DNA from: Massalongia carnosa | Lineage: Eukaryota | Reading direction: 5' to 3' | NCBI GenBank assembly: GCA_965645245.1 | Contig: OZ287078.1 | Location: forward strand, 1,054,001 to 1,118,000 | Length of the DNA: 64,000 bases | Shown here: positions 1-64,000 of the stretch, piece after piece | How the letters are laid out: each line of letters starts with the position of its first letter | Position numbering within the stretch: position 1 is the stretch's first letter | Notes under the pieces: model-generated | What the model was told of the DNA's origin: nothing | The model's database searches: none | What the model saw: the letters and a program-made list of their open reading frames with translations, nothing else | Translations under genes and position numbers: made by a program

Positions 1-275
1 GAACCAGAACCGCTCCCGGCGCAGCGTATGGAGGCTGGAGACCAGGTTTTTGGACCGGAGTTTTGGGCGGTGGCGCGGCGGGCTATATGGCTGGTAGTCG
101 AACACAAACTCGTCAGCAAGAAAATACAGCCGTTTGGGGGAACAACGGAGAAGGGAGCTCCCGGTCGGGGAGCGGGAGGACGAGGTCGTCTGGATCCTCG
201 GGAACGTCATCGGCTCCAACTTTCTCGTCAACAAGGCACGAGAGTTCAGGTTTCGGGTCGACAAGCCGGAGGTGA
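1..275 (+). CDS. 3' end of SARAF/TMEM66-like (DUF1183) protein, partial
   Basis: Frame 3 reads GGWRPGFWTGVLGGGAAGY...STRHESSGFGSTSRR*, matching the typical SARAF-family C-terminus; the 5' part lies outside the window. Confidence 0.75.
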   Translation, partial: TRTAPGAAYGGWRPGFWTGVLGGGAAGYMAGSRTQTRQQENTAVWGNNGEGSSRSGSGRTRSSGSSGTSSAPTFSSTRHESSGFGSTSRR

Positions 276-864
276 AGAGGAGCTATCAGGGTCCTTGTAA
301 GAGAGGATTCCTTGTATCGTATATGTATATTTTGGTAAGGCTCTCCACACCTAAGTCTTAGGTGTTGCCTATGGCGCTCGATAATATACTTACTTTTTAT
401 CCTCATCTCCTCTCCGTCTCTCCTTTCCCTGTTTTTACCAGCTGCACCGAATAGAACCTGCTACCGTTTGTTCCCCCATTACGCCAACCCTCTTGTCTCA
501 AATTCCCCCTTCGGTTCTTCCGCTCCTTTAAAGCCCCATAACTTTACCTTCTGGAGGGAAAAACCCCCCGCCGGTTTAGGTAGGGACGAAGGAGGAGGAT
601 TTATAGGGGAAGGGGGGAATAAATACCTACACATATAGATAGCGGATTTGAAAGCGGATTAGATTTGGATAGGCTCTTTAAACTAGGTAGCTAGCTTGAA
701 AACGTGCAGAATGAGCCGCTGAAGTGGGTTTGGGAGATTGATTGGTTTCTGGCTCTTAAGAGTGTGGAGTTTGGCCCGAAAGGCAGCTATAATACCACTC
801 TACCCGAATATTGTTGCGGAAGCTCATCCGTCGCTAGAAAGGAGACTTGAGGCGGCAGAAGGTA

Positions 865-3000
865 TTACGCCACCACGCCTTCCTGACGCGTAGACTCATC
901 ACCCAGCACCTCTTCCTGCACGCTATTCCTCGTTCCCTTCCTGCTACGCCCTGCCTTCTTCCCCTTCTCCTTGACTTTCTTTCCCTTGGTGCCTTTGGTG
1001 GCCGAACCATCCTGGTTCTCCTTAGCGAAGGAATCATCGCCGACGGCCGCGCCCTCGGCCGCGGCCCCGGCCTCCCGCTGCCGAATTAATTCATCCATGG
1101 CTTCTTTCTCCGCCGCCTGCTCGCGTTCCATACGCATTCGATCCTCCTCCAGCTCGCGCTCCAACGCACGCGGATCGGCGAACACAGTGCCCGAGAGGCG
1201 GGAATACTCGTCCAGATCAACGGGGATGCGTTCGCCCATGAGGATGCGCTTAATGCCCTCCCGATTGAGTTTCTCCTCGCGGCCGAACTTAAGCTTTACC
1301 GAGTGTCGCGTGCGCCCGGGCAGCATCTTGCTGATTATCTCGAAATCGGTGCCGAACATGCGCAGGCCGTCATAGAAGAGCTCTGTGGACTCTTCGTTCC
1401 AACCGCCGCTCTTGTCGCGCTTGCCCCACGTGCTCTGCGTCACGCGCCGCGATAGTTCGCTCTCGTCCACACCCTCGAGCTGTTCGGCAGCGCGCTCTAC
1501 AGCAGCGTTAGCGTGCCGGTCGAGCTGCAGGGTTGTCTCGTCGATTTGGATCTGTCCGTCTACAATGATGGTGTTGGGTACTGCTGGTCCCCCATCCTCG
1601 CCGCCATCCTTCTCCCGCGCAAGCCTTTCCAGCCTCTGATCAGCCGATTCGGTGGCTTGACTGGGGGTTTCTTCTATTCCCATCAGTTCTTGTAGCTGTT
1701 TCTGATTCTTCCGCGTCTGTTCCTCTTCGGCAAGTCTCGCCAGTTCCTTTTCACGCGCAGACTTTTTTCCTGTAGAGATATCTTTGCAAAGTTCCGACAT
1801 CTTGACCTTTGAAGGTATAATTCTTACCTCTTCAGCACCTTCGGGGGTAGGTGCCCGCCGAGTCCTCCGCCGTATAGCTTTCTTTTTATCCGATGTTCCT
1901 TGAACCGCGTCGGCAACCACTTCGGCCGCCGCATTCTCGACTTCCAAGTTTCCTTGTGTCCCACTAGCTTTCTTCCGTGGCATTGTCGGGTTTAAGGCTC
2001 GATTGCCTTTCCCAGCACGAATGGAAGAGCCCTGAGGTGCGCTTACAGCGACATTAGAAGCTATCATCTCCACACGCGATTTTTTTTTGGCTTTAGCTAT
2101 TATCCTACGTTTGCTTGACTTGGCTGTTAGCCGTGCTGTGGCAGGCTGCGTCGCAGAAGGCTGTGTTTCAATATGGCTGCGTATCACGTTTACTTCCCCC
2201 CCTGTTTCTGTAAATGGAACTACTATGTCGCCATCAGGCGATATGCTTGGTCTAGGTTGAGTCGTTTGCTGCTGTACTTTACGTCTCTTTGGAGAAGGCT
2301 GTGAGTTGTCGCTGCCATCTGGCCTCGTAGTTAACGAGGACCTCTCAGGTTGGCTTGGTGAGGATGCCGATATAAGGACATCTAGGGTAGGGTAAGGATG
2401 ATGAGAAGCCGACAGCGTATTCGACAGCAAATCTTGGTTTCCGGTAACCTTGGAATCAGGCTGCACTCTGGCTTCTCCATCGCCCAAACTTTGTGACCGT
2501 TCTTGCGGTTTGGATACAGAATTTGCTTCGAGGATTCTTTTTCGTGGGTTAGTTTGTAGGGGCGATTGTACCTCAGACGCTACCGCTTGTGAAATCGGCT
2601 CGGTAGGATTTGAGGGAACTGATGTACTTGTAGGAGTATCCTGGTGCACTTCTGAGGCCGGTGCCGTAAGAGATGATTTCTGAGATGAAAGTAGGGCAGA
2701 TTGTGAGGCCGGTAGGGTAGGGAAGATTGGAACATGACGTTGCGCATTTTGTAATTGCTGATGCGATTCAGCTTGTGGAGGTACAGCTATTTGAGGTTGA
2801 GGTTGTGGAGTCTGTGAAAGATTCTGCCTGTCGACGCTGGCTCTAGATGTGTTCTGGGTTGAAGTAGGACGTGTGGCCCTTCGAACAGGAGCTTTGAGTG
2901 CAAACTTCTTGCCGGATTTGTCTAGTTGATATTAGGATGCTATCTCTTATGTCTCAATGAGCTCCTACCTACTAATCACCGAACTTCCCAACGCCGACAT
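865..3000 (-). CDS. BDP1: TFIIIB B'' subunit (Bdp1), SANT/Myb domain
   Basis: Motif WNEESTELFYDGLRMFGTDFEIISKMLPGRTRHSVKLKF. Short exon 3000-2973 and GT-AG intron 2972-2922 give N-terminus MSALGSSVINKSGKKFALKAPVRR. Confidence 0.88.
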
Positions 3001-3303
3001 GATGCCTCCCGTTGTGAGCGCACAACTCAAGACTTTATCAAGTCGCGGCACTCTTCAGGCATGTCGAACCGAGGTTCGGCCGCTTCTATAACGCTAGTCG
3101 CTATAAAGATTAGCAACACTCTTAGCGTGAGGTCGAATCTTTCACCCAGTTCTCCTAAGCTTGCCTTCAAAGATACCATTTGTCTCTTGACACCACCTGT
3201 CAACATGCCAACATACAGTGATCGTCGTCATTAGGACTATTCTCCGCATGTCTCATGTAGTCCTTTGGCGTTATTCATCATCATCCGAAGCATTGTGGCC
3301 CTA

Positions 3304-5751
3304 ATGACCCTCATCAAAGATCGTCCTATTTCTCTTTCTTCATCTGGCCTTGTAAAGATGGAGGAGAGGAAGAGGCCGGCCCCTCACGATCATGAGGAAT
3401 CGGCCCCACCACCGAAAAAGCAGGCAACAGCTGTCAACGGTACTGGAAAGACCCACATTGATGCGGAGATGCCCTGGAAGGATGACCTAGAGGTAAGTGT
3501 TGTGAACAGAGGTCCCTCTTACTCATAGACTTAAAGTTCTAGATAACTTCACAGGGACATTGGACTTATGCTGACAACTATGGTCTCTACAGCGCTTTCA
3601 GAAAGATGCAATATGGCGACAGATGCAAGAGTTTAAAAGAGAAAGGAATACATTGGAGGCCCGAGTCAATGATCTGACAAAGCGCGCAACCTACCATGAC
3701 GATCACCTTCGAGTCATTGATGCTTGGTTCAGCCAGGTTCGTGAACCGATTTCATTGCATGATGTCTTAAATCGCATCTTACTTATTTTTTTTATGCGCA
3801 GCTACTTGACGAAGTAAATATTTTATCAAACGATGTGGAAATGCAAGCTTCTTATTTGGCATTTCCTTCCGCCCTGTTGACAACAGATAATATCACTTTT
3901 GAAGAGCATCTTAAATCCAGATCGGCAGAAATATCCTCCGCAATTTCCCGGCTCTTTAGCCGATCCTCAGCCTCTTCGCCCGAAATTTCGGATCTTCAGG
4001 GTCGTATTGCTCAGTTGCTCGCGAATGAGAAGGCTCATATTACTGAGCTTGAAAAAGACCGATTGGAAAAACAGCAACTGCTGGAGAGATTGGAGCAAGC
4101 GTCTTTCCGTTATATAGTTGCTGAAAAGAAGCTAGATCGTTCAAAAAGTGTAGCTGTTGCAAGGCTTGAAAGACATGCGATCGCTGGTGGCCGTAGTGAG
4201 GCTGGGATTGGGGTGGGAGGTGCTATGGACCTGTCCGGAGATGGGCAGAGCGATTCGGGCAAAACCAAGGCTGAGAAGAGTGAGGACTACCTTGAAGCTG
4301 AACAAGCTCGGAAGGAAGCCGTTGCTGCCTTAGCGAAACAAAAACAGCAGCTCGAAGCCCTGGAGGCGGAAAACAACAAACTCACAGCTCAAGTGACAGC
4401 CTTGAGCGGTAGGCTATCGACTCTGTCAGATGATGACTATAGCCGGACCGATCTTTTCAAACAGCTAAAGTCACAGTATGAGGACGTCATTAAACGTATA
4501 AACCATCTAGAAGCAACGAATGTTCAGCTACGGGAAGAAGCAGAGAAATTACAAAAAGAGAGGACTGTATATCAGTTGCAAATCGAATCTGAGTCGCAAG
4601 CAAATATTGCGGAGAAGGAATCACTGCTTGTTCAAGCCGAAAATGACCTGGCTAGAATACGTGCGGGGCGAGATGAGCTCCTTGCAGATGTTGCTATGCG
4701 TAGAGCAGCGCAGAGCCAGGAAAGAACTTCTATTGAGCAGGTACGGGAGCTCGCCAGCGTACGAGAAGAACGAATTAAAGCTCTAGAATCTGAGGTAGAG
4801 CGATTATGCACGCGGACGGGCGAACCAACTTACAATGTGAGCCCCGAGTCAAATTTGGGTGATCTGTCAACGGACGAACTTCATACGAAATATGCAAATT
4901 TGGAGCGACAGTACTCGATGCTGAAAAGTGAGCTACAATCGATGGGCGATGCATATAAGAAATCATCGGCACTAGCGTCGCAAAAAGTGGAAAGTTTCTC
5001 GGTGCTTGAGGAGAAGGTTGTTCGGCTAGGAGCCGAAAAGTCCAGAGCTGACCAGAAGTACTTCGCTGCGATGAAAGCTAAGGAAGCCAAAGAGCAGCAG
5101 TTGCGGCTGCTTCACGCTTCGAGTTTCAAGAGTTCAGAAATGATATCATCGCTCAAGGACGCGGAAGCCGCGACTCGTGCTTTAATTATCAACCTCGAAA
5201 AGGAAGTTGCTGAGTTGAAAACCTCGCATGCCAGTATAAGCAGCCAGCAACGTACAGCGCAGCAACAACTTGTGGAGCAAAAGATTCTTGCAGAAGGCTT
5301 AAAGACCCAGGCTGAAGAACTTAAGAAAACTCTCGTCTCCAAGGACAGTTCAGCAAGCGAAGTATCGAGTGCGTATAGGAAGGCTGAAATTGAGATCGAA
5401 ACGCTCAAGGTCCGGCTAGAAGAGACGTCGAAGAGCTTGGAGACGTGGAAAAGTAGAAGTTTGGGCAACCAGACCGACGAGACCGAAATGTTACGGGTGA
5501 GTTTGTCTTTTGTTTCATATCATCCATTTTGCAAGCTAGCCGCAGACATTTGCTAATTCCTTGGGGGTTTGCAACAGACATTCGCCATTTGCACTGTGTG
5601 CAGGGTCAACTTTAAAAACACGGCCATCAAGACCTGCGGGCATGTCTTCTGCAAGGAATGCGTCGAGGAGCGCCGAACCTCGCGTTCGCGCAAATGCCCC
5701 AATTGCAACAAGTCATTTGGCGCCAACGACCACATGCATGTTACGCTCTGA
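3304..5751 (+). CDS. BRE1: E3 ubiquitin ligase Bre1 (histone H2B)
   Basis: N-terminal MEERKRP...PPPKKQ, FQKDAIWRQMQE, long coiled coil with EKSRADQKYFAAMK, and C-terminal RING CTVC...KTCGHVFCKEC...RKCPNC; about 3 introns. Confidence 0.93.
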
Positions 5752-6659
5752 GCTAGGGATTACTATTCTCTCCTTTCATTCTTTGCACTGTCTCCCTCCG
5801 CTTTCCACTTGGCGCTTTGACGCTCTGGTGGCTTTTTCCTGTTCTGGTGTGAGCCGCTGCTCGTGTGGCTGAGCTGGGCTATTTTTTGTGGTGTGAAGGA
5901 GTGGGTTGGGTAGAAGCATAGAAGTACTGGCTGTGGATCTTCGAACCAGATGTTCTACTTCCAATCGATCAATTTACAGCCAGCTAGCCCGCAAGCCATC
6001 CATGTTTGTACTTTTACGCTTCAGCCCTTGATGCTCCGGGCAGAGAAGTCCCGCTTGTCTGGATCACTCTCATTCGTTTTTCGAAAATCTTGTACAATAG
6101 GTACAATAAATATTTTTGTAACTTCCTAACTGGCCAAACATTATGTTGTACATACCCTCTTTCCCCCACCTTTTTTTCTTAAAAAGGAAAAAAAAAATCC
6201 AGTTCAGATAGAGAGTGGGGTGGATAATGCAATGAATTCCTTATTCCTATGGCTGGCTTGTCTTATCGTAAATTTTCAATCTCTTGATCTTGCCTTCTAC
6301 CCTCTCTCATAAATACGAACTGTAGAATATGAGTTGTGGATGTAGGGTGGGGATTGATGGGTTGGCTTGGAGAGGTGGCGAGATGGGTAGCAGAGTTTGA
6401 TAGGTGGGTATGGAAGAAAGGATATGTGCGAAAGAGAGGGAGAGGGAGTGAGAAAGGCGGAGGGGAAATAAATGACGTTAAATGTTCAAGAAGTGAGTGA
6501 GTATTTAGCTCTTTATTACTTCATTTCGAGCGGCTGTTTGTTCAGATTCAACCCACATGGCATAACCCAGGTATACCCTCTGCTAGATGAACCTACGCCT
6601 AGCACCTTCATAACGGAACCTCGGTCCAAATATTAACGCCTTGCTTGATTCAACCCCGC

Positions 6660-7845
6660 TTAAACCGTCCCAGCAATGCTCAACTCCCGAATCTCCCCCA
6701 AAACCTGCTCGACGCGACTGTCCAAAAACCCCTGTGCGTACTGCTCCCGCGTGTCTGCGTCGAGGAACTGCTGCACCTGCGCCATGCGACTATACGCCTC
6801 GGCGCAAAATCGCAGCTGGATCTTAACTAAGGCCTCAAAGCTAGGGTCGAGGTAAGGCACCCGCAGGTCGATGAGCTGCGGCAACTCGGTGCACAGCTGG
6901 TCGTTGAGCGATTCGTAGGCGGTACGCGCAAGCTCGGATTCTCGCTCCGCGCGAGGGAGACGGGTAGGGTCCTTGTCGGGTTTTTCGACGAGTTTTTTGA
7001 CGCGGGCGCGGGTGGCGTCGTAGTCGAGGAGTTTGTGGTTGCGTTTTTTAATGCCTTTTTAGGCGAGGTAAGTGATTTAGGGGGGTAAGAGGAGAGGAGC
7101 GGGGGAAAGTCGTACATTCGTTTATGTCGGGGAAGTAGGCGCAGAAGCGGGTGATGGGGTCGAGAACGGTTTGTCTGTGAGGATGACTTTTTCAGTCCTG
7201 GATCCTCGAAATAAGAAGCGGTTTGGAGGAACTTACCTGAAAGGACCATCTAGCGCCTTGATGGTCTCGGCATCTAGATCCTCGACCGCTTGTTTGTAGC
7301 TCCTGCTCACCCCGTCGTTGGCGCCTGCGTCGCCGTAAAATGCATCGATCGTTTCTGCAATTCGCATTTGTGAGGCCGTCATCGCTAGGCAAACCCATTA
7401 GCTCTCCAATGCAAATGATCCTTGGCTCAACAAATAGGTGACGCCTGGGGCCTACCTCGCAACGAATCCAGATATCCCTTTGCTTCCTTTTGTAGCCTGT
7501 TCGCTGCAGATTCCATGGTTCGGTAGCGTCTGTACGAAATAGTATCTCGGTCAGCCATGAACATCCATAGGTATACGTCAATGCTATTCTTTATTAACAA
7601 TGACTATGTACCTTTCTTCCACCTCATAATCCCGATCATTCGTTTTCTCCACATGCCCTACGGCGAGGATGTTAGAGGTCCCTATCGGTACTATTGTAGT
7701 TCTTTCTGAATTGTGGGGTAATACCCGCTTTCATCATAACCTGCGTAGTCGCCCGGTTAATGTTTTTCTTTAGGCCTGTGATGAAATGTATAAGCCAATT
7801 GACTCTATGTCTGCGGCCCAGGGAAAGCTTACCCGCCCACGACAT
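6660..7845 (-). CDS. RVS161: BAR-domain amphiphysin Rvs161/Hob3
   Basis: MSWAG/LKKNINRATTQVMMK N-terminus and PQLIDLRVPYLDPSFEALVKIQLRFCAEAYSRMAQ C-terminus; multiple introns. Confidence 0.92.
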
Positions 7846-8496
7846 AATTGCGTTTGCAATGCGTTCAAAGGTTGGGATGAGTATGTGATGTGAGTTCTCA
7901 CTGCAGAAGGACGCAGGAGTACTGGGTGCAAAGGTGATTTTATGATAAATATTTCTCAGCTCAACGCCAGAAGCTACAAGGCGATGTTGGTCTCCGGAAA
8001 CTAGACGGCCCGAGTGGGCCGCTATTTTCTCACCAATCATACAACTATGTCGTTGAAAAGGACAAAAGTCATGCAGGTTACATACTAAACGGTTTCTATA
8101 AACAAAGAAGGTACGATTATAGGGAGTTAATATTCTTGATTGAACAGCTTCCTATGCGAAACACCCAAATTTATGGAAGGAAACAAGCATGGAGCAAGCT
8201 AGAGAACACAAAGGTAGTGCAATAGCGGAAACCCCCCTCATCAAATCCACGCTTCCCACCAATGTATTAAACATCCTCTCCTCTACCCAGAACGCCTTCT
8301 TCCATTATCGTCAGATGCAGTCGGATTGGATGCTGGAACGATCGACGGGGTATGCAGCGCAAACGAACAGCGAATAATCAAAACACAAAGTCATCCAGCC
8401 ATAATGCGTTAAAAGGGAAAAGGCAAAATTTCTCGTGATCTGGAAAGACTTGGTTTGGACGATCGAGCAAGCACATCCAGCAAGCGGACAATGGAG

Positions 8497-10091
8497 TCAG
8501 TATCCCTCCCGGCCGGCTTTACAAACATTTATTTCGCGACCCCATTCCGACTTGAGTACCTGAGAAGCCGTAATACGGCGAGTGGGATTAGGGTCGAGTA
8601 TTGAGTAAATGACATTGCGGCAGCGAGCCTTGGATGCTGTTAGGCTAAGACTAAAACTCAAAGGCAGCATGAACTTACTCTGTGCAAAGTCTCGATAGGC
8701 TGGTAGCCATCCTCGTCTCTCCTACCCTCAAGGTATCGCTCAAAGAATTCATCTTCGTCCTTCTTGGCTACCCGCCATAAATGTCTGCCAGTCCTCATGG
8801 CCATATAGATCACACCGGTAGCCCAGACATCGACTGCCCTGGGATCGAACTCCTTATCAATGTACTCTTCCGGAGCGATGTATGGAGCAGAGCCGCATAG
8901 TCCGGCTGTCATATGGGCCTCCTTCTCCCAGGCCATCCGAAAGCACTCACCGTTACCGAAGTCGGTGATTTTCAGAGAACCGCGGGTAGTCAACAACAAG
9001 TTCTCCGGCTTGAGATCACGGTGAGCGACACCCATTTCATGTAAATACTCGACACCACACATGAGCTGCTTGAAGTAGCAATCCGCTTCCAAGACCTCAA
9101 GCTTTCCCGCAGCCAAGACTAGCGTGTAGAGATCGCCGCCTGGGCAAAACTCCATTACCTCGCAGTAGTCGCCCTTAGCATCTTTTAGGAGGTCGAGGGT
9201 GTGGATGACGTTGGGATGGCGAAGTGATGACGAGATGCAAAATTCCGACGTGAGGCGCTTCTGATATTTCTTCGGCGATTCTTGGGGTCTTCTGCGAAAC
9301 TCTTTGACCGCATAGAGCTGCTCGTTTTTCGAATCTTCTGGGTCGGGCTTGTGTGATATCCTGACAATACCAAAAGCTCCACGTCCCACAATTTCTTGAC
9401 ATTTGCCATATTTCTGGACAAGCGTAGCCGAAGCGTTGGGTCCGCCCTTTTTGTCAGATGCTAACTTGTCCCGCTCGCTTTTCAGCTGATCGACCCAGGT
9501 AGACATTAACGACAACTGCTGATCCTCGGGTTGGCTGTCGTGATCCTTTTTCTTTCCGCTGAGCATTTCACGCAACAAGTCGGATAACTTCTCTTGTCGT
9601 CTGGCACTCTTCAAGAAATGCTCATGGCTACCATCCGGAAGTACGTCGAACCTTCTTTGAGCCTGCTCTTGCTCTTTGGATTCTTTCTTTGTGGCCATTG
9701 CGCTGGGTCTTCGATCGGACTCAGCGGAGGGTTGATGCTTGTTGTCCACGTAGGAGGGCTGCTTGGATGGCGGTTTAGGGGGCCCCGATTTGGATCCTAC
9801 ACTGCTTTCTGTTTCCGATGCACTGCTACTCAGCCTCTCTCGTTGAGCTTTCGGCTCCTGGTTGACAGGCATTTTGTTTTGTGAAAACATCCGGGTAATT
9901 CGGTGCGTAAGCGTAGGTTTCTTGGAAGTCGAGAGAGTGCCCTGATGTACCGCTGCTGGTTTTTCCTCTGCTCTCGACGGAGCAAGATGTGCAGGCTTCG
10001 CATCCTGTGACTGGAGAGACGACGAAGATATTGAGGGAGAAGGTGTCGACGGCGCGGGATGCTTTGTGGGTACCTCGAGTTGTCCGTTCAT
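8497..10091 (-). CDS. SAT4: Ser/Thr kinase, Hal4/Sat4 (NPR/HAL) family
   Basis: GRGAFGIV, KRLTSEFCISSSLRHPNVI, HRDLKPEN, DFGNGECF, GSAPYIAPEE; final exon after an intron ends KAGREGY* at 8497. Confidence 0.9.
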
Positions 10092-12609
10092 CGTGTCTGA
10101 AATACTCGAGAGTCCTGAAGGTAAATAGAGTCAATGGACCAGTCCTGAGGGGCAGACCGCCCACCCTGCCACGCGCACTAGTCTCGAGCTCAAACAGTGG
10201 CAAAGCAGTATAATGGAGTTTCTGCTGAGTATGCGAAGAGGTCAAGAATTTATACAAAAGTATCTGGGTTTGATAATATTTGAAATAAGAGCAGTCGTGC
10301 CTAGCAGGTTCTCATAAGGCGGATTACCAAGACGGTGGCCGCGGGGAGTGTGGCTTGTAAGCTTGGCGACAGGACCTGCCACCCTGCCTTTAGGTGGAAG
10401 AAAATAGGTAAACGGGTTGCAGATGAGATAAACGGTCAGAGAGAACTGGATTTTGGCTGACCGACGTCGCGATGTATATTTCGCGTGATAGATCAATGAT
10501 GCACCGACTGCCTGGAAAGAAGAATCGTTCCGACGAAAAAGTCGAAGGTGATTTTATGTATGGGGAATGAATAGGATCAAGTGGGCAGATTACGGCGGGG
10601 GGCAAATGTTAAACTAACCCAGCGCTACTTGACCGCGCACGGCGGGGAAGTTTGGGCCAGGCGTGATCGAGGGACGGAAGAGACATGATGGGGAAGGGGA
10701 AAGGAGAAGGGAAGAAGAGAATGCGGTGATATTGGGATGAAAGCACGGGGTGTATAGGAAGTGCCCTTGGGTTTATTGTGATGATGAGAATGTGAAAGGT
10801 AAAGGGAAAAGCGTGTGGAAGATGATGGGGAAATCCACGGGGCAGAAGGGTTTGAAACGGCGGTATTGGGCATTCAAAGCAAGTATTTAAAGGTTTCTGG
10901 TTAGTTGAAGGAAAGAATACGGAGGACGGAGATCGAAGTACAGAATACAGAAGTGGCACGAGTGATTACTCGTTGTTACAGAACAACCTCATACGTGTTC
11001 GGCATATGTTCCAAACGTCCAACCTTCCCTTTGTTGCACATAGCACGTGCGCATTCTGGTGAAAAGGACGCCACAACAGATGCAATTTCGAGGGAAAGGG
11101 AATGGCGGATCGAGGGATCTGATTGGCAGACTGAATCGTCTCCCTTTCATCCGGGGACATTTTCCTCTGTGTACAGAATACGGAGTACAGAACACTCTGT
11201 ACTCGTACTTCGTACAGAGTACCTCTGCACCTACTCTAGTTCACAAGGTTGAAAGGCGGAAGGTTACGGATAGATAGGGACCCAATGGTTTTAGTTACCT
11301 TAGTGACCTTAGTGGCCTTTAGTGGGTTAGGTATCGTCGTTGTTTTGCTACTCGGTAGGTGCTTTCGCTGCAACTTGGTTACAGAGTACTTCCTTTTCCT
11401 CCCTTTCCCTCAACCTACTCAACGCTCATGGTTTAGAGCTATGCACACCTACGCTAATTGCTTAGTGTACCGGCGGGATCCATTCGATCGAAAATGCCTC
11501 ATACTGATTTCTCCTCTTCGGCCCATTTCGTTGAACTTGACCAACTGCATAAAGCATCAAGCAAGCAGGAAACCTAGGCTCCTTAGACCGCCATCGTTCA
11601 AGAAATGCTCTGACATCCTATACTCCTACACACAACCCCACACAAACACCCACAAACACCCCATAGTCCTGCCCCACGTGCTGGTTCTTACTGGATGCCT
11701 TTCCGTATCACCTCAGCTTTCCTCCACTGAAGCACATATGCAGCCCCCTTGACTGATAAACAACCTCACACGGCCACAGCTTGCTGGCCCCAACCCCGAT
11801 GGTGTTTGCACCTTCCATCTGCGCTGTAGCAATGGTGTGATCATGTAGCTATCCGTGATCCATCACTGGCGGTTTCCACATTTGCTCCCGCTTGTAACCC
11901 GGGTCTGGTGCTTTGGTCCCGTTACTTATCATGGCTATGGTTTTTGCTTCTAAGCATGTTGAAGCTCTCCTTTGTTTGGCTAGTCGGAACGTCACCCTAC
12001 CTGAAAGAAAAGGGGCTTTAACTTGTCCATTTGTACGGCCCCGTTACGATTTGTTGATAGCTCCTTGGCTCTTTTTGCTTGCGCTTCTGAGTGTATAACC
12101 AGGTCGTGCATCTATGCGGATCGAAAAAAGTGGGACATCAAGTCTATCAATCAATAGCTACGAGTCAGGAACTTAAGATGACGTTCTCGTTCTAAGACAA
12201 GCCCATCCAGTCTCTGAGTTTAATGGCCTCATTCCAAGACAAGACTAAAAGGTGATTAAGGAGATATAGTAGGGGTTTTCTCGGGAGAGGGGAAATGGCG
12301 ATTGGTTAGCTCCCGTATTGCAAATACCTGGGAGCACGTTCGCCTCGACGGTTATTCTTACTTGAACGTACAGAGCTGGTTGAACCTGACAATCAAATAC
12401 GATCATGCTATGGCTTTGACGACACACTTCAAACGGGCGCGTTTTCCTAGTGGCTGGAATATTTTATCTGTGTAACGCCTTTTTTCAAACTAAGCGAGCA
12501 CATCGAATCTCAGATGGTGTCAGCTCTCTGTCCCGATGCTTCCCCGTTAGGCGCCGCGCAGACTGCTTTAGCTTTGCATCCTTATCAGCAGCTTATTGCG
12601 ATTCATATA

Positions 12610-13947
12610 CAGTCCAGTGCCAAAAGTCTGCGGCCCAACCCGTAATTTTCGTGATTTCGCGTTTTCAACTCATCAACCCCCCATCTTCCACCTCATCATT
12701 TCACCATGCTTCGTGCTTCTTTGACCCCCATATGTGGTAATCGGCCTCGTAACACTGAATTGACGCCATATCAACGTGGTATGATTGTTGGGGCCCAGGC
12801 GTTGGGGCACACACCGACCGAGATTGGGAAGACTCTTAATTTCACTAAATCGACCGTGCAGAGCACCATTCAGAAGCACTCAATTCGCAACGACGGCGTG
12901 TCTAAATCACGTTCTGGACGGCCTGAAGTGCTGTCAGAACGCGATCGACGTTATATCATCAAGCATGCACGAATCAATCCACGAATCACTTATGCACAAA
13001 TCAAACTAGAAGTGGGGCTCGGCTGCAGTCGTACGACTATTTATCGGGCACTCAAACTGTATGGTTTAACCAACTGGGTGGCTAAAAAACGACCTTTATT
13101 GACGCCTGAGGTGGCCAAGAAACGATTGGATTGGTGCTTGCTGCGGCGTGAGTGGACTTTTGAGCAGTGGTCAAGAGTTATATGGTCAGATGAGTGCTCG
13201 GTGGAAAAGGGGTCAGGAAAACAGCGTCAGTGGGTGTTCAGATTGCCGAAAGAAAAATGGAATAAAGAGATGATACAACCTGTCCCCAAAGGCAAAGGAG
13301 TCAGTGTCATGGTCTGGGCAGCTTTTTGGGGAGATGACAGGTCAGATCTTTACAAATTGGCTCGTGATTTTGCTGCGAAGAAGATGGGGTACTCGGCGAA
13401 CTCATATATGGAATTATTGAACGATAATCTGCTTGGAATTTGGCAACCAGGCCTCATTTTCATGCAGGATAACGCACCTATACATAAGGCTAAAAAGGTG
13501 ATGGAATGGTTCAATGAGAACGGCATAAAGGTCATCGATTGGCCCCCCTATTCACCTGATTTAAATCCCATCGAGCACGTTTGGTATGTGCTCAAAAAGC
13601 TCGTCTATCAAGTCAACCCGAACATAGATTTGGTGATCGGCAGTGATGAAACTGTTCGTGAGGTACTTTGGAAAGCGTTAGAAGAAGCCTAGACGTTGAT
13701 AGATGTGAAAATGATGAGGAGGTTAATAGAGAGCATGAATAGGAGGATAAAAGCGTGTATAGCGTCGGAAGGATGGTATACTAAATATTAAAAATTAATT
13801 TTTGGGGGAATTCTTGTTTAGTATGTATGTAATCATTATGTAAAGTTTCAAGACATTTCAGCAATCGTGACGTGGTTGATTGTTGATTGAATAGAATGAT
13901 TGAAATGTTGGTGGGGTGCGGGGCCGCAGACTTTTGGCCTAGTACTG
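12610..13947 (+). mobile_element. Tc1/mariner DD34E DNA transposon, TA TSD
   Basis: 27-bp imperfect TIRs cagtccagtgccaaaagtctgcggccc / gggccgcagacttttggcctagtactg; TA at 12608-9 and 13948-9. Confidence 0.95.
12706..13791 (+). pseudogene. Tc1 transposase with one premature stop
   Basis: HTH region, WSDE, QDNAPIH-34aa-SPDLNPIE. TAG at 13690-92 (probably from TGG), after which the frame continues to ...EGWYTKY*. Confidence 0.9.
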
Positions 13948-15967
13948 TATATGCCATTTCCATCAATCATAGATGTCGTTCTCATGAGGAAATGGCCTTA
14001 GGTTTTGATTTCTCGTCAACCACAGTTTTCAGTACAGGTCTTGCCGATTTGCTCGTTTCTGCAGGCGGCTGCAGGCGGCTCCAGTCGAGCGAATGATGTG
14101 ATATCTATGTTTTGATGCAACGGGTGCATCTTCATCCTTCCTTGCTGAGCTGTCAGTGCTCCACAGCTAGCCACGCCGATCCAGCTACCTACCATTCAAT
14201 CTAGCAACGCCGCCCAGCCAGTCTGTGCTGGCTATCGAGCCAGACATTACAGACACATGATGTTTTACTATACAGAGTACTTGGAAGTGATGCTTCTTTG
14301 ATCCTCGCTGAAGAGCATCCCTGCGATGAAACATGTCCCTTAATGTGGTGAATTTTATGAAGATTTTAGGTTGGCCATAAGTTTCACTCGTCAGGTCCGG
14401 CATTGATACCTGAATTTAGTATTGAAAAAGACCCTAGTGATTGTGAAAGAAAAGCATCCCAGTAACTCTGTTGGACGGCCACTCACGACACGGACCCCCT
14501 AACCATAAAATGCAAAGGAACCTCAAACCCAGCTCAGCACCTAAGCCCTAACCCTTCAGATGTTGAACCTCCAAATATCTCCCTTGATTAGCAGTTCCTG
14601 CTTAGGATGACTTACCTATTCATTATTCCTCGCATTTGCGACATATTTTCTACTAGTATAGGCTCCCGATCTCCTATATCTTCATTGAGGAATTGACACA
14701 ACAGCGCGACCAGAGTGGAACGGAAGAAGAAGAAGATGAACATCATGAATCGGAGAAAAAGGCCGAAGAAAGAGCGAATGGTTCCTGCCGACTTCCAGCT
14801 CGTTCCTTTACCGCTCTCCCCAATATCGAAAACATGAAGAAAACCATCAGACTCATCAGAAAACTCATGAAATGCTCAGATTCAGAGGCTCACTCTTCTT
14901 TCCTTTCCCTCCTCTCTCTCACCTTGTCACCCCATATTCTCTTCCCTCCCCCGGAATCCCCACCCCCATATCTTTTGTCATCTCACCAACTTTCTTCCTC
15001 TCCTTAACTCCCCCCTTTAAAAAACTCCCAACTAACCAGCCAGTTAATCAACCATCGAGCCAGTCAGCCACCTAACGCTCTACCCATTCCGCAGTCCTTC
15101 ACATACCCTATTCCTTCCTAATCCCTGTCCTTAGCAACGGAGATGGAGAAACCCGGATTAAATGATTGCGAGGAGAGAGCATGTGTATACAAGGAGGTAG
15201 ATATATAAGGGAGCATATTTACGTTCGTGCGTGGGCCTGTGTGTGTGTGTGTGTTGTATTGGGCCGAACGGGGAGAAGAAGAGCTGAAGAAGAGTGAAGG
15301 GAAAATAAAAGAAGAGCAAGGGAGGGAAAGGGAAGGGAAAGGGAGGGGAAGCACAAATAGATAGATATCTACTACAACTCCTACAAAATCAATCTCCCCC
15401 CTCCAGATCTCAACTTCCCTCGTGGAAGATAGAAAGAAGTCTCTAGCCCCTTTCCTTTCCTCCTTTCCCCAGAAGAAAATAACACAAACGGCCAGAACCC
15501 CCTAACCTCCCTACGTATATATCTACCCTCATTCATTCGGTGCGTTTTAGTTTTCTCCAACCAACCAACGAACCAACGAACACATATACACACATAGAGG
15601 TAAGGAAGAGAGGAAGAGGAGGAAATATGAAAACAAGGAAGTAAACAATTCCAACGAACCGAACAGTGAGTTTTCCTTTTCGTATCTTTTCCTAGTCTCC
15701 ATGTAGGTAAATTAGCGATACCTACCTATTCCTATACCTATATAAAACCCTAGAAACCTTGTTGTTCCGTTCGTTCCTTCATGCTTTTGCAAAAAAAAAT
15801 CACCTGCCTATCTGCTTACCCTCAAGTCCTCCCAATAGCGTATGCAGAACTTCCAAAACACACCGGTGTCCTGCCATAAGGTCCCGTTTTCACACATAAC
15901 ACAGTACACACAAAACATACATCCCAACCAAACCTACGTAATCCATGCGTCCACTTTTGCGGATTCC

Positions 15968-18341
15968 TCAGCTTTCTTCTTCCGCCTTGACGAACTCATT
16001 ACCTTCATCATCCTCTTTCCTCACTTTCTTTCGGGCCAGATCCAAAAGCCTTGCGAATCCGCCCTTGCCCCCTTCCCCAGCGTCGCGATCCACGCCCATC
16101 ATATTACGATCCTCGCGATACTCCTTTTTCTGATCGACGCGACGCGTCAGATACAGTGTGGCTTCCTTCCCTTGCTGCTCGCGAATGCGTTGCACTTCGC
16201 TATGGTACGCCTTTTCGTAGATGTTGACGTCGGCGGCAGGTGGAGATTCGCTGACAGCAGGAGGATCTGGAATTTCGTCGCCGCCAGGGCCGATGGCGAG
16301 AAAAAGATGGTCGCTGAGGGGGTCGTGGGCGTGGCCTTTTCCCGGGTGGTCTTTGGCCCTGGATTCGATCGGCCAGGGTTGCGATGTGCTGGTGGACGGG
16401 AAGCGATGGCCTTCAGGGGAAGCCTGGAGGTTGCGGCGCGGGTTGGTGGTACTAGTGGTTTCAATTTCGGGCGCCTTGTGGGGGTTTGATTTGGTCGGCG
16501 TGCTTGGGGAGTCTGGGGATAAGGCGATAGCTGAAGCTGCTCTACCAGGAGTGGATCCATCGAAGCTACTGAGGTCAATGTCACGGTGAATGCCGTCGGC
16601 CACAAGGGCTGCCTCGATGGGTCGTCGGTCGTGTGTGTCTACACTTCTGGTTTTGTGGAGGTGCGCCCTTTCTGGTCGAAGGATTGATAGAGGTGGCTGG
16701 ACAATTCGCGGGTCTCCTCCGAGTATTCCTTCGATAAGGTGCGGCCGCTTATGAGCGATGGCTTTCTTAAACCTCTTGACTGCTTTCATCTGGACGAATG
16801 AGCTTTTGGCTAGGATTGGATTGGAAAAGCACGTACAAGTACCAGTATATTACTCAAATTTCCAGTAATAGCCTTGTTTGTTTCCTCCTCTGTGGGAGGC
16901 TCGACAAGGTTCGCCGTATTCTCCTCGGCCGAAAGCAAGGGATCTGAGCCCTGCTTCGTCACCCATGAGTGGTTCTATACCAAAATTTAGTGAACGATTA
17001 CGATGCTTACAATTCAACTTACTCGAAGCTCAGGCATCTTGATTCTCTTTGACGGATCTTTCTCAAGAAGTCCGAGAAGTAGATCCTTGAAATCCTCATC
17101 AGTTTCCAAAGATAAATCGACCTCGTCATTCTTTATAGACTCATACAGCTGAAGGACCCCGTTTTGCTCAAATGGTATTCGCCCGAAGCGTAGACAGTAC
17201 AATGTACATCCCATCGACCATATGTCAGCAGCCTTACCCGAAATATCTCCGTGCTTTGCGACACAGAGCTCCGGTGGTAAAAAGGCAGGCGAACCGGCAG
17301 ACTTCGCCGTCAACATTTCAGAGGTCTTCTCAAACATTTCTGACACACCGAAATCAACAATCTTGAGGACATCATCTTGCGTCAGGAGCAGGTTATCCGG
17401 TTTGATGTCTCGATGAACCACACCCTGCGCATGCAAATACTCAATGCCCAGTATCAAATCTCGAAACCAGCACCTACAGCTCTCTTCATCGTATGGATCC
17501 GCTCTTTCATCCATTCCGACTTTCATTATAACCCCTTTTTTGCACATTTCAAGCACCATGTACAGGGAGTCCTCACTGGGATCATCAAGAACTTCGATTA
17601 GAGATACCAAATTAGGATGATTGAGCTTCTTCATAATAGCAATTTCTTCTTTGATTAGATAAAGCGGGTTCCCTCCTCCTTCCTGATCTTGAATATCCGA
17701 GGCCGAATGTTGATGCAAAGGTGAGTTAAACCCCATACCGGCTGCCAAATGGCCGGGTCTGCGTGCAGCATGTGGCCGACGCAATATGTGGGATTGCGCT
17801 CTCTTTCGTAATCTAGACTTGGAGAACTCTTTAACAGCCTAGGGAAATTAGCAAAGATATGCTCTCAAAGATGTGTGCTCTCTAAGCAATTAACAATTAA
17901 ATGAAAGCATTAAATGAAGAGTTCTTAATTCCCTTACATATTCTTGCCCATGCTGATCAACAGCTAAATGAACTGCTCCAAAGGAACCCCGACCAATCTC
18001 CTGCTTGATCTGATACTGATTTATCCTATGCACCGCTCCCCCGTCATCCTCGCTGTTGGTGTACTCTGAACGTGCATGCAAAGTTTCCTTAACCTGTCTT
18101 GCACTTGAGTGTTGACGATGATGATGCCGCAGGGGGCTTCCGTAAGCTGGTGAGGACCTTTAAGATAGCATGGTAAATTAGCCATGAGTAGCATATGAAT
18201 ACCGTCAGATTCGTACACATGTCTGATGTTCGACGGTCGAACGCTGCCGCTTGTGCCAGGGAGCTCGAGTGAAATATTCTGGGAAGGTAGGATCCCCGCC
18301 TTATCCTCGAGCTTTCTCTGTTCCTCTGAATTCGAAGCCAT
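15968..18341 (-). CDS. Ca2+/calmodulin-dependent protein kinase kinase (CmkC/Ssp1-like)
   Basis: HRINQYQIKQEIGRGSFGAVHLA, KEEIAIMKKLNHPNLV, HRDIKPDNLL, DFGVSE, GSPAFLPPE, basic MKAVKRFK segment; multi-exon. Confidence 0.88.
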
Positions 18342-18674
18342 AGCAAAGGACAAGCCGGGCGTCAAAAAGGCTCAAAATATTTAGCCAAATGATCAATTAC
18401 AGTCTTGTAAGCGCATCATGCATGCGCTGCGAAGAGGCTTTATAGCGACAACGATAACCGTTTAGACCATCGAGACCAGCAACGGCAGCCGAGGCCGCCT
18501 AAATCCTAACTAACCCTAACCAGTTTGCAGATTTTTGGCATTCCGCCTTAGGAGGCTCCGCCTCTGCAGATTGTCGTGTCGTACATTAGTTAGTCTTCCG
18601 AGGACAGGGGCAATAGAGCTGTGCCCAAATAACCCCCCGTTGATTTAGCTACATAGTTGTCTTAACTCAACATC

Positions 18675-19396
18675 ATGGTCGTCTACTCCTTTTACGTATT
18701 TGATCGTCACGGTCAGTATCGCCTCCTTCATCTGACTCTCTGGCACTACCTGTCACTAATCTTTGAGCCAGCTGAGTGTGTATACAAGAAGAAATGGGCT
18801 CTTCGACCGTCCAGTTCGTCGGCAAAAACCCTCCCGTCCAACCGTCCTGTAGATGGTGCTTCGCAGCCCAAGGCTCTGAGTGCAGAAGATGACGCAAAAT
18901 TAATATTCGGGACCGTATTCTCTCTGAGGAATATGGCGAGGAAACTTGGAGGGCCAGAGGACAAGTACAATATTTGAATTCTCATCCCCAGGGCTAGGGA
19001 TTAGGTGGGCTAAACGCTTCGCTTCAAGTTTCATCTCCTATCGAACGGGGCATTATAAGCTACATTACTATGAGACTCCTACTTCGATCAAATTCGTCAT
19101 GGTTACGGATACCAAGACGAATAATTTAAGGATTGTCCTTCATCAGATTTATGTCAGCCTATATGTGGAGTATGGTGTGTATTCTACATCCATATTCGCC
19201 CTAGTAGCGCTGATTTCTATTAAGTGGTCAAGAACCCTCTTTCCCCAATTGAGCACCCCGGAGGTGAAGGAGTCAATTGTGAGATGTTCGAGCTCGGGGT
19301 AGAGCAATTCGTGGTACATCCATCCCTGCTCGAGGAAAATTTCGTTGGACTACTCAGCTAATGATACGAGTGAAGAACGCTTCCCTCCAAAACTGA
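18675..19396 (+). CDS. BET5: TRAPP complex subunit Bet5/TRAPPC1
   Basis: MVVYSFYVFDRH, EDDAKLIFGTVFSLRNMARKL, YRTGHYKLHYYETPTSIKFV, YVEY-VVKNPL; 4 introns. Confidence 0.9.
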
Positions 19397-19614
19397 TTAA
19401 CGCATGTCCATAACCCAAGCAACCACTGGATATAGGGACAAGACATTGATCATTTAGGAGGGTATCAGATTGACCAAAGGTTTATGCCATTCGACCCCAA
19501 AATAGAGCCAATCTATTCCATTCAATCGGAAGGACAAACAACGTTCTCTAACGGCAGTCTGCAGTTCGTGAATGACTAAAACTTAGGGTCCTTTGGCTAG
19601 GATCGTACACCCCT

Positions 19615-20882
19615 TCAATAAAACGATTCCACCATTGTATCCTTATTCGTGGTGTTGATTGCGCTAGGACCCATTCCCTCGCCCAGACGAAAGACGCTCT
19701 CTACAACGCTCAATTCTGTTGCCGTGGTATCCAGGCCAGTAACCGCCATCCAATCATTTACCACCATGCCCGCCCCCACGACTGATGATCCTCGGTTTAT
19801 GCTACCAGCCACTAGGGGAACCTGGAGTAAACTCGAGAGCTCATCCTGATCTTGGGTCGATGTCTTTGGATGCACAATCCCTCCTTGATTTGAAAGCGCC
19901 ATGTAAGAGCCAGTGAGTACGTTATCGGCGATTGTCTGACGAAAGACCTCGACGCCTAAAACATCGGCGATGCTGGACGAGGTTCCCATTAGCTTCTTAT
20001 GACACCGAGGATGGGCTGTTTGCTCCTCTTGTTAGGACTTACATCTCCTCCGTCTCTCGCTCGATATCGGGATGCACAAGCGCAACATGGTCATTACAGC
20101 ATATGACATTTCCCAGCGCTGACAATCGCTCCTCAATCCGTTGGATTTTGACTTCGTCCGGTATCGAATTACGCAGATGCTGCAGCTCTTGATCTGTCGT
20201 TGATGTTGGGACTAGCAAGCCCTTTCTATTTCTATATAGCCAGTTTCTATCAGTGTTTCTGATCTAAAGCACATACGAGAATACATCAACCTGGAGGGAT
20301 AGAGATAATACACACCCAGCTGTCAACCTTCCAACAATCCTCGTGCCACTAATAGTAGCTCTGCAAATTGGCACCACGTCTTGTAATTCGGCTTCGAACA
20401 CACTAAGAATCGCCCCAGCAGTCAGTAAGTTTCCTGTATCTTATTGCTAAGCTTCGCGGCCCGATCCTGCACTCCATCCATCTATCAATCTCAGCAAGAG
20501 AATTGTTCCTTTGCTTCTCCTTGGAAACACGCTCTCTACCTCTCAAAAGCCTTGTTCTTCAGCCTTTAACCCCCAAGTATCCACCAACGACGCTGACCCA
20601 TCTATCTATGCTCGTGGTCTCCTAAACGCACCTGTAAAAGTTCTCCGAAGCTCCAATTGCCACAATTGCATATGCGTTGGTCAATGTCGCAAACACACCA
20701 ACCCTATCTCCACCCAGCAATTATCATTAAGACTTCTGCAAGCGATATTTTGTGCTTAGAGACAGAATTGGCTTATTGTAAAAGTATAATCAAGGGGAAG
20801 AGCGTTGGGAAGGTGATTAGAAAGTGAGTAACGAGAAGGAGTCGCACTCATTAGAGTTCTCAAACTGAGCACGCACAGCCAT
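19615..20882 (-). CDS. TIF6: Eukaryotic translation initiation factor 6
   Basis: [67 protein letters not shown]. Confidence 0.95.
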
Positions 20883-21566
20883 ACTGACGGTTAATAAGAG
20901 GTATTGAACTAGAGTATGAAGGTAAGGGATAAGGGGATGAAGAATGGCGTGTAAGCAATTGTAAAGTAGGGAATGCAAGTTTGTAGGAGTGTTGAATAAG
21001 ATCAGGGCAGTGGAAAAGCTAGTTACTTGTAGTAGTGGACTAAAATTGATAGACGCTTTGAGCTTTGGTTGCATCTACAGAGTGGCTCCCATATGTATGA
21101 CAGATGGTGGGGAAACCCGCTAAACCGTTCAAACAAGAGTCAAAGTCTGAGTCATCTTTTAGCGCAGACCAATAATGAATAATGACTCTTCTTCGTGAGT
21201 AATCACAGAATCGAGATGAAAACCCGCGTCTGAATTCTACTGAAAATAACCAACTAAACTGGAAAATGAAATATATCGCATTAACTCGGGAGACGGAACG
21301 CCACTCAGTGAAAGACCAAAGATTGCTGAAATAAATGGTAAAAGCCGAGAAGATAATTGCTGAATGCTGGACTTGGTTCCAACTGCTCGATGCTCGATGC
21401 GGACCCCATCTGGTACCGTCTGAGGAAGATTGAGTTGACGGGATTAAGGAAGGTTGGTATGACGAGGTAAGATGTAGATAACGTTATGGCTAATGTAGGA
21501 CATGAAGTAAGAGGGAAAAATATCATGCAGCGCAATAATCGTCGGCCTCGCTTAGCTACCTCCATA

Positions 21567-23818
21567 CGAGGTGTACAAGGGTACCACCTCAGTCGGGGAA
21601 AGCGGTAAGCGGTCTGCGTAGTTTCAATTTCAGGATTTGTCTAAATTCACCCATTTTACCACCTATTTTGCAGCTTTTTGCAACACTTCTCGACCGCAAC
21701 CTACGACCGTTAGCTGTTATTATTCATACCATAGAGATATCAACTGCACATCCTAACTACTCATTGATTAGCCGGGATATTCACCTTTATTCAATCGCGA
21801 CCGCATCAGTTGCATGCCTCCTATTTAGTCAATCACTCTCTCCCTATTTCATCAACCGCTCCCCACCTCAATGATGAATAGCAGCAGCGTCATGAATAAG
21901 AAACTTATTAAAATCTGTGATTCTATTGCAACGCGCGTGCAAAATGCTAAGCAGTTTTTAATAGAAAACCCCAAGGAGAGCGTCGTTTGCGCTGCTCGAA
22001 TCTTCAACCTCGTCGACACCACTCTATACAGTTCAATTGAACGTGAAAAGACGCCGCCGAAGAAAATTGGAGGGCAGAACAAAATACTGGAGGAGCATCA
22101 GGTCAGAGCCATTCACGAATTCATTCGATCTCTGATTGCGTATGGCATTCAACCTACTCATAAAGTGGTTTTTGCTGCCATTAAGACTCTGAAACGTGCT
22201 CAAGATGCCGAATTGAATGGTCTAAGTCCGCAGTGGTTTAGGCAATGGTGGAAAGACAATGGCCTGCACAAGATAAAGACCAAGCCGCTGGCAGTTGTTC
22301 GATATACTGCGGCTCAGGAGTCAGATGTGGGATCATGGTTTGATCGATATCAGCGGGTTCTTGCAGGGTTAGGGATAACTCGTTCACAAGATATCTGGAA
22401 CTTTGATGAAGCAGGATTTCGAGTTGGGTGTATGAAGGGTCATGAAATTCTAGTTCCATCAGATATTAAGGAGTTCTATTCGATCAGTCCAGAAAATCGC
22501 AAATCTCTCACCATAATCGAAAGCATCAACGCCGCCGGTTATCAACCACCTCCCCCGTTTTAATCATGCAAGGTCGTAGAATAATTTAGAACTGGTTCCA
22601 AGAAGGGCTGCCCACGGGGACTCTGATTGAAGTATCAGAAAGTGGGTTCATCACCAATGAAATAGCCATTGACTTTTTGAAGCATTTCATTGCGAATACA
22701 GACTCAGGGCCTACAAAGCAGTGGAAATTGATGCTCATGGATAATCATGGGACTCATTGCACTACTGAGTTTATAAAGCTTGCCAATGAAAATCACATTC
22801 GCCCTCTCCCCCTGATACCACATCTGACTCATTGTATGCAACACCTTGATGTGGGCGTATTTCAACCCTATAAGTATTGGCATGATAAGGCTATCCAAGA
22901 TGTCCTTGCAGAGTTCAACACCGAGTATTCATTGACTCGGTTTTGTCAAGACCTCACCAAACAACACTTTCACAAGCTCCACCATTCGATCTGCTTTTAG
23001 AAAGGCCGGAATGTGGCCTATCAATAGGGGGTTATGCATTAAACAGCTTAAAAAATTCGCCGCCCCAGGGGTTGAAGGGCCCGTTCGAATGCTGCGGGGT
23101 GAGCAAGTGATGCGGGGCCACCTGCGGGGTCAGAAGCGCGCGAATGAGGATCCACCCCTTCCAGTGTTGCCCGCACGAATTCAACCTCAAACCTTCGATG
23201 ACGTTGAAAAGGGGCTGATTGATTGGTTGCCAAAAATTCAGAATGTTACGCAGTGGGGTGACGATAATCGGCCAAACGAGTTTGAACAGTTTGTTGATAG
23301 TGCGAAGCAGATTGTTGCAAAATCAAATCTCACCGACTTCGAACCGAAAGTTATCCGTAGAAGGAGAAATAATGAATTGCTACATAAAGTAAGCTCTCGC
23401 AAGAGGATAAGATCTATCTATTCGGAGGCGTCAGGACTCACAAAGGAGGACGCAGAACGAGTCATTGCCGAAAAGCAAGAAAAAGAAGAACGGGAGGAAA
23501 GAAGAAAGAAGCACAACAATTACATGAGAATATGGCGAATGGAACGTAATGCTATACACATCAAGGGAGTTGCTGCGCGAAAAGATGAAAGAGTTCGGCA
23601 AAAGCAAGTCAAGGGGCTCAACAGGCAAGGCGTCATCATTCCTACTGATAAGCTGACTCCCATTGAAGATCCCGAAGCAGGATGGAAGAAGACAAACTCT
23701 GTTTGGAAGATGGAGGTGGCGAGGAAGGAGGCGGCAAGAAAGAAGAAAGGGCAGACTGCAGATGAAACAGATGAGACAGATGAAGATAGAAATGAGATCG
23801 AATTCATCACGGATACTA
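21567..23818 (+). mobile_element. Degenerate pogo/Fot1-type transposon, right end apparently missing
   Basis: Broken transposase from about 21871: WNFDEAGF, LMLMDNHGTH, HLTHCMQHLDVGVFQP, K/E-rich tail. No TIR pair found; boundaries are tentative, set at TA sites. Confidence 0.8.
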
Positions 23819-24336
23819 TAGGTGTTGATAGTCTCCTTGCAAAGTGTCTACTTACTCCCTCATCCATCTCCAACGGACCACGAAACTCGTCTCTCAGGAG
23901 CTACATGAGCTCCACTTTGGCATAGAGGCTCAACTCCTCTTGAATCCTCTCCTTTTTGAATTAGTGTTTCGTGAGTTAAAATCTTCATCGAAGTCACATG
24001 ATCACTCAGCTCATACCTGATATTAGTGCTTTACCGCCGCCTCCTTCCCCTCTTTCACCCATCTTGCCTGCTCTTTCTTATGCCATACCTTGACCTTCAA
24101 GCTTGTGACCGCCACGTCAATCCGTAGGCTTAGGGCGCTTTCCACCTCTTAAATCCCTTCTACGACAGCACCTGACTAAGCCTTTGCCGCAGTCCGAGCT
24201 GCAGTTCTGCTAACGCCGGCGTTAGCGCTTACTTGACCTCCCTGTAGGCCTTTTTCAACGAGGCCATTCTCTTCCGTATGTCTTGCATGGTAGCGTCCTT
24301 CTCCGTGGTCGCTACAACGGGCTCGGTTCTTGTCAT
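23819..24336 (-). pseudogene. Degenerate spliced gene of unknown function
   Basis: MTRTEPVVATTEKDATMQDIRKRMASLKKAYREV, then GT..AG introns and a helical-looking frame broken by TAG/TAA codons. Confidence 0.35.
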
Positions 24337-25206
24337 TTTTACTTGGTCGACGTTGGGTGAGCCAAGTGAGCGGGTGGGTAAGTACTTGTATAGGGGTAGA
24401 TACTGACTGCATGGCATGGCATGTAGAGAGAAGGAGATGGGAGATACATCGGCCGAGGATGGTGTTATATGCTTGCCTGTTTGACTGGCTGGCTGGTTGT
24501 TGCCTACCTGCCAATGCGACGAAGAAGAAGAAGAATAATAATAAAAGATGTCGAGAAAGAAAGGAAATACATAAAGGGAGGGAGGGAAGCGCTGCGTGGA
24601 GATACCTAGATCGATAGTTAACCACTACTCTAAACTACCCGTCTACCCAACCACACCCCAGAAAAAAAAACCAATAGAACCATTTATATCTCGGACTTAA
24701 GGGTATCATCCCGGAAATGGGGTTAGCTTGCTTACATACGTACATGGAAGTTCCTCCTCATTCAATCAAGGTACCAAGGGGAATCTGTACGGACACCTAA
24801 GGGCAAGGGAGAACGGATAAGTACCTCAATAGGTAGTCTGTGTTTTGAGATGGAGTAAGGTAGGTAGAAATATTTGCCTTGTCCCTTCCCATTTATACTA
24901 GACCACAAGAGAAGTGGCCCGGCCAAAAAGTGAAGGGCTATGTACCTAGCAGCTGTAAAAAATGCAAGGCAAGATTTAGATAAGGTATTATCTAAGGTTT
25001 TATGCTCTCTTTCTCTTTTGCCTGATTTGTGTGTAACCCAAACTGGCAAAGCCAGCCTATATTGCCCCGAAAATTCAACTGTTTTGGCTTTTTCCCAAGC
25101 ACGTTACGTGAAAAGAAGAAATAAAACGCCAGCCGGAACCATAACACTTGGGGTACGCTACCCATTGACCTCCCATACTTATCTTAACGTACAGAAATAG
25201 AGAACC

Positions 25207-26550
25207 TCAACTTGTAGATTCCGAGGCTCCTGCTGGGGGTGGTTGTTCAGGAGCGATAGGGCTGGATGGATAAGCACCTGGAAGTGTTATGTCTGGCATT
25301 GTGGGCGGAGATTCTTGGAGAGGCCCAGCGGCGGATCCGGGAGCACAATCTATCTCAAGACTATCAGATCGCGCAAACGGACTTGTGCTTGTGGGAAGAC
25401 TGCCAGAGCGCATTCGGCGGAGGAGTCGTCCATCTATAAGTTTTCCTGAATATGGTGCTGCTGTCAGAGTCGTGCCAGAGGAGGCGGTAGGTGGCGGTGT
25501 AGGGCTGCAAGTGCGAAAAAGAGGATGGATGTGGTCTTCGCTCGACGCGGCTCTTTGCCGGGATCCCGGCCGGGAGTAACTCGGTTGCGGTAGCGGGCTA
25601 GGAGGAGGGCTGAGGGACTCGGGTTGCGGGAAAAAGGGCCCCTCAAGGGCCTTGGCCGGGGAAGGAGAGCGGCTTCCAGGGATGGGCTCAAGAGGTCTCA
25701 GGGGCTTTCCTCGCATCGCCGGCGATGATTGAAGAACTGTTTCCCGGATGTGGGGTGCCACCGCTGATGTATCCCAAGAGTCGAAGCCCGAGTCCTGCGA
25801 TGCTCTTTGCTGAGACGGGCTATCCGAGGGTCGCTTGGATTGTCGAGGAGAAGAATGCTGGCGGATGAGAAGGCGGGTCTTTGAAGTTATAGGCCGTTGC
25901 ACCATTGAAATGGATGATCGTAATGAGCTAGCACATTCCGAGGGCGGAGGCGAGGTTGAGGTAGCCAATTCATGATATTGGACAGACTGATTAGTAGCCG
26001 AACTCTGCGGCCGACTGGGCTCTGCCATCTCCTGGAGAATTTGCACCTCCTCAATGATATGAAGTGGCGTAGGCGACCGTTGCAAAGTTCTCGTCCATGC
26101 CATACACAAATAGAAGATAACCTGTGCCAAGATGGCACACAGCCAGATTAAAATGGAAATCAGGAGAAAATAATCAGATCTCAACCCCAGGATATGTCCC
26201 GGCTGCTGAGCATCGCTGGCTTTGGACCAGCCCAGGGCCGCTCCTACCACCAAGCCAGCAACGGTGGAAGGCATTATGCCCAAGACGAGGATGAACATGT
26301 TTCTCCGTTCTCGTCCTTCGTGTGCATGATGAATCTCATTCTTCGTTGCTGGCCCAGTATATCTTACAAGAAGATGAGAGAGTGTACATAGCAAGATGAT
26401 TTGGGTTACTGCTGCGGCTAGAGCAAGGATGTAAAGTCTTCGACGATCAATGGTAAGGAAAATGGCAAAAATGATAACAAGAAGAAAGGTAGCTAAGCTC
26501 AATGAAAATGCAAGAACACCAGCGATGCGTGAGTACGAGCTTCGAACCAT
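25207..26550 (-). CDS. Hypothetical membrane protein (4 N-terminal TM segments, Ser/Pro-rich tail)
   Basis: 447-aa ORF with four hydrophobic stretches, then motifs DSGFDSWDTS and EDHIHPLFR. Confidence 0.8.
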   Translation of the reverse strand: MVRSSYSRIAGVLAFSLSLATFLLVIIFAIFLTIDRRRLYILALAAAVTQIILLCTLSHLLVRYTGPATKNEIHHAHEGRERRNMFILVLGIMPSTVAGLVVGAALGWSKASDAQQPGHILGLRSDYFLLISILIWLCAILAQVIFYLCMAWTRTLQRSPTPLHIIEEVQILQEMAEPSRPQSSATNQSVQYHELATSTSPPPSECASSLRSSISMVQRPITSKTRLLIRQHSSPRQSKRPSDSPSQQRASQDSGFDSWDTSAVAPHIRETVLQSSPAMRGKPLRPLEPIPGSRSPSPAKALEGPFFPQPESLSPPPSPLPQPSYSRPGSRQRAASSEDHIHPLFRTCSPTPPPTASSGTTLTAAPYSGKLIDGRLLRRMRSGSLPTSTSPFARSDSLEIDCAPGSAAGPLQESPPTMPDITLPGAYPSSPIAPEQPPPAGASESTS

Positions 26551-28975
26551 GCTCTAGGTCGGACCCCAGGGTCGGATCCTTCGATACTCAGAGGCTGAGC
26601 ACGTCCATACACCAGCAACCCACTATGCCTCCTCTTCAAAAACCCAACGGGTTGTACACCTCTAATCTTGCGTCTAGTCTAATCCGCAATCCCCGAGGCT
26701 TTTCGTCGTCAATTGGGAATGAGAGTGGGATTTTTCGAACTGAACGTGGAAGGAAATATCTCGACGAAAATTTGCGTCAGCTACTTCTAACCCCTCGGCT
26801 TCAGCTCAACGAAAGTGGTTGAGTATTGAGACAAGCTCGCCAGGATGTCAGGATGGTGGAGGCGATGTCAAGGTGCGGGTATATGGTGAATTGCGGCTGG
26901 ATCGATTGGAAAGTTCGTTTCAGATGCCCAGACAAGATCTCACACAATCAATTAGAAAGATAAATGAAGAGTTTTGAACGCGTTCAGAAACCGAAGCGAG
27001 CAGTGTGCGTAGAGTCGGTAGGTACGTAGGCAACTAAAGCTCTTGGACACTGATGGCAATCTCCGTAGTCGAAACTGTGGGGAATCGGGTCTGCAAAGAG
27101 GCTGCAGGAATGCGAGATGTGCGAAAAGTCTGAGCACGCGACTGAAACTGTATATGATAAGACAGTGCCGCCGAGCAGAATTTTATGGGGGTTGTGGATG
27201 ATTGTACAGTGTGGAGCATGAAATGATATGGGGGTCAAAGAAAGTCAGACTGGCACGCCGAGGGTGGAAAGGAAGGACAGTGAGCAAAGCGTAGGACGCA
27301 GACGAGGATGAAGACGTGAAGACGTGAACAAGCGTCATGTCGAACGTGTTTTACCGGCCCAACCGCGATGTGTTTATCTTACGTAGGATAGCTAGCTTTG
27401 CTAGATGCAATCATGCAATATGCAACATGCAATATGCCGGATGCTGGGGCACGACGCGTAGAAGCCGCAGAGCATGGAGGTAGTCAGAAAGTAGTGTGCG
27501 AAGTGGACGGATAGAGTAAGACGGTTTAGAATCAACCGTTTCGGCCGAGGAGATGCTTAGTGACCGATTGGGTTTAGTTAAGCTAGGGCTACACGGTCGT
27601 GACATGACTTAATCCAGCCCGCGGCAGGTTGACCATTGAATAGCCACCCACGAAAGGCCGCCTGGGCTGAACCTACACGGTTATTCAACCTCAAATCCCC
27701 GCCAATTGGAAAACGACCATTGAAACAGACAGACTTCTAAATACCACCTATATCGTCCACAGACAAACTTCAGGAACTTGCCAAAGCTAGTTAAAACCTA
27801 TGAATTTCTAGATAATATGCCTTGTTTGACTAAGCAAGTAAAAAGTGTTCAAATCCTACATGATATGATGTCAACCTACATCCGAGATTCATACCGCGTG
27901 CAGGGAGCCGCCTGACAAAGTGGGCATCACTCACGCAATTTCCCCAAGATTAAAGAGAATGATGTCGATAGCATATGATGCTTGATCTCGTTAAGATATA
28001 ATGCCGTCCTGCCCCAGGATGATCGTTGATGGCGACCAAGAAATGATCAACGTTATTCTGAAATTTTATACTCGCTAGCACTCTACGGAACACTGGCCTT
28101 CCAACTCGATACCGTCTTTTGCGGACCCGTGGTCCCTCCCCTAGGCTTCTTCTATACGGAGTACAAAACGCCCTAAAATCCAAGATGATACAGCTGAAGA
28201 GACTCTTAGTTGTGCAGACATTGAATTAGAGCCGCTGAGGTTACTTAACTAGTTTCAATGGTTACCTTACGGCTTTTGACAAGTCACTACCAAGTGCGAG
28301 CCCTTTATCCGAGATAATGCACTAAGCTGGGCTTCAGAAACGAGCATAGTTTTTATCTTGGTTGACATGTTCCAAAAACAACCACCTATATTAGCGATTA
28401 ATATTTTTGTCTTTGAATAAGATTTTGGGGAGTCACAGCAGTTGTACGAGAATTGATGGATTTCCAGCGCATAATTAGATGTACAAATACAGTACTTCGT
28501 ACCGAGGAAAAACTGATAATAAATCATTGGTCTTGTTATGATAATATGTTCAACAAATTTTGTTATTCTTATTCACTCCAGCAGCCTTAATCAACCCCCG
28601 TTCCACATACGGCGTGCGCCACAATGGTCCATCTTGATTCTGTCGACCAGTGCCACAAACTGACGCTTCTGGCTCCTTCCGTGATGACTATCAAATCCTC
28701 AGCTGGGTTAGCGCAGCCGGAGCTTAGCGCCGGGCCAAAGCACGATAGTACTCCGTATATACTATGTGATTATGGGCTATGGTTCCTCGCCTCTTGCTTG
28801 CGATCACCAACTATCATTGGAATCGACCGTCATCAAACACGTTGTCTTCTAAATATCCGAAGATATCAGACTCTTCCGAAGTAAATAAATCATTTGTTCT
28901 TGGCCACTGGTGACCGTCGCTGTTTACCCTTTCTCCCTCCCTTGATACCTTTACCTCTGCATCCTAAGAGACGAG

Positions 28976-30664
28976 ATGAAGCTCACATTCAAGGTAGATA
29001 CCTTCTTGACACCCAATTCTTAGAGGACTAAGTTAAGTTTACCAAAAATAGGATCTGAAGCAGCAGAGGTTTGTCATAGAGGCTGAACCTTCGGAGACGG
29101 TATGAGGGCGGTTTCGGTCATTTTTAAATCATCGCCACCAGCCCAGGTTGCTTCATCAATATAGCGCTTTGATAACTAATCTATGGCTCTTGGATAGATT
29201 GGGGAGGTCAAAGAGAAGATATCAAAAGAGAAAGGATGGGAGGCAAGCCAGCAGAAACTTATCTATTCCGGTACGCTGTGCAAGCTGCAGAGCGAACAGG
29301 ATGGGGTTGATAGGTTACTCACAAAGGATTTTGCTGACAGCGGTATCATGGTTGTAGGCAAGATCTTACAAGATGGCAATACCGTGGAATCGTATCACAT
29401 TGAGGAGAAAGGCTTCATCGTGTGCATGACGTCAAAGGTATGTCGTTCTCGATGCCTAAATCGTCGGATGTAAGCTAATAGACGTCAAAGCCCAAGCCCA
29501 CCCCCCCCGCTAATCATGTGGCTTCTTCATCTTCTAATGCTCCTTCAACACCTGCTTCTCAAACAGCGCAAACTCCTGCTCCACCGGCTGCTCCAGCTCC
29601 TGCATCAAACCCACCCACAACTGTTCCATCTACCCCAACACCAGCCCCGCCTGCCGCAAGCGGCACCACAACAGACGATGGAAACTTCAACGATCCGTCT
29701 GCCCTTACACTGGGAGCCCAACGGGATGCGGCCGTTTCGAATATGGAAAACATGGGCTTCCTAAGAGCGGATATTGACCGTGCCATGAGAGCGGCATTTT
29801 TCAATCCAGACCGCGCAGTAGAATATCTGTTAAATGTAAGACTTATCGAGATAGGTACTCCTTATAAGGCTAACGGACCCAAGGGTATTCCCGAAAACGT
29901 CCAGCAGGGACAACAGTCTGCCCGGGGTGCTTCTGGAGCACGCTCAACTGGTGTTGCCGCTGCAGCCTCACCAACACCAGCCACCGGCAACGCTCCCGCT
30001 GTCGCAGACTCTTCCGCCGATGCAGGCGACCAACCAGTCAATCTTTTTGAAGCCGCTGCCCTAGCAGGACGCGGTGGCACTGGAGGCGGACCTGCTCGGC
30101 CCCCTCGTCAAGCATCATCCGCCGCCACCGCCGGCGGCGCTCCGCGAGAAGGCCTGGGTGCAGGAGCTGCTGCCGGAATCGACGCCGCGGCAGGCGGCCT
30201 CGGCAATCTGGACTTCTTACGAACCAACCCGCAGTTTCAGCAGTTGCGATCAATTGTACAGACGCAGCCGCAAATGCTGGAGCCGATCTTGCAGCAAGTT
30301 GGCGCGGGAAACCCGGGGCTTGCACAGCTCATCGGGCGGAATCCGGATCAGTTCTTGCAGCTGCTCAGCGAGGAAGCCGAGGGTGATGTACCGTTGCCCC
30401 CCGGGGCGCAGGAAATTAGCGTTACAGAGGATGAGAGGGCAGCTATTGAACGGGTAAGGTTTATTTATTCTTGTTCTCCTAGTTCTCTGCATGTGAGTGT
30501 GAGGTTGATTTAGCCGTTTACTGATGGTATGGTGTTTCTGGCAGTTGTGCCTCCTGGGCTTCGAGCGTGATATGGTAATTCAGGCCTATTTTGCGTGCGA
30601 CAAGAACGAGGAACTCGCGGCCAACTTCCTCTTCGATCAGCCGGACGATGGTGATGAGGCTTGA
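28976..30664 (+). CDS. RAD23: UV excision repair/proteasome shuttle Rad23
   Basis: UBL (MKLTFK/DLKQQRF...QKLIYSGKIL), UBA1 (MGF...[17 protein letters not shown]), XPC-binding ([14 protein letters not shown]), UBA2 ([18 protein letters not shown]). Confidence 0.95.
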
Positions 30665-31357
30665 GGGGGGCCCAGGGTGAGAGGTTGGAGTAGCTATTGT
30701 TGAGTCGATGCGTCGGGTTGAGCCGGAAGATTTTGATGGGCAGCTGTCTTATCTTTCTTTCATGCTTGCACCCACGCATGCATGCCTCACTATTCCTTGC
30801 ATGATTTCGCTTGGGCTTTGGCCTCTGTTACTTAGGTACCTCGAGCTTTCTGCTGCTCATCCCAGCTCATAAGAAATAAGGAGTTATCAATCAATCGATC
30901 CTGAACATAGCATGCAAGCAATCGAACCTTATTCAACCTTTAAGATCCTTGGTGATGCATGCCTCCATACCTCCCTTCCCCTTTGTCTTTCAGTCTATCG
31001 GTTTTTTCTTCTTTTTCATTTGACTTTTTAGCTTTTTGGGTGCTTGGTATGTGAGAACATCGTCGGGAAAATCGTGATAATTTTGATTCGCTCGACCGCG
31101 GTAGGTAGGTAACGGGTTGGGGAGGTGGATGTAGAGAGGGCGTAGATGAAAGGATAGCAACACCACCATTAAGGAGGGCAAGAAAAAATAATCGAAAGCA
31201 CGCTTTTGGAATTGGAACGAACGAATGCTAGCTATGTATGTAGGTAGTAACCAAGCAAAGCGGAACGGAAATGTAAAAAGCATATAAGAGCTATGGAAGA
31301 TGGATACGTATAATAAATAGGTAAGCTCCACTCAGCCAGCCAAACACCATTTACGCT

Positions 31358-33349
31358 TTACGCTTTCAATTCGCCCCGCTCCATTACCGCTTCTCCTTCG
31401 TCATTGCTAGCACCATCACCATCCACCCCACGGCTATGGCCATCGTCAGCGCCACCACCACTAGCGACAACGCTGCTGCACCTTTTCCCAACCCTCCAAA
31501 TCGTCAGCCCCCTCCTCCCAAACACCCGCTGCACAGAATCCCACACTCCGTCCCCAACAAGATCCAGATCGTCCAACCCCACGTGTCGTCTGTATATCCA
31601 CAACTCCTCAAACACTAAGTCCCGATCGCCCTCACCCTGCATCCACGTGTCCAGTTCCATGCTTGATCTCGGTGCCACGAGTCCTACCCCCAGGCCACCA
31701 CAACCCTCGCCATCGACGCCAGCCCTGATCCTGGAGATCATGGCTTCCGGGCTTGCACCCATCAAATCCGTGACACGGATGCGATTCCCATCCAACAACC
31801 AGACGGGCGGGCTGTAAGTACGCCACCAAAAGACCTCCGCGCTGTGCAGGGCGCGCTGCTGCCCAAGCCATATCTGCGCAGGAATAACACCGCCTTGGTG
31901 GTAGACGCCCATAAGGCACGCAAGGGCGGCATTAAATATCAGCCAGACAGCAAGGAAGAGGCGAGTACGGGGGGGAGTTCGAGGGAGATGCGCAGCTGTG
32001 AGGAAGAGAGGCACCGCCGGAAGAAGAAAGCGGGGTTCTTGGTGCGGGATCAGGGATAGGAGGGCCGTGGCTGAGATAGCGGAGAGAAGAGGTAGTCGTG
32101 GGAGAGAGAATTTTGGGCGCGGAAGGAGGAATAAAGCTGGGCCCAAGAGAAGGGGAATAGAGACAAGAAGATGCTGATATAAGGGATGAAGGCCATGGAG
32201 GGAGAGGTTGGCGGTGGAGGTGTTGTAGAGGAGTGAGTTGAGAGGGGTTATGATGGGCGAGTGGAGAAGATGCCATGGAAGAGGGAGGGCAGACGAGGAA
32301 GTATAGAAGGCAGTATCGAGGGCGATGCCAAGGAGGGCCGTGAGGAAGGTCGTAAGGGCAAAGATGAGGAAAGAAAGCGGTCTGCGATATTTAGTAAGGT
32401 TGAAAAATCGTCTTGACCAAAGGACTTTATACTTTCGGAAGAAATGAGGGAGCAGGTATAGGCCGGGGAGGAGGAGGAAGGCGGGGAATGTGATGCGATT
32501 GAAGATTCCGAAGGTAGCGAGCGAGCCCAGGATGGCGGAAGAAAGGAGCGAGGATCGTTGCTGGAAATCGTGTAAGCACCAAGCTCACCCGGAACACCTA
32601 GATTCTGGAACGAACCTTATTTTCCAGGATCCGCTGGATCATGACCAAACTCCACGCTACAACCAGAGTTTCCACCGAGTTAGAAAACGTATGCGTTTGG
32701 TAAGTCCAGGTAACGTAGGAGGAAGCCACCAAGACCACAGCCAGTCTTCGATGGCGCGGAGACTGAACCAACTCATGAATTGCCCAATCCTCGAGAACGA
32801 AGCTTAGAATGAACATTAAAACCCGTAGGGTGTAGTAAATAATTCTAGGGGGTATATCTTCTTTCCCCGTCTCGGTCCAGAGCCATCGTAGCACCACCAT
32901 GGGGAAGCCATAAACTGGCCATAACGGGAAGACGCTTCGCACCGGGCGATCTGACGTAAATTCCCACGTCAAATGATGAGGGAAGGAGAAAAGATTGCCT
33001 GCACGATTTGATCAGATTAGCGGGTTGAGATTGATAGCGGTGCTGTTGGGATGAGTGCTGAATGCGAAGAAAAGGAAAAGGGGTTAGGGGTGCACCCTTA
33101 TTAAGGCTTATGCATGGTTAGCTCGCTGAAATCTTTCCATCTCCGGCGTCTTCGCCTGGCGAGGCTGATGACGCGCATTACACGTCTGGCACATAGGGCA
33201 CAATAGGGAAGGAGATCAACCGACGATCGCAGAAGCTTACCAGCAATCACCTCTGGTCCCTGGAAATTCTCATCCGGGTGGATGTAGCTAGGCGAAATGG
33301 CAAAATAGAATCTTGCAGCCAACAATACAAGGTACGTTCGTGTCCACAT
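31358..33349 (-). CDS. SMP3: GPI mannosyltransferase 4 (Smp3/PIG-Z, GT22)
   Basis: [68 protein letters not shown]. Confidence 0.92.
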
Positions 33350-34121
33350 GCTGAGTCAGTCCAGCATAGAATCGAGGGTGGAAGAGGAGAGTGACACGCT
33401 CGACTGATGCTTGAATGATCGCTTCATCCTTTTTGGAGTGTTGATACAGAGTACAAGCTGACAGAGAGAGGCGACCGGGTCTACTTCTGTTACTCTGAAA
33501 TTAATTACGTAGGCACGTGGGGAAAGAGAGACGAACGGGAAATTAATCTTATCTAAGAGTGGTCAACTTATAGAGTATTTTGCAGACTTCCTTTTGCCCT
33601 TTTGTCTTTTCCATTTTATCCTAGGTTGTTCCATGTCATTATCTGTCATTGAAATATAGAGTATATGTACTTATGTAGTCCAAGGTTTATCGCCTCTAAA
33701 GAATCCATTTGTTTTCACTTTCTTATCTTTTATTCATTATAACTATAGAAAATCAACCCGATGTGTCACCTAATGACCTCCAACCTCTTTGTAGAGTACT
33801 TTCCAAAACTTGAGCGTGCAACGAATGTCTTGAGCAGACAAAGTGCTCCACGCAGAAAGACTCGTGATACAAGCCCATTGCACCTTGAAATGCAACCGAG
33901 TATTATTTTTTCGCTACTTTTACTCTAGAACGCTGCTATCCTGGTTTCATTCTAAGCTCTCCACGGAAACAACGATTTTTGACCATGCTTTGGCTGACTG
34001 GTAGTTAACTTGCAAGACTGAAAAATTAACAAGCTTGTCCTCTATTGCCACCTTCTTTTTCTCCTTGCATGTTCCTCCAACTCACCTGTTACTTGTTGTC
34101 TGTCTACCTTTGCTACCCGTT

Positions 34122-35396
34122 CACGCGGGTGACAAAAAAACGTGAACACCAAAATTTTCGCTTGCTACACAACCTTTCTAACCTTCGCATTTATAATAAT
34201 GGAGCTCAATTCAGCCTCTAATTCTACTAAATATGGTGATTTTAATACTCCCACTAAAGCTAAATTTCAGGGAGCTATAGAATATGCTCAGGCGAAGGGA
34301 ATGCTGCACAGCAAGCAGGATGTTTTCGATTTTTTTTGGCATAGAAAGGACTCGAGGTTATGCTATGCTTAAAAACACGAACAATAGTCGTCGCGCTCAT
34401 AACGCTGATGAATCGGAGTCTCGTGGTCGTCATCATAAGCTTTCAGACGAAAATATTGATCATATGGATGAAATAGTACAAACGTGGGGCTTGGAGGGAA
34501 GAGCAATGACCTGTACTCAATTGGCTACAGCTGCTGAGGCTTTCTCCGTTTCATGGCGTACGATTCAGAGAGCCATGAACAAGCGAAATTATCAAAAATA
34601 CCTCGCATGCATCAAGACCTACGTTCCTGAGAATTTAATGAACACACGTCGTGCCTGGGCTTGAGAAAAAAGACACACATATTCGCTCAGTGACTTGGAG
34701 AAAGTACGATTTTCTGATGAGATACATTTCGGTCGTGGTCCACAGCGAAAGCTATGCATCATACGTCAACCTGAGCAGCGTACGTGTGACGATTGTATTC
34801 AGAAACAGCGTCCACCGAAAGAAAAAGACAAAAAACAGAAACGATATCATTGCTGGGCCGCTGTGGGTTGGAACTTCAAATCAGAGCTCATATTTTACGA
34901 AGTTCCCGGAAATTCCAATGGAAAGATGAGTCAAAGGGTATATATTGACTCCATTTTGGAGCCTGTAGTCAAGTCATGGCTGAAAAGAGGTGATGATTTT
35001 ATAATGGAAGAGGACGGAGATTCCGGGCATGGTTCAGGAAAGACAACGTCGTACGAAGATGGAAAGACGAGCATCAATTGAAAATACTATTTCAACTGCT
35101 CTCATTCTCCCGATCTTTCGCCAATTGAGAACTGCGGGCAGGTCCCCAATCAAATCGTTGGTCGTCAATCTCATTGGAATGATCAAACCACAATAGCTGC
35201 AATCAGAAAGGGGTAGGCGAAGCTTTCTCAGACCAAGATCAACGAATGGGTAGCATCAATGCCCAAAAGAATTGATGATGTGCTTGATATGAGGGGTAAA
35301 ATGACTGAATGATAAATTGTTTGATGTAAATAAGATATGAGATAATTAGCTAGCAAGCGAAAATTTTGGTGTTTGCGTTTTTTTGTCACCCGCGTG
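34122..35396 (+). mobile_element. Tc1-like (DDE_3) transposon copy A with CAC..GTG termini and 5-bp TSD CCGTT
   Basis: About 37-bp TIRs cacgcgggtgacaaaaaaacgtgaacaccaaaatttt / aaaattttggtgtttgcgtttttttgtcacccgcgtg; ccgtt at 34117-21 and 35397-401. Confidence 0.92.
34199..35312 (+). pseudogene. Tc1-like transposase, frameshifted and with stops
   Basis: NTPTKAKFQGA, GRHHKLS, VRFSDEIHFG, EEDGDSGHG, HSPDLSPIENC; several frameshifts and stops. Confidence 0.9.
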
Positions 35397-36135
35397 CCGT
35401 TTAAGCTGCTCCAAACTTTATTTGAGCTAGGATGTGTTTGAAAAAGACGTATTCATAGAAAATCATGCCCTTGGGAGAACAATATCCTGCCAACAAGACC
35501 CTATTTACAAAGGGCGTGTACACATTGGGGAGCTGGGCTTTGATGAACACCAAACTGGCAGACATAAGAGCCGAGTGCCCACAAAAATATTCACGAAAGA
35601 AAATGTCGAGCACACCAGCTTCCCGATAGAGTGGCCTTAGGCCTTAGGTTTTTTAAAAGAGAGCATGTATACTTCAAAAACATGCACTCCCTATTAATAT
35701 TAGTTGCAGACACTATCCGAAAATAACAAAGTGAAGAACTTTTTATGTTATATAAAGGTAAAGTGAAGGTTATTATACTGAATGGAGGTTGGGCATACCA
35801 TATGCAACAGGGAGCAACTGAAATCCTAAGTTTGATGGATCGATTAATGAAATGTAATGAATAGATGTCTAAAAAAGGGTTGTTACTGCGTGCTACTCTA
35901 TACTCATCACGCTAGACCTAATGCCTGGATTTATAGGTACCTACTCGCTTGACCGTTTGCGGAAAGGTCGCACCATGCTTGCCGCCTTGTCCAGACATTC
36001 AAATCATTCACATCTGACGAAGGACATCGTCATTTCGCTCAAAATATCTATTTTCTTCCATCAACAGCTCAACCGTTCTTACCATAACTCATAAAAAACT
36101 ACGCTATCCATTAAACTCAAATTCAAACTGACAAT

Positions 36136-36872
36136 ATGTCTACCCCCACTAACACTATCAAGCTCCAGAGCTCCGATCATGCTGAGCTCTCTGTCGGTGC
36201 GTAACTTTGCTCTCAACTATTACTGTTTGCGACAGTCGTGCTAATATTATGGTCCTCGATGTAGAACGGGAAGTCGCTGAGCGCTCGATTTTGATTAAGA
36301 ATATGATTGAAGATATGGGTGAAGAGGTTATCAGTGATGTTATTCCAATCCCTAACGTGCGTTGTTCGCTCCAAAAGTCAAATGAAGGTCAAAGGTTGAC
36401 GGTGAGGTACAGGTAAATGAGGCCGTTTTAAACAAAGTCATTGAATGGTGCATCCATCATCGTGCTGACCCCCCAGCATCCACCGACGATGATTCTGACT
36501 CGCGAAAGAAGACTACTGATATCGACGAGTGGGACCAAAAGTTTATGCAGGTCGACCAAGAGATGCTCTTCGAGATTATCCTGGTAAGTCAAGTTACCTC
36601 GCCAATCAATGATGGTATTTAATCGCGCGTGATATGTAGGCTGCCAACTACCTTGACATTAAGGCTCTCCTAGACGTTGGTTGCAAGACCGTTGCCAATA
36701 TGATCAAGGGAAAGTCCCCAGAGGAGATCCGCAAAACTTTCAATATCCAAAACGATTTCACTCCTGAGGAGGAAGACCAGATCCGTCGTGAGAACGAGTG
36801 GGCCGAAGAGTAGGCGCCTATCCTACAAACTTCTGTTTCGAACTTTGCTAATTTTGTTGATACAGCCGCTGA
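36136..36872 (+). CDS. SKP1: SCF subunit Skp1 (SconC-like)
   Basis: [87 protein letters not shown]. Confidence 0.96.
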
Positions 36873-37928
36873 GCATCCCTTATCCATATCGCCTCGGAAA
36901 GCACGCTGCTTTAGAGATACGAGCTCGCCCCTCTTACAGCATGGTTTATCCCCGTTATCTACAGTGCATCGGCTAGCAACGAATCATGGAATAGGCAAGG
37001 CGTTACGAACAGCGGCACTGTTTTTCTTTTGAATTGGTTCCGGTGCGGAGGGGCGGGCGGGGTATGTCTAAACCTGTATTCTCCTACAGCTCCCAATCTA
37101 GAGCGATCGGGTCCTCATTCTCTTTCCTTTTGTACCTCCATACTCCAGGCTTGTCTTTGAAAGCTCATTGAAAATGGCGGAGGCTTTAACGAAGTGGCAT
37201 AAATAACTCGGTAATCTACTTTCTGAACATACCAAGTTTGCCTAAAAGAGAAATCCATATCTAGTTAGCCAAACTTCCCACCCTACCCCATTCCATCTGA
37301 TTCGAAGTCTCGCTCTTCCATCCATCTCATCCCATCCATCCCTTCCGTTCTCATGCAGGAGCTCGGCGATACCCGAAAGTAAACTTGGCCGTGACCGATC
37401 CATTTACATACGATATATGGATAGATGAATTATATGATACTATTCAGAGAAGTTGGGGCTTGTAAGTGAGAGAAAGGAGAGAGGGAATGAGGGATTTGCC
37501 TATGCTAGCTAGCTAGCTAACTAGCTGGAAGGAAGGATTTCAGCTTTGGTTTTTGAGATCTCTTCTCCTTGCTCGCTCGCTTGCTATTTACCCCCATCTG
37601 TAAATCGGTATTTTCAACTGAGGGCCTCGGATCCTAATAACTAGCTCGCTCATCCTTCTCTCCCAACCTTCAAACTCCCACGACCGACAGACAGACCGAC
37701 CCCAGGTCTCCCTACCGCTACCAACAACTAGCACGAAACCGATGAAAGATAGAAGTATCGAAAGGAACAGCGAAATCTCATTTCCCCCCAATCTCTATCT
37801 CATCCCATCAGATCCCCCCGTTTCCCTGCCCTCCAACGAACGAATCTCGATGAATTGGCAGGGCTAGGGATTGGAAGGAAAAGGGGAAATCCGGAAATGC
37901 GCAGGGGAAGGGAAGGAGATGGAGGTAT

Positions 37929-38339
37929 TCAAATGCCAATGCGAGTCTTGCGCCAGTGGCGGCGTTTCGCATTGTATCTATTTGTTGTAAGTTTTGTGGG
38001 TTCCTTATTGAATCCGGATTTCGATTTGGGGATAATAAGGGGGAAACCGAGGAGCGAGGAGCGAAGAAGAAATCAAACGAACCGGATCGTGTTTCCCGTA
38101 CGTAGGCGGATCCACTGCGGAATCGGGCGATTTTGCTTCTGGGCTTTGGCGAGCTTCTGCTTCGTGCGGAATGACTTGTGAGACTGTTGTGTCGACGGGG
38201 GGCGGAGGGTGGCTGTTAGTGAGATTTCTGCTCTTCGTGTTTTTTTTTCTCTGCGCGTGATAGTAAAATTTGGGGGGAGGGGGGGGGGGATAGAGGGAAA
38301 GGAGACTGCGTAGATAGATGGATGGGGACGTACTGGCAT
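37929..38339 (-). CDS. RPL39: 60S ribosomal protein L39
   Basis: [51 protein letters not shown]; 2 introns. Confidence 0.96.
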
Positions 38340-38440
38340 TTTGGGAAGTTGTTGATTTGGGAGATGGTGGATAGAGGGGGTCGTGGATGGAGTTTGTGTG
38401 GAGGGCTCGCTTAGATAGTCTGCGCTAAGTCACGTGGCTA

Positions 38441-38702
38441 AACGGCAGGTGACACAAAAAACTGCACATTAAAGCTCGCTTAGCGGGTCATACTCAATAG
38501 TTTGCTTTCAATGTCTATGTTTTCAAATAAGTCTCAATCAATCATGCTTCTTTATTGATTAATAAAAGTTTGTAAATAACTTATGTATAAGCTGAACTTG
38601 TATTATTTCAAATTTTATAACTATCGAAATTTATTTGACGATATTATTGAAGCTGTCTGTAAAGGTCAGATTTGTGTGTGCCGTTTTTTTGTCACCCGCG
38701 TC
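38441..38702. mobile_element. Probable MITE of the CAC..GTG Tc1-like family
   Basis: Degenerate inverted ends acggcaggtgacacaaaaaactgcac / gtgccgtttttttgtcacccgcgtc; AT-rich non-coding interior of about 260 bp. Confidence 0.65.
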
Positions 38703-38806
38703 CTAACAGTAGTTACTCTGTATTGGCACGCGCGTGACAAAAATGGCCCGAACACCAAAATTTAGCCGAAATTTCTTTGATTGTACAGTCACATTAGACC
38801 CCCAAT

Positions 38807-39876
38807 ATGGAGCCCAATTTAGAGCTACGATTGACTAAAAAACAACCGCATACTACTCCTACTAAGGCTAAGGTTCAGGGAGCCATTGAATATGCACAGG
38901 CGAAAGGACTTTTGCATAGCAAACAGGACGTTTTCGATTTTTTCGGAGTGGGAAGAACTCAGGGTTATGCAATGCTGAACGATATCAGCACCAATCGTCG
39001 TTTGCATAATTCTTACATAGCATAGCCTCGAGGTCGACCTCATAAGCTGCTTAAAAGCATATTGATCGTATGCTTGAAATTTTGGAGACATGGGGCTTGG
39101 AGGGACGATCGATGACCTGGACTCAATTGGCTGCAGCTGCGGAGGCTCCCGTCGTTTCATGGCGTACGATTTAACAAGCTCTGAAAGAACGAAACTATCA
39201 TAAATGCACTGCTTGCACGAAGACCTTCGTGCCAGAAAATCTGATGAAAACACGAAGAGATTGGGCTTGGGAGAAAAGACACACCTGGGCTTTGAATGAT
39301 TGGAAAAAGGTACGATTTTCTGACGAGGTTCACTTCGGGCGAGGTCCACAACGAAAGCTTCAAATCATTCGAAAGCCTGTCAACGTACGTGTGAGGACTG
39401 CATTCAAGAACAACGTCAGCCAGAAGAGAAGGATAAAAAGCAGAAACGATATCATTGTTGGGCCGCGGTGGGCTGGAATTTCAAGTCGCAGTTGATATTT
39501 TATGAGGTTCCCAGCAATTCGAATGGAAAGATGAGTCAACGAGTGTATATTGACTCCATTCTGGAGCCGGTTGTCAAATCATGGATGGAAGAAGGTCATG
39601 AATTCGTATTGGAAGAGGATGGAGACTCCGGGCATGGTTCAGGAAAGGATAATATCGTACGACAATGGAAGGAGGCAAATGGGCTACGATATTACTTCAA
39701 TTGTCCTCATTCTCCTGATCTTTCTCCCATCGAGAATTGTTGGCAGGTTCCAAAACAAACGGTTGGACGTCAACCTCATTGGGATGATGATACCACAATT
39801 GCTGCAATTAAGAAGGGTTGGGCCAAATTTTCTCAGGCAAAAACCAATCAATGGATCGATTCAATGCCCAAAAGAA
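38807..39876 (+). pseudogene. Tc1-like transposase of copy B, disrupted
   Basis: TTPTKAKVQGAIEYAQAKG, VRFSDEVHFG, EEDGDSGHG...SPDLSPIENCW, SMPKR; cut at about 39877 by the Helitron. Confidence 0.9.
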
Positions 39877-40040
39877 TGCCCTGAAACGTAAGTGAAAGGG
39901 TTATGGAAGGAAAAACGGGGTGGGCTCGGTCTCCGCAAATGATTGGCTCTCAGCGTTTCCAATTCGGGCTCTCATTGATCATTAATGCGGACACTAGGAT
40001 TTTTGTCGCTCCGAAAGTCATGAGTCTAACCCAAACGGTC

Positions 40041-40137
40041 CATCTAGGGCAACCGTAGATGGAACGTTCTATTTCGTGTTACGGTGGTCACAAGGGACCT
40101 CAATGGTTCATCTAGGGCAACCGTAGATGGAACGTTC
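40041..40137. repeat. Two direct copies of a 29-bp hairpin-forming motif
   Basis: catctagggcaaccgtagatggaacgttc at 40041-69 and 40109-37; stem catcta...tagatg. Confidence 0.9.
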
Positions 40138-43100
40138 GGTATGGTTGAATGAACCTTCACGTGTCTTATTTTGATATCATGGCTATCTGCTGATAGATGT
40201 AACCCACTTTTCCTTACTCAATCGACTTTGAAATTTTGATTTTCGATTTTATAAGCGTTGTGCTGCCTTTGTAACTTCTTCCTGATGTTTGTAAAGGGGC
40301 AACGATCGTTCTTCGAGTTTGATTCTTTCGCATATAGCTTGTATAAAATGGCCAATTCTTTTAATCCTTATGTGCCAAAGCGTCTGATTGATGCTTCTCC
40401 TACACGTACTCGGAAACGAGGGAGACCCTCACATACGCCGCTATTAGCGACCTCTTTTCGCCGAATACTACCACGACCGTCTGGATCAAATGGGAGGGGG
40501 CCAGAGCACCGCCCTTGTTCTACATCTCGACCCGTTCTTCAGCCTACGGCCCACAACGGCCTTCTTGACTTCAAACCTAGAGAAGTATTGATTAATGATT
40601 TCAATAAAAGGAAAGCCGCCGCTTCGTCCTTTCCTCCTGTTCTCACCGATATCTCTACTCGCGAAGCTGTCAGGCGTTTCCAGACTCATGTAGAGACTGT
40701 CGTGGCCGATACTACGAATGTTTGCGCTTCTTGTGAACAGTTCATATCTCATGCTTTCGTTAACATGCTGCATAAAACAGATCTTGTATTTAGAAAGGCT
40801 GTGTTATCAAAGACAATCGTGGAAGCTGACCTTGATTGTTGTGGATTGAAGGATGGCAAGTTTTACTTCTGCAAAGCCTGTTTCGGAATGATTTTGCAAT
40901 CGAAAATCCCAAAATTTGGATCTGTCAATGCTGTCAGTATGTCAGCTTGTCAAAGTTATCCCATAATTCTTAAAGACCTGACGTCGGTAGAGGAAGCCGT
41001 CATTGCTCGAGCACCTCCTGTGATTTCGATAATGAAGTTAAGACCTAGTGAAGCCAGCCGTTTCATCTCCTATCAACGAATACGCAGTCATGCCGTAGTA
41101 CTTCCCCAAAATCCTGGGCCGTTACTCGATATTTTGCCGTCGAGCTCCTTAGTGCTGCATGATGTGATCCGAATAGTGTGGGTTAGCAAAAGGCCTCATA
41201 CCGTTGAAGATATTCGCCCCTTTGCTCGCATCAGAAGAGACAAAGTTTTACAAGCCTTGCTCTGGCTTAAAGACAACAATCCACTATACAAAAACATTGT
41301 CATCAACTACGGCTTGTTAGAAAACTGGGAAGACGAATTCGTTCCAGCGGGTATTGCTGATCGTGTTTTACAGTGTGGATCGGATTTTGCGGAAAGAGAA
41401 GGGTACACTATGAATCTTGAAAGTGACAACTACGAAAATGACCTGCATCATGCCGTCGAAGACGCTGGACTGGATGATTCGGATATATTAAGTGGATGTT
41501 TATACACAGACGCTGACGATACTCGAGAGCATCCAATAATGAAATTAGTGGCAGCAATGACGAATCATAAGCGCGCTGAGGATTCGATTAGTGCGTCTGA
41601 TTCACCAATCCTTACCTACGAAAGCAAAGGCCATCCGGTTCCCTTGAATGACTGGGATAATCCAGACTTCTTTACAGCTGCCTTTCCAACGCTTTTTCCC
41701 TTTGCCGTCGGTGGTCATATCATCAAGAAGAATGAATCTAGACAGACAAGGGTGTCGCTTCAGGCTTGGGCAAAATGGGTCCTATCTCATCATTCGAGAC
41801 GGTACGCTAATCTACATTTCTATGGAATTTAGCTGATGCATTTAGATTTGCCCGTCATCCTGCATTTATGTTTCTTGTGTACGACGTGATCAATCGACGT
41901 CAGGCATCATTAGGATATTCTCTACTCACCAAGACGAGACAATGGAAGGAAACACATGCTTTAGTGGATGCTATCACGTTCTCACAGCTTGAAGCTGCGG
42001 CTATAGAGATTAAAAAAACCGGGAAATGTACCGATTCGACTATTTTTAAATTGAAGCGTCAGGTTCAGGTAGTGGCCGTCACGACACCACACTCCTTCGC
42101 TAAATGCGTGGATCAAGCAATTCATATGAAAGCATTAATGCTGAGCGATGGAATGCCTGTTTTGTGGATTACGATTAATCCATCTGATCTTCGCAGTGTT
42201 TTAGTATTGGTTCTTGCTGGCATGCGATACGAGGACAGTAGTAAAGACAATTCTGCAGAAGAATTTGCAAGAACTACAGCAATAATGAATCCAGTAGCAG
42301 TGGCTCAATTTTTTGCGGCTACTTGCAGAGGTATTTTTGAGCATTTATTGGCCGCAAGTTTTGAAGACGGAGGTCTTTTTGGGCCTGTATCAACATATTT
42401 TGGTACTGTGGAGACAAACGGCCGAGGAATGTTGCATTTGCATTGCCTCGTATGGCTTCGCGGTGGTTTTCACATATCAAAGCTACGCAATCAATTGCGT
42501 TCCGATCCTGCATACACAACTCGCATGATACAGTTTATCGATCGTATAATTAAATGTTCCATTGTTCCTTCAGGAAGGTCGGATGTCCCAAAGCTGAACG
42601 CTCCATTAGCCTCTCTAAATGAGACTGATCGGGAATTCGCCCAAAGACTGGAGGATGATAGCAATGCCGTTGCCTCCAAGTGTCAATTGCATTCGTCGTC
42701 TCACAATGCAACGTGCTTTAAATATGGAGCCGCTGCCACCGGCCAATTTCGATTTGACTTCCCGCGACCTTGTAACGATCAAACGAAAATGACGGAAGAA
42801 GGCAATATCGAAGTGTTTAGAAACGGTGTCTGGATCAATCCTTGGTGTCCAGCCTTTGCCTCCCTTATCAGGTCAGATCACGATATCAACTTCATTCCTT
42901 CGAATGTTAAAGCCTTGGCCCTCGTACGCTATATAACTAACTACGCTACTAAGGGGGACTGCAGTCAATATCAACGGGTTATGGGGGCAGCATTTGTTCG
43001 CAATGCCTTTGAAGATGCAGCAGATAAATGTGTCGCGGCTGGTCATCCAGAACAAATACGGATCGTAGATGTTGACAAATTCGCTCTTCGGGCCTTTAAT

Positions 43101-45531
43101 CGGCTCGCATATGATCGAGAAATTAGTGGCCCTCTTGCTGCTAGTTCTCTGTTAGATTTGCCCGAGTATTTTACCCCGTGCCGGAATATAAAAAGACTCA
43201 ATCTTTTTGCTCTTCGTCAGAGATTTCCAAAATTGCTCTTTGCAGACATGTTTGAGTCGGATCCTATTGACAATTTTGTACGTTTTCGTCCATTCAAAGA
43301 ATTCCCAGTTAGCATGTTTGATCATTATCAATGGAGGGGATCAGAGCTAGCTTAGTATTCGCTATACGATTATTTCAAACTTATCACAATTGTTCAGTGA
43401 TCGCAATAGGGTCGACGACGATATTCCTTTCGGCAGCGGTCATCCACATCAACAATGTGGTGCGCAGCGTCCTTTAAAGCATCTTCATGCAGCACTTTGG
43501 TGGCTCTGATAGGGTCATTGTCGACAAACGAGGCCGCTGAAGACGCTATACAGGGAGGCCATCCAGATACAGATGCAAGACAGAATGATCTGGGTTTGAT
43601 TTTACTCGGTCTATCTGTTCCCTGGGATCAACTGTCAAGAAAATTTCATGCTCATAATGCTACCATATCGTCCTTTCTCAATTTTACCTGGCAAAGTTGG
43701 TTGGAGGCTACGGAAACTCTTGACGAATATGCGTTATATTGCGCTGACAATATTTTACAGATGAGAAAGAGTCAAATAGAATCGAAATTAGATCAAGAAC
43801 AGCGACGTGCTGCTAAGAATCAGGCCATGGAGATGTCAGTTCGAGAATTATTAGAAGAAAATGAAACCGGCCAGGCCGATGAAGCAGAAGAATCAGAAAT
43901 TGACGAATATCTAGGCCTGCCAAACGCTCATACACTTTTGAATGCTGTAGATATAACTCGTCATCGATGGAGAGAAATGGATGCTGCAAACAGTCGCGGG
44001 GTTTCGGTTTTGTCTCATATGCAGCACTCTTTGCAAAGAGCTGACGATGAGGGTACTTCTCAAAGCGATTTACGATATGATCTGAACCCATCTGGAGTGG
44101 AAACAAATATTTGCTCCTATCTTGACGTTAGTACCAATTTCAGCCAAATCACAACTGATTTATGGAAGAAGGTGCAAAATTCGGCCAACGCTCAACAGGG
44201 TGAATACGATGCTGAAGACAGAACAAATGACTTTAGCGATCATGTCGAGGCCTCTATACACCGCACATCTATCTGCTTTAGGGGAATTGGAGCCTGTAAT
44301 AAATCATTTCATTTCATCAGAACCGATCGTCATGGATCTCAACTGCGGAGTCTTACTGCCTGATAATGATTGCAAAACAGTTTCAGATCATATACACACT
44401 GTTTTGCCTTTGAATTACTTAAAGCGATTGGTTGTCGAGGAGATTCTTGATCATGTCATACAAACCAAGGGAAAAGCATGCCTCAGAAGAGAAGATCAGT
44501 TGTTATTGTACATCAGAGGTGAAGGAGGTGTGGGGAAAAGTCGAGTCGTGAAAGCTCTAGAGTTGGGCTTTGCTTTACTAAACAGAAGAGCGGAGTTAAT
44601 AATTACAGCACCAACTGGATGTGCGGCCGAGAGTATTGGGGGGAGCACCGTACACACAGCGTTGAAGATTAACACTCGACGTGCAAATGATAATGTATCC
44701 AAAATAGGTTCATCATGGACTCGGCGATCAGCCCTCGTCGTTGATGAAGTGAGTATGATTGATCTCAAACTACTCACTGCGATGGATAAGCAATTGCGAA
44801 AGCCTAGAGGTTCGGATTTTTCTTCCACCGCTCTCTTCAGAGGTCTACCTCTTGTAGTCCTTATGGGGACTTTTATCAATTCGCCCCGGTAAGTGGACAT
44901 GCTCTTTGGGATGAAGCTGTAGGTGAAGATGAGATACACGGGAAAACGTTATGGAATAATTTCACATACATCATTACTCTCACAGAGATGCGTGAAAAAA
45001 ACGATTCAGTATTCCAAGCATTGCTCAAACGAGCAAGGAATGGAGAACTCAATCTTGAAGACGTAGATACTCTAAACGATCGAGTCGCAACAAATCTTCC
45101 GATCTCACAGTCAATGGACAGCGTCGTTGTTGTGCAAAAAAACAAGACGAGACATCTAGTGAATCGATTGCAGATCGAGAGATTCGCTCGATCTCAAAAT
45201 CGAGACATACTTCTCTTTCCTGCCGAGCATTTCCGGACCAAAAAAAGATGGTGGTAGAATCGTTGAACACGAAGATCTTTTCAACGCACAGGATGGGGAA
45301 GGCAATTGCACAGGACCAGGCTTGTTATTTTACTGCAAAGGCATGCCCGCTGGATTGTTAGCCAATCAATGCACACCGTTAGGAATAGTTAACGGGGCCA
45401 GAGTTGTGGTTTATGGCCTTGTACCTCATCCTGATAGTACGCTTCTTCTCTATTATCAAGAATCTCGCTGACGTCGTCTAGCGACCTTTCAAAGACTGGA
45501 CATTCACACTATTCTGTGTTCCCATCCGCTA

Positions 45532-47700
45532 GAAGATTTCCCGAGGAAATGCCGCACCCGACGAAATGCCGCATCTTCTCACTTTCCAACCATTACTTTC
45601 AGACATGAATAAATCCACCCTCAACGCTCGTATCGAGCTCGCAATTGCTGATCTGAATCAGCAAGATCAGCCTAACCTCAGGGGGACAGCTAAAAGGTTT
45701 AGCCTAGTCGAAAGTACCCTCCGGAGGCGCTGGAAAGGCCAAACGGTGTCCCAAAAGGCAGCCGCGTCAAAATACAAGCAACGACTTACCTTGGCCCAGG
45801 AAGAGGCCTTAATTCAGCAAATCAATCGCCTTGTCGATCGTGGACTGCCCCCAACCGCCAGAATTGTACGAAACCTAGCGGAGGAGGTGATAGGAGGGCC
45901 TGTAGGGAAGAACTGGACAGGGGATTTTGTCCGCCGATACAAGGATAGGCTTAAAAGTCTTTATCTTCGAAATATGGATAGCCAGCGTATAAAATCTGAG
46001 TATCCGCCTTTATTTAAGCAATTCTACGATTTGGTAGCGTGTTAACTACCCATTCCTATTTGTTGAATATTAATTATGATCGAAAATAACTAATGTTTCT
46101 ATTAGCTAATCGCCGGTGTCGAAAAATACAATATCACGAGGGAAAACCTTTACAATTGGGACGAAAAGGGCTTTGTGATTGGCCAAGCAAGCGCCACGCA
46201 ACGTATCATGTCGCTAGAGGCCCTTGAATCAGGGCGGATCACACATGCAAGCCAGGACGGGAATAGGGAGTTTATCAGCCTCCTTGCTTGTATCGGGGCC
46301 GACGGAACCGCTTTACCTCCTGCCTTGATCTATAAAGGCGACTCTGGCATACTCCAGGATACATGGGTTGAGGATGTAAATCCTAATGACGAGGCGTTCT
46401 TTGCAGTATCGGCGAAAGGATGGAGTTGTGATATCCTTGGCCTAAATTGGCTAGAGCAGGTTTTTCAGCGTTATACGAAGCAAAAGGCTAGAAATAGAAG
46501 ACGTTTACTGATAGTAGACGGTCATTCTAGCCACGTGAATCTTAAGTTTATCGATAAATGCGATAACTTACGTATTCTTCTCCTGATTCTACCTTCGCAC
46601 TCTACGCATCGTTTACAGCCTCTGGACGTTTCTCTATTCGCGCCGTTAGCAACGTTCTATACCAATGGGCTGAATAGACTAATGTTCGAGAGTCTAGGCA
46701 TGATAAACATGTCAAAAAGAGCCTTTTGGAGCGTTTTCTTCCCTGCATGGCAGCAGGCATTTTCGGAGGAAAAAATTACTTCTGCCTTCGAAAAAACCGG
46801 TATTTGGCCTTACAATCCGAGCCTTATACTAAATGTTATCACACCACAGATAATCGAGGCTCCTTCTCAGTCGCCAAAAACACCAATGACAAGCCGTGCT
46901 ATTCGCCGTACGCAGCGAGCGTACGATATTGCGCCTACAAATTTATTACTAGCAAAGATCTTCCGGGCTAACGAACGCCTTGCTGCCCAGGACTCTATCA
47001 ACAAATACGTGATCAAAGGGCTCTGCAATACCCTTCAGGACGAAAAGAAGAGGAGGAAGAGAGGTAAACGGCTTAATTTAGTTGGGGAAGAGGACTCAGG
47101 CCCTCAATTCTTTAGTCCTAGGCGAGTACAGGCTGCCAGGGAATTTCAAGCAGCAAAAGAGGAAGAAGAAGCACAACGCCAGCTAGATATTAGCGAGAAG
47201 CGACGACAAGCTACTGCTAAAAGGTTACAGAAAGAAGAGGAGAAGCTAGAAAAGGTAGCAATCGCTCTAGAGAAGCGGCGATTGACTGCAGAAGCAAAGG
47301 TAGCAAAGGCCGCTGAGAAGCAGGCTCAGAAGGAGTTACGTAAAACAGCAAACAGATATCCTAAGGGACAGCTCGGGCAGCAGAAGCAGTATACAGGGTC
47401 TAATAAAGTTCAAAAGACTCGAAAGAAGAAGGTAAAGCCGCCTACTCGTGTTATTATCGCTAAAGAGGTAGAGGAGGTGGTTTTAACTACCTCGACTGGA
47501 AGAAGGGTCCAGCGCCCAGGGCGTTTTGCTATGTAAGGTTTTTAAGGTCGGATATCGTGTATATACTTTCTATTTATACTATATTTAATACACATTCCAT
47601 TAATCGTTGTAGTTGTTGATCAACGACGAAAACAATATTCTAATGCCGAATTGTAAAGTGCGGCATTTCACCGGGCGCGGCATTTCCTCGGGAAATCTTC
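45532..47700 (+). mobile_element. pogo/Fot1-type transposon, TA TSD, apparently intact
   Basis: TIRs gaagatttcccgaggaaatgccgc / gcggcatttcctcgggaaatcttc with an internal repeat of gaaatgccgc; TA at 45530-31 and 47701-02. Confidence 0.96.
45605..47536 (+). CDS. pogo/Fot1 DD35D transposase
   Basis: Exon 1 45605-46033, intron 46034-46105, exon 2 to 47536 in frame. HTH and CENP-B-like region, YNWDEKGF, IVDGHSSH-35aa-QPLDVSLF. Confidence 0.92.
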
Positions 47701-48876
47701 TACGCTGTGTTTTACTTCAAAGGCGTACTCGCCTACAAAAGTCTTTTCCTGAACTCCCTGATGATGTTTTCCCAACGTTTCCGATTAAATCAACGTTAAA
47801 GTTACCTGGCTTGAAAGTTTCTAGAAATCAAATTCCGCTTACCCCTGGATTTGCTGTCACAGATTACAAGGTACAAGGAGCTACATTTAAAACTGCGGTC
47901 TTAGATCTACGCCGAGGGCAAAAGATTAGAAAGGAATCTCACAAAAGATTTTGGTCTACCTATGTACAGCTGTCTCGCCTTCAATCTTTAGACGGTGTGC
48001 AATTGCTGGAGGGGAATAGAGCTGAGCGATATCAACAACAAACCTCACATAAATCTTCAACAGGCGAGAAAAGAACTTGACATCTTTTCCAATAACACCT
48101 TGACTTCTTGGACTCTTCGGTTTAATGCGAGACGCCAGAATGCTTGTTTTACTCCCAGGGTCAATTGAAGGTTGAAGGTTCATGGACCTATCAACGAAAA
48201 TAGCATCTACGATTGAAATCATTGAGATTAGGCTAGAAACTTATCGCATTGAGCTTAGGGTTTGATTCATTGATTAGCACCACTTCGGATGTTGAGTTTC
48301 GCCGTTCCATCCTAGCCGCTTTTACTCTAGCGGCGATCTTAATCCATGTAAATCAGAATCCTAAAAGTTTCAGGGCTTGCGTGCCAGTCGAAACGACGCG
48401 CGCCTCCAGTTTTGGTGTTCGGCCATTTTTGTCACGCGCGTGATTGGCTACTCTCCATGGAGTTTTGAAGGTGGATGTTCCCACTCACGCCTTGAGTCAA
48501 CAAATAGCATTTTCATAGATATCTGCTAACGAGATGCCATCTCCTCCCATCTGTGAAGTCATCAAATTTCAAACAACAGGAAGGAAACTGAAGACCGATC
48601 CGAAGAAAACAAACGGCACTGCATCCTTGAAGACTAAAAAGAGCTTTGAAGCTTTACCTTTTGTCTCGTTAAAAGCAGGGTGCTTTCTGTCATTGACAGT
48701 GTGTCAATCATGAGTCATCGTTGCCGTCTCTGTAAATGTACAACGAAGGGACGGGATACAGAATAGACAGCGGTTTCGGGAAATGTTATGTCTACTATGT
48801 ATTGTACACTGACAGTCAGACGTGCCTTTAGCCTTGTTCATTTGGCAAAGTTCCGAATGCACTTTATTACGGTGTG

Positions 48877-48946
48877 AGTCACTCATGATTCATGGTTCAT
48901 GATTGTCATGTAGTCACTCATGATTCATGGTTCATGATTGTCATGT
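48877..48946. repeat. Perfect 35-bp tandem duplication
   Basis: agtcactcatgattcatggttcatgattgtcatgt x2. Confidence 0.95.
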
Positions 48947-49939
48947 AACTTCTGTCAGAAATCGAAGCGGTGAACGAATGCCGATGTGCATGAATAGGAT
49001 GGTGCGCGGTTTACAATGCAACAAGTTCTCAAAGTAGGACCATTTCCTGCTGCCTGAGGTACTTTTTTGATGGGTTCTCTAATGATTGCAGCTTTGTCAT
49101 TAATAAAACCGTTCTGCAAATCGCTGAGGGCATTATATCTTTCTCCACACATTTAGAGATAAAAACTTAAAGCTGTGACGAGAGAGAGTGAATAGATTTC
49201 TACCATTGCGCCACCTGGTCCCAGCCCTACCGGGCAATACAGTCAGCAGACCAAGCTCTATTCTACTATAACTCGGAATCCTGCTATGTTCGCTGTAGGT
49301 CCTGCCGTTCGGACCACGCATGGTCGAACCGTTACAAAAGTGAGTGAGTGAGCATGGCAGGATCGAATGATAATCCGATGAGGCTTAGAAACGTTCCACG
49401 GAGCAATCGAAAGCGGAAGTCTGGGAGTCACGGCTGCATAAGGGTCGTCTACGGTTCAAAGTTCAATTCAAGTCATTGGTGCAGTTCTTCCACATTTATG
49501 TAGCACTGATGCACCTTTAGCGAGCCTCGGTACATGTTTTTCCCCGGAAGCCCCCATATCCGAATGCCGGCTTCCAATGACTATGAAAGACCAGAGATCA
49601 AATCTTACGTGTCTGCCTATTCCTATTCTTTGTCAGTTTCGCTTTTGTACCTATATCCATCATCCTTTCATCACGCTCGTCGAGTTTAGAGGATACAGAC
49701 GAGAGGAGTGCTTCCGTTGTAATTTAGGACGTCTTAGGCGTTGTTCCATTTTCTCCCTTTCTGTGGAGTAATATATTTTGATTACCGGTCTGCTTAGATT
49801 ACACAACATTTTTGGTTTTCATTTTAGCTTCAGCTTCGATGCGGATGTGATAGTTGAGAATTTTCTAATTCCTTATCTCCTCAAACCAAAAAAAAACCTG
49901 GCTGCCCATTAGTTATCCACCACAGGCTGGTTACTCACC

Positions 49940-52900
49940 ATGGACCCCACTGGCGAAGATCTTGCCCACGTAGCTAAAGAGATTGATTGGAAGATAGAAA
50001 AGCAGGCATTGCATAGCTCGAATCTGCAAGAGGTCGGTCAAACAGGCAAGGCCGAGGAGGAGAAACCACAGCAATATCCAGCATCCTCGAAGTCTTCTTC
50101 AGAGGACGCGTCGCGGCTAGAGAAACCCGATTCCCGGATATTTAAGGTCACCGAGACCAAGGATGGAGATGAAGCATATGCGCACCTTCCACCACACGAG
50201 AAGGATATCATCAAGAAGCAGCTAGATATTCCTTCTGTCAAGGTGACATACCAGACCCTGTTCCGCTATGCCACCAGGAACGATCTGATCATCATATACA
50301 TCAGCTCCCTGTGTGCCATCGTTGGTGGTGCTATCATGCCCCTTATGACCGTAAGCGACGCAAGGTTAATGCTTGGAATTGAAGATATTTGCTGACTTTC
50401 CAAAAGGTCATATTTGGTCAATTGACAGGCGTGTTTCGGGACTTTTTTCAGGGAACGCTGTCCCAACACGATTTCAATGCCAAGTTAGGGCACTTCACGC
50501 TTTATTTCCTATATCTAGCAATTGGAGAGTTTGTGACCATCTATGTCTGCACCGTTGGCTTCATATATACAGGAGAACATATAACGCAGAAGATCCGGCA
50601 GCAATATCTCGCTGCCATCTTGCGCCAGAATATTGCTTATTTCGATAAGCTTGGTGCCGGAGAGATAACGACTAGAATCACTGCGGATACGAACCTGATC
50701 CAAGATGGGATCTCCGAGAAGATTGCTCTGTCCTTGACTGCTCTTGCAACTTTTTGCACCGCATTCGTTATAGCATTTATCAAGGCATGGAAGCTTACGT
50801 TGATTTTGTCTTCGACCGTGTTTTCCATTGTCACCGTCATGGGGTTGGGCTCGAGTTTCATCATCAAATACAACAAGAAATCACTCAACTCTTACGCTCT
50901 TGGAGGAACCGTTGCGGAAGAAGTCTTCAGTTCGATTCGAAATGCGGTTGCTTTCGGGACGCAGGAGAAGCTTGCTAGGCAGTATGATATCCATCTCAAA
51001 GAAGCCGGCAAATGGGGTACTAAGATGAAGATTTCCTTGGCTTGCATGATTGCGGGTATGATGTGCACAGTCTACCTGAACTATGGCCTCGCTTTCTGGC
51101 AGGGGTCTAGATTTATTGTGACAGGCGATATCACCCTCTCTAGCGTCCTTACCATCATGCTCGCTATTATGATTGGAGCTTTTTCACTTGCCAACGTCGC
51201 TCCAATGGGGCAAGCATTCACCACAAGTGTTGCCGCAGCCGGGAAGATATACAGCACGATTGATCGAACATCTCCTTTGGATCCAGGGTCTGAAGCAGGG
51301 GTGAAGTTAGAGCAGGTAGAAGGTACAGTGGAGCTGGAGCATATCAGGCATATCTACCCCTCGAGGCCTGAGGTGGTGGTCATGGAAGATGTCAGCCTTG
51401 TTGTACCTGCAGGAAAAACGACTGCCTTGGTTGGAGCGTCAGGGTCTGGGAAAAGTACAGTCATCGGGCTTGTAGAGCGATTCTATGACCCTGTTGGTGG
51501 TCGGGTTTATCTTGACGGCCATGATGTTTCCTCGCTGAATTTACGATGGCTTCGACAGCAAATCTCACTTGTGAGCCAAGAGCCAACGCTTTTTAGTACA
51601 ACCATCTATAGCAACATTCAACATGGGCTCGTAGGGACCAAATGGGAAAACGCGCCCGTGGAGCGCCAGAAAGAGCTTATACTCAATGCCGCGAAGATGG
51701 CCAATGCCCACGACTTTGTCAGTAGTCTACCGGAAGGGTATGAAACCAATGTTGGAGACCGTGGCTTTCTGCTTTCTGGTGGGCAAAAGCAGCGTATCGC
51801 AATTGCGAGAGCCATGGTCAGCGATCCCAAGATACTTTTGCTAGATGAAGCTACGTCAGCATTAGACACCAAATCTGAAGGAGTCGTGCAAGCTGCTCTT
51901 GATGTGGCGGCCCAAGGAAGAACCACCATCGTCATTGCTCATCGTCTTTCCACCATCAAAACAGCTGACAACATTGTTGTCATGTCTCATGGAAAAATTG
52001 TTGAACAGGGTTCTCATGACCAACTCCTGGAGCAACGGGGTGCTTACTTTAGGCTTGTGGAAGCTCAAAGGATCTCTGCGGAGCGAGAAGAAGACGACGC
52101 AGAAGAAACCTCGCAGTTGAATGAGACTGAAGAACGACTTGTAAGATCAATTACGGCGGAAAAGTCCAACAAACCGGTGGCTGATCCTGCCGATTTGGAG
52201 CTTGGCAACAAACTTGATCGCACAGCCACCGGCAAGTCGGTGTCCAGCGTGGCTCTACAGGGCAAGAATGCAGGTCCTGGAGCTCAGTACTCTTTATGGA
52301 CATTAATAAAGCTTGTCGGAAGCTTTAACAGAAAAGAAACCTATCTAATGATAATCGGCCTGTTTTTTTCCATCATTGCCGGGGGGGGTAATCCTACGCA
52401 GGCAGTGTTTTTCGCCAAGTCCATTGTGGCTCTATCTTTACCTCCTCAGAAGTATGGCCAGCTTAGGCACGACGTCAATTTCTGGGCTCTAATGTATTTG
52501 ATGCTAGGGATTGTAATGTTTCTGTCTTTTGCTGGTCAAGGTATTGCTTTTGCATATTGTTCCGAACGGTTAGTTCACCGAGCACGAAACCAAGCTTTTC
52601 GAACGCTACTGCGTCAAGACATTGCCTTTTTCGACAAAGAAGAGAATTCCGCAGGCGCTTTGACTTCGTTTCTCTCTACTGAAACGACTTTTCTGGCCGG
52701 CATGAGCGGCGTTACTCTCGGAACACTCCTAGTGGTCTCGACTACGCTCATTAGTGCCGTTGCACTGTCTTGCGCCATCGGGTGGAAATTGGCTCTAGTC
52801 TGTACTTCGACGATTCCGATTCTGCTTGGCTGTGGTTTCTTCCGATTCTGGATGCTTGCGAGATTCCAGGATAGAGCAAAGAAAGCGTATGAAGGGTCAG

Positions 52901-54135
52901 CGAGTTATGCTTGCGAAGCTACCTCTGCCATTCGAACTGTGGCGTCCTTGACGAGGGAAAAAGAGGTGGAGGAAATTTATCGCCAGTCCCTTGTTGAGCA
53001 AACTCAAAAGAGTCTGATATCGATTCTCAAGTCGTCCACGCTTTACGCATCGTCTCAATCATTTATGTTTCTCTGCATCGCGTTGGGCTTCTGGTACGGA
53101 GGTACGCTTATCGCTGCCCGCGAGTTTACCATGCTACAGTTCTTCATCTGTTTTTCAGCGGTCATTTTTGGCGCTCAATCGGCTGGCTCAATCTTCTCGT
53201 TCGCCCCAGATATGGGTAAGGCTAAGCATGCGGCGACGGAGCTGAAGGCGCTATTCGACCGAAAGCCGGAGATTGATACATGGTCAACGGATGGCGAACC
53301 GCTCCATCACGTTGATGGAACAATTGAGTTCCGAGACGTTCATTTCAGATATCCCACCAGGCCCGAGCAACCTGTTCTCCGAGGTCTGAACCTTACCGTC
53401 AAACCTGGCCAGTACGTAGCCCTTGTCGGAGCCAGCGGTTGTGGGAAGAGCACGACGATTGCTCTACTTGAGCGCTTCTACAATCCCTTAGCCGGAGGAA
53501 TCTACATTGATGGCAAGGAAATCTCCAGTCTTAAAATCAACGATTACCGAGGCTTTCTTGCACTCGTGAGCCAAGAACCTACTCTGTACCAAGGGACTAT
53601 CCGAGAAAACGTATTGCTCGGTGCGGATCGCGAGGGCGTGCCCGATGAAGCCATTGTACAAGCGTGTAAAGATGCTAACATCTACGATTTCATCATATCA
53701 TTACCGTAAGTCTCTTTTGGCTCGTTCCCGTCTCCCCATTACTTCTTCCACAAAACTAATCATCCTCCTTGCAGCGACGGCTTTTCCACCATCGTCGGCT
53801 CCAAAGGCAGCATGCTCTCGGGCGGTCAAAAGCAACGTGTCGCCATCGCACGAGCCCTTTTGCGTGATCCGAGAATCCTCCTCCTGGACGAAGCCACATC
53901 AGCGCTAGACTCGGAGTCGGAGAAGGTGGTCCAGGCGGCGCTAGATGCAGCGGCGCGTGGGCGCACAACAATCGCGGTTGCGCACCGGCTCAGTACGATC
54001 CAGAAGGCGGACATGATTTACGTCTTCGACCAGGGCCGGGTGGTGGAGAGTGGGACGCATCACGAGCTGTTGGGGCTGGCGGGGAAGTATGCTGAGTTGG
54101 TGAACTTGCAGGGACTGGGGAAGGTAGGGGTGTGA
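49940..54135 (+). CDS. Full-length ABCB (MDR1/P-glycoprotein, AtrD-like) transporter
   Basis: [21 protein letters not shown] and GASGCGKST, two [19 protein letters not shown]. Introns 50351-50406 and 53706-53774. Confidence 0.96.
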
Positions 54136-54711
54136 AGCGGGGCTTAAACTTCCATACGCTTTCGGGGAAGGGCGTTTACAGAGGTGAAGGGTTTGGTACG
54201 TGCATGGCGACGGTGTTTCTCTTTCGACTTGTTTTATTTGTTTGTGTTTCCGGGCAACGTTCCCATTCTACCCCGTCCTATTTTGACTCCTCCTGGAGGT
54301 TTATCCCGGTATAGAAAACCCAGTGCTAATTCTATACCAGGCCTAGCATTCACTCCTCTTTAATATGATACACTTCTTCAATCCTGCACTGAACATTTCA
54401 CTTTCTCGGGCGTTTTTTCTTCTTTTTTCCCCTCCCCTCTCTGGGAGGGGAGGGGGCGAGGAGGCGCACATATACACACCCACATACGATATTCACAGGA
54501 AAAAGGGGAAAGATGGTGGGAGGTGAAGCGCAGAGCGAATAGCCCACATCATTTGACCTATCTATTTTTTCGCCAGCCACCCCTATCTAAACCTTTCACC
54601 CAAGCTTTCAAACGCTCTCTCCCTCGGCCCTTGCATTTACGATCTAAGTTAATCCTCTTTATCATCTCATCATTATCATCATCGCCCCTTGCCCACCCTA
54701 ATATCCATCAA

Positions 54712-55646
54712 TCAGTTCGCCTCCTCGACGCCAAACTCCTCGTGCACGTCGCGCGAGCGCACGCCGCGGCTGTCGGCGATGATGCCCATGAGGCCCGTGG
54801 CCATGTCGCGCGTCTCGTTGTAGGTGTGCAAGAGCCGGATGTGGGTACGCACGGTGGTTGCGGCGGGGTGGGAAGATCTGGAGGAGACGGGAGGGGGTTA
54901 GGCGGGCGGAAGGGGAGAGAATCGGAAATGGAAGGAAGAGGACACGAGATGGATGGAAAAACTGCTTTGGTGAACGCTTGAAACGTATTGGGAAATCATG
55001 GACGAGATTGAAATAGATGTGAAAGGTGGAAAAATTCAGAGTAAGGGCTGTAAGGGAAGAGGATTCAAGCAAGCAAAAATACGAAAATGTTTATGAGAAG
55101 GGGAAGGATTGATGGGGGTGCTGTTCGTGGGATTGGGCATGAACCGACAGCCCGATCCAAAAGGAGAGAAGACTTGACGTTTGGCATGTGGCGAGGATAA
55201 TGTTTATGGTAACGCCGCGTGAAACATGTATCAGATACAAACAGCATCATGCGTCGCGTAAATAATCAAAAAGAAACCATTGCTCCTTCGCTCCCCTCCC
55301 CAGAAAAAAACAAGAAACAGATACGACCCACTTGAGCTTGGCTCGAATCTCCTCCTCCTGCGCTGTGACGTCTGCAATTTGATGTTCTAGTGCGGCAATC
55401 TGCGCCTCCAGATTGGCCTGTTTTTTTTTTTCTCGAGCGGAGGTCGGAGTTAGCGGGGTAGGTATGTATGTACATGTACAATCGATAGATATTTTATCAC
55501 ATGGGAGTATGTGATGGTACAAAGCGGGCACTCAACAGGGATCAGGCAGGACGCACGATCTTTTGCGCTTCGAGGGAGGAGACTCGGGGTTGGGCGACGG
55601 TCAGATCGGGCGCTGGGGGGTGGGGAGAGGGGGTTGATGAGACCAT
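54712..55646 (-). CDS. swi5: Swi5/Sae3-family recombination mediator (S. pombe swi5 sense)
   Basis: Exons about 55646-55557, 55417-55332 and 54877-54712 give ...ANLEAQIAALEHQ...HIRLLHTYNETRDMATGLMGIIADSRGVRSRDVHEEFGV; not called in this frame in the ORF track. Confidence 0.85.
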
Positions 55647-56163
55647 ACTCGGCGGGTTGGTTGATGAGCTGGGGCAGTGGGCAGTGGAGCAGTGGTTGTC
55701 GGTATGTACAGAGGTCGGAGTACAAGTACAAGACATTAGGGTATCGTACCGTACCCTGTACGAAGTACAAATGAGACTAGACCTATGAGGAAAATCGATT
55801 TCACATTTTCATAGGGAAGTTGAATAAAATTCCTCCTTCCTTTTTCCTTTTTCCTTTTTGCTTTTTCGTTTCCGATTCTCTTTCGAATTACTATCGCAAA
55901 CTAGTTAACCGTAACAAGACAACCAAGTACAAAAATTCCGTAGCTTGCTTTCGACCAGACAGGAACGAACGGAACATATACCGTATAATTTCCCATATAA
56001 GCCTGGACTTAACTATTAGCCCCTTTTCGGCTATAAGCCTGTGTTCTAAAATTGAATTTTCAGACCGAGGGGGAGTATTGGGCTATAAGCTCCTAATTCT
56101 TAAGAAGATATAGAGGTACTTAATTTTCCTAGTAATTCTCACTGAATTTGAAGTACCTTCCTA

Positions 56164-58013
56164 TTATTCTTCATCCATCTCGCTGTCGCCGCTATTATCT
56201 TCCCCGCCATCGTTTTCCTCAATATTCGACCCTATTTCATCTCTTAAAACATACTCGTATCCCCCCCTAATATTCTCATCCATAACTACCTTATTTGTCT
56301 CGTCATTTGTCCCCTCATCTGCCCTCTCATCTATTCTCTCAGCTGTCTCTATTTCTTCCTCGTTATTTCGTCTCCAATTTCCCACTTCAATGCCCGGAAG
56401 ATCTTCTACATGCAATTCGTCATCTTCCGATCCATCTATGGCCAGAGAAAGTCCTAATTTTCTAAACGCTCGACGAATTACATCGGAGCTTTCTTCATGA
56501 AATTCCTTCCAAGCTTGTCCAACCCATTGAGTAAGCATGATTCGACGATCCCCCACAGTGTATTTTCCCTGATTCCATTGCTCGAAATGCATGTCGAAAT
56601 GCATGTCGGCCAGCTCCTTTGTTCGATTTTTAATGGGTTTGTTGACTGCTACGTCCAAAACTTGAACGTAGCCGGTGCAGCCCGAGGGGATAAAGGAAGG
56701 GGTAATATTCAACTCTCGAAAAGCATCTCGAACCTACAAATCAGTCAGTTAATCAATTGTTATCTTATCAGATTAAAAGCATACCTCGTCGGTTTTCTGT
56801 CCTCTGAATACGTCTAAAGTCAACAATCGAGGTGTAGCATCTCGAGCATCTCGATTGACGAATCCGACGGTAGCGTACTTATATTGATGTTTTAGCCATC
56901 GAATCATGACCGTGGTATTGCTCCATGCAGTATCATTCCATTGGACCGACACCCCTGTATGATACTGACTTATCTCCTTCTTTATACGACTGTTTTTGAT
57001 TCCGTCTTTTCCCCTGAAGATAAGAAGCGGTTTGCAACGATTTATCCCATCAGCAGAGACGTATATCATTAGTGTAGCTTGTCTTTTATCCCATCCCGAT
57101 CTATGCGTCTTGGCCCATATCGTTTTAGCCCCCTTGAAGTCGTAGGTATGTCCGTCCAGAAATTCGTACGCAATTGGGGTTTGATCCATGTTACCAATAT
57201 CACAAAGACGATATCTTCCCCCTCCGTGCTGTGGAATTTGACCTATTAAGGGCTGAGAATTACGTCGATTGAATTGCAGCCAACTTTCAATAGTGGACCG
57301 CAAATTCTCGGAAACTATCTGTGATTTTTTGGTAACTGCTCGTGGAGAAATACCGACTCGATTCCTGAAGTTATTAAACCACCCAACAGAGAATTTGAAG
57401 CCTAGATACTCATCTCTTTTCCCCGCTTTTCGAATAATTCGATGTGGATACAACTCGGCATATATATGTTTTGCCTGACGTATAATCCATCGTTTATCAA
57501 CCTTCATTCCAGCTTCTCTTTTGTCTTTAAACAGCTCAATCAGCTGTCTTTCCAACTCCGGTTCCTGACAGCCAGTATTGAGAGGTCTGTTTTTTCTGAT
57601 TCCAGTACTCATGTTTTCGATTACGGAGCTTGTTTTTAACCATCTACGAAGCATAGCTAGATCAATTCCTAGATTTTTTGCAGCTTCGTATTTACTAATA
57701 AGCTTAAGAGTTCCGTCTTTTTGAGTCTTCCAAGTTGTTGTAGCATAGTTGATAGCAGCTAACTTATTCTCTCGTGTGTAGGATTTTCTTCGACGAGTGA
57801 TTTCATCATCCGAATTTCTATTAGACACGTCATCAGCCGATTCACGTATCAAACGAAACTGTTCAGTTATCTGAGTATTGTCTCCGAGAGATATCTGAGA
57901 TGACTGTGAATAGCCTGATTTTTTGACACTTGATGCCCATAAGCTTCTGGAAACAACTGATTTTGTACGAGACCGGTACGAGTCTTTTTAGGAGATATAT
58001 GTGGGGGGGCCAT
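56164..58013 (-). pseudogene. pogo DD35D transposase, 5' end apparently disrupted
   Basis: RRKSYTRENKLAAI HTH, FKFSVGWFNNF, NMDQTP, LTLDVFRGQ-35aa-QVLDVAVNKP across an intron at about 56734-56784; a stop or frameshift lies near the likely start. Confidence 0.8.
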
Positions 58014-58020
58014 ATTGAGA

Positions 58021-58276
58021 TGTATAGGAAGGGCAATGTATAGGAAGGGCAATGTATAGGAAGGGCAATGTATAGGAAGGGCAATGTATAGGAAGGGCAA
58101 TGTATAGGAAGGGCAATGTATAGGAAGGGCAATGTATAGGAAGGGCAATGTATAGGAAGGGCAATGTATAGGAAGGGCAATGTATAGGAAGGGCAATGTA
58201 TAGGAAGGGCAATGTATAGGAAGGGCAATGTATAGGAAGGGCAATGTATAGGAAGGGCAATGTATAGGAAGGGCAA
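58021..58276. repeat. Minisatellite, 16 perfect copies of 16 bp (tgtataggaagggcaa)
   Basis: Directly visible; no spacers. Confidence 0.98.
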
Positions 58277-59702
58277 TGATCAAAAAAAGAGAAAATGTAT
58301 TGGGGGGTGGCGGGAAATTTTTTTTTTTCCACCCGTTGTTATAAGCCCCTATTTGACTATAAAAATGATTTGGCTATTAACCCCTTTTGGCTATAAACCC
58401 CCGTTCAAAATCACCTCGGTTCAGTCATCTTAGCTATACGCCCCGAGGCTTATATGGGAAATTATACGATATGAGAGGAGATGCCGAAGCTAATGGAGTG
58501 CTCTGTACTTCTAAACGCTCTCCTCGGATATTACCGGCGATATATAGAGTACATAGATACGTAATATACGTAATTTATTCGCAGAGAAGCTCCTTATCTC
58601 GGGAAATGGGCCTTCGGCACAGAAATCAAGATCTGAGGCCTTTTACCCGTGTTCAGTCTAATAACGACAGAAGTGGTGATTTCATGTTAGTTATGATTGG
58701 CTTTGTTTCTTATTCCCTCCTTGTGGGCTAAATAAACACCTATGCAAGTTAAGTTATTCCGAAGAGGTAATCATATCGCGTACCTTGTATTGTGGAATAC
58801 TCGTGATACCCGTGATGCTTTTTTCAGGTCGAGGATGAAGGATGTTAGTCCCTGCCAAGCCTGAAGAAGTTTGACGAAGAAGCGCGGGTGGAAAGGGCTT
58901 GTGCCTCGATTGATCTTAGCGCATCTCTATCCTTGCACTCGGTCTGCATTTAGATGACGCTACTGTGTAAAGAGCCAGGTTAACGAAAAAGACATTTTGG
59001 TACACCCTTTACGCTTTGCCCTAGTCAGAGTAGCATAGAATCGGTCCCGATGACCCTGAGTTTGCCTGTGCCCTAAGCCCCCAGTTTGCCTGGCTGTGCT
59101 CTAGTGAACCCGTGCATCCATGCTAGCCCATGATGTGAATCTCAATTTCCCCGCTTCCCACTCGTGCATCCGCTCTGCACACTCAACAGCTCAACCCCTC
59201 CCAAAACCCGCCCCCCCACCTAGTATCATCTCCAGCGTTATTTATGCCTTGTGGACAGCGTCAACCCAAATCCAGCACTTGTCGCTTCTGGCTTCAAGTC
59301 TTGGCCTTGGCCTTGGCTATAACTCAGATCCAAAGGCGTAGCTATTAATAAAGACAGCGGAGAGCCCGTCCAACGGGAACAAAGATGGAGAGGGAGGGCT
59401 CCAGGATCCCCCGTTTCCGATTGCAACCTGCTCGGGAACCGCCCGACGCTCCTTTGGCGGCACGGCGGAGATTCGTGCATGCAAGTCCCGAGCTCCTTTG
59501 TCTTGGATATATGTCATATATCTGTGCCTCCCCTCTTTCGGTCTTGTGTATTCGGTGTGTCTTTGTTAGTGTTTGTTTTATATCTCGTTTGCAGGACTCG
59601 TTGCGTTGCTTCGAGTACTGCGTCATTTTCTCGCAAAACTGTCGTTTCGTACACTCACTTGCAATATTGCATCGTCGCATCACGTTCTTTTCCTTCACAA
59701 GT

Positions 59703-61640
59703 ATGCGATTGACCTTGGTTCAGCTGGCCGTGGGGCTGGGCCTCGCCGGCCTTGGCTTAGCGTTGCCATCGGAGGATCTACGGCTTCGGAGCTATTTAAG
59801 CGGACGAGCCTTGACACCCGACAACACGTGCGGGAACATACAAAATGGAAATAATAAGGGATTTACGTGCGATCCGAGCAATGCAAATGGTGGCGGATGC
59901 TGCTCGGCATCTGGATGGTGTGGTGAGGATTCATGAACACCCCTTGACGGATCCCGGGGCTTGAAACTAGACTGACGAGGAGGAATATAGGGAAATCGGC
60001 CGACTATTGTGGTGTCGGCTGCCAGGCGCAATTTGGTATCTGTTCCACCGCGGACGCGAGCCCCGCGAGCATCAACCAATGTGGTCCTACTAATGGCAAC
60101 CTGAAGTGCGCAAGTGGCCTTTGCTGTTCACAAGTGGGGTGAGTCGATCTGGTCGCACGTAAGGCATTGAGCTGATATAGGTTAGCTACTGTGGAAATAC
60201 CACCGACTATTGTGGAGCTGGATGCCAAAGCAATTGGGGAGACTGCAGCTCAAAAGTTAGCGGAGATGGCGCGCCGTGTGGACCCCAATTTGGCAATACC
60301 AAATGTGCTGCGGGACTGTGCTGTTCCCCAACAGTATGTATTCCGATGGCACGTCGTGAAAGTGGCTCACAATCCTTAGGGTTACTGCGGCACCACGAGT
60401 CCCTTCTGTGCCGATCCGGATTGCCAATATAAGTTCGGGGTGTGTGATTCCAACAAGACTCCTGCTGGAGCGTCGACTTTGAATGATGCAAGACCTTTGC
60501 TCGGATCGGTCTCATACACCCAGGATATCATTGATTGCGTTGAGAGCAATGTGGTGGCCTTGACCTATGATGATGGGCCCTATCAGTATACCAGCGGATT
60601 GCTAGACCTCCTGAAGCAATACGGTTTCCGCGCCACATTCTTCATTACCGGAAACAACAACGGCAAAGGTGCCATTGATGTGACCGCTCCGTACCCGAGT
60701 CTAATTCGACGCATGATAGCCGATGGCCATCAGGTTGCCTCTCATACATGGTCTCATTACAGCTTGGATCAGATCTCGTCGGATATGCGCAAGGACCAGA
60801 TGGTGAAGAACGAGCGAGCGATTGCGAACCTTATTGGGAAATATCCTACCTACATGCGACCTCCGTATTCTCAGTGCAGCAGTGCTTCGGGATGCCAGGC
60901 CGACATGCAAGCGCTAGGCTACCACCGAATCTTATTCGATCTCGACACCACCGATTACCTGAACCCGCTCCCAAGCCAAATTGGGAACGCGAAGAATGTC
61001 GTGAAAGCTGCTCTCGCAGACCCAAAGGCACAAGACTATCTCTCTATCCAGCACGACGTGTTGCAGCAGTCCGTCACCACCCTGTCTCCGTACTTCTTCG
61101 ACCTCATCAAGGCCAAGGGCTGGAAAGGCGTGACGGTGGGCGAATGCTTGGGAGACCCTCAAGCCAATTGGTATCGCACACCAGGTAGAAAGCTCTAAAC
61201 CTTAATGCTAACCCCTCTCTCTTTCCTATCTAATAACTTATGTATCAGGCGTTTCATCTCCTTTGGTATCTTCTCCTTCAGCTTCTTCCGGAGCGCTTTT
61301 CACTTCCTTGACTCCTTCGCCTTCTTCGTCCTCCACCAGTTCTTTATCCGTGAGTTATTCATCTACGCGTGCTCCTTCAATCTCCACCCCAGCTCCCGTA
61401 CCTTCCTGCATTGTCAAAGCCGGCACCTTCTGCGGCATCATTCGCCCTTTCACCGACCGCGCTGGCTGCACTTTCAGCAGCAAATCATGTCACGCTCAGC
61501 ATGCTAGCTGCCTCCAGCAAGGCCCCACTTACAAAACCCAATGCGACCAATGGGCCACGGTGTGTCGGAAACTCGCCGACTATTGCCAGTCTTCGGCCTG
61601 CAAGACGCAATGCAATAGCACGGGATTTAGCCCGACTTAA
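59703..61640 (+). CDS. Secreted chitin/polysaccharide deacetylase (CE4) with hevein CBM18 domains
   Basis: Signal peptide MRLTLVQLAVGLGLAGLGLA; three hevein repeats (CCSASGWCG, CCSQVGYCG, CCSPTGYCG); TYDDGP, HTWSH, RPPY, QHD; Ser-rich linker and Cys-rich tail. Confidence 0.9.
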
Positions 61641-62840
61641 TCGAGGTATCCTTCGAGCGAACAAATCTACTTTTACCTTTTTGCGCGTGGTGCGGTTCCG
61701 ACCATTTAAATCAATTTGGGTGGGTGAACATATGGGCACAGGGATAGGAAAGGAGCTATGGATGATCGCGTTTTTATTTTGGTACGATATGTCACTGTAA
61801 TTAACGGTTAGTGTTGGATTATGAAATCACGGAGAACAGCGGGGGGGGTCCTTCTGTGTAACAGTTACACTAGATATATATACACATAGGGAGCTATCTA
61901 CCTAACCCACTTTGCAACCAAACTCTTGCTCTCCTTTTTCTCTCGACAACCGCCTCGCAAGAAGAACCCGCAGGAATCAAAGCACTAATGTAATATGTGT
62001 CCTCCCAAATTTATACATTTTCGGGCTTTTTTCTCGTTCTCGAGTTCTCGATGATACAGAATACATGCAAATACATACTTATAAGCTATGAACAGTAAAA
62101 CTATATCGGCTAGTCCACCCTACATGTCTAGATGGATGGATATTTCTGGCATAGGAAGAGAGTTAAAAGAGAAGAAAGGAGAGAACGAGAGAGAAAGAGA
62201 ACTTCTGTTAGGTGGGCGATACAAGCATGATTTTTACATGAGGGGATATGCTTTGCAGAGCGAGAGTTTGTATTTGGAAGGAAGTTGATGGTGGGGAGTT
62301 TGGGGGAGGGGTGGGCAGTTGAGCCGCTGAACCAGATGAATTTTGAGGGTAACCGAGATTATGTATTCTCTTTGTTTGTGACAGCCATGTGACCAGAAAA
62401 AGTCGGGAATTATAATGGGGAGCTTGAGAGAGGTGGACTGCGCCTCTCTTGCTGCTCTTACGGGAGAATTATGAACGTGGTGTTACGAGCGAACTTGGTC
62501 CTCCCTGGGGTTTATCCCCGATTTGTATGTACGAGGATGGCTCTAGTTTGGACCGGGGTCAACATCCGGCTGTCCCCGGTCTGCAAACTCCCTTATAACG
62601 AAGAGTATGGTGGGCCTCAGCGGGGGTTTCTGTGGCCTTCAACCACGTATTTCAACCATCGGATCTTGCTGTTGCGCTGTAGAAGCCGCTTCTCTTCAAG
62701 GAAGCTTTTGAATGATCCTGCCTTCGGATTGTTATTAAAGCGGGTGGAAGACGGAGGAACCCAGTCATTCTCTCCTTCATGCTCCCGAAGCTTGCGTGCT
62801 GATGGGTAGATTGTTGGTGGGAAAACGAAATTGCCTATAA

Positions 62841-63349
62841 GGCCCCGTTCGGTAACCTCCTTATTGTCAATAAGGAGCCTCCTTCTTGAAAAGATGGAAC
62901 CTCCTTATAATGAAAAAGGCCTTCCGTTCGGTTCGGCCTCCTCCTTATTATTTAAGGAGTCTCCTTCGCGGCAAGTTCTATAATTGGTATATTGCAAAGG
63001 GTCTGCAGGGATTGTTGCAGGGGCCAAAGGAGGTGGTCGCGAGGTCCTTTTTTTATTAAGGAGGGTTCTATTTGCCTGTATTCGACGATTGTATGTCTTT
63101 TAAATATGGAACAATACTTGCAGCGACGATCGCAAACAGCGACGGTTATCAATTTAATCTTGATGAGAATTGTTCCTAATCTAATTCTGACTACTCAGCA
63201 TGAGTCGAATAGAGGCAAAGAATATACGACGAGTTTACTTACTTGTCAATAGCTTCTTATTGTAGCCGCGAATAAGACGCTATAAACGCACGGACATCAG
63301 CTTATTCAGGGGTGCAAAAAGGAGCAGTCTTAATGTTATCGAACGACCC
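62841..63349. mobile_element. Probable PIF/Harbinger-type MITE with TAA TSD
   Basis: taa|ggccccgttcggtaac ... gttatcgaacgaccc|taa; internal ctccttat...taaggag stem repeats. Confidence 0.6.
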
Positions 63350-63368
63350 TAAAGAGTTTCGGTTATTT

Positions 63369-64000
63369 TTATAGCGATTTCTCCAACACTTTTGCCTTCT
63401 TTTTAGTCCCTAGGTTCCTCCACCGCATGTACACAATCCAAACCCCAACAGTAGTAATCGTGAGCAAGCCGCTGACAGCAAAGTATACCCACCATAAATG
63501 TGAGACAACGTTCTCAGCGTTAGCGTCGAAGTTGAAGATCCCTGCACTGAATATGGCCTGCCGGATATCAGTAAATTTATATCTGTGGAAAATAACTGTA
63601 AAGAGGACATACAGCTACAAACGTCCCGGGGAGAAACACCAACGTTAGGATAGAGACGGTTTTCATGGCTAGACTGTCGCGTTTCGCAGCTGCGGCAATT
63701 TTCTTGGAATCTTTGGCTATAGAAATGTTGGCTTGATTGTCTCGTTGGGAAATCATGCTGTATATCTGCAATAAATCAGTAGGTTACTTTAGCAAAAAGA
63801 TAACCTATCATTCACCACGTTGATCTGTGACTGCACCCGTCGTTGCAACGACTGAGCCTGGTATCTTCGCATATCGGATGCGTTGAGCAGGTAGTCGATA
63901 CTTTCTGACAAACCGTTCTGCACGTCCTCTCCAATGGGTTCACACCCTCTATTGGTGCGAACTAATTCAAGCTTGACAAGTGTCTCCTTTATAAACTTTC
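63369..64000 (-). CDS. 3' part of fungal protein with CorA-like C-terminal 2-TM region, partial
   Basis: IYSMISQRDNQANISIAKDSKKIAAAAKRDSLAMKTVSILTLVFLPGTFVA/AIFSAGIFNF...WWVYFAVSGLLTITTVGVW...KSL*. Confidence 0.75.

Follow-up and report, generated by a model that had tools for sequence, protein, structure and literature searches.

A fungal Tc1-type transposon family flanked by 5-bp duplications at CCWGG-centred palindromic sites

Overview

Two defective transposons in a 64,000-nucleotide stretch of Massalongia carnosa DNA (the window; contig OZ287078.1, positions 1,054,001 to 1,118,000) very probably belong to a fungal Tc1-type family, with DD37E or DD38E transposases, that makes 5-bp duplications at palindromic sites centred on CCWGG. 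The length of the duplication and the TA target are hallmarks of Tc1/mariner elements in textbooks, classification schemes, and annotation software, and tools that look for TA would mis-delimit a large fungal clade that breaks this rule, or leave it unclassified. Such a clade would also be a natural experiment, in which relatives of Sleeping Beauty, Mos1, and impala differ in the spacing of strand transfer and in target sequence. Comparing them could reveal the parts of the transposase that set stagger and target choice, which matters in practice for the design of transposon vectors and of tools for fungal mutagenesis. Bench tests are feasible, since some copies with 5-bp flanks look intact.

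We give not quite an even chance to a wider reading, namely that a whole ascomycete clade of the IS630-Tc1-mariner superfamily (hundreds of clusters at 50% identity) has rebuilt its target capture, with strand transfers 5 bp apart at TA-S/CCWGG/S-TA (slashes bound the pentamer) and a change in the loop after the second catalytic Asp, and that it is the superfamily's first 5-bp lineage and undescribed. It is also quite possible, if somewhat short of even, that the 5-bp family is real but already has an entry, duplication included, in a library such as Repbase or Dfam, where it might be labelled Mariner/Tc1 or TcMar. The family is abundant (506 representative clusters at E<=1e-30), the curation of fungal repeat libraries goes back years, and RepeatMasker labels such as TcMar-Sagan have been reported for fungi. 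On the other side, a search of the full-text literature returned no paper describing a Tc1-type or other IS630-Tc1-mariner family with 5-bp duplications, and recent papers give TA as the rule (PMC4054914, PMC13469147, and PMC10045372, which has "2 bp TSDs of TA in general").

Two inactive copies and a solo end in the window

The features of the window were delimited by direct reading and repeat search (Table 1). Copy 1 has inverted ends of 46 nt (34122-34167 and 35351-35396) that are 96% complementary in the repeat search, and its flanks read ...GCTAC CCGTT CACGCGGG...CCCGCGTG CCGTT TAAGC, the longest exact flanking repeat being 5 (a 5/5 match). The ends of copy 2 (38727-38748 and 48421-48442) are 22 nt with 100% complementarity, or about 33 nt with mismatches, and its flanks read ...CTGT ATTGG CACGCGCG...CGCGCGTG ATTGG CTACT. 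The preliminary description had reported two copies with matching inverted ends, exact 5-bp flanks that differ in sequence between the copies, and TA adjoining none of the four ends; direct reading confirmed all of this, and the repeat search confirmed the ends. When the pattern of the terminal inverted repeat (TIR) was searched with up to 3 mismatches, it matched the window 6 times, against 0.18 expected from shuffles: at the four ends of the two copies, at a solo right end (38686-38702), and at a 3-mismatch overlap. The solo end scored 76% to the right end of copy 1 in the repeat search and matched the TIR pattern with 1 mismatch; tblastn found no transposase remnant upstream of it.

Both copies are inactive, copy 1 through its frameshift and stops and copy 2 through frameshifts, stops, and a nested Helitron of 8.4 kb. 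Homologues match copy 1 over 34241-35306 (tblastn), and its translation P0001 (34338-35306, stops read as X) is 84-40% identical to database homologues, two of the three in-frame stops sitting where the homologues have Trp. The Pfam model DDE_3 matched this translation with E 6e-4 and copy 2 (39324-39881) with E 2.2e-9 and 37.7 bits, exceeding the cut-off of 28.6. Copy 2 matches copy 1 at 76-84% over 38851-39877 in the repeat search. The Tc1-like motifs previously quoted for both copies are present in their translations, and the spacing of 37 residues from the Asp of EED to the Glu of PIE was recovered by counting on the translation of copy 2.

Copy 2 had been described as spanning 38727-48442, and these ends were borne out, but it is not a 9.7-kb member of the family: it is a normal-sized copy whose length is due solely to the nested Helitron, which itself carries a Fot1/pogo element. 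The Helitron matches the Pfam domains DUF6570 (40285-41832), Helitron_like_N (41868-43355), and PIF1 (44209-44892), and the Fot1/pogo element matches HTH_Tnp_Tc5 and DDE_1. Contigs of other copies link 39956 to 48361, and 39965 to 48349, and contigs in all four of four runs join 45529 to 47702.

Table 1. Positions of the elements, their flanking repeats, and nested insertions in the window
Feature	Positions	Strand	Remarks
Left 5-bp target-site duplication of copy 1, CCGTT	34117..34121	.	Identical to 35397-35401
Copy 1, complete but dead DD37E Tc1-like element	34122..35396	+	1275 bp; ends by repeat search
Degenerate copy 1 transposase gene	34201..35312	+	ATG 34201, frameshift near 34335, 3 in-frame stops, terminal TGATAA
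Right 5-bp target-site duplication of copy 1, CCGTT	35397..35401	.	Read directly and by flank tabulation
Solo right-end inverted repeat, third copy otherwise lost	38670..38702	+	Ends ...GTCACCCGCGTC; 24 bp upstream of copy 2
Left 5-bp target-site duplication of copy 2, ATTGG	38722..38726	.	Read directly and by flank tabulation
Copy 2, dead, split by nested insertion	38727..48442	+	Own parts 38727-~39956 and ~48361-48442
Copy 2 transposase remnants	38807..39884	+	Three frames, several stops
Nested Helitron, broken ORFs	39957..48360	+	Ends approximate, not base-mapped; bounded by contig joints
Fot1/pogo element inside Helitron	45530..47702	+	44-nt inverted ends, 93% complementary
Right 5-bp target-site duplication of copy 2, ATTGG	48443..48447	.	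Read directly and by flank tabulation

Five-base-pair repeats across the family

The preliminary description had called for further copies to be collected and their flanks tabulated. Eighty related loci were fetched from metagenome contigs, and tabulation of the flanks of 39 of these loci and of the two window copies yielded 34 distinct insertion sites for which both ends were present. In 20 of the 34 insertions the ends were abutted by an exact 5-bp direct repeat, with 5 as the longest exact repeat in all 20, and the flanks matched at four of five positions in a further 2. In five of the exact cases (L009, L049, L051, L059, and L073) the inverted repeat returned by the script was trimmed by 1-3 nt to a C(A/T) start, and L012 was counted only after its mutated ends had been extended by hand. 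Near-identical elements lie at different sites with different repeats (L047, ACTGG; L053, CCGAC; L076, CCCGC), and a 5-bp repeat occurs together with a full-length ORF in L006, L007, L014, and L035. The trait recurs far beyond the window copies and in nearly all sub-clades, elements without the repeat being sisters of elements with it; a clean case is found in neither of two divergent sub-clades (L028/29 and L013/16). Twelve of the 34 sites have neither a 5/5 nor a 4/5 repeat at the ends as first defined, and 10 have no repeat at all (L003, L004, L016, L019, L020/21, L023, L028, L029, L038, and L044). We put the repeat-less sites down to decay, inter-copy recombination, or chimeric metagenome contigs as candidate causes. 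An extra CA displaces the repeat by 2 nt at one end in L013 and in a 79-bp element in L022, and the repeat of L034 is lengthened to 7 bp (CCCAGGT).

It is very improbable that the flank matches reflect chance, or pre-existing short tandem repeats into which the elements inserted. Such an origin would suit the repetitive nature of some sites, for example L014 in a CCTA-rich stretch, and the failure to find an empty (pre-insertion) site for either window copy in the contigs of four runs or any match to the predicted empty sites (0) among the fetched loci. Because no empty site was seen, we infer duplication on insertion rather than observe it. Mismatched pairings of left and right flanks, however, gave a 5/5 match in only 0.36% of all 1122 combinations, compared with 20 of 34 at true pairs, and the repeats, invariably of exactly 5 bp, comprise 19 different pentamers over the 20 sites, in unrelated flanks. 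These counts support the earlier proposal of an IS630-Tc1-mariner lineage that makes 5-bp duplications and no TA duplication.

Target site and terminal sequences

The insertion sites fit the palindromic consensus given above, with CCWGG as the duplicated pentamer. Over the 20 sites, the pentamer has C at position 1 in 13, C at position 2 in 14, G at position 4 in 11, and G at position 5 in 10, and outside it A is found at -2 in 13, T at +7 in 13, and A at +8 in 15. Among 99 junction flanks, the outer positions have T at -8 in 48 and A at -7 in 53, and the inner positions have C at -5 in 44, C at -4 in 53, G at -2 in 56, and G at -1 in 51. The earlier statement that the elements do not duplicate TA holds, but the accompanying phrase "lost TA specificity" is too simple, because the sites fit a palindromic CCWGG consensus in which T-A flanks the pentamer on both sides at a distance of one base.

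This outer T-A would also be expected if these were ordinary Tc1 elements that duplicate TA and really end a few bases beyond the assigned ends, the 5-mers then being part of the element, and so would the fact that in five elements the script carried the inverted repeat 1-3 nt further. That explanation is hardly credible. The 5-mers are direct and not inverted repeats (e.g., CCGTT, ATTGG, CCTGC, and ACCCC), they differ among the near-identical L047, L053, L076, and L049, and the outer T-A is found at no more than roughly half to three quarters of the sites. In the right flank of copy 1, CCGTT-TAA, the TA falls at +6/+7 and not at the symmetrical place.

The ends of the family are inverted repeats of the form 5'-C(A/T)(C/A)G(C/T)GG(G/T)TG-A-CAAAA.... 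CAC...GTG termini had been taken as a trait of the family and proved not to be one, as relatives bear not only CACG but also CAAG...CTTG or CTCG...CGAG. Elements are 1254-1459 bp long, with the exception of three of 1509-1803 bp and of copy 2 with its nested insertions.

Placement of the transposase

The lineage belongs to the IS630-Tc1-mariner group, as judged by Pfam, a profile match to Sleeping Beauty, and fold. DDE_3 was matched above its curated cut-off by four of five intact homologues, and the NCBIfam IS630 model aligned over almost the whole length with E 1e-8 to 3e-16, although under its cut-off. When the family profile was compared with solved chains, the sole match was the catalytic domain of Sleeping Beauty (E 7e-16); the three catalytic motifs match in this alignment, in which the family has three additional residues after the second Asp. 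The AlphaFold model of the intact homologue P0007 (pLDDT 83.7) matched full-length Mos1 transpososome chains in Foldseek with E 4e-12, and Sleeping Beauty at 23% identity. Ahead of the core of this model lie two helical bundles, and 366-378 columns were aligned with the full-length Mos1 chains. As to a paired-like N-terminal DNA-binding region with two helix-turn-helix units, HTH_Tnp_Tc3_2 scored 26.1 and 17.2 bits, under its cut-off of 31.5, and is precomputed on some database homologues. The signatures of the family are (R)FSDE, LEED-G-D-S-G-H, and SPDL(S/A)PIE with DD37E or DD38E spacing: among the 127 family proteins matching the motif pattern, 76 have an Asp-Glu spacing of 37 and 28 one of 38, and the stretch at the second Asp reads DGDSGH in 78 and DNDSGH in 15. 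That a Transib/RAG-like or other 5-bp-duplicating superfamily was mistaken for Tc1 through short motifs, as the 5-bp duplications and the CAC...GTG ends of the window copies and some relatives might suggest, can be dismissed as scarcely conceivable in view of these domain, sequence, and fold matches and of the many relatives that end in CAAG or CTCG.

Proposed mechanism

We picture the element as a compact cut-and-paste DNA transposon of ~1.3 kb, left in the window as two dead copies and one solo end, and as part of a large family that is spread across filamentous ascomycetes. Its one gene encodes a transposase of ~360 aa, in which an RNase-H-like DDE core follows a putative N-terminal head of two helix-turn-helix parts. 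Judged from Tc1, Mos1, and Sleeping Beauty, this enzyme would bind the ends, excise the element, and join both 3' ends to the target. The flanking repeats suggest a stagger of 5 bp between the two joins, where 2 bp (TA) is usual in the superfamily, and gap repair would then leave the 5-bp duplication. Insertion prefers the palindrome 5'-T-A-S/C-C-W-G-G/S-T-A-3', a statistical consensus whose pentamer is duplicated. Spacing alone cannot explain the 5-bp trait if impala, with DD37E, duplicates TA. As a hypothesis, the likeliest seat of the changed target geometry may be the family-specific stretch after the second catalytic Asp, D-G-D-S-G-H-G with three extra residues; the corresponding stretch of Sleeping Beauty faces the target DNA, and according to PMC6943129 its K248, four residues past the catalytic D244, adjoins that DNA.

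Comparison with known systems

Transib elements make 5-bp duplications and have CAC ends. The family described here has the 5-bp duplication in common with the Transib/RAG1 type, whereas CAC is found at only some of its ends; because CAC ends are not conserved in the family, the likeness is superficial and extends only to the number five. The transposases are unrelated, the one here resembling Mos1 and Sleeping Beauty in fold and sequence. The ciliate element TBE1 makes a 3-bp duplication, and we know of no report of 5 bp for it, Zator, or ISAzo13. Zator and ISAzo13 likewise make 3-bp duplications (PMC10045372). All three are IS630-Tc1-mariner relatives without TA duplication, indicating that the length can change within or next to the group, and they differ from the present family in their 3 bp, their hosts, and their transposase lineages.

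The element impala of Fusarium oxysporum is ~1.3 kb long, and impala and its miniature derivatives, the mimps, are said, in work of Langin in 1995 and Dufresne in 2007, to insert at TA and duplicate it. Two papers describe impala, a fungal Tc1-like element, as DD37E (PMC7325037) and as having a single ORF of 340 aa (PMC5579170), and the present family is likewise DD37E, in part, and one-gene. The end architecture of impala and the mimps is similar to that found here; the full published impala/mimp end pattern had 0 matches in the window and the 80 loci, and its inner 11 positions alone match ends in 4 loci. According to PMC6943129, the second residue past the second catalytic Asp is always Ala in the groups without K248, among them Impala, whereas the family here has Asp at that place (D-x-D-S-G-H), impala being compared by description only. 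None of the database relatives is named impala.

The window also contains a canonical DD34E Tc1 element with CAGT ends and a TA duplication at its flanks. The canonical Tc1 family (Tc1, Sleeping Beauty) and the present one have in common the fold, the catalytic motifs, and the design of one gene between short inverted repeats. Canonical elements duplicate TA, have CAGT ends (the window example; PMC4054914), and have a spacing of 34, whereas the family described here has a spacing of 37 or 38, ends in CACG, CAAG, or CTCG, and makes 5-bp duplications at a CCWGG-centred site.

Copies of the element in the window

The window carries two copies of a Tc1/IS630-type element with inverted ends, here called copy 1 and copy 2, of the DD37E type (37 residues between the second catalytic Asp and the Glu). 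Direct reading reproduced the coordinates and sequences that the preliminary description had given for both, as well as its statement that TA is missing from the ends: none of the four ends is adjoined by TA. These copies and the other features of the stretch are collected in the table.

Features of the window, in order of position
Feature	Position	Description
Canonical Tc1 element	~12604-13953	Inverted ends of 33 nt; open 328-aa ORF at 12706-13692
Copy 1	34122-35396	1275 bp; inverted ends of 46 nt, 96% complementary; CCGTT on each flank
ORF, reverse strand	38073-38339	
Solo right end, third copy of the DD37E element	38670-38702	24 bp before the left end of copy 2
Copy 2	38727-48442	Inverted ends of 22 nt perfect, recognisable over ~33 nt; ATTGG on each flank
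Helitron inside copy 2	~39957-48360	DUF6570, Helitron_like_N and PIF1 domains; ORFs broken into several pieces
Fot1/pogo element inside the Helitron	45530-47702	Inverted ends of 44 nt; HTH_Tnp_Tc5 and DDE_1; open 442-aa ORF
Tandem repeat	48877-48946	35-nt unit in two perfect copies, just 3' of copy 2
High-depth stretch	~49182-49336	~155 bp

The pattern of the element ends, searched with up to three mismatches, matched at six places in the window (0.18 expected from shuffles), including the four ends of the copies and the solo right end. A tblastn search upstream of the solo right end found no transposase remnant, and the closeness of this end to copy 2 suggests repeated insertion into one small region. 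Judged from their reading frames, the transposase genes of both copies are dead. The gene of copy 1 begins with an ATG at 34201 and shifts frame near 34335, beyond which a single frame extends as far as 35306, interrupted by three in-frame stops, at two of which the homologues carry Trp; that of copy 2 is spread over three frames and holds several stops. The C-terminal part of the reverse-strand ORF presumably resembles ribosomal protein L39, and if the ORF is L39, a host gene lies within a few hundred bases of copy 2.

The window stretch was found in public sequencing runs from a lichen metagenome and two coded organisms, and copy 1 is present in the lichen-metagenome run as well, one contig of which covers 32000-34459. 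In three runs the depth over the element was 10-18 times that of its flanks, a figure that does not equal copy number, and the contig joints show that the element exists in two or more other forms. As for empty sites, contigs of four runs over 32000-50000 gave no joint spanning either copy.

The great length of copy 2 is due to nested insertions only. In contigs from public sequencing runs, 39956 adjoins 48361 and 39965 adjoins 48349; these contigs represent other Tc1-like copies without the Helitron. Position 45529 is fused to 47702 in contigs of each of the four runs, which shows that Helitron copies without the pogo element exist. A three-way alignment gave no exact ends for the Helitron, which is bounded by the contig joints alone. 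In each of the four runs, the summed contig depth of the high-depth stretch is hundreds of times that of the neighbouring sequence, and numerous loose contig ends fall at 49182 and 49336. The stretch resembles a short repeat of very high abundance, for which neither an Rfam family nor a tRNA call was obtained.

Identity of the transposase

The piece of copy 2 at 39324-39881 matched the Pfam model DDE_3 with an E value of 2.2e-9 (37.7 bits, exceeding the cut-off of 28.6), and this cut-off was also passed by four of five intact relatives. The NCBIfam IS630 model aligned with family proteins over nearly its full length at a score below the model cut-off. Of 524 candidates found with P0001, the copy 1 transposase with its stops read as X, 184 qualified as database relatives at E ≤ 1e-3, and many of these are intact and 360-385 aa long. 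The few that are named all come from filamentous ascomycetes (Colletotrichum, Clathrospora, Rutstroemia, Acephala, Clonostachys, Parathielavia and Drechslerella), and Pseudogymnoascus, Xylona and Trichodelitschia are further carriers. At species level the carriers include Colletotrichum sublineola, Clonostachys rosea and Xylona heveae. The family is large: 506 clusters at E ≤ 1e-30 emerged when 1.84 billion representative proteins were searched with its profile.

When an 18-member family profile was compared with solved proteins, the sole match was the catalytic domain of Sleeping Beauty (E 7e-16). In the alignment, FSDE stands opposite WSDE, LEEDGDSGH opposite FQHDNDPKH, and SPDLSPIEN opposite SPDLNPIEN, and three extra residues of the family follow directly after the second motif; the DD37 spacing results from this three-residue insertion. 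The spacing of 37 residues given in the preliminary description was recovered by counting on the translations, and among the 127 family proteins that matched the motif pattern it is 37 in 76 and 38 in 28. An AlphaFold model of P0007, an intact homologue, was built from a 44-sequence alignment (mean pLDDT 83.7); it matched full-length chains of the Mos1 transpososome at E 4e-12 and Sleeping Beauty at 23% identity with a TM score of 0.73-0.75 on the target. A zinc-binding Cys pair between the first two catalytic residues was rejected, as its first Cys lacks conservation in alignment A1.

Five-base-pair flanking repeats across the family

To extend the analysis beyond the window, 80 related loci (numbered with the prefix L) were taken from metagenome contigs and inverted repeats were sought around each gene. 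Loci were dropped before the count if terminal bases were missing (L010, L031, L032), if the terminus was the contig end (L015, L033, L041), if the pair found was internal (L045, L055), or if there was no pair or only one of 9-16 nt. The 39 loci with a pair score of at least 17 and both flanks on the contig, together with the two window copies, gave 41 elements at 34 distinct sites. The first C(A/T) lying no more than 3 nt from the detected inverted repeat served as the element end.

An exact 5-bp direct repeat adjoins the ends at 20 of the 34 sites, and none of these 20 has an exact repeat longer than 5 bp; two further sites match at four of five positions and 12 do neither. When every left flank was paired with the right flanks of other sites (1122 mismatched pairs), five of five positions matched in 0.36% and four of five in 5.5%. 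The 5-bp duplication first proposed for the window copies thus holds well beyond them. Setting the ends involved trimming at nine of the 34 sites, five of them among the exact cases (L009, L049, L051, L059, L073) and the others at L016, L020, L024 and L038. Two of the 12 non-matching sites yield a pentamer when the ends are adjusted: L012, which has mutated ends, carries CCTGC on both sides after manual extension, and L013:927-2360 carries GACCC if the left end takes in two further bases, CA. The remaining 10 have no repeat of any kind. Predicted empty sites (left plus right flank, at least 60 bp each) gave no junction-spanning match among all loci and the window. A full-length ORF and 5-bp flanks occur together in L006, L007, L014 and L035, the ORFs of L006 and L007 being 365 aa long.

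Several relatives have unusual structures. Outside the count, L022:238-318 is a miniature element of 79-81 bp, barely more than two ends, with CCATG and the same extra CA as L013, and L034:666-2024 has a 7-bp repeat, CCCAGGT, with an extra GT at the left end; in these three relatives the 5-bp repeat is displaced by two bases at the left end. At L007:2661-4122, a site shared with L008, the Tc1-like element is enclosed by a second, 44-nt inverted-repeat pair, an arrangement suggesting that it inserted into a short inverted-repeat element of about 190 bp.

In a tree of 41 transposases (quick IQ-TREE search, rooted on the window DD34E Tc1), elements with the 5-bp repeat are present in nearly all sub-clades, and only L028/29 and L013/16 are sub-clades without a clean case. 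Elements without a repeat are sisters of elements with one (L003 beside L057, L038 beside L047), a placement in keeping with secondary loss or with contig chimerism and not with a different mechanism. The near-identical L047, L053 and L076 lie at different sites with different pentamers and represent separate recent insertions.

Target site

The 20 reconstructed target sites are not random. Within the pentamer, C is found at position 1 in 13 and at position 2 in 14, and G at position 4 in 11 and at position 5 in 10; outside it, A is found at -2 in 13, T at +7 in 13 and A at +8 in 15. A junction scan, in which the first 20 nt had to match a verified end at 16 or more places, gave 99 distinct flanks, with both ends of an insertion counted separately and a few flanks probably false. 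The half-site derived from these reads T (48), A (53), S, C (44), C (53), W, G (56), G (51), followed by the element end. This composition leads to the palindromic consensus 5'-TA-S-CCWGG-S-TA-3', in which CCWGG is the pentamer, and a palindromic site is what is expected of a symmetrical enzyme dimer. Longer true ends flanked by TA are excluded as an explanation, since the pentamers are direct rather than inverted repeats and vary among near-identical elements, which places them outside the element.

Proposed mechanism

Given the observed element anatomy, enzyme type, flanking repeats and site consensus, the elements would move by cut and paste after the manner of Tc1, Mos1 and Sleeping Beauty, with the two strand transfers occurring 5 bp apart. 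The new geometry may be set by the residues peculiar to this family that follow the second catalytic Asp (D-G-D-S-G-H-G and the three extra residues), a loop that we offer as a lead only. According to PMC6943129, Sleeping Beauty K248, four residues past the catalytic D244, adjoins target DNA in a model, and its change abolishes integration and not excision. Two residues after the second catalytic Asp the family has a further Asp, whereas non-K248 groups, Impala included, have Ala there according to the same paper.

Comparison with known systems

A duplication of TA is the rule for this group, described as '2 bp TSDs of TA in general' in PMC10045372, where Zator and ISAzo13 are given 3 bp; PMC4054914 and PMC13469147 also give TA as the rule, as does PMC2836289 for fungal pogo-like elements. 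In full-text searches of papers no Tc1-type family was found for which 5-bp duplications are reported, though repeat libraries such as Repbase and Dfam may list one. The RepeatMasker label TcMar-Sagan, reported from fungi, is used in six papers, and no definition of it came up in passages of two of these or in further searches. That the 5-bp family is already known to curators is quite possible, if on balance somewhat improbable.

The nearest named relative to point to is the fungal element impala, compared here by description; PMC7325037 lists it as DD37E, and according to PMC5579170 its product has 340 aa. None of the database relatives of the family is named impala. Impala and its miniature derivatives in Fusarium oxysporum, the mimps, duplicate TA. 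If impala indeed combines DD37E with this duplication, spacing alone is not the cause of the 5-bp repeats. Of the published mimp end pattern, only the 11 inner positions have matches, in the ends of four loci; the full pattern has none.

The likeness to Transib raised in the preliminary description extends only to the number five and to CAC in some copies; CAC is not conserved in the family and by fold comparison the Transib protein is unrelated to the family transposase. A closer contrast lies within the window, where the canonical Tc1 element, which may be intact, has strong matches to HTH_Tnp_Tc3_2 and DDE_3, 34 residues from its motif FMQDNAPIH to the Glu of SPDLNPIE (DD34E), and CAGT ends in a TATA context, the classical TA duplication. 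It shares only ~25% identity with the DD37E family, so that both kinds of element occur in one genome.
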